Source: a phage. Taken from it: a stretch of 64,000 nt of DNA. A program made the position numbers and the translations under genes. The DNA is taken from assembly GCA_020619395.1 (NCBI GenBank), contig GCA_020619395.1_4860.1, one strand, 5' to 3'. This document shows, in pieces, positions 1 through 64,000 of this stretch. The notes beneath the pieces are model-generated. The model saw nothing but the letters and a program-made list of their open reading frames with translations, had not been told where the DNA came from and ran no database searches. How positions within the stretch are numbered: position 1 is the stretch's first letter; each line of letters opens with the position of its first letter.

Positions 1-392
1 CTACCCAGGCTGGTTTCTGCCTGACTGGTATAACCGGATACGATGTATTGCGTTTCCTGAGTGCGTGTTGCATTCAGAGGTTTAGCAATAAACACCGCCA
101 CGAAGTTAAAGATACCGGTATCACGTGATTCCCATTGGAACTGTACAGGACGATTGTCATCATCGGACACGTTGATGAATGGACGCTCAAAACCATTCTG
201 GGTGCCATCGAAGCCCACGATGGCAGATAATGCTTCTTGATACTGCTGTGTTCCCACAGCTTTTTCCCCGCCCAGTTCAACCGCTGCTGCTAAGTCATCC
301 AGTGCACCCGTCGATGCGTTAAAGCCGATGCGGCGACGAACTTGCTCTGGAACATCGTAGACCGGATACATCAGTAGATTTACAAGCTGCAT
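1..392 (-). CDS. hypothetical protein, N-terminal 130 codons; gene continues beyond the window start
   Basis: ATG at 392-390 preceded by AAGGAG in the conserved leader TTAAGGAGTATTTAAA; hand translation (MQLVNLLMYPVYDVPEQVRRRIGFNASTGALDDLAAAVELGGEK...) runs to position 1 without a stop. Confidence 0.5.
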   Translation of the reverse strand, partial: MQLVNLLMYPVYDVPEQVRRRIGFNASTGALDDLAAAVELGGEKAVGTQQYQEALSAIVGFDGTQNGFERPFINVSDDDNRPVQFQWESRDTGIFNFVAVFIAKPLNATRTQETQYIVSGYTSQAETSLG

Positions 393-404
393 TTTAAATA
401 CTCC

Positions 405-2039
405 TTAAGAATTAAACCATTCAACTTCTTCTAACTTGCGACGTGCATTCAACACCATAAACTCCGCCAGGCTATTGTGCAGTGACAAGTGAGGTATATA
501 GTTTGGCTGATCCGTCTCACACTTCAGCAGCGCAGCTGCTTCTGGTGTAGCCCTGAGATGGAACAGATACGGGTTGATGTGATCCTTGTGTAACAAGGTC
601 AATGATTCCCGTGGTGTAGATTGCGGTTCGAGATTACGCGGGTTGCGATACTCCTGAAGATAATATCTATCTAAATCTGCTTTGAGTTCAGATCGAATTG
701 GGTCGGCTGCATAACCGGCAGACATCTCAGAACGCACCATATTGCAACTTAACAGTTGCGCAACGTCATACATTCCATAATTGAGATAAGTTGCCTGTGC
801 CAACGCCATACCGTAGCGAAACGCTTCTGGTCCACATTCAGTATACGTCTTATAATGCGCGCTACGATGGAGTGCTAATGCGACTAACCATTCGTGCAAC
901 GTATAGACAGGACCGTCATGTGTTGCCAGTTGCGAATCAATCAATAACTTAACATCTGCTGGAGCGGCATTATCCAGACGCATTGTTTTCAAGAAAGAGC
1001 GGTATTCTTTAAATACGTACTCGGTACGGACGTATTCTTTCATCTGTGCAGGAGAACGTGCCTGCACCAAATCCATGGCGTTTATCTTACCCTTTTCGCC
1101 ATTGAATACCACACTTTCCGGATGCGCTTTTAACAGCACCGGCTGGTTAGAGATTTTGTTTGCAAAACCTGTTTCAATCTCTTGTTTAACCAGAAAATAC
1201 ATGCCGGTGACGATATTGTTGTTAACCATGATTTCAACCGGTAATTCACCACCGACTTCACGGACAGCCAACAATTTAATAATAGCATACGCCAGGATAT
1301 AATCTTCCATCATATCCGTGCCATAGCCCCGCACCGTAGCCAGTACCGACAAACTGGTGCTGTTCGTACCTTTGTTTGCCAGTTCTTTTTCTACCTTTTC
1401 CATCACTGTCTGTAGGAACCCACGCAGTTTCGGAATAGCAGGTAAAGACATGACTTCCGTGTCTTGAAGCATCTCCAGACAGTATGTCAGATTGTACACC
1501 ATTTTCCGGTGTGTTTCGATTGGCAAGTTCTTACCTATCGGGAACGTCCCCATGGTGAGGAACACCGGAATATACGGTTTAATCATCAGGACCAGTATCA
1601 ACAACTCGTAATAGTCCGGACGAATGTACGTCATCGCTTCCGGATAATTACTGTTCATTTCATCGTGCGTATCTTCCATGTTCTGCGGAATCCACAGCTT
1701 ATCGATGGGATACAGCTTACGATACACTTCGGCCTTGTGGAACTTCGCAATCGTCTGCACAATCTTCGGCATGTGCTTACGCTGCGTTTCCGTCGATTCG
1801 TTTGCCAGCTCGTCCAGCATCAGATACGCCATGAACAGTTCATCTTGTTCGTCTGGCGTTAAATAATCCCACACGCGTTGTAATTCCATGAAGAGAATGT
1901 TGTCGCGTGCAATCTGTTTACCTTTAACAGTGATGTAGTCGGGTGCGTTGTTATCCTTCCGATAACGTAAGCCAATAAATGTGACCTCTTGACCATGATG
2001 CTCGATTGTCATCCGGTCTTTAATCTTCATAATTTTCAT
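405..2039 (-). CDS. hypothetical protein (544 aa)
   Basis: long ORF; GGAG about 8 nt upstream of ATG; promoter-like motif at 2075-2089. Confidence 0.7.
   Translation of the reverse strand: MKIMKIKDRMTIEHHGQEVTFIGLRYRKDNNAPDYITVKGKQIARDNILFMELQRVWDYLTPDEQDELFMAYLMLDELANESTETQRKHMPKIVQTIAKFHKAEVYRKLYPIDKLWIPQNMEDTHDEMNSNYPEAMTYIRPDYYELLILVLMIKPYIPVFLTMGTFPIGKNLPIETHRKMVYNLTYCLEMLQDTEVMSLPAIPKLRGFLQTVMEKVEKELANKGTNSTSLSVLATVRGYGTDMMEDYILAYAIIKLLAVREVGGELPVEIMVNNNIVTGMYFLVKQEIETGFANKISNQPVLLKAHPESVVFNGEKGKINAMDLVQARSPAQMKEYVRTEYVFKEYRSFLKTMRLDNAAPADVKLLIDSQLATHDGPVYTLHEWLVALALHRSAHYKTYTECGPEAFRYGMALAQATYLNYGMYDVAQLLSCNMVRSEMSAGYAADPIRSELKADLDRYYLQEYRNPRNLEPQSTPRESLTLLHKDHINPYLFHLRATPEAAALLKCETDQPNYIPHLSLHNSLAEFMVLNARRKLEEVEWFNS
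657..671. promoter_or_regulatory. copy of recurrent promoter-like motif AGATAATATCTATCT, inside the 3' end of the 405-2039 ORF
   Basis: exact match to the motif found in five intergenic sites; lies 265 bp upstream of the gene starting at 392. Confidence 0.3.
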
Positions 2040-2074
2040 TATAGTTGAACTCCGCGAATAGTCGATTGCACTGA

Positions 2075-2089
2075 GATAATATCTATCTC
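2075..2089. promoter_or_regulatory. promoter-like motif AGATAATATCTATCT
   Basis: intergenic, 36 bp from the start codon at 2039; same 15-mer as at 657. Confidence 0.4.
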
Positions 2090-2174
2090 AATCTTCTTAC
2101 AGTGTGTGTTGCAGGACCACGCATAAGCGTTAATAGCCCAAGGTTTCCCTTGGGCGTATTTTTTATTTTGTTTC

Positions 2175-2834
2175 TTAGAGGAATTCGTCGTAAGAATCAG
2201 TGGTTGCTGGAGGTGCAGATTGTTGCTGCTGTTGATAACCGCCGCCGCTACGCTGACCACCACCCTGGCCACCACCGTATCCACCACGACCGAAGCTACC
2301 ACCACCTTGCTGGAATTCACGCGGCTTATATTTCTCTTCCAGGTTCTGTAAGAACTTCTCGAAGTTAGTGATAAACGCACGTGCGCAGCGCTCGGCAAGT
2401 TCTAAATCAGAAACCTGCTGGCCGTCGCGGAAAATACGGAAACCTTTCGGGTAGGAGAAGTAGAACTTCTTCTGGCGGGCACCAACGCCCTGGATTTCAC
2501 CGGCAATAGCGATGAACGGTAACAGGTTGTCTTCACGGCCAACAATCAGACTAACGGGCGGTTTGTTGCCGTTTTCGTTAGTAAACTTCAGCATACTCTT
2601 TTCGCTCTTACGCAGACAATCCTGCAGAGCTTCGATAATGGTACGGCAAACCGTAATCGGCGCAGAGAAATAGAGACCTTCGCCCTTACCAAAGGAGTAG
2701 CTAAACTTCATAGTTTCAACATCACCGTTGAAATCATTCGGTTCGATGTTGAGTTTACGCGTACGGTTTTGCTGATCCGGTTCGGTCTGCGGGTAAAGCC
2801 ATTTGTCTTTGAAAATTTCTTGGTTAATCATCAT
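2175..2834 (-). CDS. putative single-stranded DNA-binding protein-like (Gly/Gln-rich linker and acidic C-terminal tip)
   Basis: C-terminus GGGSFGRGGYGGGQGGGQRSGGGYQQQQQSAPPATTDSYDEFL resembles the SSB flexible linker plus acidic tail; start moved to the ATGATG at 2834 preceded by AAGGA. Confidence 0.4.
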   Translation of the reverse strand: MMINQEIFKDKWLYPQTEPDQQNRTRKLNIEPNDFNGDVETMKFSYSFGKGEGLYFSAPITVCRTIIEALQDCLRKSEKSMLKFTNENGNKPPVSLIVGREDNLLPFIAIAGEIQGVGARQKKFYFSYPKGFRIFRDGQQVSDLELAERCARAFITNFEKFLQNLEEKYKPREFQQGGGSFGRGGYGGGQGGGQRSGGGYQQQQQSAPPATTDSYDEFL

Positions 2835-2899
2835 TTCATCCTTTTCGGAAAAGCAGTCTAGTGGTTCACACATGATGTCCCACTAACGTAAATTTTAAC

Positions 2900-3736
2900 T
2901 TACTTCATAAGCCTGCGGAGCAGTTCAATTACAAATGGCTCATTCACCAGTTTTAGACAGTTATAAATACGGTCCATTGTGGTATCCTGTTTCCAGCTGT
3001 ACTTCTCTGCGGTTTTTAACACCACCCCACGCGTTTTGCGATCGAGGGGTGAAAACATTATCCCGTCGCCAAACAACGTCAGGAACGCTTTGTTAAACGG
3101 AATATGTTGGGGTTTCCCGTTAAGTTTGGTGTACCACTCCAGTTGTGTTTTCACTTTACCGGTGTGCGATTCCAACAAACCCAGTTTAGGGAAATCTTTA
3201 CGTGCCAGGAGATCAGCTGGCATGTGGGTCAGTAACAGTGTGTCGCGGCTACCCTCTGGGAAAACATCGAATTGACGGAAGTCATTTTCGTGTTTCTCAC
3301 CGTACATTTTTAAGGTGTCGTGTTCCAGTGCATTATAGTGCAGCTGGTTTGGCGTCATCTTATCCTGACCGCCTGCAATGTTTTTGAACGAGGCTTCGGG
3401 AAACACTTTGTTAGCGCTACGATAGCTACAAAGGTACGGAACGCATAACACCGAAGGGGCTACCGCTCTCGCGGTAGCCGTAAGATTATTAATATCTTCT
3501 TCAATCGATGTTAGCATCACGTCGGGTGTTAACCGTTCTCTATTCTCTTCAAACGCATAGAAGGCGTTACGGAACAATGTCCGGAGATTCAGGTATATTT
3601 CCTGATAGGAATGGATAGGCAATTCGCCTTTCCAGTCGGCGTATTCGCCGGTATGCAGCAGACCTTCAAACGCCAGCGAACTGGCGATTGACACTGAATA
3701 GAACCCGAAAGTGCGATCAACACTGATTGGATTCAT
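2900..3736 (-). CDS. hypothetical protein (278 aa)
   Basis: long ORF with AGGAAA upstream; start overlaps the stop of the upstream gene by 4 nt. Confidence 0.65.
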   Translation of the reverse strand: MNPISVDRTFGFYSVSIASSLAFEGLLHTGEYADWKGELPIHSYQEIYLNLRTLFRNAFYAFEENRERLTPDVMLTSIEEDINNLTATARAVAPSVLCVPYLCSYRSANKVFPEASFKNIAGGQDKMTPNQLHYNALEHDTLKMYGEKHENDFRQFDVFPEGSRDTLLLTHMPADLLARKDFPKLGLLESHTGKVKTQLEWYTKLNGKPQHIPFNKAFLTLFGDGIMFSPLDRKTRGVVLKTAEKYSWKQDTTMDRIYNCLKLVNEPFVIELLRRLMK

Positions 3737-4884
3737 TCTATTTTCCTAATGATTGCAGTAACAACATCAGGGTCGTACTTCACTGATGTTAGCTCTTCGA
3801 GAACCAACCGTTCGAAGTTCTCAGGAGTAGGTTTTTCGTACACTGGGGCTTCGTTCGAAAAACTCTTTACTAACAACTCCTCTTCTTCAGAGGAGCGCAC
3901 ACGTTCTCCAGATATGTGGAACGTGTATTCTTTTTTCCACCGACTGACGTATTCGGCCATCGGTGAACCTGCGTAATACTCGACTTCAAATCGTCCAATA
4001 GCGGACGAAGGATGATTGTCGATGTATTCTAATGCAGAAAGACAAGCTGCTAACTGCGCATCAAAGTCTTCCTGTGCCCGAATCTTTTTCTGCGGGCACG
4101 CGCGTGGGTTAACCAGGAAATAATCCCTGGCAACCGTATCGGTGAAATCGACAAGAGCTACGCCTTTGTCCTCCTCTTCACCTTGAGATAGCCGCTCAGG
4201 ACTACCTACAACTCTTATCTTGTCTAATTCTTTAGGTCGATGGTCGTGCCCGATAAATATCAGGTGCTTGACTCTCGGCAACCAGAACTCCTCGTGGAAA
4301 GAACGAGGGGACTCGACAGGGAGTTGAAACTGGAAGCAGCCGTGCATGAAGATAAAGTCTAACTTCTCCAAGCCTCGTGTCGCCATCAGTTCTGCCATTT
4401 CTGCCTCAGTGGCAGCAGCATTAATTTCATCGACGCCAGCAGCTTTATATTCGTCCTGCACCCAACCTACCATCGCATCGAGAGCCGGATCGTAAAATAT
4501 CCCGATCCCTGCCAAATACAAACAGTCTGCGCCTATACTGATGTTCAGCGACTCAACTATTTTGGACTGGCCATGGTCATGGGACGGTGTTCCCTCAACG
4601 ATGCGAACTGCGGTATTAGTGGCCTTAGACCACTGGAGCAACCACGTCAAGAAGCCCACAGCTTCTTGAGAATCTTCCTGGCGAAGATGTCGGGAATCAT
4701 CAAATAAATCCCCTGCTATATAAAAGGCATCAAGCGTATTTTCGCAGCTAATGAGTACCTCACGTATCACATCCACGATGTGCCAAGTAGGCACACGTTT
4801 ATGCAACAAATGGATATCGTTAGTGTTCAAAAGGCGCTTAACGCCTTCTGGTTTCTTAGGAGGTTTAGTAATCTTCTCCATCAC
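3733..4884 (-). CDS. SbcD/Mre11-like metallophosphoesterase nuclease
   Basis: calcineurin-like phosphoesterase motifs in order: NDIHL, IAGDLFDD, GTPSHDHG, FIFMHG, IGHDHRP. Confidence 0.65.
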   Translation of the reverse strand: MMEKITKPPKKPEGVKRLLNTNDIHLLHKRVPTWHIVDVIREVLISCENTLDAFYIAGDLFDDSRHLRQEDSQEAVGFLTWLLQWSKATNTAVRIVEGTPSHDHGQSKIVESLNISIGADCLYLAGIGIFYDPALDAMVGWVQDEYKAAGVDEINAAATEAEMAELMATRGLEKLDFIFMHGCFQFQLPVESPRSFHEEFWLPRVKHLIFIGHDHRPKELDKIRVVGSPERLSQGEEEDKGVALVDFTDTVARDYFLVNPRACPQKKIRAQEDFDAQLAACLSALEYIDNHPSSAIGRFEVEYYAGSPMAEYVSRWKKEYTFHISGERVRSSEEEELLVKSFSNEAPVYEKPTPENFERLVLEELTSVKYDPDVVTAIIRKIE

Positions 4885-5539
4885 CGATCCCTACGATTGG
4901 CTGCGTTTGAGCTGGGGCTTGCACCGAGGTCTCTGCAGCTGTCGCCGTGTTTTTACCGCCGGTAATTTTATCGACGTATTCAACCAACCCTTCCGGATAT
5001 GGCAATTGACCACCCACACCGTAGCGTCGGAAAATCCAGTTCAGCAAGTCAATAATGTACTTCGCACGAACTGAATTTTCAGCCAGTGACATATTTTCGA
5101 TCCCGGTTAGGGTGTAATCGATCATCTTGTACATCTGGGTTTCACCGACGGTTGCAATCACATCAACCTGACGACGGATGTACTCAGTCTCATCGGAGAG
5201 TGAAGGTTCGCCGTCAACGGTGATTAATGAGCGGCCGGTGTTCAACAGAGCAGGGATGGTAAATAGCAGTTTGCTGTTATCAGCATCGTCCACAATCTGC
5301 AGGGGTACAAATGGACTTCCTACGTAAGCCGTCCAGGTCTCTTCGTTAAAAGTACCATCAAGCATACCGGACAACAGTGGTAAGCCCTGGCGACGGAACT
5401 GTGCTTCGGTGAACACACTGCAAACGTTCTGGCTTTCCGCCAAATCGTTTTCAATCTCTTTGAGTTTGTTATACTCAAAGCGCATCTGCTCATTCATCTG
5501 ACTTAACGGTACACCGTTAAATGTAGGTTCCTGGCTCAT
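4865..5539 (-). CDS. hypothetical protein (224 aa)
   Basis: ORF in the minus-strand gene series. Confidence 0.6.
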   Translation of the reverse strand: MSQEPTFNGVPLSQMNEQMRFEYNKLKEIENDLAESQNVCSVFTEAQFRRQGLPLLSGMLDGTFNEETWTAYVGSPFVPLQIVDDADNSKLLFTIPALLNTGRSLITVDGEPSLSDETEYIRRQVDVIATVGETQMYKMIDYTLTGIENMSLAENSVRAKYIIDLLNWIFRRYGVGGQLPYPEGLVEYVDKITGGKNTATAAETSVQAPAQTQPIVGIGDGEDY

Positions 5540-5925
5540 TACATATCCTCAATCGCACTCGACTCGGTATCCACGTACCGCTCAACATCGTACCATTCAC
5601 CGTCTACAACTTCTTGCACACGGACACTAATGAAGATGCGGTAGCGCACATCTGAATCTTTTAAAAACTCCCAGCTGGTTTCAACTTCAACGCCAGCAGG
5701 AAATACGTTCCCGTAGAGGTTCTCCAAATCCATTTTAATCTGGGCAACCATCCCGTCGGGATCTTGTGCAAACACAGCTTGCGTATACGCAAGTGATTTA
5801 ATGTTCCCACGATAAACCACCGATTGGCTATAGCCAGACTCGGTGTAATGGTTCATCAGCTCACGCGCCTTTTCCTGGGGTGTACGTGCCCAGCCACGTG
5901 TGGATAAGGTTCCTACCGCAATCAT
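5539..5925 (-). CDS. hypothetical protein (about 128 aa; start moved to internal ATG)
   Basis: internal ATG at 5925 has AGGAG 5 nt upstream; the listed longer ORF would read through a terminator hairpin. Confidence 0.5.
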   Translation of the reverse strand: MIAVGTLSTRGWARTPQEKARELMNHYTESGYSQSVVYRGNIKSLAYTQAVFAQDPDGMVAQIKMDLENLYGNVFPAGVEVETSWEFLKDSDVRYRIFISVRVQEVVDGEWYDVERYVDTESSAIEDM

Positions 5926-5970
5926 GTTAGCTCCTGTCAAATTCAAGGTAGGATGCTGCATACAGCCCCC

Positions 5971-6010
5971 AGTGAAGAAAAAAAGAGGGGCCGAAGCCCC
6001 ATCTTTTTTA
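5971..6010 (-). terminator. intrinsic terminator (A-run, GGGGC-CGAA-GCCCC hairpin, T-run; could act in both directions)
   Basis: hairpin 5987-6000 flanked by A-tract and T-tract, just downstream of the gene ending at 6008. Confidence 0.55.
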
Positions 6011-6589
6011 ACACGTCGCGCCAAGTTCCGAACAGGGATCACCATCTTCCCAGTCGAAAGCTGACATGCGTGCCCAGTTAAGTTGAATATCCACTTTATC
6101 GATTCGACTCAGTCGTACTGCACGATCTTCATTGGTAGCCCATTGCCAAATCTTATCTTCGTCGTACTTCGTCGAAATGCCCGATGTTGCTTCGCGGAAG
6201 TGGTCATCGGTACGCATATACGCATTGCCTTTGAACACATCCAACCGCGAAAAGCCGTTCTCATAACCAGTCGCCATACCGTCATTATACAACTTACGAT
6301 ATTCCGGCATGGCAACGAGGAATGGCTGTAAAGCAGCATTGGCGAACTGGAATTCACCCAACTCTTCGATCTGTCTTACCATCTCTACCGCATCGCTATA
6401 ACGTAATTTACGTGCGGTACTGAATGTTTCACGGAAACGCTCCAGTGAGATTAAGTCCTGACAATGTTCTTTTACACGGTCAACGAGATCGGGTGCCAGG
6501 CTAGACAGCGAAAACGATTCTTTGAATACGCTGAGTGCCCCGCTACCTTCGGTCTGTTTCGTCCACACCGTGCTACCTTGTAGCCACAT
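6008..6589 (-). CDS. hypothetical protein (193 aa)
   Basis: ORF followed by a terminator hairpin. Confidence 0.6.
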   Translation of the reverse strand: MWLQGSTVWTKQTEGSGALSVFKESFSLSSLAPDLVDRVKEHCQDLISLERFRETFSTARKLRYSDAVEMVRQIEELGEFQFANAALQPFLVAMPEYRKLYNDGMATGYENGFSRLDVFKGNAYMRTDDHFREATSGISTKYDEDKIWQWATNEDRAVRLSRIDKVDIQLNWARMSAFDWEDGDPCSELGATC

Positions 6590-6602
6590 TACAATACTCC
6601 TA

Positions 6603-8198
6603 TTAGCCCATCACCGCTTCCAACGGAATGCCTTCTTCATCATCCTCATCTGCTTCAATAAGGAACTGGTTCTGCATACTGATTAGCTCGTTATGTAAAA
6701 CCATGCCGTGTTCTACGCGGTCCACATCAGTAGAAGACATAAAGCCGTTATCTGGACGGAATTGGAGTGCCAACTTCATCTCAGTTTCATCGACTGGCAA
6801 ACGTACCTGGAACTGGTCGCCATCGAAATCTCCATTTGCCATCTTGATCACACGGTCAGAGATACGCAGCGAACACTGGTTAACATCGGTAACAACTTCA
6901 TCGATGTACAGCGTTTGAATAGACAACTGTACCAGCGTTGGGTTACGTAACGGTATGACCATGATCCCAAGACCGCCTGGGGATTCACGAATCAGTTCTT
7001 TAAAGATTTCATCTACAAGCGGGTCATACTGCATTGCCGCTTTCGCAACGATACGTTCACACTGCCGTGACGAATAACCGCGTCGTAGCAGTTTGTTCTC
7101 GATGTGGGTCGACATCAACCCAACCATCCAACGCCATGGTGCTTTTAACTTCCAGGCATCATGTGGTTCTGAGATAGGTGAGATGGTTGCACGACCACCG
7201 AACGGGATATGGGTAGAACCCAATTTCGCACGATAGTCACCCGGTTTACCTTCCATAGACTCACGACGGAAGTCCATGTGGAAGTACGTTAACTGACGGT
7301 TCGCCTTCAAAGCGCGACTAATCAGAAAACGTGGTTCGATCGCTTTACGCCGCGTATAGAGCAACGCGATATTTTTCACCGCATCAATAGCACCCGTGAA
7401 CACTGGGTCTACCATGACACCACGACGACCTTCCTCAGTAACGATAAGTTTAGAGGAGATTAGCGGTAAGTGTCTTGGGAAGAATGCGTGACGTTGCGTT
7501 TCGAATAGCTCCTTCCATTGTAAACGTAAGCGTTCACCTTCAGCGGCGTTATGCCGATTAGGTGCGAAGATTTCCTTCCAGGCTTCTGGCGTGGTAAGGA
7601 TGTTAAAGATACTAACGTGGTTATCAACCAGATTGCGCAAGCCACGAACGAAACCGTGTTCTTCCAATACACGTTTCACAGCATGTGCGCGTTTACCGTC
7701 TGGTTCTTCTATACGGTAATACGGGTCAATCATCCACATCATCAAGTCATTACCGCGTTCGATAGTGACCTTGTTACGTTCAAACTTCTTCAACTTGCTA
7801 TTAAAGAAAGCATTGAACATTGCCCAGAATCGTGGGTTGACGAAGTTACCCATTTCATCAGGTGCACGTAACCAGACATCGGATTCAATTCGATGTTCAG
7901 TTACAACATAGCCACACGTCGGACACTTACAACCGAGATTGTAACGATGCGCGATCGGTGCCGGACAATCCAAACTACAAATCGGTGCAGAGTTCAGTTC
8001 TTCGTCAACGATTCTGTTCTGTACCATGCGATCGATAAGTTCAGCAACTTCGATCGCATCCCCGTTAACGGCGACATCGTTAATAATAGTGGGTGGTTTA
8101 ATACCTTTGGCTGCAGCTTCTATTTGCAAATCGGACAAATAGTTATCCTGACTAACCAACCGGCCGGATATTCCGTAGAATTTTGGTACCTTTCTCAC
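6603..8198 (-). CDS. multisubunit RNA polymerase beta-prime N-terminal-like subunit (probable non-virion RNAP)
   Basis: Cys4 cluster CSLDCPAPIAHRYNLGCKCPTCG near the N-terminus; RNPTLVQLSIQ...MANGDFDGDQFQVRLP matches the bacterial beta-prime RQPTLHRLGIQ...NADFDGDQMAVHVP catalytic segment; GTG start with GAGG upstream. Confidence 0.7.
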   Translation of the reverse strand: MRKVPKFYGISGRLVSQDNYLSDLQIEAAAKGIKPPTIINDVAVNGDAIEVAELIDRMVQNRIVDEELNSAPICSLDCPAPIAHRYNLGCKCPTCGYVVTEHRIESDVWLRAPDEMGNFVNPRFWAMFNAFFNSKLKKFERNKVTIERGNDLMMWMIDPYYRIEEPDGKRAHAVKRVLEEHGFVRGLRNLVDNHVSIFNILTTPEAWKEIFAPNRHNAAEGERLRLQWKELFETQRHAFFPRHLPLISSKLIVTEEGRRGVMVDPVFTGAIDAVKNIALLYTRRKAIEPRFLISRALKANRQLTYFHMDFRRESMEGKPGDYRAKLGSTHIPFGGRATISPISEPHDAWKLKAPWRWMVGLMSTHIENKLLRRGYSSRQCERIVAKAAMQYDPLVDEIFKELIRESPGGLGIMVIPLRNPTLVQLSIQTLYIDEVVTDVNQCSLRISDRVIKMANGDFDGDQFQVRLPVDETEMKLALQFRPDNGFMSSTDVDRVEHGMVLHNELISMQNQFLIEADEDDEEGIPLEAVMG

Positions 8199-8212
8199 TC
8201 TGTCAACCTCAA

Positions 8213-8252
8213 CAAAAAAAGAGGGAAGGACGGAGGCGTTAGCCCCCGTCCG
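8213..8252 (-). terminator. intrinsic terminator
   Basis: GGACGG...CCGTCC hairpin followed on the minus strand by a 7-nt T-run, downstream of the gene ending at 8281. Confidence 0.55.
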
Positions 8253-8280
8253 TTTCCTAACTACTCAGTAACCGATTCGA

Positions 8281-10134
8281 TTACAGTTTGAAGTTGCTCA
8301 GAGACACGCCCAGACCGAAATCGGAACCGCTTGCAGACAGGCCGTTGCCAGACAGCGTGAAGTCTTCCCCACCGTTGTTGAAGAACAGAGAGGTCGCCAT
8401 CGTGTTGTAGGCATTTACACCAGTCATAGACCAGGTGCAGTTGTTACGGACGAAGTCCAGCAGGCATTTACCGAAGATCGGGTTGATAGCCATATCCAGA
8501 GATTCACCGGTAGCTTGCGGTGCTTTGGATGCGAACAGAGAAGCGGCCAGTTTCAGCATGTAGATACGCTGTTGACGCTCGTTCAGTTCACGGTGGCTGT
8601 AGGACTGTGCGTTCAGGTAGCTATAGACGTCGTTCGCGTTATCACCCAGTTTGGTAACAACGGAAATCAGGTCCATATCCTGGAAGCTACGTTTCTGTGC
8701 AGTACCGGTGTAAACACCGGAAACAGTCGGTACGGCTGCTTTCACGATGTGGCTGCAATGGATGGTACCATTGAAGGCATCGCCCAGCTGTGCTTTCAGT
8801 GCAGAAGCAAATACTGCAGTGAAGCTGGTCGCTGCAACAACTTCGCCGTTCTGATCACGCGGGGACATGGAATTCAGAATAGCGAGCAGCTGTTTCAGAG
8901 AGTTGTCGTAACCGACCGCAATTTCAGACAGCATAGTAGACAGACCACCCAGACCGTTACCGGCACGATGGCTAACTACCAGTGCTGCTTCACGCGGTGC
9001 GAACATATCCAGGCAACCTTCGATAGCTTCACGGCTACCGTCGATTTTGGATACATCAGGACGAGCGTCAGCACCCCAGGACAGGTATTCTGCCACACGG
9101 GAGAACTTGCGATCTTGTTTGTTCAGACGTTTCACAAACAGGTCACGCCAGCCACCGATTGCCGCGATTTCTGCAAATGCAGCCAGCAGCAGCAGTTGAC
9201 GTTCATACGGTGCCATTGCACCTTCAGTTTGAGAATCGACCAGACTTACTACGATTTCAGCCTGCAGCTGTTTCAGGTCGTAGACGCCGTTAACGACAGG
9301 CTTCTGACCGGTGAAACGCATGTTGACGAAACCAGTACCGGATACACGCGGATACACCTGTACCTGATTGGTGTCCAGCAGAGTCGGAGTGGCGTCGGAT
9401 ACGTTGCTTGGGCTGTGCTCAACGGTGATTGCGAAATCAGCACGTTGTGCGTGGCCGTTAGCATCCACAACCGCACCATCTTCCAGCGGCATTACTGCAG
9501 CCTGATAACGGTCATGCTTACGCAGGTTCAGCGTACCCAGGTAGCCTGCGATACGACCGAAGATGCCCATCATCATCTGACCCATCAGAGTACGTGCCCA
9601 CTCAGCATCCAGAACTTTACCCAGGTCTGGTACGGAGTTGATGATCATGAAGTTCGCATTGGTCAGACCATGCGCTTCCATGATGTTTTTCTGTACTACT
9701 GCCAGCACGTCTTTGTTGAACAGTTCAGTGATGGTGTAGTAGTCTTCCTGGCCGTTGTTGGTAGTTTCTTTCAGACGCAGAGACTGACCGCGTTCAAAGA
9801 AGATAATACCGTACAGCCAGTGGCCCTGCCATTGGCCTGCGACATACGCCGCGGAACCCATTTCGTTACCCACGCCGGCGATGGTGCCCCAGCGGAACGC
9901 GTTGAGGTATTCGTTGCTTTTCTTCAGCTCGTCCAGGAGGTTGACGAAGTGCATTGCATAGGTGCTGATGTTGCGGATGCCAAATGCGTTATCGAATTGG
10001 CTGACAGTAGAAGTACCCGGCACAGCAGTTTGCACTTTTACAGTCTCGTTGCCCAGACCGCCCAGTGGTGCGGTGTCTTGAGTCTGAGTGTTGTTCTGCT
10101 GAGCGTTGTTGTTAGAGTCAACGATTTTTACCAT
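8281..10134 (-). CDS. abundant early or structural protein (617 aa); candidate phage-nucleus shell protein (chimallin), alternatively a capsid protein
   Basis: stand-alone unit with its own promoter-like motif, conserved leader TTAAGGAATATTTAAA-ATG and terminator; adjacent to the beta-prime-like gene as in the phiKZ gp54/gp55 arrangement recalled from memory; no sequence motif confirmed. Confidence 0.35.
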   Translation of the reverse strand: MVKIVDSNNNAQQNNTQTQDTAPLGGLGNETVKVQTAVPGTSTVSQFDNAFGIRNISTYAMHFVNLLDELKKSNEYLNAFRWGTIAGVGNEMGSAAYVAGQWQGHWLYGIIFFERGQSLRLKETTNNGQEDYYTITELFNKDVLAVVQKNIMEAHGLTNANFMIINSVPDLGKVLDAEWARTLMGQMMMGIFGRIAGYLGTLNLRKHDRYQAAVMPLEDGAVVDANGHAQRADFAITVEHSPSNVSDATPTLLDTNQVQVYPRVSGTGFVNMRFTGQKPVVNGVYDLKQLQAEIVVSLVDSQTEGAMAPYERQLLLLAAFAEIAAIGGWRDLFVKRLNKQDRKFSRVAEYLSWGADARPDVSKIDGSREAIEGCLDMFAPREAALVVSHRAGNGLGGLSTMLSEIAVGYDNSLKQLLAILNSMSPRDQNGEVVAATSFTAVFASALKAQLGDAFNGTIHCSHIVKAAVPTVSGVYTGTAQKRSFQDMDLISVVTKLGDNANDVYSYLNAQSYSHRELNERQQRIYMLKLAASLFASKAPQATGESLDMAINPIFGKCLLDFVRNNCTWSMTGVNAYNTMATSLFFNNGGEDFTLSGNGLSASGSDFGLGVSLSNFKL

Positions 10135-10180
10135 TTTAAATATTCCTTAATAGTGATTGCAATCATAGTTCGGTTCGCAG

Positions 10181-10195
10181 AGATAATATCTGCCT
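10181..10195. promoter_or_regulatory. promoter-like motif AGATAATATCTGCCT, 47 bp upstream of the minus-strand start at 10134
   Basis: member of the recurrent AGATAATATC family in a divergent intergenic region. Confidence 0.4.
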
Positions 10196-10273
10196 GTAAT
10201 TTCATGGAATGCAAGTACGCCGTCGCTTACTTACAAGGCACATAGTCCAGACATTTCTCAGGAACTGTCACAT

Positions 10274-10288
10274 AGATAATATCAATCT
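10274..10288. promoter_or_regulatory. promoter-like motif AGATAATATCAATCT, upstream of the plus-strand gene at 10341
   Basis: second copy in the same divergent intergenic region. Confidence 0.4.
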
Positions 10289-10340
10289 GAGATATTTTTG
10301 ACTGTGACTGACTTCCTATGTGGAATCTAAGGAGTCTGCC

Positions 10341-11408
10341 ATGTTCAGCCAAGCCGAGTTAAACCAAGTGGCCATAAAGGGTCACAGCACGGACCCCTCC
10401 GCTATAACATTAGCGGCTCACGTAAAAAACAACAGCCAGCGTATACGCAACTACTACGAACAGCTTAATCGCAGTGCTGGTAATGGCCATTTGTTGCAAC
10501 AGGTGTTGTCTGCCATCGGCTATGCCGGTGAACCAGAGTACGAAGACATCGAATGGGCTTGCCGTCGCAAGCTTGTTCAGATTGGTAACGCCTTACGCTT
10601 GACGTCTGTTGGTGAGTACGGTCAAATCTTTAATAGCAAGTTTATCCAGGGCCAAGATGAGGTAATCTCTCTCGTAGCCCGCCCAGTAAATCCAGACCTT
10701 TCGTTCCGCGACTACACCCCCGCCCGTTACCTCTACCATGAGTATACCAACCTCAATTGGAAGTTCGGTGACGGACGGCCCCGAGGTGTTACGGTGATCG
10801 AAATCAACCTGGTTGCTTTGCTTTGGCAATATGTCAAAGGTCAGCAACACTACAGTCGCGGTACCGAACCTATTGCCACACCTGTGTATCTCCAACGACA
10901 TGTGATCTCTCGCATGTTGCCGAGCTACATGGATATCGCCTTTGTAAATATACATCGTGCGATAGCCTTCGGGAAAGAGATTGAACCGGATGAAACATTA
11001 CGTGTCATTCCTGTTCCACCGCTTCAAGCTTTAGCTGTGAAGCACGCAAAAGGCATCCGTAGTAAACTACTGGCTGCCAACCCGTTACCGGGACAAGTCT
11101 TAAACAACATCCCATTGTTCTTCCAACACCCTGATGAAGAAGGCCACACAGCACTGGAACTGATTGTCTTTCGAGAACCAGGTCAAACACTGCAGAACAC
11201 CTGGCACCAGAACATGGTGAACTGGTACTGGGCACTGTTTTGTCTTCAATACAACCAGGGGAATATGGAAAAGCATAAACGTACGATGTTGGTTGATTTG
11301 GCGCGTTATGTGGACTCTAAAGTCCTCACACGTCTGACCAAATCCTTCTATAACTTTATCCAACGGGATTTGATTATCCCGTTGACGACAGAGCTAGAAG
11401 AAAAATAA
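10341..11408 (+). CDS. hypothetical protein (about 355 aa)
   Basis: ATG at 10341 preceded by AAGGAG; the listed ORF begins at an upstream GTG; followed by a UUCG-loop terminator. Confidence 0.6.
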   Translation: MFSQAELNQVAIKGHSTDPSAITLAAHVKNNSQRIRNYYEQLNRSAGNGHLLQQVLSAIGYAGEPEYEDIEWACRRKLVQIGNALRLTSVGEYGQIFNSKFIQGQDEVISLVARPVNPDLSFRDYTPARYLYHEYTNLNWKFGDGRPRGVTVIEINLVALLWQYVKGQQHYSRGTEPIATPVYLQRHVISRMLPSYMDIAFVNIHRAIAFGKEIEPDETLRVIPVPPLQALAVKHAKGIRSKLLAANPLPGQVLNNIPLFFQHPDEEGHTALELIVFREPGQTLQNTWHQNMVNWYWALFCLQYNQGNMEKHKRTMLVDLARYVDSKVLTRLTKSFYNFIQRDLIIPLTTELEEK

Positions 11409-11458
11409 GACTTACTCTCTCCTCGCGAACACTCTTTCGAGTATTCATACTATATACA

Positions 11459-11500
11459 AAAACTACACACTTCGGTGTGTAGTTCTTTTTTTTATTTTTT
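11459..11500 (+). terminator. intrinsic terminator (ACTACACAC-TTCG-GTGTGTAGT hairpin plus T-run)
   Basis: perfect 9-bp stem with UUCG loop followed by a long T-tract. Confidence 0.65.
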
Positions 11501-11506
11501 GTCTGT

Positions 11507-11707
11507 CTAGTATTTTATCGTCTCCGTGAAGTCACTTGCGTATGGTTTACCCCACACAGTGATACTACGTTTCCGTTTGGCATCCAATGCCGTGATATGC
11601 ACCGTTTCGCCTGCCTGATGTAACTCAATATCCACGCAACCCCGTTCTTCGAGGTCGCGACGGATTGCGGTTATCATCTCTGTGGACTTCCCACTATTTC
11701 GATACAT
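11507..11707 (-). CDS. small hypothetical protein (66 aa)
   Basis: short ORF only. Confidence 0.3.
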   Translation of the reverse strand: MYRNSGKSTEMITAIRRDLEERGCVDIELHQAGETVHITALDAKRKRSITVWGKPYASDFTETIKY

Positions 11708-11763
11708 ACCCTTCCACCCCCGTAACGGTTATTGTTTGTGGTACACACGATCGTGACTTATTC

Positions 11764-14043
11764 TTACTCCTCCGCTTCTTCCCCATCCTCTTCCTCTCCA
11801 TCACGTTCAGATTTCTTAACGTACTCGCCGCTACCTAATTCTTCCTTGACCGAGTCTACGGACTCGCCGTAGTAATCCGAAAGCAGACGAGTTCTGTTCT
11901 TGTCCATCATGAAGACACCCAGACATTCCAGGATGTGATAGTAAGGTTCTACTGTGGAGAATGCGCTTCGACGTGTGTCTGCAGCATCAATCAGCTCCGG
12001 AGGAATACCGAAGTTTTCCACCAAGAACTCTGGCAGTATCAGAGTACGATAGGTGCGATAGTTGTTCTCTTCGAACCACCGTGTTGCAGTGGTCTTAATC
12101 ATCGGGTCTTTAATGTTTTCCAGCCACTCTTTAACGGCTGTTTTGTTCTCCAGGTTTACCGGAAGTTTCACGGCGTCATAAGGCGGTTCGTCCAGGTAGC
12201 CGTACTTCGGTCCAAAGATGGCGTTGTACATGCGGTGATAGTGGTAGCTCTTTTCATCATCTTCAGAGTACGCACTACGGTCTTTGACGTTGGTTGTTTT
12301 CAGGTAGCCTGCTTTACCAGCGCGAATAGAATCCACCACAACGTGCTCAATTGCAGCAACCTTTTCCAGCAGAGGCAGAATCTTAATCTTGTCACCACGT
12401 GCCACGATCTCACAGAGTTCTTTAATCGTGCGTTTGAACTCTTTCATGACCACCGGAGGAATGTTCGACGTACGTAAAGACACGCCCTTAACTTCTAACT
12501 CAGGGTCAGACTTCAACTGCCCTTCCTGGCCAGTGATGATGGAGAAATAGTGTTTTGCTTTCGTGGTTAACGCAAAGGAGTCGAACTTAAATTCGTTCTT
12601 CATTGCGTACAAAAACAGACGCTCTTTCGCCACACCGATATTCGCCGACATACTCGCCATCAGATGACGTAAGTGCTGGGTTGCGATATAAATCATCGCA
12701 TCCGATACGCGCGTAGCTTCACGACCGTAATGTTGGCCGGTATACCACTGCGCCCACCACTGTGCAGTCATCATCGTGGAGTCGGTATCAGACACCACGC
12801 CGACACGACGAACCACGTCGGGCATCCTGGCAATGTTGATTGGCAGGTTTTTGGTGGTCAGGATATTACGAATCAAGCACGCGTACTTACCGATGGTTTT
12901 CTGCAGATACACAGCTGAGCGAATCAGCTCTTTGTATTTTTCCTGCTTATCCCACGGTTCCGCTTTGTTCGTGTTTTCGTCTTTGAGTTTAACGTCAGAG
13001 AACGACTTACCTAACGGCACGATATCAGTACGGAACTGCGAGATAATGATCTGCATGTCACCGTCGATAGAGCGCTCAGCGGCATCCCAATCAGTGATCT
13101 CGTCTTCCATCTCCTCGGCAATCAGCGCGCCGATAAATCCGCGCATGAATTCATCGTTGTATTTCGCCAGGTGGTAGAAGTCACCCATGTAGACAAACGC
13201 TGCACGTACCAGCGGGCTACAATTACCGACGTAGTGACGAATGAACTCCAGCCCTTCGTCGTTACGGAAGTAAAACTCTGCAGAGTACATAACCACTTCC
13301 ATAACCTCGTCCACTGTTGGGTAGTGGAGGTTATAGAGTTCCATACACTTCTTGAACTCCGCAAAGTTAGTCAGTGTACCGATAGAAAGTAGGTGGTCGA
13401 TAACACGGGACGGCGTGTCGTAGTGACGATTACCGCCCAGTAGACGTTCGTTGCCCGCGTTACCGAACGATGTAGCCGTACGGCAGGTTGACGTCAATAC
13501 AGAGTGCGAGGACTGGTTAAAGATTACCGTGTACGGTGATGAGAATGCACCCGACATTCCGTTGTTCAACGTCTTAACAGCGTTCTGTTCGTTCTTTTTG
13601 TTAATACGCAGAACTTCATTACCCGCAGCACCTGCTGCGTACATCTCTTTCTTAACGACCGCACGCTTACGCACGTTCTCTGCGGTAAATTCAGCAAGCT
13701 TAGAGCGCTTGACGTGCTCAGGCAGATAAAAGGTCAGCGACGGTGCAGAAATAATCTGCTTATCAATCACTGTACGGAACAGTTTATCTACCGTGGTGTA
13801 TTTTTCTTCGCGATCGCCGGTCTTTTGATTGCGCACCCACATCTTACACACGGGGAATTCGTGTACTAACTCACCACCAGGTTGGAACATTTCTTCGACC
13901 TGCTGTCGACAGAACTCCAAAGAATATTTCCCGTTGGTGACGGTATGAATGTAGAGCGCCAGTTGTTCGTAGTACGCATCGATAACGTCAATGTCGCGAT
14001 GATACTCGTCTTGACTAAGACGAAATGGTGAATTGTAGTCCAC
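11764..14043 (-). CDS. large hypothetical protein (759 aa), acidic C-terminus; function unassigned
   Basis: long ORF; has VVSDTDS and KTLNNGMSG segments but no coherent polymerase motif set. Confidence 0.6.
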   Translation of the reverse strand: MDYNSPFRLSQDEYHRDIDVIDAYYEQLALYIHTVTNGKYSLEFCRQQVEEMFQPGGELVHEFPVCKMWVRNQKTGDREEKYTTVDKLFRTVIDKQIISAPSLTFYLPEHVKRSKLAEFTAENVRKRAVVKKEMYAAGAAGNEVLRINKKNEQNAVKTLNNGMSGAFSSPYTVIFNQSSHSVLTSTCRTATSFGNAGNERLLGGNRHYDTPSRVIDHLLSIGTLTNFAEFKKCMELYNLHYPTVDEVMEVVMYSAEFYFRNDEGLEFIRHYVGNCSPLVRAAFVYMGDFYHLAKYNDEFMRGFIGALIAEEMEDEITDWDAAERSIDGDMQIIISQFRTDIVPLGKSFSDVKLKDENTNKAEPWDKQEKYKELIRSAVYLQKTIGKYACLIRNILTTKNLPINIARMPDVVRRVGVVSDTDSTMMTAQWWAQWYTGQHYGREATRVSDAMIYIATQHLRHLMASMSANIGVAKERLFLYAMKNEFKFDSFALTTKAKHYFSIITGQEGQLKSDPELEVKGVSLRTSNIPPVVMKEFKRTIKELCEIVARGDKIKILPLLEKVAAIEHVVVDSIRAGKAGYLKTTNVKDRSAYSEDDEKSYHYHRMYNAIFGPKYGYLDEPPYDAVKLPVNLENKTAVKEWLENIKDPMIKTTATRWFEENNYRTYRTLILPEFLVENFGIPPELIDAADTRRSAFSTVEPYYHILECLGVFMMDKNRTRLLSDYYGESVDSVKEELGSGEYVKKSERDGEEEDGEEAEE

Positions 14044-14092
14044 GTCTGGCCCCTTGGTTTTTTACTCAGCTATAAGACTTGCGGGATACGTG

Positions 14093-14128
14093 AAAAAAGA
14101 AAAAAAATAACCCACTCCGAAGAGTGGG
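14093..14128 (-). terminator. intrinsic terminator (CCCACTC-CGAA-GAGTGGG on plus, UUCG loop on minus, then T-run)
   Basis: hairpin 14111-14128 with adjacent A-tract, downstream of the gene ending at 14135. Confidence 0.55.
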
Positions 14129-14134
14129 CTTACT

Positions 14135-14545
14135 TTAACCGGCAATACTCTCAACGATTTCAAAATCGACGTCATTGAAACCATTGGCAGCCAGGGCACG
14201 TTTAAGGTCGTCAATCTCCTGTTTGTTATCCAGGGTGACGGTGAAGCGCACCTTCGTGTTTTCGATAATCTGAACATCACGAATCCAGGCATCGGCAGCG
14301 ACTTTTGGTTTGCCGTCAACACCTTTGAAAATCAGATACGTGTATTTGTTCACATTATCTTCTGGCTGGGAAACAATGGAAGAGTAGATATTCTTCTGCT
14401 CCGCCATCACATCCATATAACTTTTGGCCATCTCGTAGCCAACGCCGGTTGCCAGAATAATTACACGCGTCTCTTGCCCTTTCAAAGGGGTGTCGTAAAC
14501 AATGTTAACTTTTTGCCCAGCGACCAGTGTGCGTAAATCGAACAT
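14135..14545 (-). CDS. hypothetical protein (136 aa)
   Basis: ORF in a tightly packed minus-strand block. Confidence 0.55.
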   Translation of the reverse strand: MFDLRTLVAGQKVNIVYDTPLKGQETRVIILATGVGYEMAKSYMDVMAEQKNIYSSIVSQPEDNVNKYTYLIFKGVDGKPKVAADAWIRDVQIIENTKVRFTVTLDNKQEIDDLKRALAANGFNDVDFEIVESIAG

Positions 14546-15144
14546 TATTCCTCCTCAGGAACATCAATAAGCAGCCTCATATCCAAAGCATTGGTCACTG
14601 GTGTTTTCGGGAAGTCCACCTTGAGAACCAACGTACGGATAGCGCCATTATGCGCCTCTAAGAACATCTTCACCGGCTCAACATAATGCGCCATAACTGC
14701 CTCCGTTACGGCGGTCGCCATTAGATCCAACGTGTAGTGCTTGAGCGTGGCCCAGTGTGAGCTGTCTTGCTCTTTGTACATCAACGCTAAATCTAACAAT
14801 GGTGTCAGCCCGTTAAAATGTGACTCGGTGCTGGCTTCCATTGCAACATTAAACTTCCACCGACGGTACTCGTCAGTCAGTAACGTAAAGAAGTCGTGCA
14901 AGAACGTAAGGTCGGTGCGAGGCAACATGCAACGAAACTCGTACGTATAGCTAGTCAGTGTTTCACGTATAAGTTCGTGTATCTCGTCCTGGTCCAATTC
15001 TTTTACGGGTATCTCCACGGTGATACGCGGCAGGCGGACTACGGTGTCAACCACCAAATCCAAAAACCGCATACCGTCCGGAAGATACCCCACGACCCCC
15101 AAGTCCACATTAATCAAGTGGTTGGCGATCACCTTGTAGATCAT
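14545..15144 (-). CDS. hypothetical protein (199 aa)
   Basis: ORF; stop/start overlap with neighbour. Confidence 0.55.
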   Translation of the reverse strand: MIYKVIANHLINVDLGVVGYLPDGMRFLDLVVDTVVRLPRITVEIPVKELDQDEIHELIRETLTSYTYEFRCMLPRTDLTFLHDFFTLLTDEYRRWKFNVAMEASTESHFNGLTPLLDLALMYKEQDSSHWATLKHYTLDLMATAVTEAVMAHYVEPVKMFLEAHNGAIRTLVLKVDFPKTPVTNALDMRLLIDVPEEE

Positions 15145-15153
15145 TCGTACTCC

Positions 15154-15585
15154 TTAACATTCAACACAGATGAGTGCGTTGCCAATTTCATTCATAAGGA
15201 GTGAAACCTTTGTCTTTTTTGCTCCGTCTTCTGGAGTCAAGCCAGCCATGCCCCACACACGTTCTATCACGGAAAGGATTTCATAGAACCGAACATCATC
15301 CTTAATCCCACTGCTCATGCTGTAGCAGTTTAGAGGCAGCACCTTTTCAGTACCCCACATCCCGCGCAACTGTTCCAGTATCAACGCAGGGTCTGGGGGA
15401 ATAAAAGTAAGAAAGTTCTTACCCTTACCTAGCCCATTAACAATAGAACGAACCGTTAATTCGGCGTAACTGGCCAGAAACAAATAAGCGACAGCGGGCT
15501 CGATCTCGCTAGTATCAGCAATCTCGGCCCGTGCCAACAACGACTCATATTTGAAGACTTCGCCTATGGTCATGTACAGTTTCAT
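15154..15585 (-). CDS. hypothetical protein (143 aa)
   Basis: ORF in series. Confidence 0.55.
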   Translation of the reverse strand: MKLYMTIGEVFKYESLLARAEIADTSEIEPAVAYLFLASYAELTVRSIVNGLGKGKNFLTFIPPDPALILEQLRGMWGTEKVLPLNCYSMSSGIKDDVRFYEILSVIERVWGMAGLTPEDGAKKTKVSLLMNEIGNALICVEC

Positions 15586-16070
15586 TCGCAGATTAACACC
15601 ACATCGTTAAAACTATCACCTACATACGTTTGATATCGACCCGGATACAGCGACTCTATCAATCCAGCGAAACCAGTTAAGTTTGTTAACTCTTCGACCA
15701 ACAAACTTACCGCAGCGCCGAAGGCAGCTTGATGTTGTTCGGGCGAACCTTGTGCTGCCAGAAACGTCGTATCGACAGACATTTCTTTAGCGAACTGGTC
15801 AACGGACAGACCATCGGTCACCAACTCCCAATTGCCCAGAGGTTCAAGCGTGTCTTCCTGTAACAAATCAACCATTGTCGATGGGTCACGAGTTTTCACA
15901 CCGATGATATACGCAAACGCAAAACGTTGATAAAAATCACGTATCTGCGTTTCATCAATCTCCAGGTTACTGGCTTCCAATACACGCAATGCTGCTTCGC
16001 GAACGTGCTCGTAAAACCGAGTCGCGCTATATTGGTTCGCAATATCCGCCACATCAAACAGAACGCTCAT
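15582..16070 (-). CDS. hypothetical protein (162 aa)
   Basis: ORF; 4-nt overlap with neighbours. Confidence 0.55.
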   Translation of the reverse strand: MSVLFDVADIANQYSATRFYEHVREAALRVLEASNLEIDETQIRDFYQRFAFAYIIGVKTRDPSTMVDLLQEDTLEPLGNWELVTDGLSVDQFAKEMSVDTTFLAAQGSPEQHQAAFGAAVSLLVEELTNLTGFAGLIESLYPGRYQTYVGDSFNDVVLICE

Positions 16071-16576
16071 ACACGACCTCCGAGATTACCGATAAGCAAA
16101 TCGATAACAGGCAGAAGTTGTGGGGTGATTCGCTCGTACGCTTCCTGGCTGGCAAACTGTGGGAATTTATCACCACCGTTATAGTCTAATAAGAATTCGA
16201 CATCCGCCGGATTGCGCGTTGTGTATTGTGCACCGACCCAACGACCGTAGTGAGTAAACCAATAAGGAGACTGCGATACGGCGGTCATATACGCACGACC
16301 GATGTTTTGAATTGCGGTGCCGTAAGTGATTACTTGCTCATTTTCCAACACAACGCCGTGCGCATTCAGTGTACGAGAAACAAACCCAAAGGTATTGTTC
16401 ATCATAAACTTTAACTCACTACCAATGGTTCCACGTTCCACGAAGCTCATGGCGGTATTGATTATCGAGTTCAAATCGTCATTCACTTCGCGGAGCACAT
16501 CGTTTGGCGAAAACTCCGTTAACGGCCCAGCCAATAACTGATAGCCGGGGATATAAAAATGAGATCGCTCAATCAT
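16067..16576 (-). CDS. hypothetical protein (169 aa)
   Basis: ORF in series. Confidence 0.55.
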   Translation of the reverse strand: MIERSHFYIPGYQLLAGPLTEFSPNDVLREVNDDLNSIINTAMSFVERGTIGSELKFMMNNTFGFVSRTLNAHGVVLENEQVITYGTAIQNIGRAYMTAVSQSPYWFTHYGRWVGAQYTTRNPADVEFLLDYNGGDKFPQFASQEAYERITPQLLPVIDLLIGNLGGRV

Positions 16577-16976
16577 TGTAAGTAACCCCTGTAGTTAACA
16601 TTTTCCAGACACCGTCTCCTACATGCCAGAGGAGAAAGTCGGATTGTGGTAAATAAGTCATGTCCTCGTCGATTGCTTGCCAGATGCAATCGGTGTCCCG
16701 TATCAACAACTCAAATCGACAAAGAGCCCAGTATTTTGCCGACGTGGTTGGAGTAATGATTGGGTTATCGTGAACATACTCCATAAAGAACTGGCGTATC
16801 ATGCTATCGATAACGCCATATTTTTTCCGCAGAACATGCAACCGAACAATTTGCTCGATATAGTCGTCAAGCTCTACCGCAGCATCCTGGTAATCGATGC
16901 CGAGATTCTCTTTGACGAGTGCGGTGAGTCGGCAAGTCAATCGCACGAACTCAGTATAAACCGTCATCATAGACAT
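16569..16976 (-). CDS. hypothetical protein (about 135 aa)
   Basis: ORF in series. Confidence 0.5.
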   Translation of the reverse strand: MSMMTVYTEFVRLTCRLTALVKENLGIDYQDAAVELDDYIEQIVRLHVLRKKYGVIDSMIRQFFMEYVHDNPIITPTTSAKYWALCRFELLIRDTDCIWQAIDEDMTYLPQSDFLLWHVGDGVWKMLTTGVTYND

Positions 16977-17262
16977 CTGTTACCTTACGTGGAATGAAAC
17001 GGAGAATTCTGTCTGCTTGATTATAATGATACCGATACCCTTTCGGAGGAATGCCCATTTCCTCACAGATAGCACGATGAACGTGTGACGCGATGGTGTG
17101 GATTTCCCGCGAATGACTTCTGGGACGATAACACCTAACAATCAGTGAGACTGTTTCTGTGTCCCACGCACCGTGTTCTGTAAATGTCGGAATCATGTAT
17201 TCGAGCATACAGAGAATGATATGCTTCAACCCCGTGTTAACATCATACATGCTGAACATGAT
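16951..17262 (-). CDS. hypothetical protein (start moved to internal ATG, about 104 aa)
   Basis: the listed ORF overlaps its upstream neighbour by 146 nt; internal Met removes the overlap. Confidence 0.4.
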   Translation of the reverse strand: MMFSMYDVNTGLKHIILCMLEYMIPTFTEHGAWDTETVSLIVRCYRPRSHSREIHTIASHVHRAICEEMGIPPKGYRYHYNQADRILRFIPRKVTDVYDDGLY

Positions 17263-17272
17263 GTCGCTGGGG

Positions 17273-17836
17273 TCATTCAATATCCTGACGTATGCCGTCG
17301 AGGCAATGTGATCGATCAGTACCAGACGGACGATATCGTTTGTTTGGGAAGCATTGGCGGTAGTGGATGAATCTGATGTCTTCTCCAATTTGTAACTCCA
17401 GAGATTGCACCTGCCCACGACGGGTTATGTGTGGTTCCAGTTTAATCGTCGCATAACGATTAAACGGGTGTTTGGCGGCTTTCACAGCATTCTCCACAAG
17501 CGCATGGATACTGTCCAGGAAACTGTTGTAACAGTCTTCGAATGCTAATCCGATAAGATATTCGGTAGAACGTAAAATCGCTACGGTCTCTTTCGTCTTA
17601 TTAACCGGAGTACCCAAACCGCCACTGGAAACGTGTGTACGTTCCACAGGAACTGTTTTCGGTGGAAGTATGATCTGGTCAGCCACCAACATCATCGTGA
17701 GATTAAAAGCGTCAGTATAAGGTTCCAGCAAAGGTTCCATACGTGCATTAGGCATTTCCGGAACGGAGTAAAAGATATCTTCGAGCGCAGTGTGTAACAG
17801 TTGTACAGTTAACATCTCGCGTTCTTTTTGGCTCAT
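17273..17836 (-). CDS. hypothetical protein (start moved to internal ATG, about 187 aa)
   Basis: internal Met abuts the stop of the upstream gene. Confidence 0.4.
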   Translation of the reverse strand: MSQKEREMLTVQLLHTALEDIFYSVPEMPNARMEPLLEPYTDAFNLTMMLVADQIILPPKTVPVERTHVSSGGLGTPVNKTKETVAILRSTEYLIGLAFEDCYNSFLDSIHALVENAVKAAKHPFNRYATIKLEPHITRRGQVQSLELQIGEDIRFIHYRQCFPNKRYRPSGTDRSHCLDGIRQDIE

Positions 17837-18153
17837 CCGCAGAGCGGTAGCGTACTGGGAAGCATCGACAGGCCCCCAGAAGCTAGAATGAACCGCAGCT
17901 GGTTCGAGGTATATTCTGACCACGTTTGCACAACTCCATTTTTGTAATGAAAGGGATAGCTATGGTTTCGGCCCAACGCCGAAATAACAAACCACGCTTC
18001 CGTGCCAAAATAACTTTCGGCAATGCGTGTCCACTCGCGTGGAAACTCATGCGTGCCGGGATAAATGACTTCTTGTATCGCGCACAGTAACATGTCCGCA
18101 GGCACAATCTGTTCATTTGTCCCTGGAGAGAAATTAAAGAACATGCGCGTCAT
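17833..18153 (-). CDS. hypothetical protein (106 aa)
   Basis: conserved leader CTTAAGGAGCATTTC before the ATG; promoter-like motif 30 bp upstream. Confidence 0.55.
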   Translation of the reverse strand: MTRMFFNFSPGTNEQIVPADMLLCAIQEVIYPGTHEFPREWTRIAESYFGTEAWFVISALGRNHSYPFHYKNGVVQTWSEYTSNQLRFILASGGLSMLPSTLPLCG

Positions 18154-18183
18154 CGAGAAATGCTCCTTAAGGATAATTCACGA

Positions 18184-18198
18184 AGATAATATCTATGC
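18184..18198. promoter_or_regulatory. promoter-like motif AGATAATATCTATGC in a divergent intergenic region
   Basis: same motif family; sits between the minus start at 18153 and the plus start at 18317. Confidence 0.4.
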
Positions 18199-18316
18199 AA
18201 AATTTCTTCGAGTATGGTGCGCACATAAAGGTCGTAAAACGTATTTTAATGTCAGGCAATGGGATAGCATTACCCGATGGTATGAGTTGTCCTACGAGCT
18301 TCATAGGAGCCTTAGA

Positions 18317-19129
18317 ATGAATGTTATCGACTACTGTCTGCGTAAAATCAGACAGCATATTCCTGCCCCGATTCTACAGGCGGCTTTTGTTCCAGAAAAC
18401 CTCAAGTTACTGGGAATTGCAAGCTCTGTAGATAACGAAATCCAACAACGTGTTATTCGTGAGATTCTGGTCCCTGAAATCTCCAGAATGGGGCAGTATC
18501 AAGAAGTAGATTTGCAAGGTGTCCCTTGGGATAACGACACGCAAGATTATTTCAGTCGCGTGTATTATCTCGACGACATCAAAACAGGCGGTCGTCCTAT
18601 TCTGGATGCCCACATTTCTGTAACACCCGTTGCCGGACAGGCGTACACCATGCCTCCCGCAGGTTCATATCTGGACGGTGCCACCTCTGGCGTATTAGCA
18701 TCCACCCAGCAAGTGGTTGATAGTCAGTCGGCGATGCCACGTATCGCCTCACCAGAGGTCGAGGTACTCGGCCCGAATACCATCCGTATCAAAGACCCAG
18801 GCATGTTCGTTTACTCTACCAAACTCGTGGTGAAGTACGAACTATCCCAGGAGATGAACGAAATCAAACCAGCATTCTATCCGGTTGTAGGTGAGCTGGC
18901 AGTCATGGCTGTTAAGCAATATATTTACAACACCATGATCTTCGACATGGATTCCGGTAAACTGGAAAATGGTATGGAGTTCGGTGCCTTCAGAAACGTT
19001 ATTGAAGGTTACTCGGACGCGGGTCAAATGTTCGAAGACACCTTACCGAAAATGCAACGTTGTCTGGTCCACAACGACAACATCGGAAACCGTTGGAACT
19101 ACATGAACGGTGGACGCTTCAAGTCGTAA
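18317..19129 (+). CDS. hypothetical protein (about 270 aa)
   Basis: ATG at 18317 preceded by AGGAG; the listed ORF extends upstream across the promoter region. Confidence 0.55.
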   Translation: MNVIDYCLRKIRQHIPAPILQAAFVPENLKLLGIASSVDNEIQQRVIREILVPEISRMGQYQEVDLQGVPWDNDTQDYFSRVYYLDDIKTGGRPILDAHISVTPVAGQAYTMPPAGSYLDGATSGVLASTQQVVDSQSAMPRIASPEVEVLGPNTIRIKDPGMFVYSTKLVVKYELSQEMNEIKPAFYPVVGELAVMAVKQYIYNTMIFDMDSGKLENGMEFGAFRNVIEGYSDAGQMFEDTLPKMQRCLVHNDNIGNRWNYMNGGRFKS

Positions 19130-19183
19130 CAAAAAAAGAAAGATTCCGTACCTCTACGCGAGTAGAGGTACTTCTTCTTTTTT
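19130..19183. terminator. bidirectional intrinsic terminator (A-run, GTACCTCTAC-GCGA-GTAGAGGTAC, T-run)
   Basis: perfect 10-bp stem with GNRA loop between convergent genes ending at 19129 (+) and 19182 (-). Confidence 0.7.
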
Positions 19184-19571
19184 AACCGGCAACACCCAAC
19201 ACATCCTTAAGATGGTGGGTAATGCCTGACGTCCACGCCTCACCTTCACGCACGATTTCTGGTTGAGCGTTAACCAGTCGGCGGAGAGAAATTGTGTGTT
19301 CCGCTAAACCCGCTACTGGGAACACAGGCGGAACGGTGGCTTGTTTAACATAATCGACGACATCATCAAAGCCTTCGTTAGAAGACCAATCGATTTCTAC
19401 GCCGTCGCAGACATCTAATTGACGCGTGTTGTTCTCTTCATCGGGGTGGAAAGTAAAACCCCATTGAATAGTATCCAGGAGACCACGGTCAAGTTCGTTG
19501 ACCACTTTAATTTTCTTGAGGGTATCCGGATGCGCCATAATCACGTCCAGCGGACGCAGTTTGTTTTTCAT
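19182..19571 (-). CDS. hypothetical protein (129 aa)
   Basis: ORF followed by the bidirectional terminator. Confidence 0.55.
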   Translation of the reverse strand: MKNKLRPLDVIMAHPDTLKKIKVVNELDRGLLDTIQWGFTFHPDEENNTRQLDVCDGVEIDWSSNEGFDDVVDYVKQATVPPVFPVAGLAEHTISLRRLVNAQPEIVREGEAWTSGITHHLKDVLGVAG

Positions 19572-19638
19572 CGAGCATCTCCTTTGGAATCTATTACAGC
19601 ACAGACTCCCTACAAGATAGGTGCCTGCCGTAAAAAAG

Positions 19639-20055
19639 TCAGTGTAAGGTTCCGAGGGTTTTATAGTGTTTATAATTCATTGCGTGGATGCTGTCTAACA
19701 CAATGGCGAATACTTCCTCATAAGGTAGTCGTTTCTGCATAACTGCAGCGCACATCGAATCGAATAAAGAAGGCATTAGCTGCGGCATTTCATTTATCGC
19801 CGACGATTCGCTACGGGATAAACACTCGCTTGTATTTATTGTTGGTGTGTCTGACCCAGTGTAGATAGCCACAACATCTACCACATCTAGCGAGTCGAGC
19901 CACGGTTGGAATTGAGGCAACTGCATTAGCACCGGAAAGACCTCACTTGCAAGCATTCTTGAATAACTGCACTGCGGTCTTAAAGTCGTGGGTAGCTTAT
20001 TTTCTTCCAATGCTTTAAATAAATCTTGCGTCTGGTAATAGCACTGCGTAATCAT
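19639..20055 (-). CDS. hypothetical protein (138 aa)
   Basis: ORF in series. Confidence 0.55.
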   Translation of the reverse strand: MITQCYYQTQDLFKALEENKLPTTLRPQCSYSRMLASEVFPVLMQLPQFQPWLDSLDVVDVVAIYTGSDTPTINTSECLSRSESSAINEMPQLMPSLFDSMCAAVMQKRLPYEEVFAIVLDSIHAMNYKHYKTLGTLH

Positions 20056-20090
20056 GGTAACTTCCTCCTATAAGATTCTGAGGCAGTCGT

Positions 20091-20128
20091 GAAAAAAGAA
20101 AAAAAAAAGAGGGAACCGAAGTTCCCTC
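20091..20128 (-). terminator. intrinsic terminator (GAGGGAAC-CGAA-GTTCCCTC on plus, UUCG loop on minus, then T-run)
   Basis: hairpin with an 18-nt A-tract on the plus strand, downstream of the gene ending at 20143. Confidence 0.6.
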
Positions 20129-20142
20129 AAAAGCATCGACTA

Positions 20143-21090
20143 CTAACCAAACTGATTTTCATACGCACGGAGCCATTGCTCATGCGGGAATAAATTATAG
20201 ACCTCTTCGGGAACGTGTAACATCAGCCACCTCACGCCAATACTGCTCGCGTACCACGAAGCGTATGGATAGATTGAATCCTTCGGTGGTGCTAACGGTG
20301 ATGGTAACTGTTGAACATCGGTGACAGGGTTACCGATAACTTCACCGCCGGGTAGTACAGCCGCTAGCATCCAGGTCGTTGGGTAGTAATTACCGCTATC
20401 TGTTTTAGCCAGATAACGTAAGTCTAAGTTTTCTGGCTCGAGCTGTTTGCGTAACGTTAAGAACAGGCACAACTCAAACGGTGCGATGTTCAATCTGGTG
20501 TTCGGGAGACTGTGTCCTTTATACCAGTTTGCATAGCCTGCCTGGAGAGCGTGGATTGCCAGAATCGGTCTATCCACATCCACAGGTAACTGGAGCGGTG
20601 TAATGTTCAAATCAGCTACAGTTGGAAACATTACCGGTTCAGGATTGATAAGCTGGTTATACGCTTCCCGTAAACGATTCATCTTGATGCGCAATGCACC
20701 GTTCGTTAACATCAGCCTACGTCCGTGGTTTTCATCTGTAGCCCGTTCCGTAAAGAGTGCATCGCCGAAATGGCGAACGAATTCGATACTTAAGAACCTG
20801 GTGTGGTACGTAGGTGAGGTATACTCAATAAACTCGTTCTGTTGGAATCCGAAGTAGTGGAGCAATTCGCCGTTACCCCATTTGAACACAAATCGGAATT
20901 CGAAGTTCTTGTACTGTAGTGCATCTTTTACAGCACGTATCGCTTCCCAAGCGTCGAAATTCGTTCTGTATAACGAACCGAAAGGGAAGAATCTGCGAGG
21001 TAAGAAAGGTCGAATGCGGGTTGCTTCTGCGAGGCTGAAGCCATCCTGGTTTAATCCTTCAATAGCACTAGGATTACTTGGTCTGTACAT
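20143..21090 (-). CDS. hypothetical protein (315 aa)
   Basis: ORF with promoter-like motif upstream. Confidence 0.6.
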   Translation of the reverse strand: MYRPSNPSAIEGLNQDGFSLAEATRIRPFLPRRFFPFGSLYRTNFDAWEAIRAVKDALQYKNFEFRFVFKWGNGELLHYFGFQQNEFIEYTSPTYHTRFLSIEFVRHFGDALFTERATDENHGRRLMLTNGALRIKMNRLREAYNQLINPEPVMFPTVADLNITPLQLPVDVDRPILAIHALQAGYANWYKGHSLPNTRLNIAPFELCLFLTLRKQLEPENLDLRYLAKTDSGNYYPTTWMLAAVLPGGEVIGNPVTDVQQLPSPLAPPKDSIYPYASWYASSIGVRWLMLHVPEEVYNLFPHEQWLRAYENQFG

Positions 21091-21150
21091 GATGCTTACC
21101 TTTTATAGTCGAGTTGGGGGAATTCAGATGAGGCTTTCTCATCTCACTTA

Positions 21151-21165
21151 GGTAATATCTATCTG
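21151..21165. promoter_or_regulatory. promoter-like motif GGTAATATCTATCTG (variant)
   Basis: shares the core TAATATCTATCT; about 60 bp upstream of the start at 21090. Confidence 0.35.
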
Positions 21166-21181
21166 TGAATATTTGGAATAC

Positions 21182-21225
21182 AAAAAAAAAATAAAAGAGT
21201 TGTCCTCACTCCGAAGAGTGAGGAC
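21182..21225 (-). terminator. intrinsic terminator (GTCCTCACTC-CGAA-GAGTGAGGAC on plus, UUCG loop on minus, then T-run)
   Basis: perfect 10-bp stem preceded on plus by a 14-nt A-tract, downstream of the gene ending at 21316. Confidence 0.65.
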
Positions 21226-21315
21226 TTCCCTGGTGTTGGCATGTAAATCTACAAGGTCTTACAAGGTCAGACGAGGGCTAATCGTCAGGAACATAGCTAC
21301 TGGGCGTTAGCTAAT

Positions 21316-22137
21316 TCAGCGAAGGACGTCGGTAGTCTTACCGTGAGAGTTAACCACGTAGACTTCGTCGCCTTTATAAAACAGTTCGTACAACGCACCG
21401 GTACTGATCTGGTTATCAGGATCGTATCCAGATTCTTCTTCGATGCACATTGCGCCAATCAGTTCATCGACTGACCGGTCGCCAGGGCGAGCGCCTTTTA
21501 AAACAGTAACAACAGACTCACCGTTAATCCACTGCGACTGCTCCTGGACACCAGTGAACTCGATAGATGGACCAGGCTCTAATTCGACTTGTTGCAGTTC
21601 TTCCTGAGTGTAGACAATGATCGCCATGTCGCTATCAGGAGATGGTTTGTACCAGCCTAATTTCTCTGGGGGAGTACCGAAACCAACGAGTTCGCCGCAG
21701 ATACTATCCATGGCTTCTGGTTCACATAAATTTGTCGCCAGTACCAAGATAGCATTGCCCTTATTATCTAGCACGTAGCTAATAAACTCGCGTGCGTTGC
21801 AGTTAAACACCTCGACCGTTTCCAAATCGGGGATAATAAGGTTGGGGAAAAGCTGCCGCAAATACGTGTGTGCATAAACCTGACTTTTATATAATCTGTG
21901 CGACCAGCTGCAGTAGTCAGACAAATGCATGGTGTTCGGATCAGGCACATCAGGGGCAACGCGTTTTAACCCCGGATTAAGGGCTAACTTTTCATCATCG
22001 ACAACAATGTCGAAGCGCTCGTTCTCGAGCATCTTTAACGCCTCGCGGAATACACGAGACTTACGGTCACCGATACGAACTTTTTCATGTTCGGTAATAA
22101 TGCGGTCACCATCAATTACACGTTTAACTGTAAACAT
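21316..22137 (-). CDS. hypothetical protein (273 aa)
   Basis: ORF with GGAAG upstream. Confidence 0.6.
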   Translation of the reverse strand: MFTVKRVIDGDRIITEHEKVRIGDRKSRVFREALKMLENERFDIVVDDEKLALNPGLKRVAPDVPDPNTMHLSDYCSWSHRLYKSQVYAHTYLRQLFPNLIIPDLETVEVFNCNAREFISYVLDNKGNAILVLATNLCEPEAMDSICGELVGFGTPPEKLGWYKPSPDSDMAIIVYTQEELQQVELEPGPSIEFTGVQEQSQWINGESVVTVLKGARPGDRSVDELIGAMCIEEESGYDPDNQISTGALYELFYKGDEVYVVNSHGKTTDVLR

Positions 22138-22511
22138 GTTGCTTCCTTCTTACTACTATTGCTGCTTCTATTGGTAGTCCACGACATATCCCTCGTGGGT
22201 GGGTTCGGTGTGTAACCGAATAAGTTTTTCTGTTCCCAGGGCAACGCACCAGGCTTAATTGATTTAGTTGGCAAACCAGGAACAGAAAAGGGGTATACAG
22301 ACTAGGGCGCGAGGTGGCTCTGGATGGATGCGTAAGAAAAACCCAAACGGCCCTGGCCTGTAAGTTGGCCCGAAGTCACCGTGTCGGAGGACAGCCCATG
22401 CAGGTAGGCGGCAATGGACACGGTGACCGCGGAAGTGGTTCGTGTTACCCTTGACCCGTGTGTGGATACGCGTCTTAATTCGAATGCCTTCGGGATAAGG
22501 GTAACACAAAT

Positions 22512-22592
22512 GGGGCGAGCAAACGGACGGATTCGAACCGTCGAAATATCCGATTATGAGTCGGGTGTTAATTCCTCTAACTTCGCTGCTCT
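22512..22592 (-). tRNA. tRNA-like sequence, anticodon CAU (Met or Ile2); non-canonical acceptor stem
   Basis: minus-strand T-arm GACGG-TTCGAAT-CCGTC, anticodon stem-loop CCGA-CTCATAA-TCGG and D-arm GTTA-GAGGAAT-TAAC found by hand; acceptor pairing imperfect. Confidence 0.35.
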
Positions 22593-22661
22593 TGCTTTGA
22601 CCGGACTCGAACCGGCGACCTTCCTCGAAGAGGTTGCTCTACCTACCTGAGCTACAAAGCC
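22592..22661 (-). tRNA. tRNA-like sequence; anticodon loop TTCGAGG (possible CGA) with a very short variable region
   Basis: minus-strand acceptor GGCTTTG/CAAAGC, D-arm GCTC...GAGC, T-arm GCCGG-TTCGAGT-CCGGT; isotype not resolved. Confidence 0.35.
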
Positions 22662-23706
22662 ATTGTTCATGGCATCATGATAGTTACACTCAACGTACCA
22701 CACCCCTACTGGTTTCCGTTTCGGGGGACTTAACCAGACACCATACGTCCAAGGTCGACGCTTAGGTGTGTTATCAGTTGCCTGACTGGAAATCTCTTAC
22801 GAGACGTCTACGTTGAACCGGCAAGCCGGCCATGATGTGAAGATGGGGGAACGCCCAGGCTTCCGCCCAGTCGAGTGAGGTACGAATCCTTCACTCCTGT
22901 CATCACTGATGGTGACAGCGCTCCCATTGTAAGGTGCCGGTGCATCCCGGCGTGTGTTAGTGCACTCAGCTCCCTCGGGCTTATCTGCGGCAACACGTTG
23001 CCCGGAGCACCGACATATACCACAGTAACCTCGTAAAGTCACTCTGGTATTGTTCGTTGCATACTACTAAGTTATCACGTAAACGATTTCATCACTTCCA
23101 TAAATAATAATTAACCTAAATTCATTTCTGAATGCGGGTGATGGACTTCTTCTTCTGAGCCTGGCCGCAAGGTCAGGTCTTAGCGCCTCCAAGCACCACC
23201 CGCTATCACGTACATTCGTGGCGTACCGGCCGTATGAGGTACCGCGCCTACGGTGACACACAGTCACCCTAACACTGGGAACTCAATCCCATTCGGTTAT
23301 CAGATTGTGGATTTACAGGCGTAGCGTAGCGGCTTAATGGGCCGGTGCTTGCCTGTCCCCTAGGGACGGTTGTCGTGGAGACGCCAGTCTGTAAGTGGGG
23401 CCCTTGCGGGAAAACCCATCGCCTGTAAACCAAACATGATTGAATACCCAGAACCGGACGTTGGAAATCAACATCCTGATGTACTGGAGTATTTCATGCA
23501 TAAACGTGTCTCGTATCGAATGAGGTTATGACCGGTCAGATACCCAGCATCCTGTACAAGCGACCTGGTGCTTTGTGTACCTGGCTGCTACGGATTTATT
23601 GGTCTACCGTAGGTCTGAGCTGCTACCGGCTCATGCGGGACATCAACCCGCACAATCTGAGTAAGTATCATGGCTCGAATAGGGTTAGTGGGCCGAAGCC
23701 CACTGT

Positions 23707-23961
23707 TTAGCCAGCATTGAACGATTCATGAACGACGGTCCCAGCAGGATAGTGCGTAGTGCCGATAAGAGTAACGGTCAGGGTAAGCCCTTCATCCCAG
23801 CGCTCTTTCGGTAACCAGCGGCAGTCCATCCAATGACCACAGTCGGGAGGAATTGCACACGCAGCTTGCTCCGTAGGAGCCGCCACGATTATGGAATCAA
23901 ATTCATCATACCCGATATCGTCAGTTCGTTCTAGCAAGTACAAATTCATGTTGTTCTCCAA
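23707..23961 (-). CDS. small hypothetical protein (84 aa), shares an N-terminal motif with the 191 aa protein at 24671-25246
   Basis: GGAGA 5 nt upstream of ATG; MNLYLL...IIVAAPTEQAACA...W resembles MNLYRV...VLVVLAENEEQAKSFW. Confidence 0.5.
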   Translation of the reverse strand: MENNMNLYLLERTDDIGYDEFDSIIVAAPTEQAACAIPPDCGHWMDCRWLPKERWDEGLTLTVTLIGTTHYPAGTVVHESFNAG

Positions 23962-24013
23962 CAGTTGACAAATCTGTGTCTTCTGTGTTGAACCTGAATT
24001 CGTTGGCTAAATG

Positions 24014-24089
24014 TGGCGGGGGCACGAGGTTTCGAACCTCGAACCTTCGGTTTTGGAGACCGGTGCGCTACCAATTGCGCCATACCCCC
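24014..24089 (-). tRNA. tRNA-Trp (anticodon CCA), 76 nt with encoded CCA end
   Basis: hand fold: acceptor GGGGGTA/TGCCCCC, D-arm GCGC-AATTGGTA-GCGC, anticodon loop CTCCAAA, T-arm CGAGG-TTCGAAA-CCTCG; anticodon arm identical to E. coli tRNA-Trp except one base. Confidence 0.8.
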
Positions 24090-24182
24090 AGAATTCTTTA
24101 AACGTGTTTATACGGATGCGCTACCCCGTTATCGCAGGCGATTGATGGGGTCAAGCTTGCGTGCTTCTGACTCCCGCATGAT

Positions 24183-24674
24183 TCACCTCCGTAATTCGTA
24201 AGTGCTAATCTCACCACCGGTGTAGATATCGCATTCAGACGCAATCTCAATAGCACGAACCGCACTCGCGCCCATCTTCATCGCACCCAACGCATACTCG
24301 TAACCGCTTCCGGTTGCCAGAGGTGGTGTGGCTTCACTCCACCACAACGTCACGTCGTCTTCACGTTTTCCGCCGACTATCGCTTTTCCTGAGGCCAAAA
24401 GCATCAGGAAAGTAAAATCCATCTTCGCAGGTAACTGCGAGCTTTGTGTTAACCCCTTGTAGCCGGGTCTCAAGCGGACCGTTTCCAGCAGGGCCAACTG
24501 TCCTGTGATGTCACCGCTTACTCCGAACGCCACAATCCGTTCACCAGTAATCCACCACTCCTCGTCAGGAGGACAGACGAATAACTTCTGGGTATTCAGG
24601 TTGCAGATATTCGACCCACGGGTTAACTGGCCGTCAGCAGCTAAGACTTTTCCATCGAACGCTATCGTCGTCAT
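24183..24674 (-). CDS. HslV/proteasome beta-subunit-like N-terminal nucleophile peptidase
   Basis: start at internal Met gives MTTIAFDGKVLAADGQLTRG, matching the HslV N-terminus [24 protein letters not shown]; also GSGYEYALGA and CDIYTGGE segments. Confidence 0.65.
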   Translation of the reverse strand: MTTIAFDGKVLAADGQLTRGSNICNLNTQKLFVCPPDEEWWITGERIVAFGVSGDITGQLALLETVRLRPGYKGLTQSSQLPAKMDFTFLMLLASGKAIVGGKREDDVTLWWSEATPPLATGSGYEYALGAMKMGASAVRAIEIASECDIYTGGEISTYELRR

Positions 24675-25246
24675 TGGGCCACCTTCCTCGGTGTGTACTC
24701 GAATGTCGTTTCCGTCAGGTAATCCTGGCGCATCCAAGTCAGCTCCTGGCCTTGCTCACACTTGATGTTCGTAACCAAACCGGCTTCAAGTGGTAGCTCA
24801 CAGACCGAAACGATTCCGGGTTTATCACCGTCCCAATGTGCGAATGCCGCCTCGGGGGTTGTTGCCCCGACGATGATTCCGGCGTCGACATAGTCTTCGG
24901 TAGCGACGTCGCTGTAAACCAGGTACAGCTTGATGATCGACGGTTGCTTGGCTTGGTAGCCGAAGTACACTCTGGTTTTACCCGTGGTAAGATTCCAGGT
25001 GTGTCTGGCGGATTCGGAAACAAATTCCAAACCGGGATGGGAATAATCATCCCAACGGCCTTGCTTCAGAACCACCCCAGGCGTAACCATCGGGGTAGAC
25101 ACAGCGCCGTCGTAGCAGCACGCAACCGCTGGACGCTCTGCGCTAACCGGCCAGAAGGATTTGGCCTGCTCCTCGTTTTCGGCTAAGACAACCAAAACCG
25201 ATTCAGGCATCTCGTTTCGGTAAAACCCGACGCGATACAAGTTCAT
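24671..25246 (-). CDS. hypothetical protein (191 aa) with an internal two-fold repeat; translationally coupled to the HslV-like gene
   Basis: GGAGA upstream; ATGA overlap with the downstream gene; repeat VLVVLAENEEQAKSFW / AGIIVGATTPEAAFAHW. Confidence 0.55.
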   Translation of the reverse strand: MNLYRVGFYRNEMPESVLVVLAENEEQAKSFWPVSAERPAVACCYDGAVSTPMVTPGVVLKQGRWDDYSHPGLEFVSESARHTWNLTTGKTRVYFGYQAKQPSIIKLYLVYSDVATEDYVDAGIIVGATTPEAAFAHWDGDKPGIVSVCELPLEAGLVTNIKCEQGQELTWMRQDYLTETTFEYTPRKVAQ

Positions 25247-26189
25247 GGTTTAATTCTCCGTTTGGTTTATCATACCTCACGCAGAATCTGTAAATTTTAA
25301 TCAGCCAGGTACCGTCGTTTCTCAACGGGAGTACCCACCCCTCTCGTCTATTCCGAGCCGTCAAGATCCGATCACCCCACTTTGGAGTTATCCCCCAAGT
25401 CTGCGGTTCTACACGCAGACCCCTTTTCGACGCAACGCCGAATTCGAATCAGTTTTGGCCCGACGCCAGAGCGGAATCAGCGATAACTATCGGAGGTAAG
25501 TTCAACGACGTCTCTCCGCTGCCCAGTCCTCTGGCGCTGCCACGGTCAACTCGGATTTTGTCATGGGTGCGCAGTCGACTTTCTCGACACTCTCGCAAAC
25601 CGAACTACGCCCGACGTAGCACCGTCGGCAGGTCGGTTATTTACCGAGTACCTGAATGGGTGGTGATTGTCGGAATCCCCGCCGACGCTCACCGGTTCTG
25701 TTCCACGGCGAAAGTTTTCCAGAACATAATAAATCACGCAGTGTTAGATTGCGCTTTGTCGAAGACACCACGGTAGGTATTTTCGAAAAAGCGTCCTGGG
25801 TATCAGTCCCAGGACTTGGAGCCCTAGCGTGCAGGGTTTAAAAGTGATTGGACCATTGGCGCGGTCAATCGCTATTCGCATATAACAACAAACTCACGTA
25901 ATCAAAAAATTACCGGCTCGAGGCGTAGGCGTCCAGGAGCCGGTGAGTCACACAGCAGTGAGTCCCTCTGCGGGGATTTTCGTGGAGCTTGTCGTTGGAA
26001 TAAAAATCCGTCCCCGGACGGGTTGGTGTTGTGGGTCGACTTGTCAGAGTCTACCGACCAGGGAGGCGACCACCGAAGCTATGGGTTTTGGACATCGAGT
26101 GGTGGTCTGAACACACGATAGGGAAACCACGTAAAAAATACACAGGGTACCCAAACTAGGACTTCCGTCCGATCACGATCTCTTAATAA

Positions 26190-26400
26190 GGATCACGCGC
26201 GCGCCTGCACGCGTTTTAAGATCTTAATATATTAATATATTTATTTATATAAATAATTATAATAATTAAATATAATACCTAAAGGTATTATTATATTTAA
26301 TATTATTATATATCTTTTAAAAGATCCTGGAGGATACGGGTGTGCGCACGCGCACGCGTATAAGGAAAGGGTCTTCGACCCGATCCACAGGATCAATCTA
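26190..26400. other. candidate replication origin / DNA-unwinding element: about 115 bp of nearly pure AT with palindromes, flanked by alternating CG tracts, GATC sites and a DnaA-box-like ATCCACA
   Basis: CACGCGCGCGCCTGCACGCG at the left; perfect 12-bp palindromes TTAAGATCTTAA and TCTTTTAAAAGA; central AATACCTAAAGGTATT; GTGCGCACGCGCACGCG at the right; GATCCACAGGATC at 26380. Confidence 0.4.
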
Positions 26401-26959
26401 AAAAACAATCTAAGTGATTGTTTTAAAAAGAAATTTTGAGAATTAGATTAAATTATCCCCTAAGGGGGATTTTAGAGCGAGTTAAACAACCCAAAGAACT
26501 CGTAAGTAACCGACAGTGTGTGTCGGTTACAGAACGATCCAGTTTTCACCCAGACATGGCACGAAGTGCTACCCAACGTGTGATCGTCGTCGCCGGCCGC
26601 GACCGTCGTCCCGGAACCGAAACGGGAATGGCACTCTCGCGCTCTCAGCGGCCCGCTGGCGCGATTTTCCGGTATGGGGAACCCAAGTGTACTGGGTCTG
26701 AGTTAAATCTCGTTCTAGCGCTTTCTAGAGCGTTTTTAATAACTGGTTAAAAAACATACAATCCTGAATCCCCATTCCCTGAATTTCCTCGCCCCGACAA
26801 AAATAAATTCTCTGTCTCGATACATAACCCCCTCTAAAACGCACGTAACCGACCCTAGAAAACGATAAACTGCCAAAAACGAGCTACCCTACGTCGATAC
26901 CACCTAATCGTTTTCTGATGCTTCCCAGACCCCTTTAACCGGTTGGTTAAAAAGTAACC

Positions 26960-27009
26960 AAAAAAATAAAAAAAAATAAGATTGGCGTACTCCCCGAAGA
27001 GAGTACGCC
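26960..27009 (-). terminator. intrinsic terminator (GGCGTACTC...GAGTACGCC hairpin with long A-run on plus)
   Basis: hairpin immediately downstream of the gene ending at 27017. Confidence 0.55.
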
Positions 27010-27016
27010 TAGTGAC

Positions 27017-27526
27017 TTAACACTTGATGGTGTAGCCATCAAGGCCAAGGTGTACTGGTTTTATCCATAACCCTGGCTCCCCGAAAATATTCAGGTCGTA
27101 AGTTTGGTAATGCATGATCTTTGCAGGAACATGCACACCCATGCGTTGCAGAAATTCCCAGACGGCGACGTAGCGTTCACGAGTGATGAACATTAGCCCG
27201 GAGTCGAACCCGGAACCGATGTCTAGGAAATTACCAAGAGAACTGTCAAAACTTGACACCCCATCTTGAGTAAGTGCGACCAACCCTTTAGTTAAATCTC
27301 TGTGGTTGTCAATGAAGTTACAGAGATCTACGATGGTTATTTGACCGTAAATACGACGGAGGACGGCAGCAACAGCCAAAATCTCGCTGGTATTTCCGTA
27401 GTCACCTAAAGGGTTATGGTCCATCATCGCAGTAATTATGCTTGTGTCGCAGAGGTCGATTAACCGCTGGTCATGTACCACCAGGTTAAGACCTTGCCCC
27501 ACCTGCACGGTTGGCGCAGTAAACAT
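27017..27526 (-). CDS. hypothetical protein (about 169 aa; start at internal ATG)
   Basis: AAGGAG 7 nt upstream of the ATG at 27526. Confidence 0.55.
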   Translation of the reverse strand: MFTAPTVQVGQGLNLVVHDQRLIDLCDTSIITAMMDHNPLGDYGNTSEILAVAAVLRRIYGQITIVDLCNFIDNHRDLTKGLVALTQDGVSSFDSSLGNFLDIGSGFDSGLMFITRERYVAVWEFLQRMGVHVPAKIMHYQTYDLNIFGEPGLWIKPVHLGLDGYTIKC

Positions 27527-27536
27527 AGGAGGCTCC

Positions 27537-28670
27537 TTACGTTTTGACTGACTGTGAAGGTACTCTGGCATCGTACATTAAAAAGATTTCCAGCAGGCTC
27601 ATACCCGTCGCGTAAAAGATTTGGTCTGTGATGACACTCACTAACGCATCTGGGTCAATCGCATCTACTGCAAAATCGCTGTCGAACTGCCAGAACTCGA
27701 CATCATCCCCCTTTTCAAACGTCGCGGCATACAATCCAGGTTTCACACCACGCCGGAACGAAAAGAGTTTTGCGTCAGACTCAGTGTCCTTACCATAAAT
27801 TTCCCCGTCGGTCCGTGTGATCGCTGCGCGTTTACACCGAGTTACCGTAAGGAGCGCACGGTTTGCAGATGCTTGCGATTTAAACGGATAGGGGCCATCG
27901 TATGTCGGGACATTCTGGTCGCCTAAGGCATCAAGTGCCTTACTCCGATAGACTACCGGAGACTTAAAATTACACAGTCGATTCCCTTCGGTAAACATTG
28001 TGTATTCGACCTTAACGTCGGTACCGACGAGGTCAGCAGGGGACACTTTGTAGTGTGCTAACTGTCCCTGCACGCGGCGAGAGAGCATCGATGCCAGGAA
28101 GGTATGGTTGCCCTGTGTACGCAAGACATAACCGAACTCTGTGCAGTCGACGATACGAGCGTCCATACGTCGTACAGGCTCTAGCCGGTAAGTCACATCA
28201 TTCGCTTCGATAAGAAACTGACTGATGCTAACATCGCGAGATCGATGTTTGATTGCTTCAAACACTTCACCCGCTTCCAGAATAGCTGGTTCAATTACAT
28301 TGACCTGGAATGGGAGGGGTTTCGTCGGCCGTTGACCCATTGTTGTCACTGTCATCGAACGTAGCCACGGATCGTCCTCGCTAGGGTCATTGGAAAGCCA
28401 ATGTGTTAACCAGCGAGAAAGGTTCTGAGGAATCGTTGCGGTTGAATATAAAATCACGGTACCCATTATACCTGCATCAGCTAGCAAGCGCGCGAGTACC
28501 GTGTTCATCGAATCGTATTTGCCATTTCGAAGAATAGGTAATCCCCCGACCTGGACCATTTCGCAGATGACGCCGTGCGGCAGCACCCACATCTTCACTT
28601 GTTGAGCAGAATGTATCTGCCCAGTGCGCAGCTTTTCTTGCCACGCGTGCTTACGTTCATAGTTCATCAT
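27537..28670 (-). CDS. hypothetical protein (377 aa)
   Basis: long ORF. Confidence 0.6.
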   Translation of the reverse strand: MMNYERKHAWQEKLRTGQIHSAQQVKMWVLPHGVICEMVQVGGLPILRNGKYDSMNTVLARLLADAGIMGTVILYSTATIPQNLSRWLTHWLSNDPSEDDPWLRSMTVTTMGQRPTKPLPFQVNVIEPAILEAGEVFEAIKHRSRDVSISQFLIEANDVTYRLEPVRRMDARIVDCTEFGYVLRTQGNHTFLASMLSRRVQGQLAHYKVSPADLVGTDVKVEYTMFTEGNRLCNFKSPVVYRSKALDALGDQNVPTYDGPYPFKSQASANRALLTVTRCKRAAITRTDGEIYGKDTESDAKLFSFRRGVKPGLYAATFEKGDDVEFWQFDSDFAVDAIDPDALVSVITDQIFYATGMSLLEIFLMYDARVPSQSVKT

Positions 28671-28742
28671 TGGGTAAAATCTCCTTCAGGTATACTCTCA
28701 GTATGATAACATATATCCGTAAATTTTTAGAGGTTTAGTGCC

Positions 28743-30119
28743 ATGTCTGAACTGGTTTATGATTTCAGTACCGGTTGTTATCGCGATACCGGAGTGAAGG
28801 TTGCCGTCGAATCATTCGGACGTGACCCATTCTTCGACGATGACACGTATTCTACGGGCTTGTATTACGACTATGGTTTTGGCGGCTACGTCCCGATGGG
28901 TTTGGTGGTTGCTGCAGAAGCCATGAAGAATGACCGATTACGTAAAGTGTTTGACGAATGTTTTAAACATGTCGTCATCGATCGTCGTTTTGCAAAGCAA
29001 ATTCAGCTTCACGTGGATAACATTCTTAAACGTGAAGGCAATGTGGAGTGGTTAGGGTCTAATCTATTAGGCGTCCACACCATTCGTTTCTACGATTCTG
29101 ACCGTAACCGCTTTTTTGAAGATGTCTTGAAAGTCGACGAAGACTATCTGTTCGAGATGATTAAAGAATCGGGCACGATTAACACCGACTGGGCAGTGGC
29201 GGGCGATCCGTATAACCTTTCCACGGTCTATACGCTACATCGGATGATGTCGAAGTTCGCCGATCGTGAAATTCATGCCGCGGCAGTGTCGTTGGTAACG
29301 TTGCTGCAATTCAAATTCTACTCCAGTATATATTACCACTTCTTCCCCAAGCCGGTCGACATGGCCGCCGCCGACGCCGCATACTCGATGTTGTCGTTAA
29401 AGTTCGATATCCGTCGTTTAGGCAACTGGGGCCTGCACATGCAGGAGCGTTCAGAATACTTCTGTTCTCCGGAGTACCCAAACTACGACGCGGTTAAACG
29501 TTTTGATACGCCAGACCTGGTATTGCGTTTTATCACCGACCTGAACACCCGTACCAAACAAACTGTGAAGGACTATTACGCGGTATTGGACAAAGTGCGT
29601 CGTGATAACAGTCGTGTAATTACGCAGTCAACCCGAATTGAGTTAGACGGTGAATCGATTATCCGTGACAAAGTGGGTGCGCTGGATATCGCTAAGCAGA
29701 ATTTGTTCGATGCGTCTTACGACATCAACAATCTCTACAAAGAGCAATTGGCAAAAGTGGTATTGGAGCTAGTACCCAAAGCATCTCCCGCGGCACTGAA
29801 AACTTTGCTGGCGTATATTGCAAGTCTACCGCTTGGCAAAAAGCGTGATGAGATTAACGCTATCATGGAGGACACGCTATCGCACGCGTTCGATGAGATT
29901 GTTACCTCTCGTCTGAACTTTAACGATGCGAGTACGGTTCTACTGCGTATGCGTTCGTTGTACCAGGCTTCGAAGTCCCCTAACCCATACGTGTTATCGT
30001 TGCGTGAACGGATTGAGAAACTGGCCGCACGGGAAACACACATCCGTCATGAAGCCGCTCTGGCTGCCTTACGTAATGCGTTACTGTTGTACTTCTTGAT
30101 CCGCTCTTTGCAGAAATGA
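28743..30119 (+). CDS. hypothetical protein (458 aa)
   Basis: AGAGG upstream; followed by a terminator hairpin. Confidence 0.6.
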   Translation: MSELVYDFSTGCYRDTGVKVAVESFGRDPFFDDDTYSTGLYYDYGFGGYVPMGLVVAAEAMKNDRLRKVFDECFKHVVIDRRFAKQIQLHVDNILKREGNVEWLGSNLLGVHTIRFYDSDRNRFFEDVLKVDEDYLFEMIKESGTINTDWAVAGDPYNLSTVYTLHRMMSKFADREIHAAAVSLVTLLQFKFYSSIYYHFFPKPVDMAAADAAYSMLSLKFDIRRLGNWGLHMQERSEYFCSPEYPNYDAVKRFDTPDLVLRFITDLNTRTKQTVKDYYAVLDKVRRDNSRVITQSTRIELDGESIIRDKVGALDIAKQNLFDASYDINNLYKEQLAKVVLELVPKASPAALKTLLAYIASLPLGKKRDEINAIMEDTLSHAFDEIVTSRLNFNDASTVLLRMRSLYQASKSPNPYVLSLRERIEKLAARETHIRHEAALAALRNALLLYFLIRSLQK

Positions 30120-30128
30120 AATAAAATG

Positions 30129-30170
30129 CCACCTCTCCAGTTTCGGAGAGGTGGCTACGTCGTATTTTTT
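30129..30170 (+). terminator. intrinsic terminator (CCACCTCTCC...GGAGAGGTGG hairpin, T-run)
   Basis: 10-bp stem followed by TTTTTT. Confidence 0.6.
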
Positions 30171-30185
30171 CGAGTTAAAGTTGAT

Positions 30186-30428
30186 TCAGGCGAGTGCTCC
30201 CGATACGGCAACTTGATGTAGGGTATACACAACGTGTAGCCCCGCGGTCGATAGTCCACCGATAAGCAATACGCCAAAGCTACAGATAATCTGACCGAGC
30301 CGCATTGTGCGTGTGCAGACATCGTGGCTTTGTGCGTGTATGCGTATTACTTCGATGGTGTGGCGTAAGCCAAAGTATAGGCAAATCCACATTACCAGCA
30401 CGATTGCGTAGTAGAGTTGAGTCATCAC
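30186..30428 (-). CDS. small membrane protein (80 aa, two hydrophobic helices); holin-like candidate
   Basis: hydrophobic segments YYAIVLVMWICLYFGL and ICSFGVLLIGGLSTAGLHVVY; 4-nt overlap with the terminase gene. Confidence 0.45.
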   Translation of the reverse strand: MMTQLYYAIVLVMWICLYFGLRHTIEVIRIHAQSHDVCTRTMRLGQIICSFGVLLIGGLSTAGLHVVYTLHQVAVSGALA

Positions 30429-32536
30429 TTCATCCTCTGTCGTTGGATTAGCTCTTTCAAGCTTTCCATCGATGCGACGTTACGAACGTCAGTGTTGAGT
30501 TGAGAGACGAGCGCTTGAATACGATTCTTGTACATGAGCTGTTGTACCGGGTCGGCTACAACTTGACTCTGCCTAATCATCGTTTCAATTTGCCCCATCA
30601 GTTGTTGTTGCTTTTCTTCTTCCTCGACTGCAGCCTCTTCATCGAATTCACCTGCCATGCCCCCGAGCATATTGCGGTTGCGCATCATCAGTCGGCTGTT
30701 ACTTATACCGTAGTGGCCTAAGTTGTTGCCGAACAGAAGTAACCACATTGCCAGGAGCCAGGATATTACCAGGTCATCGTGACCGGATGCACGGTGGTCT
30801 ATGCGCCCGTTTCGTTCGACGAGACCGAGGATTTGGTCGATCAATTCGCCTGACCGCAGTAAGTCCGCAGAAAGACGCAACGCCGTGGTAAATACTTCAC
30901 CATACAACTTACGGCGTTTATCCTGGTCGGTTGAGAAACCGATGTATTTACGGAATTTGTCCCAGAAGCGCTCTGGACTGCCCACAGGGCCACGATGGAA
31001 CTCTTTGTAAAGTTCATCGTTCCTTGAGTAATCCTGGGTCACTTTCACGTACAAACGACGATGCAAATCGCGAACCTTAGATTGCAGCTGCAGTATGATG
31101 GCATCTGCTACCGAGGAGCCGGTAGACCGTCGTTCCAGAATGAGTACCGTGTTCGGATATTCGATCATGAAGTCTGCTAAGTGAATCGCAAACCCGATGA
31201 CGTTTGTTTCGTTCACGGTGAGCTTGCCGGCATATTCGGCAGTGACAGAGTTGACGATTGACATGGCAATGGCGTCCCGCCCCACGGCTTCGGAAGTATC
31301 CAAACCGATGATGTGGCGGTCTTGCATTTTAACCAGCATCTGTTCTTCGGTGTAATACCAATCCGTTACGTAGTTGGAAGCAGAGATAATTTTCTGTGCT
31401 GCCCGAATACGCGAGGCGTTCATACGTCTTGCATCATCGCCTGAGAACGGTTTGTTGTAACCACCGGTTGTCCATTCACCACCGAAGTCACGGCGGATTT
31501 GGTCTGGTGTACCTGGGGCGTTCGCAATCATATCTGCGAGTTCTTCGTCCGTGGTACCGAGTTGGCGGTGGTTGTATTTCACGTAGAACATGATACGTGG
31601 AATCTTCGCAGTAGAGCCTTTGCGAATCATGTCAATCAGTTGTGCACGAGTCGGAATGTCGATATACCGTTCATCCCACGAAATCCCCGACGTCATCAGG
31701 CTGTACATGTACTCGCCTTCTTCTGTCGCCAAATCCCCAGGCGTTGTTGCGAAGACGTTGCCGTATGGAACACCTTCGGCTTCGTTAATACGACGCGCCG
31801 CGGTACCCGATGCTAGTGCAGCAGGGAGGATATGGTGGATGTTGTTGGTAAACGGTCCTTCATCCGAGAACAGGCGTCCGGCTGTGAGTCCACGGCCTAC
31901 CCCGTTCGCAGCTTCCTTATCGTTTTGACCGATGCCGGTGATAAGTTTGTTACCCTGCGCTAGACATGCAAATGTCTCACGGTTATCAGGATCGTCCGGG
32001 TGATGTGGCCAGAGATAATCCGGTAACGCGTTACGCAGTTGTTTCATTTTGTTGATAGTTTCTTCACGCAGGGCAGGACCCTTCGTGATAAGAATCGTAC
32101 GTGAGTTCTCCAGGAAGCGCATCAGCCACAATAGCAATGCGGACATCCCGACAGTTTTACCATGCTGACGGAGAAACTCGATAGCGGCGTCGATGTTGTT
32201 GAAGAAAATCCAATACATCGAAAAGTTACCGCGGTCTAGACGAAACGGCATCCCGTTCTTTACACCATCCGCAGGGACCCGGACACACTCACGGAAGAAG
32301 TACCATGGGTTTTCCGCACACTCCGTAACAATCATCGCTTTTTGTTCGAGTGTTAAATCCGGGCTAAACGGATCAACACCACGGAGTTCGGGATTGTGTA
32401 ATGCCAGGTGGACGTACCAATGCTGGACACCTAATCCTTGTAGTGTTGTGGCGAATTGAAGGAAGTGCACGTTTGGTGTGACATCGTCAACAATCGCCCC
32501 CGGATAGTGTCGCCAATCGTTTTTTCGCAGTATCAT
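30425..32536 (-). CDS. terminase large subunit (T4 gp17-like)
   Basis: Walker A-like LRQHGKT near the N-terminus, resembling the T4 gp17 P-loop; size 703 aa. Confidence 0.6.
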   Translation of the reverse strand: MILRKNDWRHYPGAIVDDVTPNVHFLQFATTLQGLGVQHWYVHLALHNPELRGVDPFSPDLTLEQKAMIVTECAENPWYFFRECVRVPADGVKNGMPFRLDRGNFSMYWIFFNNIDAAIEFLRQHGKTVGMSALLLWLMRFLENSRTILITKGPALREETINKMKQLRNALPDYLWPHHPDDPDNRETFACLAQGNKLITGIGQNDKEAANGVGRGLTAGRLFSDEGPFTNNIHHILPAALASGTAARRINEAEGVPYGNVFATTPGDLATEEGEYMYSLMTSGISWDERYIDIPTRAQLIDMIRKGSTAKIPRIMFYVKYNHRQLGTTDEELADMIANAPGTPDQIRRDFGGEWTTGGYNKPFSGDDARRMNASRIRAAQKIISASNYVTDWYYTEEQMLVKMQDRHIIGLDTSEAVGRDAIAMSIVNSVTAEYAGKLTVNETNVIGFAIHLADFMIEYPNTVLILERRSTGSSVADAIILQLQSKVRDLHRRLYVKVTQDYSRNDELYKEFHRGPVGSPERFWDKFRKYIGFSTDQDKRRKLYGEVFTTALRLSADLLRSGELIDQILGLVERNGRIDHRASGHDDLVISWLLAMWLLLFGNNLGHYGISNSRLMMRNRNMLGGMAGEFDEEAAVEEEEKQQQLMGQIETMIRQSQVVADPVQQLMYKNRIQALVSQLNTDVRNVASMESLKELIQRQRMK

Positions 32537-32548
32537 ACAATCTCCATA

Positions 32549-32572
32549 CCTCCACCCCCGAAGGGGTGGAGG
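32549..32572 (-). promoter_or_regulatory. stable GC-rich hairpin (10-bp stem, UUCG loop on minus) in the 5' leader of the terminase gene
   Basis: CCTCCACCCC-CGAA-GGGGTGGAGG between the upstream stop at 32581 and the terminase ATG at 32536; no long T-run. Confidence 0.45.
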
Positions 32573-32580
32573 AAGGTTTG

Positions 32581-34224
32581 TTACTCGATGTGGTGCGCCA
32601 GCATTGGCGTAGCCGCGAGGTTAAGCGTATCCGTAGGAGTGCGACGAATCCAGCGAATAACTAACGAATCGTCCAGAGCGATACGATAATCTACCGTTTG
32701 CTCATTTAACCACTCATCGATGCTGTGGGTGTAAACCTTACCACCGACATGCACCTCAAAGTGTGTAGGCTCGGGAGCCTCAGATTCATTACGACGATCG
32801 TAGAGCGGATAAATCGGCTCGTACAACGCTTTAAGCCACTCGGCTTTAGAGGCACAACCACAACGAAGGTTCAGCGTGGAGTAGTTGACGTTAGAGTATT
32901 TGAACTCCGCCCAAATTTCATTACCGTAGACCAGCCCATCAGGCAGGTATTCGATAAGGAAGTTGGTATTCAACTCGTTACCTGGGTTCACTAACGTGAT
33001 GGCGAAAGACTGCGCCTGGATGAATGCGCGGAATTGTGGATTTACTTTGCTGATATCCACCTGCACATTCAGACGCTGTTTCACACCCATCAACAGTGGG
33101 TCGAATGTAGTCCCTGTGGTGTACTGGATGTTTGCGGTCGCGTCGTAGACTTGGCCGCGTGTCAGGTTGTACAGCAGGAACGACAGACGATAACCACGGT
33201 TCGCATCCAACCAACGCGGAACCACAAACAGCTTCATGGAATAAGCACCATCGACTGTTTCGGTTACAGCGGTGTAGTCTTTGACAATTGTATCTTTAAC
33301 AATGTCAGTACCACCGTAGGTTTCACCGCGAGCCAACTGATAGCTTAACTGGCAAGGTAACTCATTACCGGCGTTTGAAGCGATGTAAAACGTGTCATGT
33401 GCACCAGAGTTACGCAGACCGTTAAACTTCACACGCGAACCATCGATAGGTAGGCGTTTGGTTCCGTCGCTGTACTGGATGTCACACCACAGAGGAATAG
33501 ATTCCAGCGGGATGTTAATCGGCAGCGTCAGCGTAGTACCATTGTCGTCTACCAGGAACGGTGAAACCAGTTTAATACCTAGCACAGTGCGAGACGGAGT
33601 CTCTTGCGCCATCACCAGATTGGTCTTGATGATGTGACCGTGGGCGATCTGAACAACGTTACCGGTGTCGGAGTAAACCAGGAAAGTACACTCTTCACCG
33701 TTACTGACTTCAGCCAGACAGCTCCCAGGAATCGCTTGTTTCACCACAGTTTCTGCGTCAGCCGCACTGATAGTCTGCACCGGCAGATAGTTCTTTTTCA
33801 GAACCCCGTCTTTGTAATAACCAGACAGGATTTCCGCATCATCGTTTACAGATGACCCACGCAGGATACGCACACCGTCGATATCGGGACCGTTGAAAGT
33901 GACGGCATCATCGATAACCATCGTCGGTGGAAGTTTGGTGCTGTCCACGTAGACGCGATATCTGTCAGAGCGTAGTGGGTAGTGACCATTAAGACGCCCG
34001 TCTTGGTTTGCCACACCAACGCCACCGAACGGTTCTGTTTCCCACGACGGTACCGAATAGTTTACGCTAACCACGCGGTCAAAACCGGAGGTCATGTCGT
34101 TCACGATAAGGTCACGTGGGTTAGGTACGTAACCTGTTGGTTTGTTTGGTTCGTACAATTCACTCGGGTCCCAGACTTCGAACCCGCGATCCTTGTCGAT
34201 TAATTTGGACGCAATCTTCGCCAT
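32581..34224 (-). CDS. hypothetical virion-module protein (547 aa)
   Basis: long ORF between the terminase and the tail genes. Confidence 0.55.
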   Translation of the reverse strand: MAKIASKLIDKDRGFEVWDPSELYEPNKPTGYVPNPRDLIVNDMTSGFDRVVSVNYSVPSWETEPFGGVGVANQDGRLNGHYPLRSDRYRVYVDSTKLPPTMVIDDAVTFNGPDIDGVRILRGSSVNDDAEILSGYYKDGVLKKNYLPVQTISAADAETVVKQAIPGSCLAEVSNGEECTFLVYSDTGNVVQIAHGHIIKTNLVMAQETPSRTVLGIKLVSPFLVDDNGTTLTLPINIPLESIPLWCDIQYSDGTKRLPIDGSRVKFNGLRNSGAHDTFYIASNAGNELPCQLSYQLARGETYGGTDIVKDTIVKDYTAVTETVDGAYSMKLFVVPRWLDANRGYRLSFLLYNLTRGQVYDATANIQYTTGTTFDPLLMGVKQRLNVQVDISKVNPQFRAFIQAQSFAITLVNPGNELNTNFLIEYLPDGLVYGNEIWAEFKYSNVNYSTLNLRCGCASKAEWLKALYEPIYPLYDRRNESEAPEPTHFEVHVGGKVYTHSIDEWLNEQTVDYRIALDDSLVIRWIRRTPTDTLNLAATPMLAHHIE

Positions 34225-34226
34225 GA

Positions 34227-36740
34227 TTAACCCTTGATTATCAGATACTGATTAAGCTGCACTTCGCCATTCAGATAACGTTCATTGACGCGGTCTAAGA
34301 AGGCAAAGCCAAGTTCGTTGATTTCTACCGTTTCGTACTTCACATGCGGATGCAGTTTCACAAACGCTTTATCGTAACCGATATAGGCCGGGTCAAACGG
34401 CAGGAGGTCTTTATAACGCTCCATGATGTCATCCAGCTGTGACGTCGAGATACGATACTCCGGATCGTCTTCCCGCAGAATCAGAATACCTTGCAAGTAG
34501 TCCCACAAGATTTTGTTCAGGGTTGGCGAATAGAGGTGATACAGATACGGCAACGGTACCGGGTTAACCGGCGGAGGTGTCGGGAACCAGTTAGACAGGT
34601 AAGCCTCGACGCGTGTGTCCAAATCACGGGCAGTGTCGCGCAAGTCGTACGTATCGCCGCTTATCAGCGTCCGTAACGGAATAGTCGGATCGTCGACCGA
34701 GTATGGGAACCCGTCTTGCACGATGTCAACACCTACAGTGTTGTCTTCACGGAACACGACTTCGTCACGCAATAGCAGTGAACCGCCACCCACGACACGA
34801 ATCACTTTGTCGTCACGGCAATCAAACTGGCTGTTATTAGACAGCAGTCCGCTTGACACGAAACCGTGTTTAGGAATACGGAGTTCACCGGTCACGCCAC
34901 GACAACGCACTGAGACTTTATTTGTATCCCCGTCCGCCATCCACGCTTTACAAACCACCACAATTTCCGGCCAGCGGGTGTGGTAATCGATACCGTGCAC
35001 CAGTGGGTGGTTGTTCAACCACACTTCAACCGTTTCCATCGGTAGCCACAGCGTGCGCTGCTGCCCGTCTTGGTTGCGTGCTACAATCGGAATACGTATC
35101 TGACCTTCCGACACCTTAACATCCACTTCGAAGAACAGATGGAAGTCGTCGTAAATCACTGTCGGGTGACGTCGTGTCCGATCTACGGTCCAGGTGATTT
35201 TATTTCCGTCGCGAGTATAATCCGTTCCTTCCTCGGCTTTGTAGTAGTCGTTGGTTGGAACTTCCCCGATGACCATTCGAATCCACAGCCCAACGTTTGA
35301 ACCTGGCTCAATTTCAAAGTCTGGAGCGTTGTCAACAATCTTCACCGCATCCGAGACTTCACCCGCAATAGCCTCGATGATTCGTGCTTCTGGATTGCGA
35401 GGGATGTAAACATCGTAGCCTGCATTACGGTGATGTTCTAACAGCAACCCATCGGCATCGTACTCGTATACAGTTGACAGCGTTGCCAGTAAGTCGGGCA
35501 GAGTACCGCGATAGCCACCGGATGTAAGTTCCAGACGCTGTGGAGTGTCGGCACTGTAACGTGCGGCGGCATTGTAGCCGTACGCATCAGTGCAGAGATC
35601 GCGTGTGATGTTCCGGAGTTTGGCTGCCGCTAACCGATTCGCTGCCGATTCCTCGAGCGCTGCTGCGGTCCACTCTGGTACGTTGGAGTTTGCCCCCACC
35701 ATCGCACCGATGATCTGCTCGTCACTAAGACGATAGAGGTCATGTGTGTGGGTGGAGTTATACAGCGGCTTCAGGTCAAGGAAATCGTCACGTATCAATA
35801 AACGAATCGTTAGTTCGTCGATATCATTCATTGGGTTAGTGAAAGCGGTGCGGTATTTCGAAATCCGCATCGACGGAATCGATATATCGTTCCACGTCAA
35901 TTGACGCACGGCCTGATGACGGTGGCGGTGGTAGTAACGCCCTTCGCCTTTCCACAACAACTGAATTTCACAGTCGTTGTTGAAAATCCAAATGCCATCC
36001 CCTTTTGGAATGTGCAGCAGGTATTTTCGTGTTTGGTCAAGCGTTGAGTAGAACGTTTGCAAATCCCCACAACGGTATTCAATTACACGACGAATGCGGC
36101 CGTCGACACGAATTTCAACATCATCCCATGCTTTGATATCCGCGGGCTTAGGATCAGCAATCATCTTTCCGTTTACCCAGAAATCGACATAGCCGATTTT
36201 CTGGCCTTTCAACAGATTATAACGGTCTAAGACGATCTGGATCTGTTGTGGGTTCGGCGGATTATACGGTTCGATGAACGTCGGTTTAACAACAGGAGCG
36301 TTTTCGCCGCCATCATTACCAGCATAAATGCGTAGATAACACGGCGCGTCGTCTAACCACTTGTAGCGTTCCGTTTGCGGAATCGCCATGTAAATCTGAC
36401 CAGAGAGTGTCCGCCAGAAATACACAGAGTTCGACGGGATAATTGTCCCATCTTCGTTGTACACCTGCATCCACGCATGGAAGTTATTTACACACGTAGT
36501 AAGTTTCTTCCAGCGCTCAGGAGGGATACTCAAGTTGCCGTAGTTGAGGTGGAGCTTGTCAATTACAAACGCGTGCCACCACCCCTCGCCCGGTAAAGGA
36601 ATCGGATTACGCCCGTGCTTGAAAAACCCGATCGCTCCGGTCTTTTCAGTTAATCGAAAAGGCGCAATGTTCAACACCCCATCGAGGTACGGACGCTGCC
36701 ACGCATTTTTAACGGCGTGAGCGACCAGCCAGTTCTCCAT
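34227..36740 (-). CDS. hypothetical virion-module protein (837 aa)
   Basis: long ORF in the same block. Confidence 0.55.
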   Translation of the reverse strand: MENWLVAHAVKNAWQRPYLDGVLNIAPFRLTEKTGAIGFFKHGRNPIPLPGEGWWHAFVIDKLHLNYGNLSIPPERWKKLTTCVNNFHAWMQVYNEDGTIIPSNSVYFWRTLSGQIYMAIPQTERYKWLDDAPCYLRIYAGNDGGENAPVVKPTFIEPYNPPNPQQIQIVLDRYNLLKGQKIGYVDFWVNGKMIADPKPADIKAWDDVEIRVDGRIRRVIEYRCGDLQTFYSTLDQTRKYLLHIPKGDGIWIFNNDCEIQLLWKGEGRYYHRHRHQAVRQLTWNDISIPSMRISKYRTAFTNPMNDIDELTIRLLIRDDFLDLKPLYNSTHTHDLYRLSDEQIIGAMVGANSNVPEWTAAALEESAANRLAAAKLRNITRDLCTDAYGYNAAARYSADTPQRLELTSGGYRGTLPDLLATLSTVYEYDADGLLLEHHRNAGYDVYIPRNPEARIIEAIAGEVSDAVKIVDNAPDFEIEPGSNVGLWIRMVIGEVPTNDYYKAEEGTDYTRDGNKITWTVDRTRRHPTVIYDDFHLFFEVDVKVSEGQIRIPIVARNQDGQQRTLWLPMETVEVWLNNHPLVHGIDYHTRWPEIVVVCKAWMADGDTNKVSVRCRGVTGELRIPKHGFVSSGLLSNNSQFDCRDDKVIRVVGGGSLLLRDEVVFREDNTVGVDIVQDGFPYSVDDPTIPLRTLISGDTYDLRDTARDLDTRVEAYLSNWFPTPPPVNPVPLPYLYHLYSPTLNKILWDYLQGILILREDDPEYRISTSQLDDIMERYKDLLPFDPAYIGYDKAFVKLHPHVKYETVEINELGFAFLDRVNERYLNGEVQLNQYLIIKG

Positions 36741-36750
36741 AGTGGGCCTC

Positions 36751-37656
36751 TTACTTGATGTTCAGTGGTTTGGTGTTTTGATTCATCAGAAGGTTGTAGG
36801 TGAATTCAAACTTATCGCGTTTCTTAGCGGTGTCTGACTTCTTCACAATCCCACCTAACCGACTGCGGTTAAACATGTTATTATCCAGACAAGCCTTAAT
36901 CATAACGAAGAGACTAGGCGGATATTCGATGGCGCTAGTAGCGAGTTGTTTTTCATAACTCACCCCGAAGAAGCTGGTATTCAACATCTGCTGCAGAGAC
37001 AGAATGCTCAGGTCACGCACCCGCGGAGTGATATCTGCAGCCTGCACCATTTCGACGAATTCTGCGATATTACGCGGGAAAAGATATTCTGTGTGGCCTG
37101 TCACTGATTCAAACAGTTCCGCAGGTAAGCCTAATTGTTGCTCCAGCATCTGCTGCAAACGTAAAGCTTTCACATCATCTTCGACGTGATTATAGAACTG
37201 TCCCACAGAGAACAATGCAGCCAACGCTTTGATTTGCCCACTTTGATATGGAGCAAGTGCAAACGTGTGGGTAATCGCATCCGACACCCATTTGCTGAAA
37301 ATCTCATGGTGGTAGGGCATCTGTGCCATCAGTGCAGCAAGCTTACCATTACTCCGTTTCCACACCAATTCCCAGCGAGCCTGGTCGAGACGCAATGCGT
37401 GTTCGACTGGGTTTCGTATTTTTAGCTCGTTGGTCTTATCCAGCGTGGTAAACGTGGCTGCGTATACATAAACGTCGTCGCCGATAACAATCGGCAAAGG
37501 AAACGGTTTTACATCAGCGGTCTCAACAACGTAATGAACTTCATCGGACTGTGCGACAGTTTGGTTAAGTTTACGGGCTAATTCCAGGTCTGCCTTGGTG
37601 CGAGTAAGGTCAAGTGCATTAAAGGGATTACCGCTGTAAGCGTTTTCGAGTGCCAT
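36751..37656 (-). CDS. hypothetical protein (about 301 aa; start at internal ATG)
   Basis: AAGGAT upstream of the ATG at 37656; the listed longer ORF overlaps the divergent sheath gene. Confidence 0.5.
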   Translation of the reverse strand: MALENAYSGNPFNALDLTRTKADLELARKLNQTVAQSDEVHYVVETADVKPFPLPIVIGDDVYVYAATFTTLDKTNELKIRNPVEHALRLDQARWELVWKRSNGKLAALMAQMPYHHEIFSKWVSDAITHTFALAPYQSGQIKALAALFSVGQFYNHVEDDVKALRLQQMLEQQLGLPAELFESVTGHTEYLFPRNIAEFVEMVQAADITPRVRDLSILSLQQMLNTSFFGVSYEKQLATSAIEYPPSLFVMIKACLDNNMFNRSRLGGIVKKSDTAKKRDKFEFTYNLLMNQNTKPLNIK

Positions 37657-37713
37657 GAGTATGATCCTTAGTATGACCATCAGGTCTTTAAGACGAATAT
37701 ATGGAGACGTTCC

Positions 37714-39759
37714 ATGACTTTTATTCCACGAAACGGCGCGCCGTTGAATAACAAGCAAGGTTGGCAGGATAACTCTGTCCCCGAGCTTGTGCGTACCCCT
37801 ACGGGTGACGCAATTCATAAGCCGCTGATCTTCACCTTTGCCGCGCGCGGGGTAGACAACGAGGCGTTCCCGTTAACCGGGGATAATGCACTGTCTCTGC
37901 TTGGTCGCAATGTCTTTGACTTGCGAGGCCCCTACGCGACGTTCAACACGCCCTATCAGGCGATGTTCAACGCTAACGCAAACGAGTGTATGTATCAGCG
38001 CTTGATCCCTGAAGATGCGAAAACCGCAAGTGTTCGCGTATTCGCCGACGTACTCGAAACGAAAGTTCCGTCCTACGAACGCGACAGCAACGGGATCGTT
38101 CAGTACGACAACTCGGGCAAGCCCAAGATCGAAGAACAAGTTGACGGTTTGGTAATCGTCTTCCGTTCTGTCGTAATCGACGAAACTACCCCGGCCATCG
38201 GCGCAGGTGTGGTTATCGAGGGGACGATGACTGGCGAAGGCGGCACGAAATCGAAGCTGTATCCGTTGTTCGATATCGCAGGCCCGTATGCGGGTGCTGA
38301 CGTCAACGGTTTCGGTTTCAAACTGATCCCACTCAGCGAGAAATCCAGCCCGGCTCTGACCTCCTCCTATCAAAATGAAGTCGGTGGTCGTGTTTACACC
38401 CTGCAATGGTTCGAAACCCTGGCAGGCGTGACTTCTCCGGTAGTGTGGAAAACTCTTACTGGCATGAGTAGCATCAATTTTAGCTTTAAGCCCGATGCAT
38501 ACTATCAGCCGATGAGAACGCAACTCGACTTCGAAGTTGTTGTTGCGGATGCATATCGTCAGACGATGCCTGACATTGGCGAGCTGCCAGATTATGGTCC
38601 TTTCGAGCAGTTCTATCTGTATCGCGAGAACCTGGAAACTGTACTGGGCTTGGCTCAGGCCGCTATCACAACTGATGCGCCTGCTGACCCGTATATGGTT
38701 GACATCTTTGGCGGCTATGATTTACTGGGCCAGCCTTACGATGGTCTTCAGGTAAACCCGGCTACTGAAACCGGTAAAGTTGTGTTCTCCGCATCCAACA
38801 TCCACTACCTGCAAGGTGGTAGCGATGGTACCATGAACAACGACGTTTACGACGAACTCGTTCGCCGTGAAATGCTGCTGTTCCCGGATGGCGGTAAAGT
38901 CCGTTACGACAACGAGCTGAAATACTCGCTGGGTTGTTTCTGGGACTCTGGCTTTAGCTTCGATACTAAAGCTGCGCTCGTGAACTTCATCGGTCGTTCA
39001 CGTAACACCTTCTTGACGCTGGCGACTCACGTTCACAACCAAGGTCGTAACGATGAGCAGACAGAAGAAAGTGCAAAAATCGCCCTGATCGAATTGATCA
39101 CTGCGGTACCGGAATCTGCCTATTACGGTACTCCGGCTGCACGTGGTATGGTCACTGGCCAATCGGCGTTCATCAAGAACTCTTCCTACAAGAAGCCTGT
39201 TCCGATGAACTATTCCCTGGCGAACTTCTTCTCGAAGTACCTGGGTGCTGCTGAAGGTCGTGCAAAACCGGCTTATCGTTTCAGCCGTGGCGAACTGACG
39301 ATTATCGAAGATCTGACTGACCTGAGTATGCCGTGGAAAGGCAACGAAGTGTATGCATCTGACTGGGATGTGTCGCTGATCACTGCCCGTTCCTACGACT
39401 ACTATCGCTTGTTCATTCCGGCGATTCAGTCAATCTACAGCGAAGATCGTTCTGTACTGAACAACGCCCTGTTCAACTTCATGATGACCTACGTCTATCG
39501 TGTTTCCGACCGTGTATGGGCGGACATGTCTGGCGAAGCGGCCATGACGGATGATGAACGTGCGAAGATGATTGAGAACAAAATTATCGAACGTCTGGAA
39601 GGCCGTCTCGATAACGTTGCTGTCGTCACTCCGAAGGCGTACTTCACTGCAGACGATAAATCCAATGGTTACTCTGTGACGCTGGACCTGATCGCTGAAG
39701 GCGGTGTGCTGCTCACCCAGTTCAACACCACTATCAAAGTTTACCGTCGGGAGAGCTAA
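37714..39759 (+). CDS. tail sheath protein candidate (681 aa)
   Basis: size and position directly upstream of a 291 aa gene, like a myovirus sheath-tube pair; GGAG RBS; shared terminator after the pair. Confidence 0.45.
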   Translation: MTFIPRNGAPLNNKQGWQDNSVPELVRTPTGDAIHKPLIFTFAARGVDNEAFPLTGDNALSLLGRNVFDLRGPYATFNTPYQAMFNANANECMYQRLIPEDAKTASVRVFADVLETKVPSYERDSNGIVQYDNSGKPKIEEQVDGLVIVFRSVVIDETTPAIGAGVVIEGTMTGEGGTKSKLYPLFDIAGPYAGADVNGFGFKLIPLSEKSSPALTSSYQNEVGGRVYTLQWFETLAGVTSPVVWKTLTGMSSINFSFKPDAYYQPMRTQLDFEVVVADAYRQTMPDIGELPDYGPFEQFYLYRENLETVLGLAQAAITTDAPADPYMVDIFGGYDLLGQPYDGLQVNPATETGKVVFSASNIHYLQGGSDGTMNNDVYDELVRREMLLFPDGGKVRYDNELKYSLGCFWDSGFSFDTKAALVNFIGRSRNTFLTLATHVHNQGRNDEQTEESAKIALIELITAVPESAYYGTPAARGMVTGQSAFIKNSSYKKPVPMNYSLANFFSKYLGAAEGRAKPAYRFSRGELTIIEDLTDLSMPWKGNEVYASDWDVSLITARSYDYYRLFIPAIQSIYSEDRSVLNNALFNFMMTYVYRVSDRVWADMSGEAAMTDDERAKMIENKIIERLEGRLDNVAVVTPKAYFTADDKSNGYSVTLDLIAEGGVLLTQFNTTIKVYRRES

Positions 39760-39762
39760 TAG

Positions 39763-40638
39763 ATGGCAATCAAAGATCGTCTCATTTTGCCTGATCAGGG
39801 TCTGCACGTCGACGGCGGCCAGTACGATATGGTCAACGCGTTCTCCTCGGGCCAAAACGGCCCGGTTGGACAGGTTGGCAAGTTCGTTACTAACGCCTCT
39901 CGTCTGCGTCGTAACGTCATTGCGCGTGTCATGGAATTCCCTCGTTGGGTGGATTACATGCCGAACCCGCAAATGTGGCGTCAGGCTATCAAGTCCTTTA
40001 TCGAGGTTCACTCCGAGATTACTGGTCTGGATAAAACCCTGAGCCATGCGGCAGTTGAAACTCAACAGGGCCGTAACAACCGCACCCAGTATGAAGCTGG
40101 TCTGGTAACGGAAGCACTGTCCTCTGTTACCTTCACCACCCCGGATAAACTCGGGAAGGTGTACCAGAACATGCTGTGGGCGTGGCTGGTTTACGGTGTT
40201 TGCGATCCCCAGACTGGTCACCCAGGCCTGGCCGCAATCAACCCGAACGTTCCTGACCACCTGCCGGATATGTACAGCATGACCGTGCTGTTCATCGAAC
40301 CGGATGCATATCAGCGTAAACCGCAGAATGCGTGGTGGTTAACGAACATGATTCCGGAAACCGCCGGCCAGGATATCGGTGAGCGTGAAACCAACACCGG
40401 TCCGCAGATTAACGAACTGTCAATCGCCTTTACCTCCCAGCAATGGACAGGTTGGGGTCCGATGCAGGCTGCTGCGAAAGAGCTGGAGCGTATGAAGCTG
40501 TACGGTCTGCGTCCTTACGAGCGCAAACTGTGGCTTACTCCGTCTCAGCAGACCGATGGTATCAACCCGGACGTCAACGCAACCCCAGGTGGCTACAACT
40601 CTGTCTCCGACGAGCAGATGGCCAACCAGATGCGCTAA
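39763..40638 (+). CDS. tail tube protein candidate (291 aa)
   Basis: follows the 681 aa gene after a 3-nt gap; bidirectional terminator directly downstream. Confidence 0.4.
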   Translation: MAIKDRLILPDQGLHVDGGQYDMVNAFSSGQNGPVGQVGKFVTNASRLRRNVIARVMEFPRWVDYMPNPQMWRQAIKSFIEVHSEITGLDKTLSHAAVETQQGRNNRTQYEAGLVTEALSSVTFTTPDKLGKVYQNMLWAWLVYGVCDPQTGHPGLAAINPNVPDHLPDMYSMTVLFIEPDAYQRKPQNAWWLTNMIPETAGQDIGERETNTGPQINELSIAFTSQQWTGWGPMQAAAKELERMKLYGLRPYERKLWLTPSQQTDGINPDVNATPGGYNSVSDEQMANQMR

Positions 40639-40640
40639 GA

Positions 40641-40696
40641 CAAAAAAAAACAAGCGTTACCTCTCTCCATTTGGAGAGAGGTACGTTTTATTTTTT
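40641..40696. terminator. bidirectional intrinsic terminator (A-run, TACCTCTCTCC...GGAGAGAGGTA, T-run)
   Basis: 11-bp stem between convergent genes. Confidence 0.7.
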
Positions 40697-41230
40697 CGGT
40701 TGGCCAGCATCAATTTCACGCTGCGCATTGGCACGAATCAGCAAGTTCTTGATTTGCAGCAATAACAGATAGGTTACGAGCACATCGAATTCAGACGGTG
40801 GTTGAACATCACCCAAGTCAGGGTGGGCAATCTTCCAGAGAGACATCCCGTCTTTATAACCTTGCCCTGATTCTGCCGCGAGAATGTCGTTGGCGGACAT
40901 GCTAATGAGTTCGTGTTCCAGCCGACGGAGTACATCGTCACCCAATTCTACCTGCAACAGACATTTAAAGCGAATGATAAAACCCGCGATAATACGACCG
41001 CTACTACCTTTGGTGATCGTGTCGAGAAAACGTTGGTAGCCGTTGATGGTGTGCGGGATGATTTCAACCGGATATTCGGCAATGGTTTCGAAAGCATCTT
41101 CCAGTATAGCTTTCATGGACAACGTAAACACGTCACCGATCTGATTGATGTGGCGAATAATGTCTTCACGTTTCATATCAGATGGAATCGGTTTGATATC
41201 ATCCTGACCGAGAGTATTAAGTTGCTTCAT
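40688..41230 (-). CDS. hypothetical protein (about 180 aa; start at internal ATG)
   Basis: GGAG 5 nt upstream of the ATG at 41230. Confidence 0.5.
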   Translation of the reverse strand: MKQLNTLGQDDIKPIPSDMKREDIIRHINQIGDVFTLSMKAILEDAFETIAEYPVEIIPHTINGYQRFLDTITKGSSGRIIAGFIIRFKCLLQVELGDDVLRRLEHELISMSANDILAAESGQGYKDGMSLWKIAHPDLGDVQPPSEFDVLVTYLLLLQIKNLLIRANAQREIDAGQPKK

Positions 41231-41285
41231 TGTAGCTCCAAAATCAAAAAAAAATAGGGCAGTCATAAGACCACCCCATTGTTTA

Positions 41286-41489
41286 CTACTTCCGACCGTA
41301 TAGCGAAGCAAGCCCTTCTAACTGCAGCGGCTTCGGCATAGGTTTAGGGAAGGTGACGGTGAGACCGATTTCCTCGTGTGACGCAATGGTGCCATCCCAA
41401 CGTAACCCAGTAGCAGGATTCACATTAGGATGACATTCCACTTTAGCCCCGAGTAGCTCAGCGAGTTCCTTTGGGCTGGACGGAATCAT
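41286..41489 (-). CDS. small hypothetical protein (67 aa)
   Basis: short ORF abutting the upstream gene. Confidence 0.4.
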   Translation of the reverse strand: MIPSSPKELAELLGAKVECHPNVNPATGLRWDGTIASHEEIGLTVTFPKPMPKPLQLEGLASLYGRK

Positions 41490-41977
41490 TATTCGTCGTC
41501 TTCGTCTTCTTCATCGGTTGCCATCATGGACTTGGCAAACTCTTTACGCAGCTTGCCTTCCAACGCTTTAGACTTTGGAGAACCGAAACCGTAAGAGATG
41601 GACGCTGCCCATTCTTTCTGAGTTGGGTTTTCAGTAACCGGGCGAGAGAACACGGTAGAGAATGCTGCGTTACCGATATCCAGCGTTAAGTCCAGTGCAC
41701 CGATATCGCTATCCGCTTTCGCACGGTCAGCAATCAGACCACCGGCAACGCCACCGAACAGTTCAGTGAAGTTTGCGTCGTGCTGTCGCAGAGCGTCCGC
41801 GTCTTCCAGTGTGAAGCGATAGTCCACATCCCCAACTTTCGTTACGGGGAGTGTTTCTTCGTAAATCTTAACCAGCGGGTCGGCGTTCAGCGCCAGGTCT
41901 TCGGACAGGGTTGCTGCCGGCGTGTCCAGTTCAGCGATCAGTTTGTGCAGTGCTTTCATTGAAGTTACTTCAGCCAT
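41489..41977 (-). CDS. hypothetical acidic protein (162 aa)
   Basis: conserved leader CTTAAGGAATATTAAG-ATG; poly-acidic C-terminus. Confidence 0.6.
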   Translation of the reverse strand: MAEVTSMKALHKLIAELDTPAATLSEDLALNADPLVKIYEETLPVTKVGDVDYRFTLEDADALRQHDANFTELFGGVAGGLIADRAKADSDIGALDLTLDIGNAAFSTVFSRPVTENPTQKEWAASISYGFGSPKSKALEGKLRKEFAKSMMATDEEDEDDE

Positions 41978-42003
41978 CTTAATATTCCTTAAGGTCAGTG
42001 TGA

Positions 42004-42675
42004 TTAATCGTGTGAAAGACGAGCTTCGAGGTCGTCGATAATGGTATCTGTGAAATAGCTAATATCTAGCTGCTCCACGAAATCCCTGCGTTCCAGAATG
42101 CGCTCTGCGAAGAGCGTACCGTACCAACTAGGGACATTACTAACACCGTTGCGTCCGAACTTCTGTTGGACGTGACCAACGGCATGGAATTTTGCATCGC
42201 CTTTACTTTTACCCTGTTCACGGGCAAACAGATAAGAACGGTGCATGTAATTGCTCACGTCATCTACAGACGGTATACCACGGTCAGCTGCGGCAACTAT
42301 CTCAGAGACAATCCCGTTGTAGTTCCCTTTGTGAGAACTGCGGTGTTCTAAGACTGCATGGGCAATCGTCAAACATTCATCATCGGTAAGTTTATACTTA
42401 CGTTTGAGCACTGGCTTGTTATCCAGTATCCAGCTATACCCTTTGATGTGGTGCGACGCACGGTCTTCTTTGGTAGAGAAGATATCGTGAGCTGCCACCG
42501 CAATCAGTATCAGCTTCAGGTGTTCGGTTTGCCCAAGCATATACGCGATACGAATCGCATTTGATTTAACTGAGTTGATGTGATCCATGCGATGCGCACT
42601 ATCGGTATAACGATAGAAGTCGCGGAATTGACGAACCAGTTTTTCCCAAAGTTTGTTGAGTTCAGTGCCCTGCAT
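42004..42675 (-). CDS. HD-domain metal-dependent phosphohydrolase
   Basis: H...HD...H...H pattern: AHRMDH, AAHDIF, HAVLEHRSSH; conserved leader GTAAGGAATATTTAC-ATG. Confidence 0.5.
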   Translation of the reverse strand: MQGTELNKLWEKLVRQFRDFYRYTDSAHRMDHINSVKSNAIRIAYMLGQTEHLKLILIAVAAHDIFSTKEDRASHHIKGYSWILDNKPVLKRKYKLTDDECLTIAHAVLEHRSSHKGNYNGIVSEIVAAADRGIPSVDDVSNYMHRSYLFAREQGKSKGDAKFHAVGHVQQKFGRNGVSNVPSWYGTLFAERILERRDFVEQLDISYFTDTIIDDLEARLSHD

Positions 42676-42709
42676 GTAAATATTCCTTACGATAATGGTC
42701 GATTAACTA

Positions 42710-43099
42710 CTACGAGAATGTGTGATAGCAACGTGTCAGTGTAACCTTCACGTTATCAGAATGGTCTTCGTTGGTATACACCACCGGCCAGATAATGTTA
42801 TCAGACGAAAGCGCCTTTGATAACCCTTCAATCAATTCCTTCATTGAGGTTCCCTTCAGCCGATGGGTCGTACGCCACCTGTGTGACGTCATACGGCTAT
42901 AAACCACCATATCTGGTGTAAGGGTACTACTTTCCTCTTTAATCTCCTCTAAACGCTTCTCCTCGCTTTCTACGAAGCTTAGTAAAGCATCCGGATTTCG
43001 AACAAACTCACCGAAACGATCGTCTCGGCGCAAGCCACAAAGAACCCATAGCGTGAATGGGTCTCTGCACGCATCTACTAACCCCTCTGCGATTTTCAT
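42710..43099 (-). CDS. hypothetical protein (129 aa), possible paralog of the next gene
   Basis: N-terminal RDPFTLWVLCG resembles QDPFVAMMLCA of the gene at 43154-43552. Confidence 0.5.
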   Translation of the reverse strand: MKIAEGLVDACRDPFTLWVLCGLRRDDRFGEFVRNPDALLSFVESEEKRLEEIKEESSTLTPDMVVYSRMTSHRWRTTHRLKGTSMKELIEGLSKALSSDNIIWPVVYTNEDHSDNVKVTLTRCYHTFS

Positions 43100-43153
43100 T
43101 TTATTCCTTCCTACACAGTCAAAGGATTTGTACGATTCGTGATTTTTGAGAGA

Positions 43154-43552
43154 TCAGATTAGCTGCTCAGCGCGCAAACGTCTCAAAGTGTTCGTTGCTG
43201 TAACAAGAACATCTTGCAATTCTTGCATTGCTTTACCATCAAAGAACGGTTTAAGATGCAGGTCGCTAGTGATGAGTCCGCCGTATTTGTACGGTAGGTC
43301 TGTAATATCACAGACGATGGGATTTTTTGCTCGCCACTCTTCATCAGCAACGAGAATAAGAAACTTCCAGGCGTCTTGATTGCCGAGCGATTCACCGGTT
43401 TCTGGCTTGTAGAGTTCTTTTAAACGTTTATCGCGCTCGGAGATAAGGTATTCGTCATCAGTCAACAGACGAATTAAATCGGCTTCGTTGCTCTCGGCTT
43501 TAGCACAAAGCATCATGGCAACAAACGGGTCTTGGCGTAGTTGGTTAGTCAT
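43154..43552 (-). CDS. hypothetical protein (132 aa)
   Basis: conserved leader AGAAGGAGTATTTACA-ATG. Confidence 0.55.
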   Translation of the reverse strand: MTNQLRQDPFVAMMLCAKAESNEADLIRLLTDDEYLISERDKRLKELYKPETGESLGNQDAWKFLILVADEEWRAKNPIVCDITDLPYKYGGLITSDLHLKPFFDGKAMQELQDVLVTATNTLRRLRAEQLI

Positions 43553-43698
43553 TGTAAATACTCCTTCTGGGTAATAGTCGATTAAAGCGTTAACGTGTAA
43601 CGCTCACCTAAGTAATATATATCTCAGTTCTTTTTGAATGCAATTAATAAAATAAAAAGACTCACCCGTATCCGAAGATAGGATGAGCCTAGTGGAGC

Positions 43699-44247
43699 TT
43701 AGACTTGCAGTAGTGTCCCCGAGTGACTAATCGGGTCATTGTAGAACGCTTCACACTGGAGGCAAATGCCATCAATGTTCGGTTCTTCAGTTCGCGACCA
43801 TATTGCCGCGCCACCTTGCAAAATCCATTCTCGACAGTTACGACCATAATCGTCGACAAGCAAATTACCTCGCGAGGCGTAAGCTTTCTTCTGCCCTGAA
43901 CTTTCGGTGACGATGACTTTGTCAGCTGGTACCCCAAAGTGCTTCATGAACCACCGTTGTTTTGAATCCACAACCAATTGGTGGTCGTAGTGATCTTCTG
44001 ACCCAGAGGTGAGTATTGCCCAACTGTCGCAAAGTCTATCTACCGTTTCCAGGATTCGCTCTACACCCTCAATTGGTTCGAGTTTGTAAAACAAGTCAGG
44101 ATCGTTCTGATACATCGAACGAACCAAACTACGACGACGGAGTTCAGGTAATGCGTTAAACTCTTTAATCGTCATTCCGGGAAAATGTGTGGATAAAACG
44201 TATTTACGCCAGCGTGCAAAAACGCCATCGCTATCCAGATAAAACAT
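43699..44247 (-). CDS. HAD-superfamily 5'(3')-deoxyribonucleotidase-like phosphatase
   Basis: start at internal ATG with TAAGGA upstream gives MFYLDSDGVFA, the DxDGV nucleophile motif; later LLVDDYGRN. Confidence 0.5.
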   Translation of the reverse strand: MFYLDSDGVFARWRKYVLSTHFPGMTIKEFNALPELRRRSLVRSMYQNDPDLFYKLEPIEGVERILETVDRLCDSWAILTSGSEDHYDHQLVVDSKQRWFMKHFGVPADKVIVTESSGQKKAYASRGNLLVDDYGRNCREWILQGGAAIWSRTEEPNIDGICLQCEAFYNDPISHSGTLLQV

Positions 44248-44300
44248 TTTCTTGTCCTTATTTTGTTCCCCAACACATGAAACCAACGTCATGTAAAAAA

Positions 44301-44600
44301 TTACATCTGCTTTATTGCCATATTCGAACGATACGGCTCAGTGAGTAGAAAGTAAGTACGGCGATAGTCGATTGTCACTCCGGCCTCTTTAATGTCGCAA
44401 TAGAGCGCCATGATATCTAGCGACGCGATTCCGGAGATAATGTTATTAACCTTGCGTTTTGTATCAAAACGTTCCGATAAGATTTCGGCAAGCACTTCCT
44501 TACCAGCCTTTCCTTGGATGGCGTAGATCGCTAACGCTTTCAGTTCTTCCGGCGTCAAACAACGAAGGGTCGGAGGTATTGCGATGTTAACGACCTTCAT
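44301..44600 (-). CDS. hypothetical protein (about 99 aa)
   Basis: the listed ORF begins at GTG; the internal ATG at 44600 is the more likely start. Confidence 0.4.
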   Translation of the reverse strand: MKVVNIAIPPTLRCLTPEELKALAIYAIQGKAGKEVLAEILSERFDTKRKVNNIISGIASLDIMALYCDIKEAGVTIDYRRTYFLLTEPYRSNMAIKQM

Positions 44601-44655
44601 GCGTCCCCCTACTGTAGTGGTTTTTAGTTGTGATTTGCAGACCACGAACTAGGCA

Positions 44656-45285
44656 CTACGGTGAAACGACGTATTCGTTCAGTGCGTTATCAAAAGCAGT
44701 ACGCGTAGTGGCGACCGCCTCCGAGACCTTAACTTCACTGCGCTCCCAGTTGACGCTGATAACCAGTCGATAAAATTCGCCGGCTTTCAACAGTTGACTG
44801 GTAGACAGGCGCACGTCTTGTCCGAAACTTAAGTGATAGACAAAAACATGGCCACCGTTGCGAAGTTCTGACAACCGCATCTCGCCCAGGTAAATCGGTT
44901 TGATATCCCAGTTCGACATGCGGTGCGGTACAATCCATACTTCACCCGCCCGATTCGGTTCCTGCGTCAGGTTGACCGAAGGCTGCGCTACATCACGTTC
45001 ATCAAAACCGTAAAGATACAATCGTGTGGGTATTTCGATTGCAGAGAAGTTGTGACGTGCACCCTTAATCGCTCGCTCTAAATCGACCGAGCAGCAAATC
45101 CGGGGTACGGTCTTGTCTTCATCTGGCGCGCACGAAAGTGGGATACGCGGCGAAAACGTCGGTATCTTACACTTGCTTAAATGCAGCGGCTGTTCAGTCA
45201 GTTTACGCAACGTCAACTTTTTGGCGACGTGCGGCATCTGGCGTTCACACCACCGCTCTAATGACGGGTCGATATGTTCTGCCAT
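44656..45285 (-). CDS. hypothetical protein (209 aa)
   Basis: AGGAG upstream of ATG. Confidence 0.6.
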   Translation of the reverse strand: MAEHIDPSLERWCERQMPHVAKKLTLRKLTEQPLHLSKCKIPTFSPRIPLSCAPDEDKTVPRICCSVDLERAIKGARHNFSAIEIPTRLYLYGFDERDVAQPSVNLTQEPNRAGEVWIVPHRMSNWDIKPIYLGEMRLSELRNGGHVFVYHLSFGQDVRLSTSQLLKAGEFYRLVISVNWERSEVKVSEAVATTRTAFDNALNEYVVSP

Positions 45286-45288
45286 TTT

Positions 45289-46092
45289 TTACCAGCTCCT
45301 TACACCCATGCCCATTACCCGCAGATTGGACACTTTCGGAGCCAGCTGCAGGTATTCCTGCGCGAGTTGCTGGAGAGCACCACGACGGGACTCAGTGGCA
45401 ACAGCGCTGGTCGTTGTCGGATTGTACAGAATGTCTTCCAACACTTGACGACTGATAGGGCGGTCGACGTAAGTGCGAGTAGATTCCTGTGCCACTTTAC
45501 TACCGCGTTGAATCGCAGAGTATTTGTTACAGATTTGCAGGCCATCTTCAATAACCCAGTCAAAGGTGACCAGTTTATCGATGCGGCGTACGATTGTCGT
45601 ACCCAGACGACCTTCACGAACGATAGCACGCAGTGAGAAACACACGTTCTGATGTGGGTTCTCTAGTGCTTCCGCCAGAAGCGGACCACGTTCACGGTTA
45701 GGTTTAATCCAACCCCAGATTTCCATCACCGGCAGACCGTTACACATCTGGTCGGTCGGCTTCACTTCTACTTCGCGAATGTGCATACACACGTTACGCG
45801 TTTCGATCCATTCGTTACGTTCGATCCACTGGGCTTCGCTCATGCCTTGTTCGTATTGCGGATGGTCTTCTTCACCGAAGAGATTCCCCGCTAAAACTTT
45901 ACGCATGAAAACGTTAGAGCGCTCGAAGACATGTTTTGACTCGTTATAGGCGTAGTAAATATTCTCAGAGTTGAAAATATTCAGTGCACCTAACAGGACG
46001 TAGTAATATCCGTCCGCATCTTTCTTTAGCGTTGCCCCTTTATTGACCCCAGCGAGTGCCACGCAGTTATAACGTAGTGACAAGTTTTCCAT
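45289..46092 (-). CDS. hypothetical protein (267 aa)
   Basis: ORF in the virion-gene block. Confidence 0.55.
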   Translation of the reverse strand: MENLSLRYNCVALAGVNKGATLKKDADGYYYVLLGALNIFNSENIYYAYNESKHVFERSNVFMRKVLAGNLFGEEDHPQYEQGMSEAQWIERNEWIETRNVCMHIREVEVKPTDQMCNGLPVMEIWGWIKPNRERGPLLAEALENPHQNVCFSLRAIVREGRLGTTIVRRIDKLVTFDWVIEDGLQICNKYSAIQRGSKVAQESTRTYVDRPISRQVLEDILYNPTTTSAVATESRRGALQQLAQEYLQLAPKVSNLRVMGMGVRSW

Positions 46093-46154
46093 TGGTTTCC
46101 CCAGTTGTTATTACCGAAGCGGGTTATTGGGGACGTACAATAACCCTACCTCAG

Positions 46155-46883
46155 TTACCTCATATACAAATCCTCGAGTGGCTCTGCACGTACCGGATCG
46201 ACCTGGAGTGCAGAACGGATACCCTGTTTCAGTTCCACATCTGCAATCTTGGCCAACCGGGAAGTTTTGTTCAATGAACCTGAACGCAGCGGAATAAACT
46301 GCACCCGATTCATCAAATCGCTGTCTTTTTTCAGGGTGTAGCGGAAATACGTCCGCGGGTCGCCAACCTTACGCTGTGTGTGGGCAGCATAACAGTCAGC
46401 GGTGATCTGGTCGTTAAAGACCGTAAAGCCGTTCCACGTCTTAGTGTCAGACAATAGCTCAGCGTCATCTACTGCGGTGTACCAGAAAGGCCGGTTTCCG
46501 AAGTCGTAGATGTACGAAGCGATGTTGTAGACTGGCGAGGAGAGCACTTGCAGCATTCGGTTGGGGAACACCACCGTGCCGGGGTCAAAACGGAACTCGT
46601 AATACGGCACACCCTGAACATCAATTTCCTCAAACGCCGACGGGGTAATTTCAATGAACGTCGTGACGTTCGATACCCCGTAGGTTTTGCGGTCAGTGGA
46701 GATAGCGAAAATGCCGACGATTTCGACTTGCGAAGAAATTACCGCCAGCTCTTTAGCCACGAAGCCAACAGGGATGTAAATGTAACATCCCCCTTTGGTG
46801 ATGGTGGCCGTGCCTTGGTCCACTAAATCTGCATGAATTTTCGTCGCGTCACGACGTGCTGTTTCAATGGCGCTCACGACCAC
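46155..46883 (-). CDS. hypothetical protein (242 aa)
   Basis: ORF in series. Confidence 0.55.
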   Translation of the reverse strand: MVVSAIETARRDATKIHADLVDQGTATITKGGCYIYIPVGFVAKELAVISSQVEIVGIFAISTDRKTYGVSNVTTFIEITPSAFEEIDVQGVPYYEFRFDPGTVVFPNRMLQVLSSPVYNIASYIYDFGNRPFWYTAVDDAELLSDTKTWNGFTVFNDQITADCYAAHTQRKVGDPRTYFRYTLKKDSDLMNRVQFIPLRSGSLNKTSRLAKIADVELKQGIRSALQVDPVRAEPLEDLYMR

Positions 46884-46892
46884 CTCTCTTTA

Positions 46893-48368
46893 TTAAACTT
46901 TGCTCGGTACAGAAATAACCACACCGCCACAAATCCAATCCAGGACGTAGTTAATCATCCAGTCGGTTGCCACCTCGTCAGGTTGACGGTTAGCAATCAT
47001 ACCACGATGAATATCCAGCATCAGCTTGGACAGTTCGTATTCACCGAAGACCTCAGTCGCGGAGACCTTGATAACGAACTCAGTGATGTCTGTGGTGTCG
47101 GTTGTGAAGAACGAATCGATGAAGCTTGCCGTTGATTTCTTAACGAACTCCGGCGTTGCTACCTGACCGTCCTGTCCACGCCAGAACAGTTCAGGATCGG
47201 TCGCATCGATAGCCACGTTAAACGCTTGTTTCAGTGACTGGCGATTGCGTGTTACCCAACTGCTGTCGAGCTTAGCACGCTGAATCGCAGAACGGTGGCC
47301 CCAGGCAGCGATGTAGTCTTTCTGTTTTTCCAACAGTGAAGCTACACGCGTGGAGACATTGGTGTCACCTTCGTCCAGCTGGTAAATAGCACCCAGTAAC
47401 GCTTCAACGCTACCGCCTTTTTCCAGATAGTCGTCCATCACTTCCTGACAGATATACACTTTCTTCTCAACGTTGTCGTATCCGAAGACAATGTTACCGG
47501 TCTTGATGCGGGTAACGATGTTCTGGGTGTAGGCGTAAACCCAACCGATATAGCTGTAATGCAATGGCAGCATCTGTGCTTTCCACTGCCCGCTATTCAG
47601 ACCAGAGTCTTTCCACGGCATTTCCAGGTAGTAGCCAGAAAGCAGCATAAACAGAATGTTGCGTTTCAGGTTGTGTGGTGCCTGGTCGCTTACCGGAGAG
47701 AGCATGTTCCCTTCGAGCATGTTGCGAACGGCTTCGTTGATATTCCAACCCAGCGCATTCAACAGTTCTTTAACCAGATCGTCGTATGCTTTGCTGCCGG
47801 TTTCTGGCAGTTCGATATCGGCAGGGACGTTGGCTTTAACTGCAGGGTGCGTAGTACCATTGCCCAGCGGGTTTTCTACCGAATCAATTAATGCCTGTAC
47901 CACCGGGGAGTTCAACGCCGGGTCCATACCTGCAGGCACAAGTGCCCATTCTTCGCTAACTGCCTGGTTTTCAATACCCTGGTTGTTTTGGATAACCAGT
48001 TGAACAAACGGCTGAATAACGTTACGGGCAAAGTCAAGCATACCCTGACAACGCTGGATAGCCATACGCTTCAGTTCAAACAGCGTTGGTTCGTGGTCTT
48101 CGACGTTCAGCGTTTCTGGACCCGCTGCCGTGTCCGCGATTACGGACGCTTCGCCTGTACCGGCCTGCGGCGTTTTCAGTGCAGTGATATCCGGCAGAGA
48201 CTGGAAGAACTCTTCGTCGGTTATCTGCGTATCGAAAACGCTCTGCTGCGTAGTCGCTTTTGTCAGTAGACCAACAGGACTGTCAACGTCAGCTTCCAAA
48301 CGAACCTGGTGTTGTTTCGCCAGTTTCATTGCGTTGGTGACAGCATTAAGTGAATATAAGTTGATCAT
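46893..48368 (-). CDS. hypothetical protein (491 aa)
   Basis: long ORF. Confidence 0.55.
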   Translation of the reverse strand: MINLYSLNAVTNAMKLAKQHQVRLEADVDSPVGLLTKATTQQSVFDTQITDEEFFQSLPDITALKTPQAGTGEASVIADTAAGPETLNVEDHEPTLFELKRMAIQRCQGMLDFARNVIQPFVQLVIQNNQGIENQAVSEEWALVPAGMDPALNSPVVQALIDSVENPLGNGTTHPAVKANVPADIELPETGSKAYDDLVKELLNALGWNINEAVRNMLEGNMLSPVSDQAPHNLKRNILFMLLSGYYLEMPWKDSGLNSGQWKAQMLPLHYSYIGWVYAYTQNIVTRIKTGNIVFGYDNVEKKVYICQEVMDDYLEKGGSVEALLGAIYQLDEGDTNVSTRVASLLEKQKDYIAAWGHRSAIQRAKLDSSWVTRNRQSLKQAFNVAIDATDPELFWRGQDGQVATPEFVKKSTASFIDSFFTTDTTDITEFVIKVSATEVFGEYELSKLMLDIHRGMIANRQPDEVATDWMINYVLDWICGGVVISVPSKV

Positions 48369-48658
48369 GCCTGACCCCCGTTTTTGGTGCTGATGGAATC
48401 CTGGATGCGACCAGTAATACGCGCACCCACCATATCAGCGATGTCTCGTTTCAGCAAACGCTGATCGCCCATGCGGTCAGACAGGCCATTGCTGCCCTTC
48501 AGCAGTCCGTGAATAATTTCGGTGGCCAATTCAACCGCATTGCCCAGAACAACAAAGTTCATGCGTTGCTGTGGGGAATAACCTTCCGTTTCCGGATTCG
48601 TGCTATTACGGCCCACCGGAATCCCATGCTGCTGCTTGAGCGTATCTAAAATTCCCAT
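48365..48658 (-). CDS. hypothetical protein (97 aa)
   Basis: 4-nt overlap with the downstream gene. Confidence 0.45.
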   Translation of the reverse strand: MGILDTLKQQHGIPVGRNSTNPETEGYSPQQRMNFVVLGNAVELATEIIHGLLKGSNGLSDRMGDQRLLKRDIADMVGARITGRIQDSISTKNGGQA

Positions 48659-48705
48659 TATTAACTCCGGAGTTTATTTACCGGGCGGGAGCGACCCGCC
48701 CTACA

Positions 48706-51700
48706 TTAGTTGATTTTAGCCGGCAAGGCTGGGACGTCTTCACCATCTAAGATGCGTCCGATATTCTCCCCACCACGATACCCGACAGCGTTGGTGGTTC
48801 CGATGCGCATGATAGAACCTACGATACGTGCGTCGACGGAATCACGACCAAAGATAATGTCGAGTTCCTGCCCGTCTTCCGTTTTGTTGGTTCCATACAT
48901 CACTTCCTGAACCGTCGTTTTCAGCTGGTTAGCAATAACCATCTTATCCGCTGCTGCCATCTCTACCCGGTGTGTGATGTAGAATCGGACACACAGGCTA
49001 TTGTACGCTAACGGCACCCCCTCAACACGAAAATCACCGTTGACTCGACCGTCCTTCGGCTCGTCACGTTTGAGAGCCAGCGCAGTCTTCCGACGTATAC
49101 GGTCGTATTTACGAACCATCTCCGCCAAAGACGGGGTCATATCTTCCACCTCGCCGTGGTAAACCACTTCGATTTTGTCGATAAACCCACGAACACCAGA
49201 GCGTGGTGCAAAGGAGCTTAACTCACGCAGCGTTTCCGCTGCTTCTTTACTGAACCCGCTCATATCGCCGGTCAGGTTGTCGGTGAAGGTGCATAGAATT
49301 GAATCCACGTCTACGTGGTCCCCTTCTTTTACCATCTCCAACAGGTTCTGGGTAAACGTCATTGTGACTTCTTTGAGTTTGGTAACATCGGCTTCAGCCT
49401 TAGCAGCGAACCGCTCACTAATGGCGTTGGAGTCCTCAATTACTTCTTCCCCTTCAATCAAAGCGACAGTTGCCAGTATCCCGTTTTTAAAACTGACCTG
49501 CGTTGGATCGTAGATGTCTGGTTCAAAGTGTTGTTCGTTGTACGTGATAACGGCACCGGCAGGGAGTTTATCTCCGCGCTTCCATTTCGTTACCAGGGTG
49601 TGTGGGTAGTAAGTCCCTTCGTGCGGACCGAACCAACGGCCCAGTGGGAAAGCTTCTTCCTCTCCGTCGTCGTATTTGATTTTAACGTGGTCGTTAAGAA
49701 CCTCCACAATCTTGCCAGGTTTATCGATTACGCGTGCGTGCTTCACAGAAGTACGGTGTGCCACGAACTTTTCTTGCTCGGTACGATACGGTGTGGTGGT
49801 TGCGCCAACACAACTGGTCGCAGAACCGAATTGAATCCCAACGAAGTTCTGACGCTTAGCATCGTCCATCAGGGTATCCGGCACCAAGCCATCAATAAAT
49901 GACAGTGCCTCACCTGGCTTCAGTTTATCGAGGTCCTTTTTAAAGGTCGTGCCGTCCACGGTGTCGTAACGCGGATTGTTTGTTGCAAAGGCGGTGATAC
50001 CTACATCGCCGTTATCGACCGTGTTACCGGAGACAATCCCCAGGTCGCTCGGTTGGAATTCACGGGTACTGTAGACCATGGTCTTGCGGTTACGACCACC
50101 TGTACCGCCCATGGTAACAACATCTTTTTCTTTGATGTTCTGTACCGGGTTTGCGCCAGGTGCCAGCAGAACAGACGGGTCGGAGTTAATTGCACCCCAC
50201 ACCATGTCCTGCGTCAACTCAAACTTACGATTCGAGTTAGGCGCGTTGTTGTAGTTACGCATCGCCCGCACCATCGCGGTGTAGATGTGATACGAAATAC
50301 GTTGGTTCCCGATGAACATCATTTCGTCACCGTTAATTTCCGGTAACGTGTGGTCCGTCTGCAGCAGTTCGTTAGAACGCTCCAGTAAGCCGATAAAGGT
50401 TTCCGGCTCGCCCATTTTCCTGAGGATACGCGCGTGCATGTCATCAACAAATGCGGTCCGCATCAGTTTCAGCTCTTTGATGTAGCGTGGTGTTAGCCCA
50501 TCTGCATCGCGTAACAGGTTCAGGTAAATGTCTTCCCGGTCAACTTCCGACTCGGTATACGTGGTAAAGTGTTTGATGTAACGGTCTAAGCCGTTGACAA
50601 TCATCCTCTGTTGATCGTTCTCGCAGACAATTGCAATCTTCGCATCCTGGAGACGAATAATGGAGTCGAACTGACCTTTATCGATACGTTGTCCGACAGA
50701 GAGAACCTCGTAACTGATACCAAAGTGTTTCAACATCCCGGTTAACCCGAGATAGTACGAAAACACAAAGCCCAGCGAGATTGATTTGCCCATCAGTGAC
50801 AGTTCGGTCATTTCTCGTGGAGCCTTAGAGGTGTCCACGCCAAAGACCTCGGCGAGTGTACCCAGTGGTTCGGTCTTATCCTTATCCACTCGATAAAGCT
50901 GGGAGTTTTTATCCATACCGACGATGACATGACTCCGCGGTTTCTTCGCCACAGGTACCAGCTCGACACGGTCCGCGTCTGCCAGTTGCCCTTCGTTAAA
51001 GAATGCCGCTTTCTGTTTAATGTCAAAGTTCCATTGGTACCCAATTGCGTTGAACGCTGCTACACGACGTGCCACCTCGGTGTACTGACGCGGCAGTTTA
51101 GACAGCGGATCGAACACATTCGCCAGTTTTGCATCAGTGATTTCGGTGTTCTTTGGATCGACCGCGCGAGTAATAATCGCGTTAGTGAGCCAACGTCCGT
51201 AATCATTGACGACTTTATCACTGCGACGGACAAAGTTCTTCCCGTAGGCAGTGGTTAACGCTACAGTATCGTGGGACACTTTACGGATAGGAAGATCAAC
51301 GCGCTGACGACGCATTGTATATTCTACACCATTCGCAACCCAAGTACCGTCTTCGGTTAATGCAGGAATTGAGAAACGTACCGTGGTTGGTTCTCCGCCA
51401 ATCGGCTGAATACGCAACGTGTGGTGTTCGATATTCCCGGTAACGGAAATCTCTTTCTCGACAGTGTGATTGTGAATCGCCAAACCGAGACGCTGAGATG
51501 ACGCCACTGCGCCCAGAACATCTTTCGGGAAGATTTCCTGGTTGTACTGACGAATGATTTGGTCGGTGGTATTTTCCGCCCAGGCTTCATCCGTAACTAA
51601 GCGTTCAATCTTCTTAGGCTCGGCTTTAACTTCGAGTTTCTTCGGATCGATGGTCAGACCTTCGCCGTACGTCTCTTTAGGATTGTACGGGTTGGGTAAG

Positions 51701-52911
51701 TTTACGAAACGTTTAGAAGATTCGTTCAGGAACTGATACGCTTTGGCGGTGACGCGGCCCGCTTCTGCCAGGCGCTCAACTTCCTGTTTAATCACAGCAT
51801 CGTGTGGGATGGTGCGTTCTACGACGATGGTGGTTGGTTTGACATCTTCTTTCGGCGCTTCGATGACCAGATCTTCTTTCTCATCGAACTCATGATCGTT
51901 CAATGTATCGTCAACGTTGTCGCTTTGTGTTGCTTCATCGTCGACGATATCGAGGCTTTCTTCCGGTTTACTGGCAACGGTTTCAACGGCATCGTCGTCC
52001 TCTCCCAGATGTACGCGTTCATCCCCTTCCGGTGTAACGAACTCGTCATCTTCGTAGTCGGTAGACGGCGGTGTGGTCATCACCGTAGTCAGTGTACGGT
52101 AGAACATTCTGCCCATCTGCACGTCAGTCAAACGACCACCGGCAGACTTACGCATTCTTTCAATTACACCCATGTTCATGGATGTAAAACCACCGTTGTG
52201 TGTGAAGATAAAGTTCACACGTGACAGCTGGTTCATGTCCATACCGTCAAACAGTGTTGCTTGCTGATCGCCGTACACCCAACCGAACAACTCCAGTAAC
52301 CACAGCAGGTTAAAGTCTTTAAAGCGCTCCAGTTTGGTTTTAACACGATCGTTATACGTCATTTTAAAACGATCGAAAGAAGGCAGTACGTTACCCAGTT
52401 CGATGATGTAGTAGTTCTGACGCATGTACTCACGTGAGTCAGTTTTCATCTGGTTAGTTATCAGCAGCTGAATGTTGTGCAGACGTTCGTACCAGGACAT
52501 CAGAGTATCAGGGTAAAAATAATGCGGCAGCATCGGGGTGTAGTTTTCGATGAGCAGCACTTTCGGATCGGAACGTACCACGCCGTCTTCAATCATGCGA
52601 CGAATACGACGATTGTTACGATGGTACTGGAAGATTTGACGTTCTTGGCCAACAACCGGTTTCTTACGCGGATGGCCAATAATGCCGTCTTCAGGCAGCT
52701 GGAAGTGGTGGCGAATCATCGCCGGTTTTTCCAGCTGGCCAAAACATGGTGTAGTTAACGGTGGCGCTAAAACCACCTGGTCTAAATCGATGGTGTGGTA
52801 GATAGAACCACGTGGGAGCTGGAGCTTCTCCAGCGGGATAATACGCGGACGACCGAACTCATCGGTCTTGCGCACGGTAAAGCGCTGGTTAAACTGTTTC
52901 AGAAAAATCAT
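48706..52911 (-). CDS. multisubunit RNA polymerase beta-like subunit (1401 aa), probable virion RNAP
   Basis: EDGTWVANGVEYTMRRQ resembles the conserved beta N-terminal DNGTFVINGTERVIVSQ; C-terminal EDGQELDIIFGRDSVDARIVGSIM resembles the beta [25 protein letters not shown] region; lies next to a beta-prime-like gene. Confidence 0.5.
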   Translation of the reverse strand: MIFLKQFNQRFTVRKTDEFGRPRIIPLEKLQLPRGSIYHTIDLDQVVLAPPLTTPCFGQLEKPAMIRHHFQLPEDGIIGHPRKKPVVGQERQIFQYHRNNRRIRRMIEDGVVRSDPKVLLIENYTPMLPHYFYPDTLMSWYERLHNIQLLITNQMKTDSREYMRQNYYIIELGNVLPSFDRFKMTYNDRVKTKLERFKDFNLLWLLELFGWVYGDQQATLFDGMDMNQLSRVNFIFTHNGGFTSMNMGVIERMRKSAGGRLTDVQMGRMFYRTLTTVMTTPPSTDYEDDEFVTPEGDERVHLGEDDDAVETVASKPEESLDIVDDEATQSDNVDDTLNDHEFDEKEDLVIEAPKEDVKPTTIVVERTIPHDAVIKQEVERLAEAGRVTAKAYQFLNESSKRFVNLPNPYNPKETYGEGLTIDPKKLEVKAEPKKIERLVTDEAWAENTTDQIIRQYNQEIFPKDVLGAVASSQRLGLAIHNHTVEKEISVTGNIEHHTLRIQPIGGEPTTVRFSIPALTEDGTWVANGVEYTMRRQRVDLPIRKVSHDTVALTTAYGKNFVRRSDKVVNDYGRWLTNAIITRAVDPKNTEITDAKLANVFDPLSKLPRQYTEVARRVAAFNAIGYQWNFDIKQKAAFFNEGQLADADRVELVPVAKKPRSHVIVGMDKNSQLYRVDKDKTEPLGTLAEVFGVDTSKAPREMTELSLMGKSISLGFVFSYYLGLTGMLKHFGISYEVLSVGQRIDKGQFDSIIRLQDAKIAIVCENDQQRMIVNGLDRYIKHFTTYTESEVDREDIYLNLLRDADGLTPRYIKELKLMRTAFVDDMHARILRKMGEPETFIGLLERSNELLQTDHTLPEINGDEMMFIGNQRISYHIYTAMVRAMRNYNNAPNSNRKFELTQDMVWGAINSDPSVLLAPGANPVQNIKEKDVVTMGGTGGRNRKTMVYSTREFQPSDLGIVSGNTVDNGDVGITAFATNNPRYDTVDGTTFKKDLDKLKPGEALSFIDGLVPDTLMDDAKRQNFVGIQFGSATSCVGATTTPYRTEQEKFVAHRTSVKHARVIDKPGKIVEVLNDHVKIKYDDGEEEAFPLGRWFGPHEGTYYPHTLVTKWKRGDKLPAGAVITYNEQHFEPDIYDPTQVSFKNGILATVALIEGEEVIEDSNAISERFAAKAEADVTKLKEVTMTFTQNLLEMVKEGDHVDVDSILCTFTDNLTGDMSGFSKEAAETLRELSSFAPRSGVRGFIDKIEVVYHGEVEDMTPSLAEMVRKYDRIRRKTALALKRDEPKDGRVNGDFRVEGVPLAYNSLCVRFYITHRVEMAAADKMVIANQLKTTVQEVMYGTNKTEDGQELDIIFGRDSVDARIVGSIMRIGTTNAVGYRGGENIGRILDGEDVPALPAKIN

Positions 52912-52929
52912 ACATGTGCCTTATGGGTA

Positions 52930-54543
52930 TCATTTCAACAGCGCAGCAGTCGTTCTTTTAATCACGTTGTTAACCGGATTGATTTTGAAACTGCCGTCTG
53001 TTGCAAACCAGTAGTTTTTCGAACTGACCCACTTCCGATTTTCCTCGAGCGCTTCGGTTGACATCGGGCTGTTTGCTGAGCCGGTGTCACCATCGTAGTC
53101 ACCACCCAAGCCCCCTAATCGGGATGGATGTGGTGCCATGGATTCCACAAAGGTTTTCACGGTACGGTCAGGGAAGCTAATTGCTCCCTTCTCTTTTAAC
53201 GTGACCCAATCGTCTTCCAGTTCATGCAAATAGAGGGAAGAGGTGGTGGTCTCCAATCTTATGGTCGAGGAGTAAGTCGAACCGCGTCCCGTAACCGGAT
53301 AACGCGTGATGAACGAGAAGTAGTCATTCCAAATATCGTAACCTGACAAATAGAGGAGTTCCGCTAAGCTCAGTCCGCGGACAAGCTTACGGTCACGCCC
53401 CTCCGGCAGGTCTTCAATATCGTAAAAGATTTTGAAGCTGCGTTTGTCCTGGTAGATTAATGCCACGTAATGGTCCGGATCAATCATCAGCGGTTTATGT
53501 CGAAGCTCGCGCGCTTCCATTCTGTTGATGAGTGTTTCGATGCCATCGTCGGTAGTGAAAAGGTCATACACCCGCCCGGAGACTTCCAGGAACTCACGCT
53601 TGAGTGTTTTGGTGTTAACGCCGTATAAGTTGCCGTCCCCTGCCCGGATGTTACTGAGGTAACGTTCACGGATGTGGTATTGAGCCACAGGCAGTAATGC
53701 CTTCAGGGTTTGGTACAAACCGATACGGGTATCCGTTGGACGAATCGCATCTTCGCGACCCATGACCTTGGAACCGGTTGAGAATGAAGACAGTACGTTA
53801 CGCGTACCGTTCATTAACTTACGTGACGTCACTTTACGACGTGCAAAACCACCTTTACCATCTTGGATGTTAAAGAAGTACATCCAGATGTCATTAAAGG
53901 TTTGTTGGAGCTTCCAGCGAACCGGGTCAGTCAGTTCCGTTCGCGTACTGCGGTCGGGGATTGCACGTGCCAGAGAAATCAGACGGCGGTAGAGTCCGCC
54001 AATCTCTTCTTCTTGGTCGCGGCCATCCTGACGAATGACCAAATCACGTAATCCCGCAGGCAGAACCAGCACATAGCGGCTGAGACTGACCGGACGGAAC
54101 TTATTGAAGAAATCGACTGTCTCGTCGCGACGCATCGATTCGTTGCGTCCCGGTGTCAGTTGTTCGTAGTAGCGTAGGAAGAAGTTGAAGCCGGTGTCTG
54201 CACCTTTATCACTGGGCAGAGCCGGCTCGAAATCTTTTTCTTTCTCATTCCAGATAGCGAATCGCTTCCCGGAACAGATTTCTTCGTACAGCTGTTTCAG
54301 CTGGAACAATGCCAAACAAACGGTCGGCGAAATGATATCCAGTTTGATATCAATGTACGAGAACGTTGAGTCTCGTGCTTCGCTCCCTGTGAGGCCAAAA
54401 ATTTCGGTTGAATACAGTCCTTCAGGGTGAAAGTTTTTCGTCAGTCCCTGAAAGGTGTCTGTTGTTGTAACTGGTTTTAAATGCGACACCAGGGACTTGT
54501 TGACGTTTAACAAGTAAAAGTCAACCCAGTTTAGCTTTCTCAC
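52930..54543 (-). CDS. multisubunit RNA polymerase beta-prime N-terminal-like subunit, second copy (probable virion RNAP)
   Basis: GGDYDGDTGSANSPMSTEALEENR aligns with the beta-prime [24 protein letters not shown] metal-binding segment; N-terminal FHPEGLYSTEIFG resembles beta-prime FKPERDGLFCARIFGP; GTG start with AGGAG upstream. Confidence 0.6.
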   Translation of the reverse strand: MRKLNWVDFYLLNVNKSLVSHLKPVTTTDTFQGLTKNFHPEGLYSTEIFGLTGSEARDSTFSYIDIKLDIISPTVCLALFQLKQLYEEICSGKRFAIWNEKEKDFEPALPSDKGADTGFNFFLRYYEQLTPGRNESMRRDETVDFFNKFRPVSLSRYVLVLPAGLRDLVIRQDGRDQEEEIGGLYRRLISLARAIPDRSTRTELTDPVRWKLQQTFNDIWMYFFNIQDGKGGFARRKVTSRKLMNGTRNVLSSFSTGSKVMGREDAIRPTDTRIGLYQTLKALLPVAQYHIRERYLSNIRAGDGNLYGVNTKTLKREFLEVSGRVYDLFTTDDGIETLINRMEARELRHKPLMIDPDHYVALIYQDKRSFKIFYDIEDLPEGRDRKLVRGLSLAELLYLSGYDIWNDYFSFITRYPVTGRGSTYSSTIRLETTTSSLYLHELEDDWVTLKEKGAISFPDRTVKTFVESMAPHPSRLGGLGGDYDGDTGSANSPMSTEALEENRKWVSSKNYWFATDGSFKINPVNNVIKRTTAALLK

Positions 54544-54572
54544 TTTTAAGCTCCTGAATTGGAAGAAACATT

Positions 54573-57500
54573 ATGGCAAAAAGAGGCAAAGACGGTTTCG
54601 ATGATATCGATTTAGATAGACTCGACGACTGGGATGATTTCGGTGAACCACCCCGTCCCAAAGACGAGAAAAAACGAAGCCCGATACTCAGTACCCTGAA
54701 TGTTGCCAGGAAGTCGGCGTTGTCAACTATCTGGCCAGAAGGGAAACGCGACCAAGTTATCCTCAAGGGGATGCCTAAGCCGGCAGCTGATACATACGAG
54801 GGCTATCAGTCAGCGGCAGCTGCAGCAAAGGACATTTACGCCCATACGAAAGGGGAGCTTGAGAAGACCGAGCGCACGCTGAAGATGCAAGCGCGTCAAC
54901 TCGGACCGACAATGAAGAAATACTTGCCGGATGCAGTTACTAAACGCTTCGACAAGTGGTCAAAATCTGACCAGTTAGATTACCAGAACTACGATCCGAA
55001 TCAGGCATTGATGGATCGTGAACTGGGCGACGTATTCTCAGGTGTGCCAAAGGACGCCGATGAGCAACGTCAGCTGCAGGATCGCATGGTAGAGGACAAG
55101 CTCCGTGACAGCATCAAAGAGATGCGCGCGGATGCAATGCACCAAACCATGATTGGGATGGCGAAAGATATTAACCTGTTAACCGGGTTAAGCCGTGGGG
55201 TATTCTTAAACATCGAGCGTAAGAAGCTCGAATTGCAATACCGCACCCTGTTCGCCATTCAAGACATCGTGAAGATGAAGCAGTCGGAGTTCGATCGTAA
55301 CACGCCTGCTTTAGAAGCCATCGTGAAGAACACGGCACTGCCGGATTACGCGAAGGAAGATTTCTCAGAAGTCCGTTGGGCGAACGTTAAACGCCAGGCT
55401 GCGGAATGGATGAACCCGTTGCGTTATGCTGACGGGTTTATGGACATGATTCGCGAAAATACCAAGAAGAAAATTTCTGGTATATTTGGCGAAGGTCGTG
55501 GTTTGTTAGAGTCCGTTCTCGGCATGGGTGTTGAAGACGATTTCGGCATGAGCGATAGCTCTTCGTTGACTGCCGAACGTCGCAAAACAAATGCTCGCGA
55601 TAAAGCAACTGCATGGGGTAGCGGATTCCTTGCGAAGAAACTACTCGGCCCACAAATCGAGAAACTCCAGAAATGGACTCGTGAGGAGATGGAGAAAAAT
55701 CCAGAGGTCATGAAACGCCTGCAGAAGGGCGCGTTCACCTTTGGTAATCTTTCCTCTATCTCGAACTCAGCTATCGCAGGCGAAACGCAAGGACCGTTGG
55801 CGGATTTGTTCCGGGTATTGAATGAACTCGGTATTGTCCAACCGTTAAACCGCGAGAAAGCTTTTCTTGATGAGCGTAATGGCGAAACGTTAAGCCGTTC
55901 GGCGAAGTTTGACCGCAAAGCGTATCTTAGCATAGTTGAAGTTATTCCTGCCTGGCTGGCAGAGATTAACAAATCTGTTCGTCGTGGCTATGGCGAACAT
56001 GCCGACCTGGAATATGACATCACCAGCCGTGGTTTCGTAGACCGCAAAGTGGTCGGTAATCGTGTACGAAAAGCGGTTGCAAATGATGAGCAGCGTCTGC
56101 GTCTTCAGAATTCCATTAATAGCACTGTGGATTTTGTTGACCGCGGCAAAACACTCTCGCAGAAGGATCGTCAGCATCTTGCCGACTATATTGAGTCGCG
56201 TGCCTCGCAGGGCCGTGCATTCGACGTAGAAGCAATTTTGAAAGACCCGATGCATCTTCATCGGTATATGCCAGGAAACTCTGCAGAACGCATTAAGGAA
56301 GCGTTACAGGGGCATTCTGATAGCCTGGTCGGTGGTAGCAACGAATTAAGTAACGAACTGGCTCGCAAAATCTCCACAGTGCAGTCATCTATCACCCAAC
56401 GTCAGGCAATTATCGACGAGGCGGTGAATATTTACGGCGAGCGAGCGTTGCGTGATGCGGGTATCTTTAACTACGACGCGAAGAGTGACACCTTCGGCGT
56501 GGATAAAGACCTGTCCGATCCCTATACCTTGTTTAATGACTTGGCGATGGGTAAGACACGCAGCGGGCGTGCATTGACTCGTGACCAGGAGATTCAACGT
56601 AAGCTGCAAAATGGTTCGGCGTTAGGCGACTATCTGCGCCGAATGAACCAAGGGGCAAGTGGTGGTGCCGATGACACGTCGTTACCGCCGGCTTTACGTG
56701 GCGGTGGTAAAGGCCGCGGAATGTCGCCTCGGCAGCTAGCCGCGGTTCTCTACGGTGAAACCTCGACTAACTTTGTTGAATTGTTGAGTCAACGTAACCG
56801 TGGCGAAGAAGCGCCACGGAATAACTTTGACGGTATCATCGAAGCGATTCGGGGTAACAACAACAGTGACACCCTCCAGAAAATTCTGGAACACGTCAGA
56901 AGCATGGACGAAGAAGGGGTTCTCCTGGCTTCGTTAGCAGGGGGTGCTGGTTCTGGCGATGAAGAAATGGGCCCGCCTCGCCCTGGCGGTGGTAGCGGTG
57001 GCGGTAAACGCCGTCGTATTATCATCGGTGAGGATGGGCTTATTCGTCGTTGGGGTGGTGTGTTGTTCGACACCGCAACAGGAATCGGCGGCTTTGCAAA
57101 ACGTGGTGTTAAGGGTGCCTGGAATAAACTGAACCAGTTCGGTGGCTGGGCACGCGGTAAAGTCGCAGGAATGGGTGGCGGAGAAGGTCCTGGTTTCTTA
57201 ACCCGGATGCGTGGCCTTATTAGTGGTAGTGTCCGTGGGGGCTTTGAAGCAGTAAGCTCTTTCGGTAAAGGACTACTGGGTATCCGCGACATTTACGATG
57301 ACCACGGTAATGTTGTTCTGCAGGGCGCACGCCTGGAAGCTGGGGAATACTACCAGGTTATTGATGGTAAGATGGTTCAGTTGAAAACACTGGACGACAT
57401 CAAGCTGGGGAGCGACATTGTTGACTCCGCAGGTAATCTGGTATTAGCGGCCGCTGACTTAGCCGCTGCGGGTAAACTCCGCTACTATAAAGGCGGGAAA

Positions 57501-60500
57501 ATCCAAGCACTGACCCAAGGTCTGGCCAGTAAGATTGGTTTAGGCTTTAATAAGGTGGCTAAGCTACCGAAAAGGTTCCTGGATTTCCTGTCACCAAAAG
57601 CGGGCAGCATCGTTGGTAAGATTAAGGACTGGCTGAACGAGATTCCGGAAGGCGAAGAAAAGACACGTCTCCAGAAAGCGTTCAACCGTGTAACGAGCTT
57701 ACCGGGTAAAGTGCTCGGTTTTGCGAAACGTGGTGTCGATCGTCTGAAAGACATGATTACCGACAACCCACTGACGCGTTGGTGGAAAGGCCGTAAAGAT
57801 GGTGGGGGTGGTGGTTTCAGTCTCTTCTCATCAACCGGCAAGAAAACCAACCACATCCTTATCCGTATCTATAAACTGTTGAACCAACGTTTACCGGGAG
57901 ATCCGGAAGACGAAAGTTGGACAGAGGAAATGGAGAAGGGCGTCGGGGGTGGCGGTAGTACGATCGGTCGTGCAGTACGCGGGGCGTATGATCGTGCGAA
58001 AGCGTCATTGTCTGAACGTTTTGGTGGACGTTGGTCAAGAACAAAAGCGTTCTTTGGTCGTGGACGTGACCGCCTGCGTGGTTGGTTCAGTGGTTTCCGA
58101 GGCCGGGCTGGGGATATGCTCGATGGATATCGTGGAGCACGACACGACATTGCTACACGTTACGAAGTTGAACGTCGGTTGGCTGGACGCGATGATGATG
58201 TTGCTGAGTTTTATCGCAGCCATTTGAACGCGAAAGGTGGCCTTTCTGGCCGTAAAGTCTACGGCGATGCGAAGGAAGACCTTGAGACCGCCCGCGATGC
58301 AGCAGGGAGGGTTATCAACAAAGGGAAGAATGCCGCCAAGTCAGCAGGTGCAAGGTTATTCGAACGCTTGGACCGAATGATTGGCTTGCAAGAGATGTCG
58401 TGGTTTAACACCATGCGCGAATCAGTATCCCGTGCAGGTGGCGACGATGGCATTATTCGTACCATGTTTGCGAAGTTCGGTAAACGTAACAAGCCGCCTG
58501 AAGGTGATGAAAAACGCGACTACTTTAACTTCTTCAAACGTTGGCGTGAGAAACGTAAGGAGAAGAAAGAGAAAGCGCAGGGCTCCAAAGGGAAATCTGG
58601 CGGTCTGTGGGATATGGTGAAAGGCTTACCTATCATCGGTCCCATCGTCAGTATCTTGGGAACTGTGGGTAATATACTCGGTTCTATCACGAAATGGGGT
58701 GTGTTAAAACCCGTAGGTCTTTTAGGTAAGGCTGCGTGGAATGTTGGTAAGTTCGCAGTAACCCGTTTGGCGGCACCCGCGGTGTCCGCTGTGGCAACTG
58801 CGGCATCTGCCGTCGTGACAGCAGTGGGCTGGCCGGCAATTCTTATCGGTGGTGCGATCGCTGCGGCAGGTTACGCCGCGTACAAGATCGCAACGACTAC
58901 CTATACCCAGTACCTGGATAAGATGCGTTTAGCTCAGTACGGTTTCCGTGATTACGATAAGTGGTCGTCGGACGACGGGGCGAAGGCGCGTTACTTAGAA
59001 GACGCATTGCGTGAGTATGTGTCTTACGCGGAAGATGGCCAAGCCAGTCTCCGCGGACTAAGTGGAAAAGACGTTCAGAAGTTAGCTGAAGGGTTCGGTA
59101 TCAACGTTGAGGAAAAAGGCGAGATGTTGGCCTTCCAAGCGTTTATGCTTCAGCGCTTCATTCCGATTTATCTCCGCTGGATTACGGCACTGAAATCGAT
59201 GCCGAACAGTATCCAGTTGGCTGACGTCGGCGATGCGAAGAAAGTATCGAAAGAGGACATGCAGACACTCTTCAACAAAATGAAGATGACTAAGGATGCA
59301 AAAGCGTTCTCTTCGTTAACTGACCCACGCAAAGTCAACCAAGGTTTCTTCTCGAAAGCTTGGGACGTTGTAACCTTTACACCGAAGGAGTTTTTGAGCG
59401 GTGAAGAGGTTATGGAAGTGCAGAATGAAGTTGAGCGTGCAATCAAGTTCAGAATGGACGATAAGAAAGCACGTAAGTACGGAATGGCACCGGCTGTAGA
59501 GGGGATTAAGTCCGCGGGCGTTGATGAAGCTATCAACAAACTTGGACAGTTGGATAACGAACGTAATAAAAATCTGGCGAAGGTAGAGGGTTGGGAAGAC
59601 GGAACAGAGCAGGTTCAGATTCAGGTAGACTGGAATGCGGTGCTCGACCAGAAAGACATGAATGCGATGGAGTCGGTACGTTGGAAGACTTATGGTTTTA
59701 CCACCATCGACAACGCCACACGCACGTTGATTACGGTATTCGAGAAAAACGTCATCAAAGACATTGACGTGAAAACCGCAAGCTACAAAGGTGATTGGAA
59801 GAAAGCAATCGCCTCAATGGTTCCAGACGCTATCGGCACACCGAAAGAAGATCGTTTGAAGCGGTGGTTCTTTGACCGTTTCTTACCGGTATTCATGACG
59901 TACTTGGTTGGGGTGAAACGCTACCTGCCAACAGCTGATCCGCTGAACTTGAAACTGACCGGCGGTTACCTGTACGAAATCAGTTTGATGATGTCAACTG
60001 CCTACAGCTTGAAAGGCGGTATAAGACAGTCGGTGTGGGAAGTGAATATCAACCCATTAGGGGGCGATGCTAACACGAACCCATCGTCTATCAAAGCCGA
60101 GCTGGAAACGCTGAAGCTGTTGTCAAAAGAAGCTGACCTTGCCGTGCGTAACATGATTAAAGCCATTAAAAATAATGGCAAGCGTGCACGCTGGAAGGAT
60201 CGTAACAAGAACCGCAGTTCTCTGGAAGTCACCGGTGAAGATGAAGAAGACTCGAACATCAGTTCGGGAGATTCTTTGTCATCTGACGGTGCTCGCGCCT
60301 CAGGCTACATGCCATCGGGTACGAGTGGTGGTGTGCCGGGTAACTTGGGTCAAGTCGTCGATGCGGTTGGTGGTGTGCGGAACTACGCTGCAATGACCAC
60401 TGGTTCGTCTTCGATTAACCTGAGTGATGTGAAAGACGGTGATTATAAGTCACTGGCTGAAAAATACCCGATAGAAATGTTGGGTAGAAAGGGTGCGTTG

Positions 60501-61694
60501 AACGTTCCGAATATCAAAGCATTGATTACCGATGCAGCGAACATGATGGGCGTGCCACCTGCAGTGGCGTTAGCAATGGCTAAGGCGGAGTCCGGATTTA
60601 ACTACACCGCTAAAAACCCGTATGCTTCGGCGTCTGGGTTGTTCCAGTTTGTTAACGGCACGTGGGACGGGATGATGAAGGGGTATTCGCGGAAGTTTGG
60701 TATTCCGCGTGTTAACCAAATGGACCCGTGGGCGAATGCTATACTGGGTGTACAGTTCATTCGTGACAACATCCAACAAGCACAACGTGACCTGGGTGGT
60801 AAAGCACCACCTCCAGCCGTGGCTTATCTGTACCACTTCCTAGGTGCAGGCGGCGGTAAGAAATTCCTGGAAGCGTGGAAGCGTAATCCGAATATGGCGG
60901 CATCGAGTGCTCCTGGGATTACATCCGCAATATTGAGAGGGAATGCCAACGTCTTCTACAGCAACGGTCGTATACGTAGCGTAGACGGGGTTATTCAGGA
61001 ACTGAACCGCCGCATGGGCGCAATTTCCGCCAACGAAGTCGCTGCCGATCCGAGCAAGACGAAGGATATGGTTGCAGGCTTGTCGCCTAATTCACCAACC
61101 AACCCGGCAGCAGCAATGGGTGCACCGGCCGCTAATGACCCGAGTCTGTCACCGGCAGATAACCTGCCAGCAGATAATGCTAATCGTCGTGATGACGCAT
61201 TGACGCAGAAAGGGGCCATGGCGGCACAAGATGCAATGGCTACCGCCGCAGGTAATGTAGGACCAGCAGCACCTACACCAACCACAGGCGGTACCGGAAC
61301 ATCCGATGCCTCAACAACGGCCGAAACCGTAGCGTCGCAAGCTGCAGCAGAAGGATTGTCTGCGACGGATGTTGCTAAAGTGAAAGCAGGCGCGGAAGCG
61401 CAGGTTAACGCAGCAGCTCGTCCAGTTGCCGCTCCAACTTCTGATGCTACAGCATCGACGCCAACGCTGAATGGTGACCCGATAGATGTTCAGCAGCTCA
61501 AGGTACTGATTCAGTCTCGCGATTACTTGAAAGAGATTCGTGATATTTTGAAATCAAATCCGAGAGCAGCAAACGACACGCGTGGTGGTAGTATCCAGCA
61601 AGCGGCAAATGTTCCTCCTCCGGGCTCAGCTGCACGCAGGCAGGAAATAACCCAACCGACACCGTCGTTAAACGTAAGTCGGAAAGCAAGCTAA
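54573..61694 (+). CDS. giant virion-associated protein (2373 aa) with C-terminal lytic transglycosylase (SLT) domain, central hydrophobic segments and Gly-rich repeats
   Basis: SLT signature ALAMAKAESGFNYTAKNPYASASGLFQFVNGTWDG around 60560-60660; hydrophobic stretch GLPIIGPIVSILG...AILIGGAIAAAGYAAY; repeated FAKRGV and GGGG/GGSGGG segments. Confidence 0.65.
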   Translation: MAKRGKDGFDDIDLDRLDDWDDFGEPPRPKDEKKRSPILSTLNVARKSALSTIWPEGKRDQVILKGMPKPAADTYEGYQSAAAAAKDIYAHTKGELEKTERTLKMQARQLGPTMKKYLPDAVTKRFDKWSKSDQLDYQNYDPNQALMDRELGDVFSGVPKDADEQRQLQDRMVEDKLRDSIKEMRADAMHQTMIGMAKDINLLTGLSRGVFLNIERKKLELQYRTLFAIQDIVKMKQSEFDRNTPALEAIVKNTALPDYAKEDFSEVRWANVKRQAAEWMNPLRYADGFMDMIRENTKKKISGIFGEGRGLLESVLGMGVEDDFGMSDSSSLTAERRKTNARDKATAWGSGFLAKKLLGPQIEKLQKWTREEMEKNPEVMKRLQKGAFTFGNLSSISNSAIAGETQGPLADLFRVLNELGIVQPLNREKAFLDERNGETLSRSAKFDRKAYLSIVEVIPAWLAEINKSVRRGYGEHADLEYDITSRGFVDRKVVGNRVRKAVANDEQRLRLQNSINSTVDFVDRGKTLSQKDRQHLADYIESRASQGRAFDVEAILKDPMHLHRYMPGNSAERIKEALQGHSDSLVGGSNELSNELARKISTVQSSITQRQAIIDEAVNIYGERALRDAGIFNYDAKSDTFGVDKDLSDPYTLFNDLAMGKTRSGRALTRDQEIQRKLQNGSALGDYLRRMNQGASGGADDTSLPPALRGGGKGRGMSPRQLAAVLYGETSTNFVELLSQRNRGEEAPRNNFDGIIEAIRGNNNSDTLQKILEHVRSMDEEGVLLASLAGGAGSGDEEMGPPRPGGGSGGGKRRRIIIGEDGLIRRWGGVLFDTATGIGGFAKRGVKGAWNKLNQFGGWARGKVAGMGGGEGPGFLTRMRGLISGSVRGGFEAVSSFGKGLLGIRDIYDDHGNVVLQGARLEAGEYYQVIDGKMVQLKTLDDIKLGSDIVDSAGNLVLAAADLAAAGKLRYYKGGKIQALTQGLASKIGLGFNKVAKLPKRFLDFLSPKAGSIVGKIKDWLNEIPEGEEKTRLQKAFNRVTSLPGKVLGFAKRGVDRLKDMITDNPLTRWWKGRKDGGGGGFSLFSSTGKKTNHILIRIYKLLNQRLPGDPEDESWTEEMEKGVGGGGSTIGRAVRGAYDRAKASLSERFGGRWSRTKAFFGRGRDRLRGWFSGFRGRAGDMLDGYRGARHDIATRYEVERRLAGRDDDVAEFYRSHLNAKGGLSGRKVYGDAKEDLETARDAAGRVINKGKNAAKSAGARLFERLDRMIGLQEMSWFNTMRESVSRAGGDDGIIRTMFAKFGKRNKPPEGDEKRDYFNFFKRWREKRKEKKEKAQGSKGKSGGLWDMVKGLPIIGPIVSILGTVGNILGSITKWGVLKPVGLLGKAAWNVGKFAVTRLAAPAVSAVATAASAVVTAVGWPAILIGGAIAAAGYAAYKIATTTYTQYLDKMRLAQYGFRDYDKWSSDDGAKARYLEDALREYVSYAEDGQASLRGLSGKDVQKLAEGFGINVEEKGEMLAFQAFMLQRFIPIYLRWITALKSMPNSIQLADVGDAKKVSKEDMQTLFNKMKMTKDAKAFSSLTDPRKVNQGFFSKAWDVVTFTPKEFLSGEEVMEVQNEVERAIKFRMDDKKARKYGMAPAVEGIKSAGVDEAINKLGQLDNERNKNLAKVEGWEDGTEQVQIQVDWNAVLDQKDMNAMESVRWKTYGFTTIDNATRTLITVFEKNVIKDIDVKTASYKGDWKKAIASMVPDAIGTPKEDRLKRWFFDRFLPVFMTYLVGVKRYLPTADPLNLKLTGGYLYEISLMMSTAYSLKGGIRQSVWEVNINPLGGDANTNPSSIKAELETLKLLSKEADLAVRNMIKAIKNNGKRARWKDRNKNRSSLEVTGEDEEDSNISSGDSLSSDGARASGYMPSGTSGGVPGNLGQVVDAVGGVRNYAAMTTGSSSINLSDVKDGDYKSLAEKYPIEMLGRKGALNVPNIKALITDAANMMGVPPAVALAMAKAESGFNYTAKNPYASASGLFQFVNGTWDGMMKGYSRKFGIPRVNQMDPWANAILGVQFIRDNIQQAQRDLGGKAPPPAVAYLYHFLGAGGGKKFLEAWKRNPNMAASSAPGITSAILRGNANVFYSNGRIRSVDGVIQELNRRMGAISANEVAADPSKTKDMVAGLSPNSPTNPAAAMGAPAANDPSLSPADNLPADNANRRDDALTQKGAMAAQDAMATAAGNVGPAAPTPTTGGTGTSDASTTAETVASQAAAEGLSATDVAKVKAGAEAQVNAAARPVAAPTSDATASTPTLNGDPIDVQQLKVLIQSRDYLKEIRDILKSNPRAANDTRGGSIQQAANVPPPGSAARRQEITQPTPSLNVSRKAS

Positions 61695-61703
61695 TCGTAG
61701 GGG

Positions 61704-63965
61704 GTGGCAACACCCCCTAATCATCTTACAGAGAGGTTTTACGTGGAAGCAAGACAACTAAAAGATTCAGGATGGGTAACCGGCCTGTTTGGCGGTACAA
61801 CCGCACAACGCGATGAGCGTTTCCTGGGTTTGCGTCGTTACTCTAACGCGATGCTCTCGTTTGAAGATACCACGATGGGTGGTTCGCAAGCGTTAAATGC
61901 GCCGCCGCAGTTTACGATGTTTGCTGATCCGAGTTCAACAGGTGCCTTTGCACAACCTGATGCGGGTCGTGGCTCGTACTCAAAGTACGTTAAAGGTCAA
62001 GACCAACGTGGTTCCTATCGTCTAGGGACTTTCTATTACGAAGCTATTAACCAAAACAGTTTTTATCTTCATTGTCGTTTCGGTAAACCTCGATATATCG
62101 GGGTCGCTGCATTCTTCGCGAATATGTACGATTCCAACCTAGCGTATCTGGCGCGCACAGGTGACTACCCAGGTATGTTACGTGCGATGGGGACGTATGT
62201 TGCCGCCGCAGCAATATGGGCCGCAGTAGGTACGGTTGCCTTTGCGGTTATTCTGATTACGCCACGTATGTTGAAGATGGTGCTGAACAAGCAGACTTCT
62301 CGCTACTACTACGTGAAACCGACAATGCACTTGTATCTGCGCGCGGTGCAGAATATGGTCAACACCCAGTTAGTTTATCGCCGATTGGTACCAACGGGTG
62401 TGTTAGGGACTTTCCAGCTTGCTAATGCTGTAGATGGGTCTGAGAAAGGCGGTACTGCTAATAAGTACAACGGCGACCGCAAAGAGTGGTACTCCATGCT
62501 GCCAGAAATCTGGACAGCTGATGGTGAGTTCGATATCTATCGAATGATTAACCGCTACCAAACATTAGCCAACTACCAGGCGAAAACCATCGATAAAATT
62601 CGTAAAGAGTCGAGTAACGAAGAGGACATGGCTCGACGTTTGCGAAACTTCTATCTGGAAGCGACGTACTCAACAACCCATTTGGAGAAAGCTGCGCAGT
62701 ACGAGGTTTCTTTACGTAACCTTGAATACGTAGCCAAAGCCGGTAAAGGGTACGATGCCGGTTTTGAAAACGTCGATAACAAAGAAGACGAACTGGTAGC
62801 AGGGATGAACGGAAGCATTCAGGATGCTCAGTCACAAGGAGGTAAAGCTGAAAACTTCGAAAACGAAGGTGATGCGCAACGTAAAGAGCTTGCCGAGCGT
62901 ATGGCACAGGTTGAAAAGAACCAGGCTCAGGTTGCTAAAAGTCAGACCGAAGCAAACTCAATGGATGAGAATAATCTCGACATTGGGAAGATTGAAAACT
63001 GGATGGACCAAGGCCAGAAAGAATCTGTCGGTAGCGTCTTCAAAGACTATATCGATATTTTAGAAGGCGCTATGGATGGGTTAACTTCGAACATCGCTTC
63101 GGAGATACGCAATGGTTCGCAGTGGATTACTTGGCGTGTTGATGGACGTGATACCGTAGGGCGTTCGTTCTCCAACACCACCAAAGAACCTGAAATCTCT
63201 GGCACGGTTAACTCCGCCACACAGAAAGCACGTTCTTTGGAAGTAAACCTCTCTGGTGGTAAGACTGGTTTCGACGCAGTCGATGGTCTCATTACTGGGT
63301 TGAAGTCCGCCTTTACAGGCGCACTCGATTTCTTGCATTTATCAGGGATTATGTCGCTGTACAACTCGTCAGTGATTGACTTCCCGGAAGTGTGGGACTC
63401 CTCAGACACCTCAGGTGACGATATCTCGCTAAGTATTCCCCTTCGCTGTTGGTCGGGTAACGACTTAGATGTGTTTCAGGATCTGATTGTCCCGTTGTCG
63501 TTCTGGTTAGCGGCAGTTTGTCCGTTAGCAACCGGTAAACAATCGTTTACACACCCGTTCTATCTGGAGTGCTATTCTCGCGGTCGTTATTCCATGCGTA
63601 ATGCCATGGTAACTAACCTGAGTCTCCAGTTCGGTACAGGTGGTTTAGGTTGGCGTGCTGACGGTCTGCCGTTGTCGTGTGATATACAGGTAACTATTCG
63701 TGACCTGTCGCGCGTTATGTACATGCCGATTGTAACTGATATTGGTGTGTTTGATGATGATAACAAGTTCAGTGAATTTATGTCTGTGTTGGGCGCTGCC
63801 ACGCTTTACGAGCGTACCAACGGCATCGCGCAGGCTAAAATCAATGCGTCTATCTGGGCGCAGAACTGGGCAAGTGCCTGGTCGCAGGGCAGCATCGTCA
63901 ACGCCGCCTTAGATATCATACCAGCCCGACAAATCGCGAACATTTTCCTACCACAAGCGCGTTAA
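61704..63965 (+). CDS. hypothetical virion-module protein (753 aa) with one hydrophobic segment
   Basis: follows the giant SLT protein after a 9-nt gap; hydrophobic stretch GTYVAAAAIWAAVGTVAFAVILI. Confidence 0.55.
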   Translation: MATPPNHLTERFYVEARQLKDSGWVTGLFGGTTAQRDERFLGLRRYSNAMLSFEDTTMGGSQALNAPPQFTMFADPSSTGAFAQPDAGRGSYSKYVKGQDQRGSYRLGTFYYEAINQNSFYLHCRFGKPRYIGVAAFFANMYDSNLAYLARTGDYPGMLRAMGTYVAAAAIWAAVGTVAFAVILITPRMLKMVLNKQTSRYYYVKPTMHLYLRAVQNMVNTQLVYRRLVPTGVLGTFQLANAVDGSEKGGTANKYNGDRKEWYSMLPEIWTADGEFDIYRMINRYQTLANYQAKTIDKIRKESSNEEDMARRLRNFYLEATYSTTHLEKAAQYEVSLRNLEYVAKAGKGYDAGFENVDNKEDELVAGMNGSIQDAQSQGGKAENFENEGDAQRKELAERMAQVEKNQAQVAKSQTEANSMDENNLDIGKIENWMDQGQKESVGSVFKDYIDILEGAMDGLTSNIASEIRNGSQWITWRVDGRDTVGRSFSNTTKEPEISGTVNSATQKARSLEVNLSGGKTGFDAVDGLITGLKSAFTGALDFLHLSGIMSLYNSSVIDFPEVWDSSDTSGDDISLSIPLRCWSGNDLDVFQDLIVPLSFWLAAVCPLATGKQSFTHPFYLECYSRGRYSMRNAMVTNLSLQFGTGGLGWRADGLPLSCDIQVTIRDLSRVMYMPIVTDIGVFDDDNKFSEFMSVLGAATLYERTNGIAQAKINASIWAQNWASAWSQGSIVNAALDIIPARQIANIFLPQAR

Positions 63966-63987
63966 TATACCATAGAGGTAGTGCGTT

Positions 63988-64000
63988 ATGAGTTTATTTG
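63988..64000 (+). CDS. start of a gene that continues beyond the window end
   Basis: ATG at 63988 preceded by AGAGGTAG; only 4 codons visible. Confidence 0.3.

Follow-up and report, generated by a model that had tools for sequence, protein, structure and literature searches.

The closest described counterparts of the locus analysed here are found in the Salmonella jumbo phage SPN3US, for which Thomas et al. (2016) identified gp27 as SbcD and gp186 as SbcC (PMC5105663). Gp186 was found to be essential in SPN3US by amber mutation, and the essentiality of gp27 was deduced by the same authors, who also described the coiled coil of gp186 and remarked on the drastic separation of the two genes (PMC5105663). 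Further orthologous systems are gp65 with gp165 of phiKZ, gp121 of 201phi2-1 and gp30 of EL, and SbcC and SbcD are practically universal among jumbo phages (Iyer et al. 2021, PMC7824862). The phiKZ homologues of gp27 and gp186 are 065 and 165, respectively. In their table of core genes, Prichard et al. (2023) describe gp165 of phiKZ as 'SbcC-like' and gp065 as 'putative nuclease', and they leave gp066 as 'hypothetical'. Moreover, 065 ('nuclease', ++) and 165 ('SbcC-like', +) were core genes with knock-down phenotypes in a 2025 antisense screen (PMC12571901), and a transposon screen recovered zero insertions in phiKZ orf165 (PMC12676376). The 'gp65-66' of PMC10643120 is irrelevant to this family; it is a PhiPA3 RNA-polymerase gene under another numbering.

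Like SPN3US, T4 encodes such a pair, gp47 (Mre11) and gp46 (Rad50); the expected task of both pairs is the processing of DNA ends for recombination-dependent replication, and neither phage can do without its Rad50 subunit (PMC5105663). However, the T4 genes are clustered, with two small ORFs between them, whereas the SPN3US-type genes lie approximately 90-150 kb apart. The T4 and SPN3US systems have no BLASTP-level similarity, and the SPN3US SbcC (95.7 kDa) exceeds that of T4 (63.6 kDa), with approximately 300 extra residues between the ATPase lobes (PMC5105663). The phage pair also differs from the cellular genes, which form an sbcDC operon (PMC5105663).

To place the window (the whole 64-kb stretch of DNA that was analysed) among the known phages, it was aligned with their genomes. 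The first 12 kb matched Salmonella jumbo phages of the SPN3US group (Seoulvirus) with 99.4% identity. The entire window corresponded to the reverse complement of SPN3US 25897..1 joined to 240413..202903, with 96-99% identity and with small indels that lie away from the SbcD gene. Therefore, the point at which the SPN3US record was arbitrarily opened falls inside the window. Judged by this degree of identity, the source phage is a close relative of SPN3US, that is, a phiKZ-related, nucleus-forming jumbo phage (Chimalliviridae) of Salmonella.

The gene of interest occupies positions 3733..4884 on the minus strand and ends with a TGA stop codon at 3733-3735. Its product was 99.7% identical in amino acid sequence to the product of SPN3US 21017..22165 (gp27), which is annotated as 'SbcD-like subunit', and it matched the SbcD-like family PHROG_100 with an E-value of 3e-64. 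The window nuclease is thus the orthologue of gp27, and we noticed no substantive difference from the SPN3US system, the gene neighbourhood and the separation from SbcC being the same. The ORF opens with a GTG at 4884, followed directly by an ATG at 4881, which gives a protein of 382 aa. Since the ATG is the start used by RefSeq and by P0001, the 382-aa representative of the cluster, and since an AGGGA stands 6 nt 5' of that codon, the ATG at 4881 is likelier to be the start than the alternative GTG at 4884.

The gene is tightly packed between two others on the same strand. The upstream gene (4865..5539, minus strand) is SPN3US gp26-like and matched PHROG_5171, a family of unassigned function, but gave no match in Pfam; its final 17-20 nt overlap the start of the SbcD gene. 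The downstream gene (2900..3736, minus strand) is SPN3US gp28-like and belongs to the phiKZ gp66 family (PHROG_3229, 'unknown'), and its ATG start overlaps the SbcD stop codon in the sequence ATGA. None of the defence-system models of PADLOC matched the nuclease or these two neighbours.

The preliminary description of this DNA, made from the letters and the ORF list, had assigned the gene to the Mre11 nucleases. When the single sequence of the nuclease was searched against the PDB, no relevant match was obtained; single-sequence searches being too weak, the assignment was based on the family profile and the predicted fold. A profile of 29 homologues was therefore searched against the PDB, and the best match was T. 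maritima Mre11 (3qg5_C, E 4.8e-8, residues 19-333). The Mre11/SbcD matches, which included Mre11 entries 2q8u, 3tho and 1ii7 (P. furiosus among them) and E. coli SbcD (6s6v, 5e-6), ranged from 5e-8 to 1e-4, and LpxH came at 0.06 or weaker. In the Foldseek search of the PDB, the first 24 matches were all Mre11/SbcD proteins, from E. coli SbcD (7yzo_A, E 1.1e-13) down to an E-value of 2e-7, and they included the Mre11 proteins of T. maritima, human, S. pombe and C. thermophilum. The next family was LpxH, at 8.6e-5.

It may be asked whether 'SbcD-like' is an annotation carry-over, with the ORF encoding another metallophosphoesterase (a phosphatase or an LpxH-like pyrophosphatase) or a dead structural protein. 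The Pfam Metallophos model matched the window nuclease itself with an E-value of only 0.033, which is below the cut-off, although 15 of the 29 family members were matched by it (best E 2.4e-5). The SbcD equivalog of NCBIfam gave a local E-value of 5e-4, and the SbcD/Mre11 models yielded only short local matches below their cut-offs. Furthermore, one metagenome source names the homologue P0005 'LpxH', and the third phosphoesterase motif of the family is without its canonical Asn. This non-canonical motif III is, in fact, the reason why the curated models, Pfam Metallophos and NCBIfam SbcD alike, barely detect the family. Against such a reading, the E-values of Mre11/SbcD were 4-9 orders of magnitude better than those of any other metallophosphoesterase, in the profile search as in the fold search, the remaining metal ligands and the catalytic His are all invariant, and the capping domain and C-terminal helices, which are specific to Mre11/SbcD, fall inside the full-length alignments. 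We consider a different phosphoesterase or a dead protein highly improbable, and the results support the membership of the ORF in the Mre11/SbcD family rather than in another metallophosphoesterase family. More than 1000 clusters at 50% identity (E <= 1e-30) make this a large family, and its members are uniform in length (nearly all about 375 aa, median 379).

The motif residues were located in the alignment of the 29 homologues, which extends down to 26% identity. The five calcineurin-like phosphoesterase motifs were present in the expected order, as the preliminary description had stated, in a nuclease domain that covers aa 17-240 (4165..4836) according to the motif coordinates and the conserved columns. 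They are D23-I-H25 (motif I, 4810-4818), G58-D59 (motif II, 4708-4713), G98-T-P-S-H102-D103 (motif III, 4576-4593), H181 (motif IV, 4342-4344) and G212-H-D-H215 (motif V, 4240-4251), all on the minus strand. Because the invariant columns of the alignment coincide with the motif residues, the motif match is a conserved feature and not a chance resemblance.

All 29 homologues carry motifs I, II, IV and V unchanged and in canonical form. The earlier assignment of the motifs needs a qualification for motif III, which is GTPSHD and not GNH[DE]. The His-Asp pair is kept, but the canonical Asn is replaced by an invariant Thr99 and two residues are inserted before His-Asp, so that the phage form G-T-x-x-H-D stands against the cellular G-N-H-D/E. 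The string EGTPSHD was found in 131 of 189 representatives. The HMM alignment to the PDB Mre11 proteins had suggested Ser101 as the replacement of the Asn. This candidate was rejected: the fourth position of the motif (101) is variable, with S, L, G, R and K observed, and Gly98-Thr99 is invariant; therefore, Thr99 is the conserved replacement. Since the Asn that canonically binds metal is missing from the motif, the protein could depart from the textbook Mre11 in metal binding or in activity, and the altered sequence could leave some room for unusual metal chemistry.

The domain organisation was examined on an AlphaFold (AF2) model of the nuclease (pLDDT 90.9, pTM 0.81). The phosphoesterase domain is followed in the model by a capping-like domain at aa 241-343 (3856..4164, minus strand), whose boundaries were read from the model and whose pLDDT was mostly above 90. 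Its secondary structure consists of beta strands within 241-268 and 298-329 and of helices at 274-289, 309-319 and 332-343. Foldseek aligned the protein over its full length, this region included, with 7yzo_A (E. coli SbcD, 420 columns) and with 3qg5_C (T. maritima Mre11), and the HMM alignment to 3qg5_C reaches into the region, to residue 333. Beyond it, the model has a linker of lower confidence at aa 344-356 and two C-terminal helices at 357-367 and 372-382 (together 3736..3855, minus strand); the pLDDT drops to 57-81 over approximately 340-383, and the two terminal helices were assigned by DSSP. In SbcD/Mre11, the C-terminal element binds Rad50, and the linker and two-helix architecture of the phage protein matches that element. 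To our knowledge, the C-terminal linker and two-helix element has no role except Rad50 binding in the known family members. The two helices are thus a predicted helix-loop-helix for the binding of Rad50/SbcC.

The nuclease therefore has the same fold as E. coli SbcCD and the T. maritima and P. furiosus Mre11-Rad50 proteins (7yzo, 6s6v, 3qg5, 3tho, 1ii7). It shares with the cellular SbcD/Mre11 proteins the domain order of phosphoesterase, capping domain, linker and predicted C-terminal helices, together with motifs I, II, IV and V; however, its sequence identity to them is only 13-19%.

The window was searched for a Rad50-like gene by four approaches. First, the nine flanking ORFs were scanned with Pfam and PHROG, and no ABC or Walker A match was obtained in them, which agrees with the earlier statement that the neighbouring ORFs carry no such signature. 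Second, a six-frame scan of the window gave only two Walker A strings. One is found deep inside (residue 1340) a stop-to-stop ORF of 2378 aa whose SPN3US counterpart is annotated as a tail fibre protein, and the other lies in an ORF antisense to it. Third, the SPN3US SbcC (gp186) was compared with the window by tblastn, with no match (best E 0.22). Fourth, gp186 was compared by phmmer with all 348 window ORFs of at least 60 aa, again with no match (best E 0.65). A diverged Rad50 inside the window, among the neighbouring ORFs or elsewhere in it, was rejected on these grounds.

The partner was found in the genome of the close relative SPN3US. SPN3US 168900..171410 encodes gp186, a protein of 836 aa annotated as 'putative SMC domain-containing protein'. 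It has a Walker A motif (GGNGCGKT, 36-43), a CPQC zinc hook in the very middle of the chain (413-416) and an LLLDE (Walker B) near the C-terminus. Gp186 matched the SbcC-like family PHROG_77 with an E-value of 3.7e-96, and its best PDB matches, the Rad50 proteins of P. furiosus and C. thermophilum, extended across both ATPase lobes. In the alignment to P. furiosus Rad50, 'SKAQ' stands at the place of the SGGE signature motif. The N-terminus matched the Pfam models SMC_N, AAA_15 and AAA_23 below their cut-offs. In PADLOC, gp186 matched the SMC/Rad50-like models of the LmuB, JetC and DndD types, as is expected for a relative of Rad50. The Rad50/SbcC family is characterised by a split ABC ATPase, with Walker A in the N-terminal part and the signature motif, Walker B, D-loop and H-loop in the C-terminal part, on either side of a long coiled coil whose centre has a CxxC zinc hook. 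On its motifs and matches, gp186 is a Rad50/SbcC-like split ABC ATPase.

In the SPN3US record, the gp186 gene is 147 kb from the SbcD gene, or approximately 91 kb the other way round the circularly permuted map. Such a separation was also seen elsewhere: in the six genomes of different genera for which both positions were listed (SPN3US, Asesino, SL2, 201phi2-1, RSF1 and pEt-SU), the distance between SbcD and SbcC was 90-150 kb. Among the phiKZ-like phages, tblastn detected an SbcD-like gene in 290 phage records and an SbcC-like gene in 298. The SbcD and SbcC counts by host genus were almost the same, with 81 and 81 for Pseudomonas, 62 and 62 for Erwinia, 21 and 21 for Serratia, 19 and 19 for Aeromonas, 16 and 16 for Klebsiella, and 13 and 13 for Ralstonia. 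From the relatives that are 96-99% identical, we infer that a cognate SbcC gene is probably carried in the window phage's own genome as well. The absence of an adjacent Rad50 is thus normal for phiKZ-like phages and is not evidence of an orphan nuclease. Since the tblastn alignments covered only about 60% of the SbcD query, a split or intron-interrupted SbcD in the phiKZ-type phages was considered. This idea was discarded, since the genes are annotated at full length (in SL2 and 201phi2-1, 379-381 aa) and only the C-terminal half of SbcD in these phages is too diverged for tblastn.

The preliminary description had left three options for the partner ATPase: it is encoded elsewhere, the nuclease works alone, or it works with a host factor. 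The first option is the one that stood, with gp186 as the partner. A nuclease acting alone or with the host SbcC, independently of a phage ATPase, would fit the window, which holds no ATPase gene, and the fact that the phage SbcD and SbcC genes are neither adjacent nor co-transcribed. It is also general knowledge that isolated Mre11/SbcD shows some Mn-dependent nuclease activity in vitro. These two options are, however, not needed, and they are unlikely because the SbcD and SbcC genes co-occur in the phiKZ-like phages, a phage Rad50/SbcC homologue accompanying the nuclease in roughly 290 phage records. Moreover, the nuclease retains a predicted tail of the Rad50-binding type, nucleus-forming phages shut most host proteins out of their DNA compartment according to the literature, and gp186 is essential in SPN3US (PMC5105663). 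We regard a nuclease that dispenses with the phage ATPase as scarcely credible.

Taken together, the ORF is best read as the Mre11/SbcD subunit of the phage's own Mre11-Rad50 (SbcCD-type) complex, with a distant gp186-like ATPase as the other subunit, and we put the probability of this reading at about 0.9. In such a complex, the gp27-type two-metal phosphoesterase would form a dimer, which would dock via the C-terminal helix-loop-helix onto the coiled-coil base of the dimer of the 836-aa gp186-like ATPase. ATP binding and hydrolysis by the ATPase would gate the access of DNA ends to the nuclease, and the nuclease would trim or nick ends and hairpins. The processed ends would then feed recombination and recombination-dependent replication, as those of T4 gp46/gp47 do. 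Hallmarks of the Mre11/SbcD family in general are homodimerisation and a Mn2+-dependent 3'-5' exonuclease and endonuclease activity. The present analysis shows the family of the nuclease, the Rad50-like features of gp186, and the co-occurrence and separation of the two genes; we infer that gp27 and gp186 interact, that the nuclease is active, that it serves replication and that it is located within the phage nucleus. Since gp27 and gp186 were named and their separation was noted in 2016, the finding is already explained. The SbcD reading with its distant partner is correct and already known, and it has been in print since that year. In itself, the finding carries little weight, being the correct reading of an already annotated gene.

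The gene downstream of SbcD is of interest in its own right. Its 278-aa product (2900-3736) is a homologue of phiKZ gp66, 201phi2-1 gp122 and EL gp31, and it gave no match in Pfam. The model of this gp28-like protein had a pLDDT of 94, and Foldseek returned weak matches, first to T4 RNase H (E 5e-3, probability 0.96) and next to T5 D15. The profile of the gp28 family found no FEN match in the PDB, so that the resemblance comes from the fold comparison alone. From the model, a FEN/5'-3' exonuclease-like fold is predicted for the product; the gene is regarded as context and as a possible accessory. The hallmark of the FEN proteins is a PIN-like alpha/beta core with a helical arch, an H3TH motif and a cluster of 7-8 metal-binding carboxylates. 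In the gp28 family, conservation of the carboxylate cluster is only partial: E189 is the one acidic residue that is invariant, and an invariant Asn50 comes after the predicted strand 46-50. Three roles are conceivable for the protein: a divergent nuclease, an enzyme of Okazaki-fragment processing, or a nucleic-acid-binding protein that lacks activity. None of the sources consulted annotates a FEN-like fold for the gp66 family, whose members they give as hypothetical or uncharacterised (PMC12571901; Prichard et al. 2023).

A gene of the gp66 family follows the SbcD gene in every relative examined. We speculated that the FEN-fold gp28-like protein might be a third partner, which would form an end-resection module with SbcD and the distant SbcC and would extend the SbcD-SbcC reading rather than replace it. 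The two genes belong to a syntenic block, which comprises chimallin, the nvRNAP beta' subunit, SbcD, the gp66-like protein, ChmC, gp68 and gp69. Since the whole chimallin-to-gp69 block is syntenic, the adjacency of the SbcD and gp66-like genes is not specific and proves little. Furthermore, RSF1 has one extra ORF between the two genes, the canonical FEN carboxylates are only partly conserved, and a FEN-like protein could equally process Okazaki fragments. The knock-down phenotype of phiKZ 066 was also weak (PMC12571901). A third partner of this kind is therefore doubtful. It is also rather unlikely, if worth naming, that the gp66 family is a divergent FEN/Exo1-like 5'-3' resection or flap partner of the phage Mre11-Rad50 inside the phage nucleus. 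If that were true, the Chimalliviridae would have a two-nuclease resection module analogous to the eukaryotic MRN and Exo1. With its nuclease-like fold, this neighbouring core gene deserves consideration next to the Mre11-Rad50 complex where the replication and recombination of DNA in nucleus-forming phages are concerned.

The chimallin gene of the block was also considered. A 617-aa neighbour stands at its place, and the comparisons of this protein with the PDB, with the Pfam model PF25677 and, by phmmer, with two metagenomic chimallins were negative. Synteny and the work of Laughlin et al. (2022) are the basis on which it is identified as chimallin.

The third phosphoesterase motif of the SbcD-like protein (window 4576-4593, minus strand; residues 98-103) reads G-T-P-S-H-D instead of the canonical G-N-H-D/E. 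When 189 family representatives were compared, Thr99 was found to be invariant, and motif III of the family does not carry the canonical Asn metal ligand. The low scores that the curated Metallophos and SbcD models give to this family are probably due to this deviant motif.

In the SbcC-like partner, which is encoded outside the window, the sequence SKAQ aligns to the SGGE signature motif of Rad50. The SPN3US SbcC-like gene overlaps a downstream ORF of 63 aa (PHROG_16515), and the two together span positions 28901-31592 of L001, the SPN3US stretch that holds them (SPN3US 168900..171591). Thomas et al. (PMC5105663) reported a predicted transmembrane domain in the product of the 63-aa ORF and set it beside T4 gp47.1 for comparison.

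Several SPFM genome records contained 'hypothetical proteins' of altered length, which scored high against SbcD or against gp28, the SPN3US counterpart of the gene downstream of SbcD, with BLASTP alignments that extended over only 6-28%. These were the database proteins P0032, P0035, P0037, P0224, P0225, and P0231-P0233 from Salmonella phages SPFM1, 8, 9, 10, 12, 14, and 20. In SPFM7, the SbcC match spanned only 4% of the query. Both oddities look like frameshift or assembly errors in the records.

The gene at 6603-8198 (minus strand), flanked by the chimallin gene on one side and the SbcD block on the other, encodes a split beta'-like subunit of a multisubunit RNA polymerase. This subunit matched PHROG_2987 and, weakly, Pfam RNA_pol_Rpb1_2, and it carries NGDFDGD, a variant of the universal RNA polymerase catalytic motif NADFDGD. 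RSF1 and metagenomic relatives have their beta'-like gene in the same place.

The 617-aa protein encoded at 8281-10134 (minus strand; PHROG_8316) is the counterpart of SPN3US gp244, a highly diverged chimallin, the protein of the nuclear shell, according to Laughlin et al. 2022. No match was obtained for it with the Pfam model Chimallin_Phikzvirus, with PDB sequences, or with two metagenomic chimallins by phmmer; synteny and the literature are the sole basis on which we call it chimallin.

The gene at 2175-2873 (minus strand) encodes a 232-aa protein with a Gly/Gln-rich tail (GGGSFGRGGYGGGQGGGQRSGGGYQQQQQ). It sits where phiKZ gp67 and 201phi2-1 gp123 ('glycine rich protein') sit, the position of the nucleus-associated RNA-binding protein ChmC. 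The phiKZ ORF67 homologue of SPN3US, gp29 (24.5 kDa), has been reported to be essential.

Both ends of the SPN3US GenBank record fall inside the window, at 26430 and 26488, which fits a circularly permuted genome that was linearised at an arbitrary point. The single tRNA called by ARAGORN was a tRNA-Trp (CCA) at 24014-24089 (minus strand), which matches the SPN3US tRNA-Trp annotated at 1775..1847; the second tRNA annotated in SPN3US, 'tRNA-OTHER', had no ARAGORN call in the window. Compared with SPN3US, the window lacks approximately 310 bp at 11713-11719, in the region of the SPN3US ORF 13928..14209, and has approximately 257 bp extra at 22666-22924.

Follow-up and report, generated by a model that had tools for sequence, protein, structure and literature searches.

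A recurrent 15-mer in an SPN3US-like jumbo phage is very probably the core of a phiKZ-type early promoter

A 15-nt motif recurs in a 64,000-nt stretch of phage DNA (the whole stretch analysed, hereafter the window), and the repeated 15-mer is confirmed as a real feature. According to our analysis, it is very probably the core of the early promoter of the phiKZ type (Chimalliviridae), in the version of the SPN3US group, which would be read by the virion RNA polymerase (vRNAP); from the comparison with related phages we infer its start sites, its early timing and its recognition by the virion enzyme. The promoter would consist of an A-rich block near -30, a T-rich TtTc block near -20 and the core AGAT-A-[G/T]ATATTA[T/C]-CT near -10. 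In the proposed mechanism, the multisubunit vRNAP (gp42, gp218, gp240, gp241 and gp244) would enter the cell together with the injected DNA and initiate at the motif sites without the host RNAP, switching on the early operons. Two tandem copies, 93 bp apart, would both drive the minus-strand operon encoding chimallin and the beta'1 subunit of the non-virion RNAP (nvRNAP), the products of which may be required before others and in large amounts. Elements of this class, with their consensus, have already been published for phiKZ, OBP, N1M2, 201phi2-1 and AR9.

Identity of the phage and occurrence of the motif

Positions 9000-13000 of the window match the Seoulvirus phages, namely Salmonella phage SPN3US and its relatives, at 98-99% identity, and more distant relatives, with 60-80% identity, infect Erwinia. 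Relative to the SPN3US record the window is reverse-complemented, and therefore most genes of window 1-24000 are located on the minus strand. SPN3US belongs to the phiKZ group, whose jumbo phages encode two split multisubunit RNAPs and carry one of them in the virion (PMC5694885; PMC7598289). A search of the accessible literature for work on transcripts or promoters in SPN3US and close relatives found none, the key primary papers lying outside that search, and the SPFM phage paper makes no mention of promoters.

The whole 64,000-nt window was searched with the query AGATAATATCTATCT, allowing up to two mismatches. Seven matches were obtained, all on the plus strand (658, 2074, 10181, 10274, 18184, 21150 and 42057), versus 0.10 expected, and none of 100 dinucleotide-preserving shuffles reached seven. 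The six sites listed in the first-pass annotation were all recovered; the positions that it gave for three of them (10181, 10274 and 18184) are exact, while those for the other three (657, 2075 and 21151) are each off by one. The core, which it described as nearly palindromic, is an 11-bp palindrome with an odd centre, AGATA-A-TATCT.

A position weight matrix (PWM) of 32 nt, trained on 22 SPN3US sites (see below), gave a bimodal distribution of scores in the window, with eight sites at or above 28.9 (28.9-42.7) and everything else at or below 10.7. All eight strong copies are on the minus strand; they comprise the six sites mentioned above and two new copies, at 28704-28718 and 43610-43624. 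A plus-strand reading of the motif was ruled out, as plus-strand readings scored 9-11 versus 36-39 on the minus strand. The earlier observation that the motif keeps a plus-strand orientation regardless of the strand of the nearest gene arose because the motif had been read on the wrong strand: the functional reading is the minus strand, and all copies serve minus-strand genes. In that reading the 15-mer is AGATAGATATTATCT, which lies 34, 46, 30 and 59 nt 5' of the minus-strand starts 2039, 10134, 18153 and 21090, respectively. The proposed proximity to start codons thus holds at these four starts (30-59 nt) but not for the distal copy upstream of 10134, which is 139 nt away. This distal copy and the one at 658 are high-scoring copies that are, respectively, distant from a start codon and intragenic; the latter lies within ORF 405-2039, as had been noticed before. 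The reference annotation places seven of the eight strong sites between genes, and the mechanical ORF call puts the 18184 site within an over-extended plus-strand ORF. The seventh match of the 15-mer search, AGCTAGATATTAGCT at 42057..42071 (minus strand, within ORF 42004-42675), carries two mismatches, lacks the -30, -20 and GTGA blocks and scores 7.1, and it is doubtful as a copy of the motif.

Architecture of the motif in SPN3US

The whole annotated SPN3US record was scanned with up to three mismatches, and 30 raw matches were found versus about 3.8 expected. Removal of three matches at chance level and of the echoes that the palindromic core produces on the reverse strand left 22 sites. Accordingly, SPN3US carries at least 22 copies, all on the plus strand of the record and all on the coding strand of the next gene. 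Nineteen of the 22 are located in annotated spacers, and each site has a co-oriented gene 30-140 nt downstream. With a non-coding share of 12%, summed from the gaps in the gene table, the binomial probability of at least 19 intergenic sites among 22 is 3e-15.

Alignment of the 22 sites revealed a directional element of about 31 nt (on the minus strand in the window), with the consensus A-A-n-a-a-a-T-t-T-c-AGATAGATATTAtCT-a-n-G-t-G-A. When positions are numbered from the first base of the 15-mer, the element begins with the block A-A at -10 and -9 (A at -10 in 21 of 22 sites), followed by the moderately conserved block T-t-T-c at -4 to -1, the block AGATA-[G/T]-ATATTA-[T/C]-[C/T]-T at 0 to 14, which holds several invariant positions, and the block a-n-G-t-G-A at 15 to 20 (G at 19 in 21/22, A at 20 in 20/22). 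The core [G/T]ATATTA[T/C] is invariant or nearly so across all 22 sites. Two sub-variants can be distinguished, AGATAGATATTATCT and AGATATATATTAC[CT]T; the latter is found in six or seven sites, and seven sites carry TATATTAC exactly. Judging from the sequence, transcription probably starts at the conserved G-A, 5-6 nt past the 15-mer. In 11 of 21 SPN3US leaders, a stable hairpin begins no more than 2 nt from the conserved G, with z from -2 to -4; the stems of these hairpins differ in sequence, and their common starting point fits an RNA 5' end at that position.

The palindromic core raises the question of whether the motif is the operator of a dimeric phage or host regulator, for example a repressor that shuts off early genes, rather than a promoter. 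The dyad does extend beyond the 11-bp AGATA-N-TATCT: in the consensus it reaches TCAGATAGATA-T-TATCTanGtGA, where 9 of 11 positions to either side of the centre are symmetric, and gp101 of SPN3US, a 'putative transcriptional regulator', is itself preceded by a copy. However, the orientation relative to the downstream gene is identical in 22 of 22 sites, which has a probability of 2e-7 under a symmetric-site model, and all 22 have T as the central base of the sense strand. In addition, asymmetry is seen at positions 1-2 (G, A) and 16-17 (n, G), no mirror partner exists for the conserved AA at -30, and the strand difference in PWM scores given above also speaks against a symmetric site. Moreover, the phiKZ-like sub-variant (AGATATATATTACCT) breaks the palindrome: in the AGATATATATTAC[CT]T sites two of the five core pairs are lost, with no matching change on the other side. 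These properties do not support a symmetric operator, and a dimeric regulator as the primary reader, which the first-pass annotation had offered beside the promoter reading, is very unlikely.

Comparison with known promoters

According to a review, a conserved AT-rich motif of about 10 nt, centred near -10, precedes the presumed early operons in all jumbo phages that encode RNAPs, and this motif has turned out to be the early promoter of the virion RNAP wherever it was tested (PMC7598289). In phiKZ and AR9, initiation by the virion RNAP is independent of the host RNAP and of new protein synthesis (PMC7598289). The early promoters of phiKZ and 201phi2-1 are conserved at -10, -20 and -30 (PMC11512511), and those of phiKZ have been described as an extended -10 element with a T-rich block upstream of -19 (PMC8244752). 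This layout fits the SPN3US motif if transcription starts at the conserved G-A.

The published early consensus sequences are TBYAWWWWWTTTCARRYAKATATTATYWAAGTGWA for N1M2, BSHAWWWWWTTTYARRYAKATATTATYWWADTG for OBP, ...BTATATTACDWHDGTG for 201phi2-1 and TATATTAC for phiKZ (PMC7058600 Table 2). The SPN3US consensus agrees at every position with those of N1M2 (AWWWWWTTTCARRYAKATATTATYWAAGTGWA) and OBP, beginning with the upstream A and ending with the downstream GTGA; it is essentially identical over the full length (RRYAKATATTATYWAAGTG, with AWWWWWTTTC upstream), and the extended dyad symmetry is present in the OBP and N1M2 consensus as well. N1M2 has 31 sites per genome, one of its targets being also an RNAP beta subunit gene. 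OBP and N1M2 represent other genera and hosts, and their sites, too, are bioinformatic predictions (PMC7058600).

Accounts of phiKZ (Ceyssens 2014, as cited in PMC7598289; Wicke 2021, PMC8244752) report 28-32 early promoter sites that share the core TATATTAC and are used by the virion RNAP. Our inspection of the phiKZ genome showed that the sites with the exact core read AAAAAAATTTGAGAT-T-TATATTAC-TAAnnTG, in the same register as the SPN3US motif, and that they are located upstream of PHIKZ031, 036, 041.3, 054 (nuclear shell), 058.1 and 068. One SPN3US sub-variant contains this exact phiKZ core. The two phages share the layout of about 31 nt (an A-run, TTT, (G)AGAT, [T/G]ATATTA[C/T] and, about 6 nt further on, a TG), their targets, which are the gene of the nuclear shell and those of nvRNAP subunits, and a comparable count of sites per genome, predominantly on the main coding strand. 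They differ in the dominant core, which is the palindromic GATATTATC here versus TATATTAC in phiKZ, about one quarter of the sites here keeping the phiKZ form. In the Bacillus jumbo phage AR9, which also has a virion multisubunit RNAP, an over-represented AT-rich motif near -10 was predicted as the early promoter of that enzyme and then confirmed by dRNA-seq (PMC5312081); unlike the present phage, AR9 has another consensus, a uracil-containing genome and no phage nucleus.

The analysed element thus combines an AT-rich core of about 10 nt related to TATATTAC with T-rich -20 and A-rich -30 blocks in a fixed register, in a phage with two split multisubunit RNAPs, one of them packaged (vRNAP genes within 46155-54543, nvRNAP beta'1 at 6603-8198), and the copies are co-oriented before early operons and absent before virion and vRNAP genes. 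As a positional homolog of the phiKZ/OBP/N1M2 early-promoter consensus, the motif would be read by the virion RNAP, and the promoter for a phage RNAP proposed in the first-pass annotation is well supported.

The core TATTAT might also be regarded as the -10 box of host sigma-70 promoters, at which the Salmonella RNAP would transcribe the early genes, as the host enzyme does in many phages; it matches TATAAT at five of six positions, and the sites lie at typical distances upstream of genes. Nevertheless, a sigma-70 scan of window 1-20000 yielded 24 sites versus 27.5 expected, and none of them coincides with a copy of the motif; -35/-10 hexamers at the 16-18 nt spacing of a bacterial sigma-70 promoter are thus not found at the copies in this part. 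The T-rich block is only about 5 nt upstream of the core, versus 16-18 nt for a -35 box. Furthermore, the conservation spans positions irrelevant to sigma-70, and the homologous phiKZ promoters are independent of the host RNAP (PMC7598289). Host promoters are hence a highly improbable explanation.

Alternatively, the inverted repeat could be extruded as a DNA hairpin and be recognised in that form, as in the virion-RNAP promoters of phage N4. This would agree with a virion-packaged polymerase and a palindromic core, and the nvRNAP of AR9 can use single-stranded promoter DNA (PMC7598289). However, single-stranded folds of the eight window sites range from 0 to -4.4 kcal/mol with structures that differ from site to site, five of the eight fold no better than shuffled sequences, and the phiKZ-type sub-variant has no hairpin. 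The stable 5-7 bp hairpin with a small loop that characterizes N4-type promoters is not found, and recognition of this kind appears exceedingly improbable.

Tandem copies upstream of the phage-nucleus shell gene

The spacer 10135-10340 separates divergent genes, and both copies that the first-pass annotation assigned to it indeed lie there. They are arranged in tandem, 93 bp apart, and both point to the ATG at 10134 and away from the gene at 10341. The minus-strand gene 8281..10134 corresponds to gp22 of SPN3US and is assigned to chimallin (ChmA, the phage-nucleus shell protein) because its product matches Asesino gp39, with 66% identity over the full length; Asesino gp39 is a phage nucleus shell protein according to GFP tagging (PMC11724907). 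A PDB sequence search with the 8281-10134 product gave zero matches, and BLASTP against phiKZ gp54 showed no similarity. The second gene of the operon (6603..8198, minus strand, SPN3US gp23) encodes a protein with 81% identity to Asesino gp40, which has been named nvRNAP beta'1 (PMC11724907); it carries the catalytic motif NGDFDGD and matches phrog_2987 and Pfam RNA_pol_Rpb1_2. These two gene identities suggest that the copies in the spacer are tandem early promoters of both genes.

The divergent neighbour (10341..11408, plus strand, SPN3US gp21 homolog) occupies the syntenic position of phiKZ gp52, annotated as a 'structural head protein', to which it shows weak similarity (E = 3e-8 over 82 aa); it probably encodes a head protein and belongs to the late genes. 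The motif does not serve it, the plus-strand PWM reading being 10.7; the copy at 10274 would act as an additional promoter, farther upstream, for the minus-strand chimallin gene. The order of genes in the window, namely DNA polymerase, reverse-strand head-protein gene, shell gene and nvRNAP subunit, is also that of phiKZ. PHIKZ054 has a primary transcription start site (TSS) with an early motif and a second TSS of the middle type (PMC8244752); in contrast to this combination of one early and one middle promoter, the shell gene has two early-type copies here.

The proximal promoter extends over 10174..10205 (minus strand; 15-mer 10181-10195; PWM 31.7), and its predicted start near 10176/10175 would leave about 42 nt of leader before the ATG at 10134. 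The distal promoter (10267..10298, minus strand; 15-mer 10274-10288; PWM 39.2) has its predicted start near 10269, with a leader of about 135 nt. Four relatives have orthologous copies of the motif, in each case co-oriented with the gene that follows, so that three genera (Seoulvirus, Erskinevirus and Machinavirus) are represented: pEa_SNUABM_29 has nine sites, among them the tandem pair and the intragenic copy, SPAsTU five and Huxley (Machinavirus) six, both including the tandem pair, and Asesino (Erskinevirus) four. When the spacers of six phages are aligned, the two boxes fall within conserved stretches. The distal copy is kept in all six, and the proximal core with the downstream GTGA-like block is kept in SPN3US, pEa_SNUABM_29, SPAsTU, Asesino and Huxley; the proximal box of Asesino has degenerate edges and retains GATATTAT and GTGAAC.

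Other copies in the window

A putative early promoter at 2067..2098 (minus strand; 15-mer 2074-2088; PWM 36.3) precedes ORF 405-2039, the SPN3US gp30 homolog, and has orthologous sites in pEa_SNUABM_29, Asesino and Huxley. The intragenic copy within the same ORF (651..682, minus strand; 15-mer 658-672; PWM 33.0), where the encoded protein reads ...DLDRYYLQEY..., probably acts as an internal promoter of the gene that follows, the gp31 homolog, which lies about 260 nt downstream and runs off the start of the window. This copy is kept in the Seoulvirus relatives pEa_SNUABM_29 (score 23.5) and SPAsTU (with three mismatches), and it was not found when sought in Asesino and Huxley.

The copy at 18177..18208 (minus strand; 15-mer 18184-18198; PWM 36.4) precedes ORF 17833-18153, the gp9 homolog and the first gene of a long minus-strand cluster. 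Its sequence GCATAGATATTATCTTCGTGA is near-identical at the orthologous position in SPAsTU and Asesino and variant in Huxley. The highest score in the window, 42.7, belongs to the candidate promoter at 21143..21174 (minus strand; 15-mer 21150-21164) before ORF 20143-21090, the gp5 homolog. It is preceded by a terminator-like hairpin with a T-run (21183-21226) and followed by a 5' leader hairpin, GAGAUGAG/CUCAUCU (-8.7 kcal/mol, z = -3.1), and orthologs exist in pEa_SNUABM_29 and Huxley.

The first-pass annotation missed two candidate early promoters. One of them (28697..28728, minus strand; 15-mer 28704-28718; PWM 28.9) is located in a 72-nt divergent spacer, 33 nt before ORF 27537-28670 (gp263 homolog), and has an orthologous site at position 12 of L007. 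The other (43603..43634, minus strand; 15-mer 43610-43624; PWM 37.7) is the phiKZ-like sub-variant AGATATATATTACTT, 57 nt before ORF 43154-43552 (gp249 homolog), and is followed by a 5' hairpin (-7.7 kcal/mol) and the box AATCGACTAT (43574-43583). The sub-variant sites form repeated cassettes of an early promoter, a 5' stem-loop and a conserved leader box. Similar 'promoter-early stem-loop' (PeSL) cassettes have reportedly been described in T4-type phages by Arbiol, Comeau and Krisch in 2010; the T4 cassettes differ in using the host sigma-70 RNAP. The leader box AATCGACTAT is modestly enriched in the window (9 versus 3.6), and its enrichment is not significant in L003 or L004; an exact copy at 44364 is located in coding sequence and has no promoter.

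RNA polymerase genes and the logic of the targets

The virion-located vRNAP subunits of SPN3US are gp42, gp218, gp240, gp241 and gp244 (PMC5694885). Three of the five subunit genes are found on the minus strand of the window, namely beta'N (gp240, 52930-54543), betaN (gp241, 48706-52911) and beta'C (gp244, 46155-46883); the assignments follow PMC5694885, the products match phrog_2986, phrog_3148 and phrog_2926, respectively, and an unrelated ORF sits among the genes. A PWM scan of 44000-56000, which covers them, gave zero matches. Meanwhile, in the scan of the whole SPN3US record, no motif was found before the vRNAP genes (gp42, gp218, gp240, gp241 and gp244) or before the capsid, sheath and terminase genes. 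The copies precede gp22-gp23, encoding chimallin and nvRNAP beta'1, and gp34-gp35, the home of the remaining RNAP-like genes. Presence before nvRNAP genes together with absence before vRNAP genes is the pattern expected if the injected enzyme switches on the genes of the second enzyme. In 201phi2-1, some nvRNAP genes have no nearby early promoter (PMC11512511), and thus this argument from gene logic is not universal.

The same distribution bears on a further possibility, namely promoters of the middle or late class that the nvRNAP would use. Both phage RNAPs are encoded in the genome, and some phiKZ genes have promoters of more than one class (PMC8244752). Yet the middle and late motifs of phiKZ are different (weak AT-rich/TACT near -22 and TATG at the start, respectively), and the motif precedes the nvRNAP subunit genes, which their own product cannot be the first to transcribe. 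It is also absent from structural and vRNAP genes. A middle or late class is accordingly highly unlikely, and early promoters of the virion RNAP remain the preferred reading.

The dyad symmetry and significance of the motif

The symmetry might have a role of its own within an early promoter. To our knowledge, no sigma-like specificity factor of the virion RNAP has been described. Since the symmetry is extended and such a factor is not known, the dyad could mark the site of a dimeric factor layered on the directional promoter, either a specificity factor injected with the vRNAP or a repressor made early that would end early transcription. We regard such an arrangement as unlikely; the extended dyad symmetry, with its room for a second, dimeric reader, is the small residual novelty of the present motif.

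For annotation, the motif would mark the early transcription units of SPN3US-like phages, with at least eight copies in the window and at least 22 in the SPN3US genome, and it would separate early genes from oppositely oriented late genes. It also points to a conserved tandem pair as the drivers of the phage-nucleus shell gene and the nvRNAP beta'1 gene. As SPN3US is a genetic model with vRNAP-null amber mutants, the sites may serve as ready templates for the question of how virion RNAPs recognise their promoters.

Extra motif copies and the leader cassette

Two strong minus-strand copies of the motif, which we read as a phiKZ-type early promoter, are absent from the list in the first-pass annotation. 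One lies at 28704-28718, upstream of ORF 27537-28670, and the other at 43610-43624, upstream of ORF 43154-43552; the latter is of the phiKZ-like sub-variant, AGATATATATTACTT. Downstream of many motif copies, and above all of the sub-variant copies, a repeated leader cassette is found. It occurs on the minus strand of the window at 21100-21145 and 43570-43605, and in the record of the related Salmonella phage SPN3US at 56294, 65413, 94239, 113986, 165687 and 223277 (loci L003-L006). The cassette opens with a hairpin that begins at the predicted +1 and whose stem sequences vary between copies with the pairing kept, followed by the box AATCGACTAT(TA), located about 10 nt ahead of the Shine-Dalgarno sequence AAGGAG. 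This leader resembles the promoter-stem-loop cassettes of T4-type phages. The box AATCGACTAT is modestly enriched within the window (9 occurrences versus 3.6 expected). An exact AATCGACTAT at 44364-44373 (minus) is situated within a coding region, with GAGTGAC just before it and no promoter copy upstream, and could be a relic or a chance occurrence.

A core-like sequence was also detected within ORF 42004-42675, where AGCTAGATATTAGCT (42057-42071) forms a near-perfect 15-bp palindrome, identical in SPN3US. However, it lacks any flanking block of the motif and scores 7.1 against the weight matrix built from 22 SPN3US sites; it may be a chance match or a weak internal site.

Transcription-unit boundaries and the ends of the SPN3US record

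Directly upstream of the promoter at 21150, a terminator-like hairpin, GTCCTCACTCttcgGAGTGAGGAC, with a T-run is present at 21183-21226 (minus). In SPN3US, a comparable hairpin or T-run stands in front of at least 8 of the 22 sites. These elements ahead of motif sites mark transcription-unit boundaries. The same promoter lies on the gp5 side of a stretch (~21000-29000) that spans the arbitrary start/end of the linear SPN3US record, the gp263 side being at 28704. Over this tRNA-containing stretch the window is ~0.9 kb longer than SPN3US. The junction and the extra length would fit a genome that is circularly permuted and has a variable region.

Candidate later starts in the chimallin spacer

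The spacer between the chimallin gene and the divergent head-protein-like gene carries a small conserved hairpin (10216-10231, GTAAGC-GACG-GCTTAC-like) inside the leader transcribed from the distal promoter. The GCGACGGC of this hairpin is invariant, and compensatory or wobble changes occur across the six aligned phages. Between both early promoters, TATGT at 10241-10245 (minus) is invariant in the same alignment amid variable neighbouring sequence, and is a candidate later-phase start of the chimallin gene, as an analogue of the second transcription start site of phiKZ PHIKZ054 (PMC8244752). On the plus strand, all six phages share an unchanged CCTATGTGG, which in the window is at 10317-10320, 21 nt 5' of the start codon ATG at 10341. 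Since it includes TATG, the signature of phiKZ late promoters (T-3 A T G+1), CCTATGTGG qualifies as a candidate late promoter of the head-protein-like gene.

Follow-up and report, generated by a model that had tools for sequence, protein, structure and literature searches.

The split DNA polymerase discussed here has been known since 2012, when it was first recognized in phage OBP (Cornelissen et al., 2012, as cited by Ali et al., 2017; PMC5694885), and for Salmonella phage SPN3US a split-subunit DNA polymerase made up of gp18 and gp44 has been described (Ali et al., 2017; PMC5694885). According to Iyer et al. (2021; PMC7824862), phiKZ-like jumbo phages typically carry this family, a divergent clade of Pol B in which a long helical insert precedes the second palm strand and an SH3-fold gene is linked upstream. 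The family is curated in Pfam as PF20286. DNA polymerases belong to the chimallivirus core genes, and gp220, the DNA polymerase of Erwinia phage RAY, localizes to the phage nucleus (PMC10299810). For phiKZ, a 2.1 Å cryo-EM structure of gp82 (DNAP-N) with gp50 (DNAP-C) was reported in 2026 (Basu et al., preprint, bioRxiv, 1 October 2026; PMC13648687). The two chains form a stable, interdigitated 1:1 complex with activity, in which D562 of motif A lies on DNAP-N and D426 of motif C on DNAP-C, the helical palm insertion, within which the two chains are split, consists of DNAP-N 589-638 together with DNAP-C 1-98 and 221-419, and the thumb is the binding site of Rhc (gp155), a strong stimulator of synthesis (PMC13648687).

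In this study, we analyzed a window of 64,000 nucleotides (the whole stretch of phage DNA examined, contig GCA_020619395.1_4860.1), which carries an open reading frame (ORF) of 759 codons plus stop on the minus strand (11764..14043). This ORF almost certainly encodes the DNAP-C subunit of a two-polypeptide family B replicative polymerase of the phiKZ-like nucleus-forming jumbo phages (chimalliviruses). Its DNA is ∼98% identical to Seoulvirus genomes, and the genome that carries it is that of an SPN3US-like Seoulvirus; judged by alignment, the gene is orthologous to SPN3US gp18 and phiKZ gp50. What is new at this locus is only an orthologue with a clade-specific acidic tail.

The 759-residue protein and its family

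A large ORF containing the peptides KTLNNGMSG and VVSDTDS and ending in an acidic C-terminus had been described in a sequence-only reading of the window, and ORF calling and translation found all of these as described, with KTLNNGMSG spanning aa 157-165 and VVSDTDS aa 416-422. The ORF starts at GTG 14043, which is preceded at a distance of 6 nt by an AAGGGG Shine-Dalgarno-like element; a TAA lies in frame 7 codons upstream, with no alternative start codon in between. Database searches returned 346 homologs at E≤1e-5, 102 of which, with identity down to 35%, were used in the conservation alignment. In this alignment K157, N160, N161, S164, G165, D419, T420, D421, S422 and T423 are invariant. 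Considering these residues and the 346 homologs, we judged that the peptides and the tail are not due to chance. The residues F7, Y14 and R16 are also invariant and all 102 aligned homologs begin within a few residues of the GTG-encoded start; thus, the GTG start is right.

It should be noted that the corresponding gene of Salmonella phage SPLA5c (WNT48520.1, L001 20154-22280) was annotated from the internal Met52 as a protein of 708 aa, equivalent to positions 11764-13890 of the window. On the alignment, this annotation is too short: it leaves out the first 51 residues, among them the invariant F7, Y14 and R16, and so truncates the domain by which the two subunits are locked to each other. 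The present analysis therefore fixes the annotation of this family, in which the gene is labeled 'hypothetical protein' in most GenBank records, SPN3US gp18 included, and at least one start is placed 51 codons too late.

The protein matched PF20286 (divDNApol, 'Divergent Family B DNA polymerase') with an E-value of 4e-284 and 944.6 bits (cut-off 25.7), aa 11-725 being aligned to profile positions 3-705 of 705. It also matched PHROG 2927 ('DNA polymerase'), and phiKZ gp50 (PHIKZ050) could be aligned at 34% identity (aa 5-725 on 8-731, E 1e-148). Homologs were found in 301 phage records, mainly of jumbo phages, whose main hosts are Pseudomonas, Erwinia, Salmonella, Vibrio, Serratia and Aeromonas. 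The classical family B profile PF00136 scored 17.9 bits (cut-off 23), its match being confined to aa 94-189, and no exonuclease domain was detected in the 759-aa chain by Pfam search. A classical single-chain family B polymerase (PF00136 plus PF03104) is ruled out, as PF00136 stays below threshold and both the exonuclease and motif A are absent.

A PDB search with the single 759-aa sequence gave chance matches only, whereas the profile search of the family against the PDB gave polymerase matches that were weak yet consistent. The family profile matched Pol zeta in the fingers (E 0.003), and hhalign of the family against the single RB69 sequence recovered the KxY region alone (probability 16.8%). 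The protein has the palm, fingers and thumb fold of family B. The remaining fold hits were non-specific helical bundles on the helical insert, none of them an RNA polymerase.

These results bear on the suggestion, made in the sequence-only reading, that the ORF might be a diverged piece of the phage multisubunit RNA polymerase or a new nucleic-acid enzyme. The window does hold split RNA polymerase genes (6603-8198 and 52930-54543 match PHROGs annotated 'RNA polymerase beta subunit'), and the presence of several such genes indicates that fragmented polymerases are typical of this genome. However, neither sequence nor fold comparison gave any match of the 759-aa protein to RNA polymerase beta/beta' domains, and the PF20286 match and the homology to phiKZ gp50 refute the suggestion, to which we assign a negligible probability.

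Two odd database hits suggested a second polymerase paralogue, and these proved to be scrambled-sequence artefacts. In P0086 and P0115, two polymerase entries of SPFM phages, the true sequence is present in blocks of ∼20 residues in reversed order; a block corresponds to 60 nt, or one FASTA line, which indicates an artefact of deposit or annotation. Six gp44-family entries of other SPFM phages combine high HMMER scores with a BLASTP coverage of 3-11%, the same low-coverage pattern. Altogether, the odd entries P0086, P0115, P0159, P0160, P0162, P0170, P0172 and P0173 belong to Salmonella phages SPFM1, 5/15, 6, 7, 9, 10, 12 and 20.

Domain organization and motif spacing

All domains described below are encoded on the minus strand. 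The chain begins with segment 1 of the palm insertion, a domain specific to this family (aa 1-94; 13762..14043), which contains F7, Y14 and R16 and aligns to phiKZ DNAP-C 1-98. The fingers (aa 115-170; 13534..13701), to which the Pol zeta profile match and the sub-threshold PF00136 match correspond, form two long helices in the structure model (115-139 and 143-168). R127 and K131, both invariant, lie on the first of these, and motif B (KTLNNGMSG; 13549..13575), which aligns to KLLANVTYG of Pol zeta, lies on the second. Palm-insertion segment 2 (aa 203-414; 12802..13437) aligns to phiKZ DNAP-C 221-419, and both segments are helical in the model save for a beta-hairpin at 65-84 in segment 1. Motif C (VVSDTDST; 12775..12798) forms a beta-hairpin with modeled strands at 416-419 and 422-425, and D419-T423 are invariant. 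D421 aligns with phiKZ DNAP-C D426, and by this correspondence it is the equivalent catalytic aspartate of motif C. Further along the palm, K497-H-Y499 (12547..12555), in which K497 and Y499 are invariant, aligns to K706-R-Y708 of RB69 gp43, that is, to the KxY motif with which family B polymerases contact the primer terminus. The thumb occupies aa ∼546-725 (11869..12408).

The sequence-only reading had objected that the spacing of the polymerase-like peptides does not fit family B. The anomaly is real: K157 and D419 are 262 residues apart, compared with 61 between K560 and D621 of RB69 gp43. On the other hand, the conclusion drawn from it did not hold, as the protein is still family B by its full-length PF20286 match, and the unusual spacing is explained by palm-insertion segment 2, which places 212 residues between the two motifs. 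Taken as a whole, the sequence-only reading is supported in part.

Within this helical segment, the stretch A-F-V-Y-x-G-D288-(F/L)-(Y/F)-H-L-A-K-(Y/F)-N (aa 282-296; 13156-13200, minus strand) is nearly unchanged in the 102 homologs, D288 being invariant. The D288 motif may be part of the two-subunit interface. Another reading is that the palm insertion (aa 1-94 and 203-414, with D288) bears a second activity besides elongation, for example priming. Iyer et al. (2021) considered a 'primpol' possible in view of group 1 jumbo phages lacking both DnaG-type and AEP primases, the authors of the cryo-EM study found no structural relatives of the palm insertion (PMC13648687), and the insertion contains the invariant motif GD288(F/L)YHLAKYN. 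If the palm insertion primes, the lack of a recognizable primase in these phages would be explained; nevertheless, we regard this reading as improbable.

Motif A and the partner subunit

The motif A aspartate is required by every family B polymerase. Across the 102 homologs, no invariant acidic residue was found before the fingers of the 759-aa chain. Two candidate positions within the chain were considered. D19/Y24, which has the spacing of 5 seen in DxxSLYPS, was rejected because D19 is replaced by Asn in 33 of the 102 sequences and D17 varies, and also because these residues form part of the palm insertion. The second candidate, a relocated motif at D288 (AAFVYMGD), the one further invariant Asp, was likewise rejected: the structure model shows helix there, and gp44 carries the true motif A.

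The translation of SPN3US gp44 contains Exo I (VYDVETNE), Exo II (WNHQFD) and Exo III (YAVYNMMD), followed by motif A (ADADLTQAYPS) near the C-terminus, and D152, E154, D266, Y395, D399, D506, D508, Y513 and P514 are invariant in the gp44 family (n=65). The gp44 profile aligned to RB69 gp43 with a probability of 97.7% (E 2e-12), placing D508 on D411 and Y513 on Y416; D508 also aligns with phiKZ DNAP-N D562. Moreover, the full-length polymerase PHROG 262 matched gp44 with its N-terminal part and the 759-aa ORF with its C-terminal part. One polymerase PHROG divided across both chains, together with motif A on gp44, indicates an enzyme that is cut after motif A. Neither chain is expected to be active alone, as the motifs lie on two polypeptides. 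It should be noted that Pfam detected no family in SPN3US gp44, which was assigned instead by PHROGs and hhalign, and a precomputed PF03104 hit was present for only 1 of 94 gp44 homologs, despite clear Exo I-III and motif A.

The gene for SPN3US gp44 (L003 31225-33009, minus strand) lies outside the window, ∼27.4 kb past its left edge by SPN3US coordinates. Consistent with this location, tblastn of the window with SPN3US gp44, phiKZ gp82 and phiKZ Rhc revealed no partner gene (best E 0.085), and neither Pfam (30 ORFs) nor PHROGs (18 ORFs) identified an exonuclease or N-terminal partner there. A full-length homolog of Rhc is found in Seoulvirus SPFM11, whose 504-aa protein aligns with phiKZ gp155 over aa 3-476 (E 7e-38). 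Given the near-identical relatives, the studied phage should possess both gp44 and Rhc.

From homology, motifs and fold, and from the finding that motif A is missing from DNAP-C but occurs in the partner family, we propose the following organization for the split polymerase. In the fingers of DNAP-C, R127 and K131 together with motif B (K157 and N161) would bind the incoming dNTP, and in the second part of the palm motif C (D419 and D421) would bind the catalytic metals, whereas motif A and the 3'-5' exonuclease would be supplied by gp44, the homolog of phiKZ gp82 (DNAP-N). KxY (K497 and Y499) would hold the primer end and the thumb would grip the duplex product. The break between the polypeptides would fall inside the large helical palm-insertion domain, so that the insertion would be built from the C-terminus of DNAP-N and aa 1-94 and 203-414 of DNAP-C, the two chains interlocking around one active site. 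As in phiKZ, the thumb is probably also where Rhc, which combines RNase H and clamp-like domains, docks and raises the output of DNA. The studied phage is likely to have a complex assembled and active like that of phiKZ; for the two-chain complex, its enzymatic activity and its contact with Rhc alike, we extrapolate from phiKZ at 26-37% identity.

It might instead be supposed that the 759-aa protein is a self-sufficient DNA polymerase without exonuclease, with a separate exonuclease as a loose accessory. Such an arrangement was indicated by Iyer et al. (2021), who described a divergent Pol B without fused exonuclease, the latter being 'encoded elsewhere' and, as a protein of its own, possibly joining the polymerase. 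However, the 759-aa chain lacks the conserved motif A aspartate, whereas the gp44/gp82 family has an invariant motif A that lines up with D411/Y416 of RB69. In addition, the phiKZ chains interdigitate 1:1, and the D562A substitution that abolishes polymerase activity is in DNAP-N (PMC13648687). This reading is therefore very improbable. The two-polypeptide organization also corrects the earlier picture of the window, in which no replicative DNA polymerase had been recognized: the phage encodes its own replicative polymerase, and half of it (DNAP-C, aa 1-759) is present here. What such phages would exemplify is a family B active site split over two polypeptides encoded 27 kb apart and helped by a clamp-derived protein.

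Acidic tail, neighboring genes and related systems

The last 34 residues of the protein (aa 726-759; 11767..11868, minus strand) form an acidic tail that is predicted to be disordered, contains 15 D/E vs 4 K/R and ends in DGEEEDGEEAEE. In the structure model, pLDDT falls below 50 at 737-739 and 745-759. Its conserved Y-V-x-K-x-E-R-D stretch precedes a poly-Asp/Glu run; the tail is found in relatives of at least ∼70% identity, is shorter in the next clade and occurs sporadically elsewhere. In phiKZ, the C-terminus of Rhc adjoins that of DNAP-C, and the Rhc clamp has a positively charged DNA-binding face. We tentatively suggest, as a possibility on the unlikely side, that the tail serves as a functional tether or DNA mimic docking on a basic replisome partner, such as the clamp face of Rhc; a role of this kind, selected repeatedly, would agree with the sporadic recurrence of acidic tails in unrelated branches. 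If the tail docks on Rhc, it might stabilize or regulate a contact that phiKZ makes only transiently.

Directly upstream of the polymerase gene lies a gene for a 136-aa SH3DP protein (14135..14545, minus strand; PF20287, 'SH3 fold domain associated with phage DNA polymerases', E 3.2e-35), in the same order as in SPN3US (gp17-gp18) and phiKZ (gp49-gp50). The assignment relies on the Pfam profile, and BLASTP revealed no significant pairwise similarity between this protein and phiKZ gp49. The SH3DP protein may be an accessory factor; neither gp49 nor SH3 is mentioned in the cryo-EM paper (PMC13648687). Between the SH3DP and polymerase genes we observed an intrinsic-terminator-like hairpin (14109..14130, minus strand) with a 9 bp stem, a TTCG loop and a T8 tail.

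Downstream, an ORF of 66 codons (11507-11707, minus strand) begins at a distance of 57 nt from the polymerase stop and is preceded by the RBS-like stretch GGGGTGGAAGGG. It matches phrog_8262 of unknown function (E 1e-29), and the SPN3US annotation at this place is gp19, with 93 aa. A second hairpin (11461..11484, unstranded) has a 10 bp stem and a TTCG loop. With A-runs and T-runs on either side and a location between convergent genes, it is likely a two-way terminator between the polymerase/66-codon unit and the convergent plus-strand gene. The two GC-rich hairpins with their T-runs (14109-14130 and 11461-11484) thus bracket the unit formed by the polymerase gene and the 66-codon ORF.

Further along the window, a 617-aa ORF (8281-10134, minus strand) matches phrog_8316 of unknown function and occupies the position of the chimallin gene gp54 in phiKZ. 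No significant pairwise similarity to phiKZ gp54 was detected by BLASTP (E 0.67), and SPN3US chimallin, labeled gp244, was reported to be 10% identical to 201phi2-1 chimallin. Antisense to this ORF runs a stop-free frame of 576 codons (8515-10245, plus strand), which is probably spurious.

The closest counterpart of the protein is SPN3US gp18 (AEP83851.1, SPN3US_0018), which is identical at 757 of 759 positions, has the same length and GTG start, and differs by two conservative substitutions only. phiKZ gp50 is collinear at 34% identity and shares motif B, motif C, KxY and the two-segment palm insertion; the SH3DP neighbor upstream and a motif-A-bearing partner are also common to both phage types. 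In contrast with our protein, gp50 ends at the SDFY motif and lacks the 34-residue acidic tail, and its fingers tip is ∼14 residues longer. In the partner subunit, the 'little finger' insertion of phiKZ gp82, which is specific to Pseudomonas phages, is missing from SPN3US gp44.

Compared with RB69/T4 gp43, a single chain of 903 residues, the enzyme described here is encoded by two genes ∼27 kb apart, with the cut after motif A, and contains a palm insertion of ∼300 residues. In motif B the tyrosine of gp43 is replaced (NSxYG to NNxxSG), and the acidic tail has nothing like the PIP-like clamp-binding tail found at the C-terminus of gp43. Finally, some archaea, for example Methanothermobacter with its two-subunit PolB, also have a family B polymerase made of two polypeptides that must associate for activity. 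The archaeal split is independent, falls at another position and involves no palm insertion; the resemblance implies no homology outside the family B core.

Follow-up and report, generated by a model that had tools for sequence, protein, structure and literature searches.

The minus-strand block at positions 14135–18153 of the window (the whole 64,000-nucleotide stretch of phage DNA analysed) appears from its sequence to be one transcription unit, gp9 to gp17, in which nine translationally coupled genes are preceded by a promoter-type motif and followed by a terminator. Taken as a whole, the chances are about even that this is an early operon of SPN3US-like phages whose eight proteins, gp9–gp16, serve nucleus-based replication. 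The whole window resembles Salmonella jumbo phages, with 99.5% identity to SPLA1a and 97.6% to SPN3US, which bears out the jumbo phage assignment of the first-pass annotation and, by sequence, places the source as an SPN3US-like, nucleus-forming Salmonella jumbo phage (Seoulvirus, Chimalliviridae).

Nine tightly packed genes between gp8 and the polymerase gene

The block consists of nine co-directional, tightly packed genes that correspond to SPN3US gp17 to gp9 (Table 1). It had been described as about ten small minus-strand genes of 100–220 codons with stop/start overlaps. The block is real and the size range is right, with proteins of 106–216 aa (102–145 aa for gp11, according to the start chosen), but the genes number nine, not ten. 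Most junctions do overlap, by 1 to 91 nt; gp15 and gp16 are separated by a 9-nt gap, and the overlaps are of 1, 4, 4, 8 and 26 nt, with the largest, 91 nt, at gp9/gp10. The gp10/gp11 junction depends on the gp11 start: ATG 17259 would leave a 13-nt gap and TTG 17388 would give a 116-nt overlap. The TTG is preceded by GGAG, conservation sets in before ATG 17259 is reached, and most relatives keep a TTG or GTG in alignment with 17388. A programmed frameshift from gp9 into gp10 was rejected because a start codon is kept at the gp10 start in 14/14 phages and the N-terminus of gp10 folds into the model. The gp9–gp16 proteins are predicted to be soluble, acidic to near-neutral (pI 4.2–6.3) and free of transmembrane segments.

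Table 1 Features of the operon and its flanking genes, in window coordinates
Feature	Coordinates	Strand	Description
gp8	18317..19129	+	Flanking gene, divergently transcribed; DUF7484 (Pfam PF24302, E 1e-96); homologue of phiKZ core gene gp042
Candidate early promoter core	18185..18196	-	Virion-RNAP type; 12-nt AT-rich ATAGATATTATC, ending 31 nt upstream of the gp9 ATG
Leader of gp9	18154..18184	-	Short; Shine-Dalgarno AAGGAG read from sequence
gp9	17833..18153	-	106 aa; phrog_9874; orthologues in 13/13 relatives
gp10	17273..17923	-	216 aa from GTG 17923; phrog_8359; 91-nt overlap with gp9
gp11	16951..17388 (at minimum 16951–17259)	-	102–145 aa; phrog_8134; start uncertain
gp12	16569..16976	-	135 aa; phrog_9510; fastest-evolving member
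gp13	16067..16576	-	169 aa; phrog_8024; best conserved among gp9–gp16
gp14	15582..16070	-	162 aa; very acidic, pI 4.2; phrog_8126
gp15	15154..15585	-	143 aa; phrog_9694
gp16	14545..15144	-	199 aa; phrog_8007; stop codon shares 1 nt with the gp17 start
gp17	14135..14545	-	136 aa; SH3DP (SH3-fold, phage DNA polymerase-associated); homologue of phiKZ gp049
Intrinsic terminator	14099..14130	-	Ends the operon; stem 14109–14130, UUCG loop, then T tract
gp18	11764..14043	-	Flanking gene; divergent family B DNA polymerase (Pfam PF20286, E 4e-284)

A candidate early promoter and a conserved terminator

The region 18154–18316, earlier called promoter-like, does contain a conserved 12-mer, ATAGATATTATC, which is the best-conserved block when the gp8/gp9 intergenic regions of 13 phages are aligned; the GGAG of the gp9 leader is kept in 13/13. 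At up to two mismatches the window has 14 matches to ATAGATATTATC against 3.0 expected, a count that none of 100 shuffles reached. Further sites lie upstream of the chimallin ORF, gp5, ORF 405–2039 and ORF 27537–28670, and in relatives the same motif precedes gp9, ChmA and gp5. The window scan found no copy within 14135–18153, which argues for a single promoter for the block. A scan for sigma-70 promoters was uninformative (8 sites against 9.5 expected).

AT-rich motifs of this type are described as defining virion RNA polymerase (vRNAP) early promoters (PMC7598289). Since ATAGATATTATC is shared with the chimallin gene, it probably serves the injected virion RNA polymerase as an early promoter, and the early expression proposed in the first-pass annotation is plausible. 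The early operons of RNAP-encoding jumbo phages (phiKZ, AR9 and others) likewise have a conserved AT-rich motif of about 10–12 nt before several operons, including that of chimallin; the ATAGATATTATC sequence itself is specific to the SPN3US-like clade. The chimallin ORF of the window (617 aa) was identified via RefSeq gp244 and PMC9365700 (Laughlin et al. 2022), and BLASTP gave no similarity between it and phiKZ chimallin.

At the other end of the block, a terminator had been claimed at 14093, and the hairpin and T tract found there are well supported. The stem, of 9 G+C-rich base pairs, lies just past the SH3DP stop codon in 13 phages, where at least four stem sequence types all keep their pairing through compensatory changes.

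gp17 is an SH3DP encoded next to the divergent polymerase

The last gene of the block is neither an ORFan nor devoid of recognisable motifs, as all members had been described. Its product matches Pfam PF20287 (SH3DP) with E 3.2e-35 and 120.9 bits (cut-off 25) over profile positions 2–122 of 122. This full-length match far over the cut-off and the position before the PF20286 polymerase gene, the defining neighbourhood, are shared with the SH3DP family and phiKZ gp049; gp17 differs in ending a nine-gene operon and in being parted from the polymerase gene by the terminator. Matches to the family HMM occur in nearly every Chimalliviridae locus, and the SH3DP gene lies immediately upstream of the polymerase gene here, with a like arrangement in most of the loci fetched; Derbicusvirus phages have two or three additional genes between the two. 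An interaction of SH3DP with the polymerase is, in the literature, a gene-neighbourhood prediction only. Knock-down of phiKZ gp049 impairs plaque formation, and the phiKZ core genes 042, 049 and 050 are required for it (PMC12571901).

gp9–gp16 are strictly conserved within one group of phages

Orthologues of all nine block genes were found in 13 other phages in unchanged order. For every gene pN is well below pS, and dN/dS is 0.06–0.5 where dS is not saturated; the nine genes are real and under purifying selection. Related loci were collected with the polymerase alignment as query, the SH3DP alignment being too divergent. The nine families proved all-or-none, being present in every locus that has a polymerase at least 69% identical and enough upstream sequence. 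Block content, order and gene length are fixed in five named genera and in further metagenomic loci, with no member gained or lost among phages of Salmonella, Escherichia, Proteus, Erwinia and Cronobacter, and the gene directly upstream of SH3DP in the SPN3US-like clade is always gp16. Among gp9 orthologues N72, G73, S79 and Q85 are invariant, and gp14 relatives measure 168–196 aa, mostly 181–196. The block proteins evolve 2–10 times faster than the polymerase, a speed that also fits host-interacting roles; gp12 has a dN of 0.50 against SPAsTU.

All-or-none conservation in a fixed order would suit a set of subunits that form one machine with SH3DP and the divergent polymerase, for example in place of a clamp and clamp loader, both of which are missing from these phages. 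Such a machine could also account for the translational coupling, including the 1-nt stop/start overlap of gp16 and SH3DP, and for an operon that includes SH3DP and lies directly upstream of the polymerase; Iyer et al. report that divergent family B polymerases of this type have no classical sliding clamp. However, most of the gp9–gp16 families are missing from other Chimalliviridae that bear the same polymerase and SH3DP, whereas a core component of the replisome ought to occur family-wide. Profile searches, and the folds of gp10 and gp13, gave no fold or sequence resemblance to replication proteins, and the additional Derbicusvirus genes indicate a loose linkage. We regard a replisome machine as improbable. 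As judged from their sequences, gp9–gp16 are eight unrelated families limited to related phages of several genera; paralogy inside the block was ruled out, as all-against-all BLASTP and hhalign found none.

For gp9–gp16, which show no recognisable motifs, the ORFan label of the first-pass annotation holds only in that no function is assigned; orthologues occur in several phage genera. They had no significant match in Pfam, NCBIfam, PADLOC or the PDB, none of these libraries being dedicated to anti-defence. PDB profile searches and Pfam scans with 8–10 diverse members per family gave no match for any of the eight families, and every PHROG matched carries no assigned function. AlphaFold modelled gp10 and gp13 with high confidence, and neither model had a convincing solved relative.

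These results also bear on the idea that the block encodes virion or assembly proteins, for which nothing positive was found and which we consider highly improbable. Pfam gave no structural family for gp9–gp16, the PHROGs matched were all function-unassigned, and the promoter motif is common to chimallin. phiKZ gp043–gp048 carry no ‘structural’ note, although several neighbouring phiKZ genes do. Genes gp9–gp18 are absent from the main text of two SPN3US virion papers, and the supplementary files of a third contain none of six searched terms from gp8–gp18. The ORFs do not, then, all belong to virion structural families, the outcome that had been named as refuting a host-takeover role, and that role is not refuted on this ground.

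The same slot encodes import factors in phiKZ

The block occupies a slot, conserved family-wide, between the phiKZ gp042-like gene and SH3DP. With the gp042-like gene detected by jackhmmer, the layout of gp042-like gene, slot, SH3DP and polymerase was seen in 66 loci. [quoted passage not shown] Of the roughly six phiKZ slot genes, just these two are known to encode import factors. By locus tag, no mention of PHIKZ043, 046, 047 or 048 was found in the literature.

The two slots are alike in lying between a divergent gp042-like core gene and SH3DP (gp049 in phiKZ), followed by the polymerase (gp050) and then chimallin, and in encoding small, lineage-restricted proteins without predicted function. 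They differ in gene number and spacing: the six or seven phiKZ genes are separated by intergenic gaps, and the block has eight tightly overlapping genes before SH3DP. Homology of gp9–gp16 to the import factors was not detected: with any of the eight families, hhalign probability reached at most 0.8% for the Imp2 family and at most 5% for Imp4, and cluster-level hhalign was also empty. The other phiKZ slot proteins gave no sequence-profile link either. When the gp13 model, the only one compared, was searched against BFVD, PhiPA3 gp044 (an Imp2 homologue) ranked 25th, with a non-significant E of 1.7 and a TM of 0.31. We treat the slot shared with Imp2 and Imp4 as an analogy, not as homology. A candidate link between the gp10 and phiKZ gp43 families (63% via an intermediate cluster) fell to 7% with a merged profile and was dropped, as was one between gp16 and the SH3DP-adjacent cluster of the pVa-21 clade (1.2%).

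In Vibrio phage pVa-21 and in metagenomic phages related to it, the slot contains genes remotely homologous to gp10 and gp13, in the same relative order. The pVa-21 slot differs from the block in having only five annotated genes, with long intergenic gaps, and the other six families were not detected.

A possible role in nucleus-based replication

A motif of vRNAP early type would have the operon expressed while the phage nucleus is being built. The first-pass annotation had seen in the block an early host-takeover or anti-defence cassette. In a cassette of that kind each protein would neutralise or redirect a host factor soon after injection. An early-type promoter would fit such a cassette, as would small, acidic, soluble proteins that carry no enzymatic motifs, change fast relative to the polymerase and belong to families confined to one phage group, gp10 and gp13 having no known fold. 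Even so, no member could be linked to such functions: Pfam, NCBIfam and PADLOC gave no match, a weak test in that none of them is dedicated to anti-defence. Accessory counter-defence loci are typically patchy, whereas the content, order and gene lengths of this block are fixed across five host genera. The block is also set among core genes (gp042-like, SH3DP, polymerase and chimallin) and not in a variable genome arm, and it is predicted to be co-transcribed with a polymerase-associated protein. We therefore think the takeover or anti-defence reading rather unlikely.

The strict conservation points to a function in nucleus-based replication, and by analogy with phiKZ we tentatively propose that gp9–gp16 help to establish DNA replication in the phage nucleus. 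In the favoured specific version they would be import adaptors particular to the clade and to their cargo, or accessory factors that reside in the nucleus; they would then be functional counterparts of phiKZ Imp2 and Imp4, whose genes occupy the same slot. Some may also interact with SH3DP and the polymerase. A bolder version, which we rate as distinctly unlikely, is that gp9–gp16 form a self-contained, clade-specific module of previously unseen folds that would license cargo such as replication proteins into the SPN3US-type nucleus, or form a complex with SH3DP and the clamp-less polymerase, and that arose in the same slot independently of phiKZ Imp2, Imp4 and Imp5. If that were true, each chimallivirus lineage would evolve nucleus-access factors of its own in the slot beside the polymerase, making it a general hotspot.

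A nucleus-forming jumbo phage has to select the proteins that pass into its protein-shelled nucleus, and cargo-specific import factors are so far known only from Pseudomonas phages. With a promoter of the shell-protein type, SH3DP as its last gene and the slot of Imp2 and Imp4, the operon offers eight conserved candidates for equivalent or related functions in SPN3US, a genetically tractable Salmonella phage. For the clade, the analysis also adds a well-supported terminator and a candidate consensus for early promoters. Should the proteins be directed at the host instead, they would still make up a compact early gene set with unrecognised folds.

A conserved nine-gene block between gp8 and the DNA polymerase gene

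Over positions 14000-18400 the sequence shares 99.5% identity with Salmonella phage SPLA1a and 97.6% with SPN3US; phages with Salmonella, E. coli or Proteus as isolation host carry near-identical copies. Judged by this near-identity to SPLA1a and SPN3US, the window is part of a Seoulvirus genome, that of a nucleus-forming jumbo phage (Chimalliviridae). The block genes are gp9-gp17 by the numbering first used for SPN3US, with the DNA polymerase gene gp18 downstream and gp8 upstream on the opposite strand. The first-pass annotation had described about ten consecutive small genes on the minus strand; the uninterrupted run was recovered, but it comprises nine genes. Gene starts were revised by alignment with 13 relatives, and two were moved. 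A GTG or ATG lies at the position of the gp10 GTG in every phage of the alignment, and the 29 residues that it adds are conserved and confidently folded in the structural model. The alignment places the start of gp11 upstream of ATG 17259; the likely start codon is TTG 17388, which has a GGAG in front of it.

Coordinates of the block genes and associated elements
Feature	Position	Strand	Remark
gp17	14135-14545	-	SH3DP
gp16	14545-15144	-
gp15	15154-15585	-
gp14	15582-16070	-
gp13	16067-16576	-
gp12	16569-16976	-
gp11	16951-17388 or shorter	-	start uncertain
gp10	17273-17923	-	GTG start 17923
gp9	17833-18153	-
Terminator hairpin	14109-14130		directly after gp17 stop
ATAGATATTATC-type motif	18185-18196	-	upstream of gp9
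ATAGATATTATC-type motif, two copies	10182-10193, 10275-10286	-	upstream of 617-aa ORF 8281-10134 (chimallin)
ATAGATATTATC-type motif	21151-21162	-	upstream of gp5 (20143-21090)
ATAGATATTATC-type motif	2075-2086	-	upstream of ORF 405-2039
ATAGATATTATC-type motif	659-670	-	internal to ORF 405-2039
ATAGATATTATC-type motif	28705-28716	-	upstream of ORF 27537-28670

Most of the nine genes have a Shine-Dalgarno sequence. The tight packing with stop/start overlaps noted earlier was borne out by measurement: gp9 and gp10 overlap by 91 nt from the GTG start, as in most relatives examined, and the other junctions, gp10/gp11 aside, comprise overlaps of 1, 4, 4, 8 and 26 nt and one 9-nt gap. The gp9/gp10 overlap (17833-17923, minus strand) is dual-coding, gp10 being read in the -1 frame with respect to gp9, and about the first 30 nt carry conserved residues in both frames (T77-L86 of gp9; P8, H12 and W16 of gp10). 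Compared with SPAsTU and Stratton, non-synonymous differences are far below synonymous ones, which indicates that all nine genes are genuine. Where dS was not saturated, dN/dS was 0.06-0.5 for the block genes and 0.035-0.07 for the polymerase, and dN of the block genes was 2-10 times that of the polymerase.

Two annotation details were also observed. The gp14 protein has 162 aa here and in SPN3US versus 184-196 aa in most other genera, owing to an internal deletion of about 22 residues in an acidic, poorly conserved stretch. A 354-aa ORF (18065-19129, plus strand) over-extends gp8 across the promoter region (18065-18316); the conserved gp8 gene encodes 270 aa (DUF7484) from a start at 18317.

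A terminator and a shared upstream motif delimit the block

The hairpin directly after the gp17 stop has a 9-bp G+C-rich stem, a UUCG loop and a following T run, and each of the 13 relatives examined has this element after its SH3DP gene. The stem exists in at least four sequence versions that all keep pairing, so comparison lends good support to a functional terminator, as the first-pass annotation had proposed. Between it and the polymerase start (14044-14098, minus strand) lies a further conserved element, TTTTTTCACG...GTCTTATAGC(T/A)GAG at 14069-14078, without the early motif described below; possibly the polymerase gene has its own, non-early promoter here.

A promoter-like region had likewise been suggested upstream of gp9. 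The best-conserved part of this 163-nt gp8/gp9 intergenic region is the 12-mer ATAGATATTATC, ending 31 nt before the gp9 ATG. With up to two mismatches allowed, the window contains 14 occurrences where 3.0 would be expected, a count that no shuffle out of 100 attained, and the window-wide scan found no copy inside the block. The copies at gp5, chimallin, ORF 405-2039 and ORF 27537-28670 share a downstream (G/C)TGA. Strict matches were found upstream of orthologues of gp9, the 617-aa ORF and gp5 in SPN3US, phiEaH2, Huxley, Wellington-like and other loci, albeit not at all three genes in every locus. The 617-aa ORF corresponds to the SPN3US protein tagged gp244 in RefSeq, identified by Laughlin et al. 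as the diverged chimallin, or phage-nucleus shell protein (PMC9365700). The distal chimallin motif (10272-10286) is nearly palindromic and so also reads as a plus-strand motif towards the divergent gp21-like gene (10320-11408), whose positional counterpart in phiKZ is gp052, annotated as a head protein.

According to a review (PMC7598289), every RNAP-encoding jumbo phage carries a conserved AT-rich motif of about 10 nt upstream of its early operons, which has proved to be the early promoter of the virion RNAP wherever tested; such a search does not reveal middle or late promoters. The ATAGATATTATC-type copies together form a candidate early-promoter consensus for SPN3US-like phages. Since the motif is shared with the chimallin gene and fits that description, we infer that gp9-gp17 would be an early operon.

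Families and folds of the block proteins

The block had been described as ORFans without recognisable motifs. This does not hold for gp17: a match to Pfam PF20287 (E 3e-35), the 'SH3 fold domain associated with phage DNA polymerases', covers its full length. The neighbouring gp18 has a match to PF20286, the family of divergent family B polymerases. The pairing of these two genes was described by Iyer et al., who proposed that the SH3 protein may be a polymerase subunit (PMC7824862). A physical interaction between the two is predicted. Antisense knock-down of gp049, the phiKZ homologue of gp17, impairs plaque formation (PMC12571901).

For gp9-gp16 the description stands as regards known domains, but these proteins are not without family: they match PHROGs, all of unknown function, and have orthologues in several genera. 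They had no match in Pfam, NCBIfam or PADLOC, nor did 8-10 diverse orthologues per family in Pfam, nor the family profiles among all PDB sequences. They have no transmembrane segment and a pI of 4.2-6.3, and a search for paralogy among block proteins found none. AlphaFold2 models of gp10 and gp13 were confident (input alignments of 17 and 19 sequences), both mixed alpha/beta with a similar order of elements, namely an N-terminal strand and a helical bundle, followed by a beta-hairpin and a long helix. Weak matches to globin-like sensor, RsbR N-terminal and pXO2-61 domains are also common to both. This likeness of the models may reflect an ancient, as yet unproven duplication invisible in sequence. 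Against BFVD, the gp13 model retrieved its own orthologues and a 145-aa protein (E 1e-3, TM 0.56-0.64), probably the counterpart from Vibrio phage pVa-21; PhiPA3 gp044 ranked 25th (E 1.7).

One lineage's filling of a family-wide slot

In a tblastn search with the concatenated proteins, the whole block was colinear in five genera: Seoulvirus, Erskinevirus (phiEaH2, Stratton, Asesino), Machinavirus, Wellingtonvirus and Derbicusvirus (Phobos, Derbicus, CR5). Mean amino-acid identity over the block drops to about 29%, while the genes hardly vary in length. The polymerase served to recover 79 IMG/VR loci, in which the nine family HMMs were all-or-none, being present in every locus with a polymerase at least 69% identical and enough upstream sequence, and essentially absent elsewhere; SH3DP was found in almost all. 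When 1.84 billion representative proteins were searched exhaustively by HMMER with a gp13 profile, no more than 18 clusters came up. In the next clade out (pVa-21 and metagenomic phages), only gp13 (BLAST linkage and alignment) and gp10 (hhalign 94% and shared motifs) have detectable relatives, in unchanged order.

In 66 loci one layout is kept: a phiKZ gp042-like gene on the other strand, then a slot spanning 3.7-8.6 kb, then SH3DP and the polymerase. The block is thus one lineage's filling of a family-wide slot. In Derbicusvirus, two or three extra small genes lie between SH3DP and polymerase (locus positions ~8090-9700), with the terminator still directly after SH3DP. Several SPFM phage records (SPFM1, 6, 8, 10, 12, 14, 15 and 20; GenBank LR5359xx) match the block only as many short pieces, with annotated proteins truncated or chimeric; this looks like frameshift-rich assembly rather than biology.

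These patterns bear on what the block does. The anti-defence or host-takeover role proposed at first pass would suit early expression, which motif sharing supports, and small, fast-evolving proteins without known folds. A host-directed role nevertheless seems unlikely, as gene content is invariant across phages of five host genera and the block sits among core genes, apparently co-transcribed with SH3DP. Gene coupling and the all-or-none pattern could instead indicate a dedicated polymerase-associated replisome complex, which we consider less probable still given that most members are absent from other phages with the same polymerase. A virion role has nothing in its support and, even pooled with every other explanation, is very improbable.

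In phiKZ the slot is filled by gp043-gp048. Genetic selection showed that orf47 (Imp2), itself imported, is needed to import the RecA-like gp152, and orf48 (Imp4) to import host TopA; both are reported only from Pseudomonas phages (bioRxiv 10.1101/2024.03.27.586873), and neither gene bears disruptive transposon insertions (PMC12676376). Comparing every phiKZ slot protein with every gp9-gp16 family gave profile-profile probabilities of at most 5%, so gp9-gp16 should not be classed as homologues of Imp2 or Imp4, and the comparison with these two is one of slot position. Many phiKZ-like phages (IMG/VR loci L050-L097) carry tandem paralogues of 120-150 aa in the slot part nearest SH3DP (clusters C9, C10, C14, C33 and C34; hhalign 95-98%), whereas the SPN3US clade has none.

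Because the phiKZ slot holds Imp2 and Imp4, the most economical reading is that gp9-gp16 would be lineage-specific nucleus-access or replication accessory factors, genomic position being the evidence for nucleus access in SPN3US. The reading that we favour, at about even odds, is that of an early operon devoted to nucleus-based replication, in which import adaptors would be the foremost mechanism. The block exists as described and is nothing unusual in kind: a probable early operon of a jumbo phage, whose genes are already in the databases as 'hypothetical'. It is better defined than the first-pass annotation could see, and offers a concrete, testable link to phage-nucleus biology.
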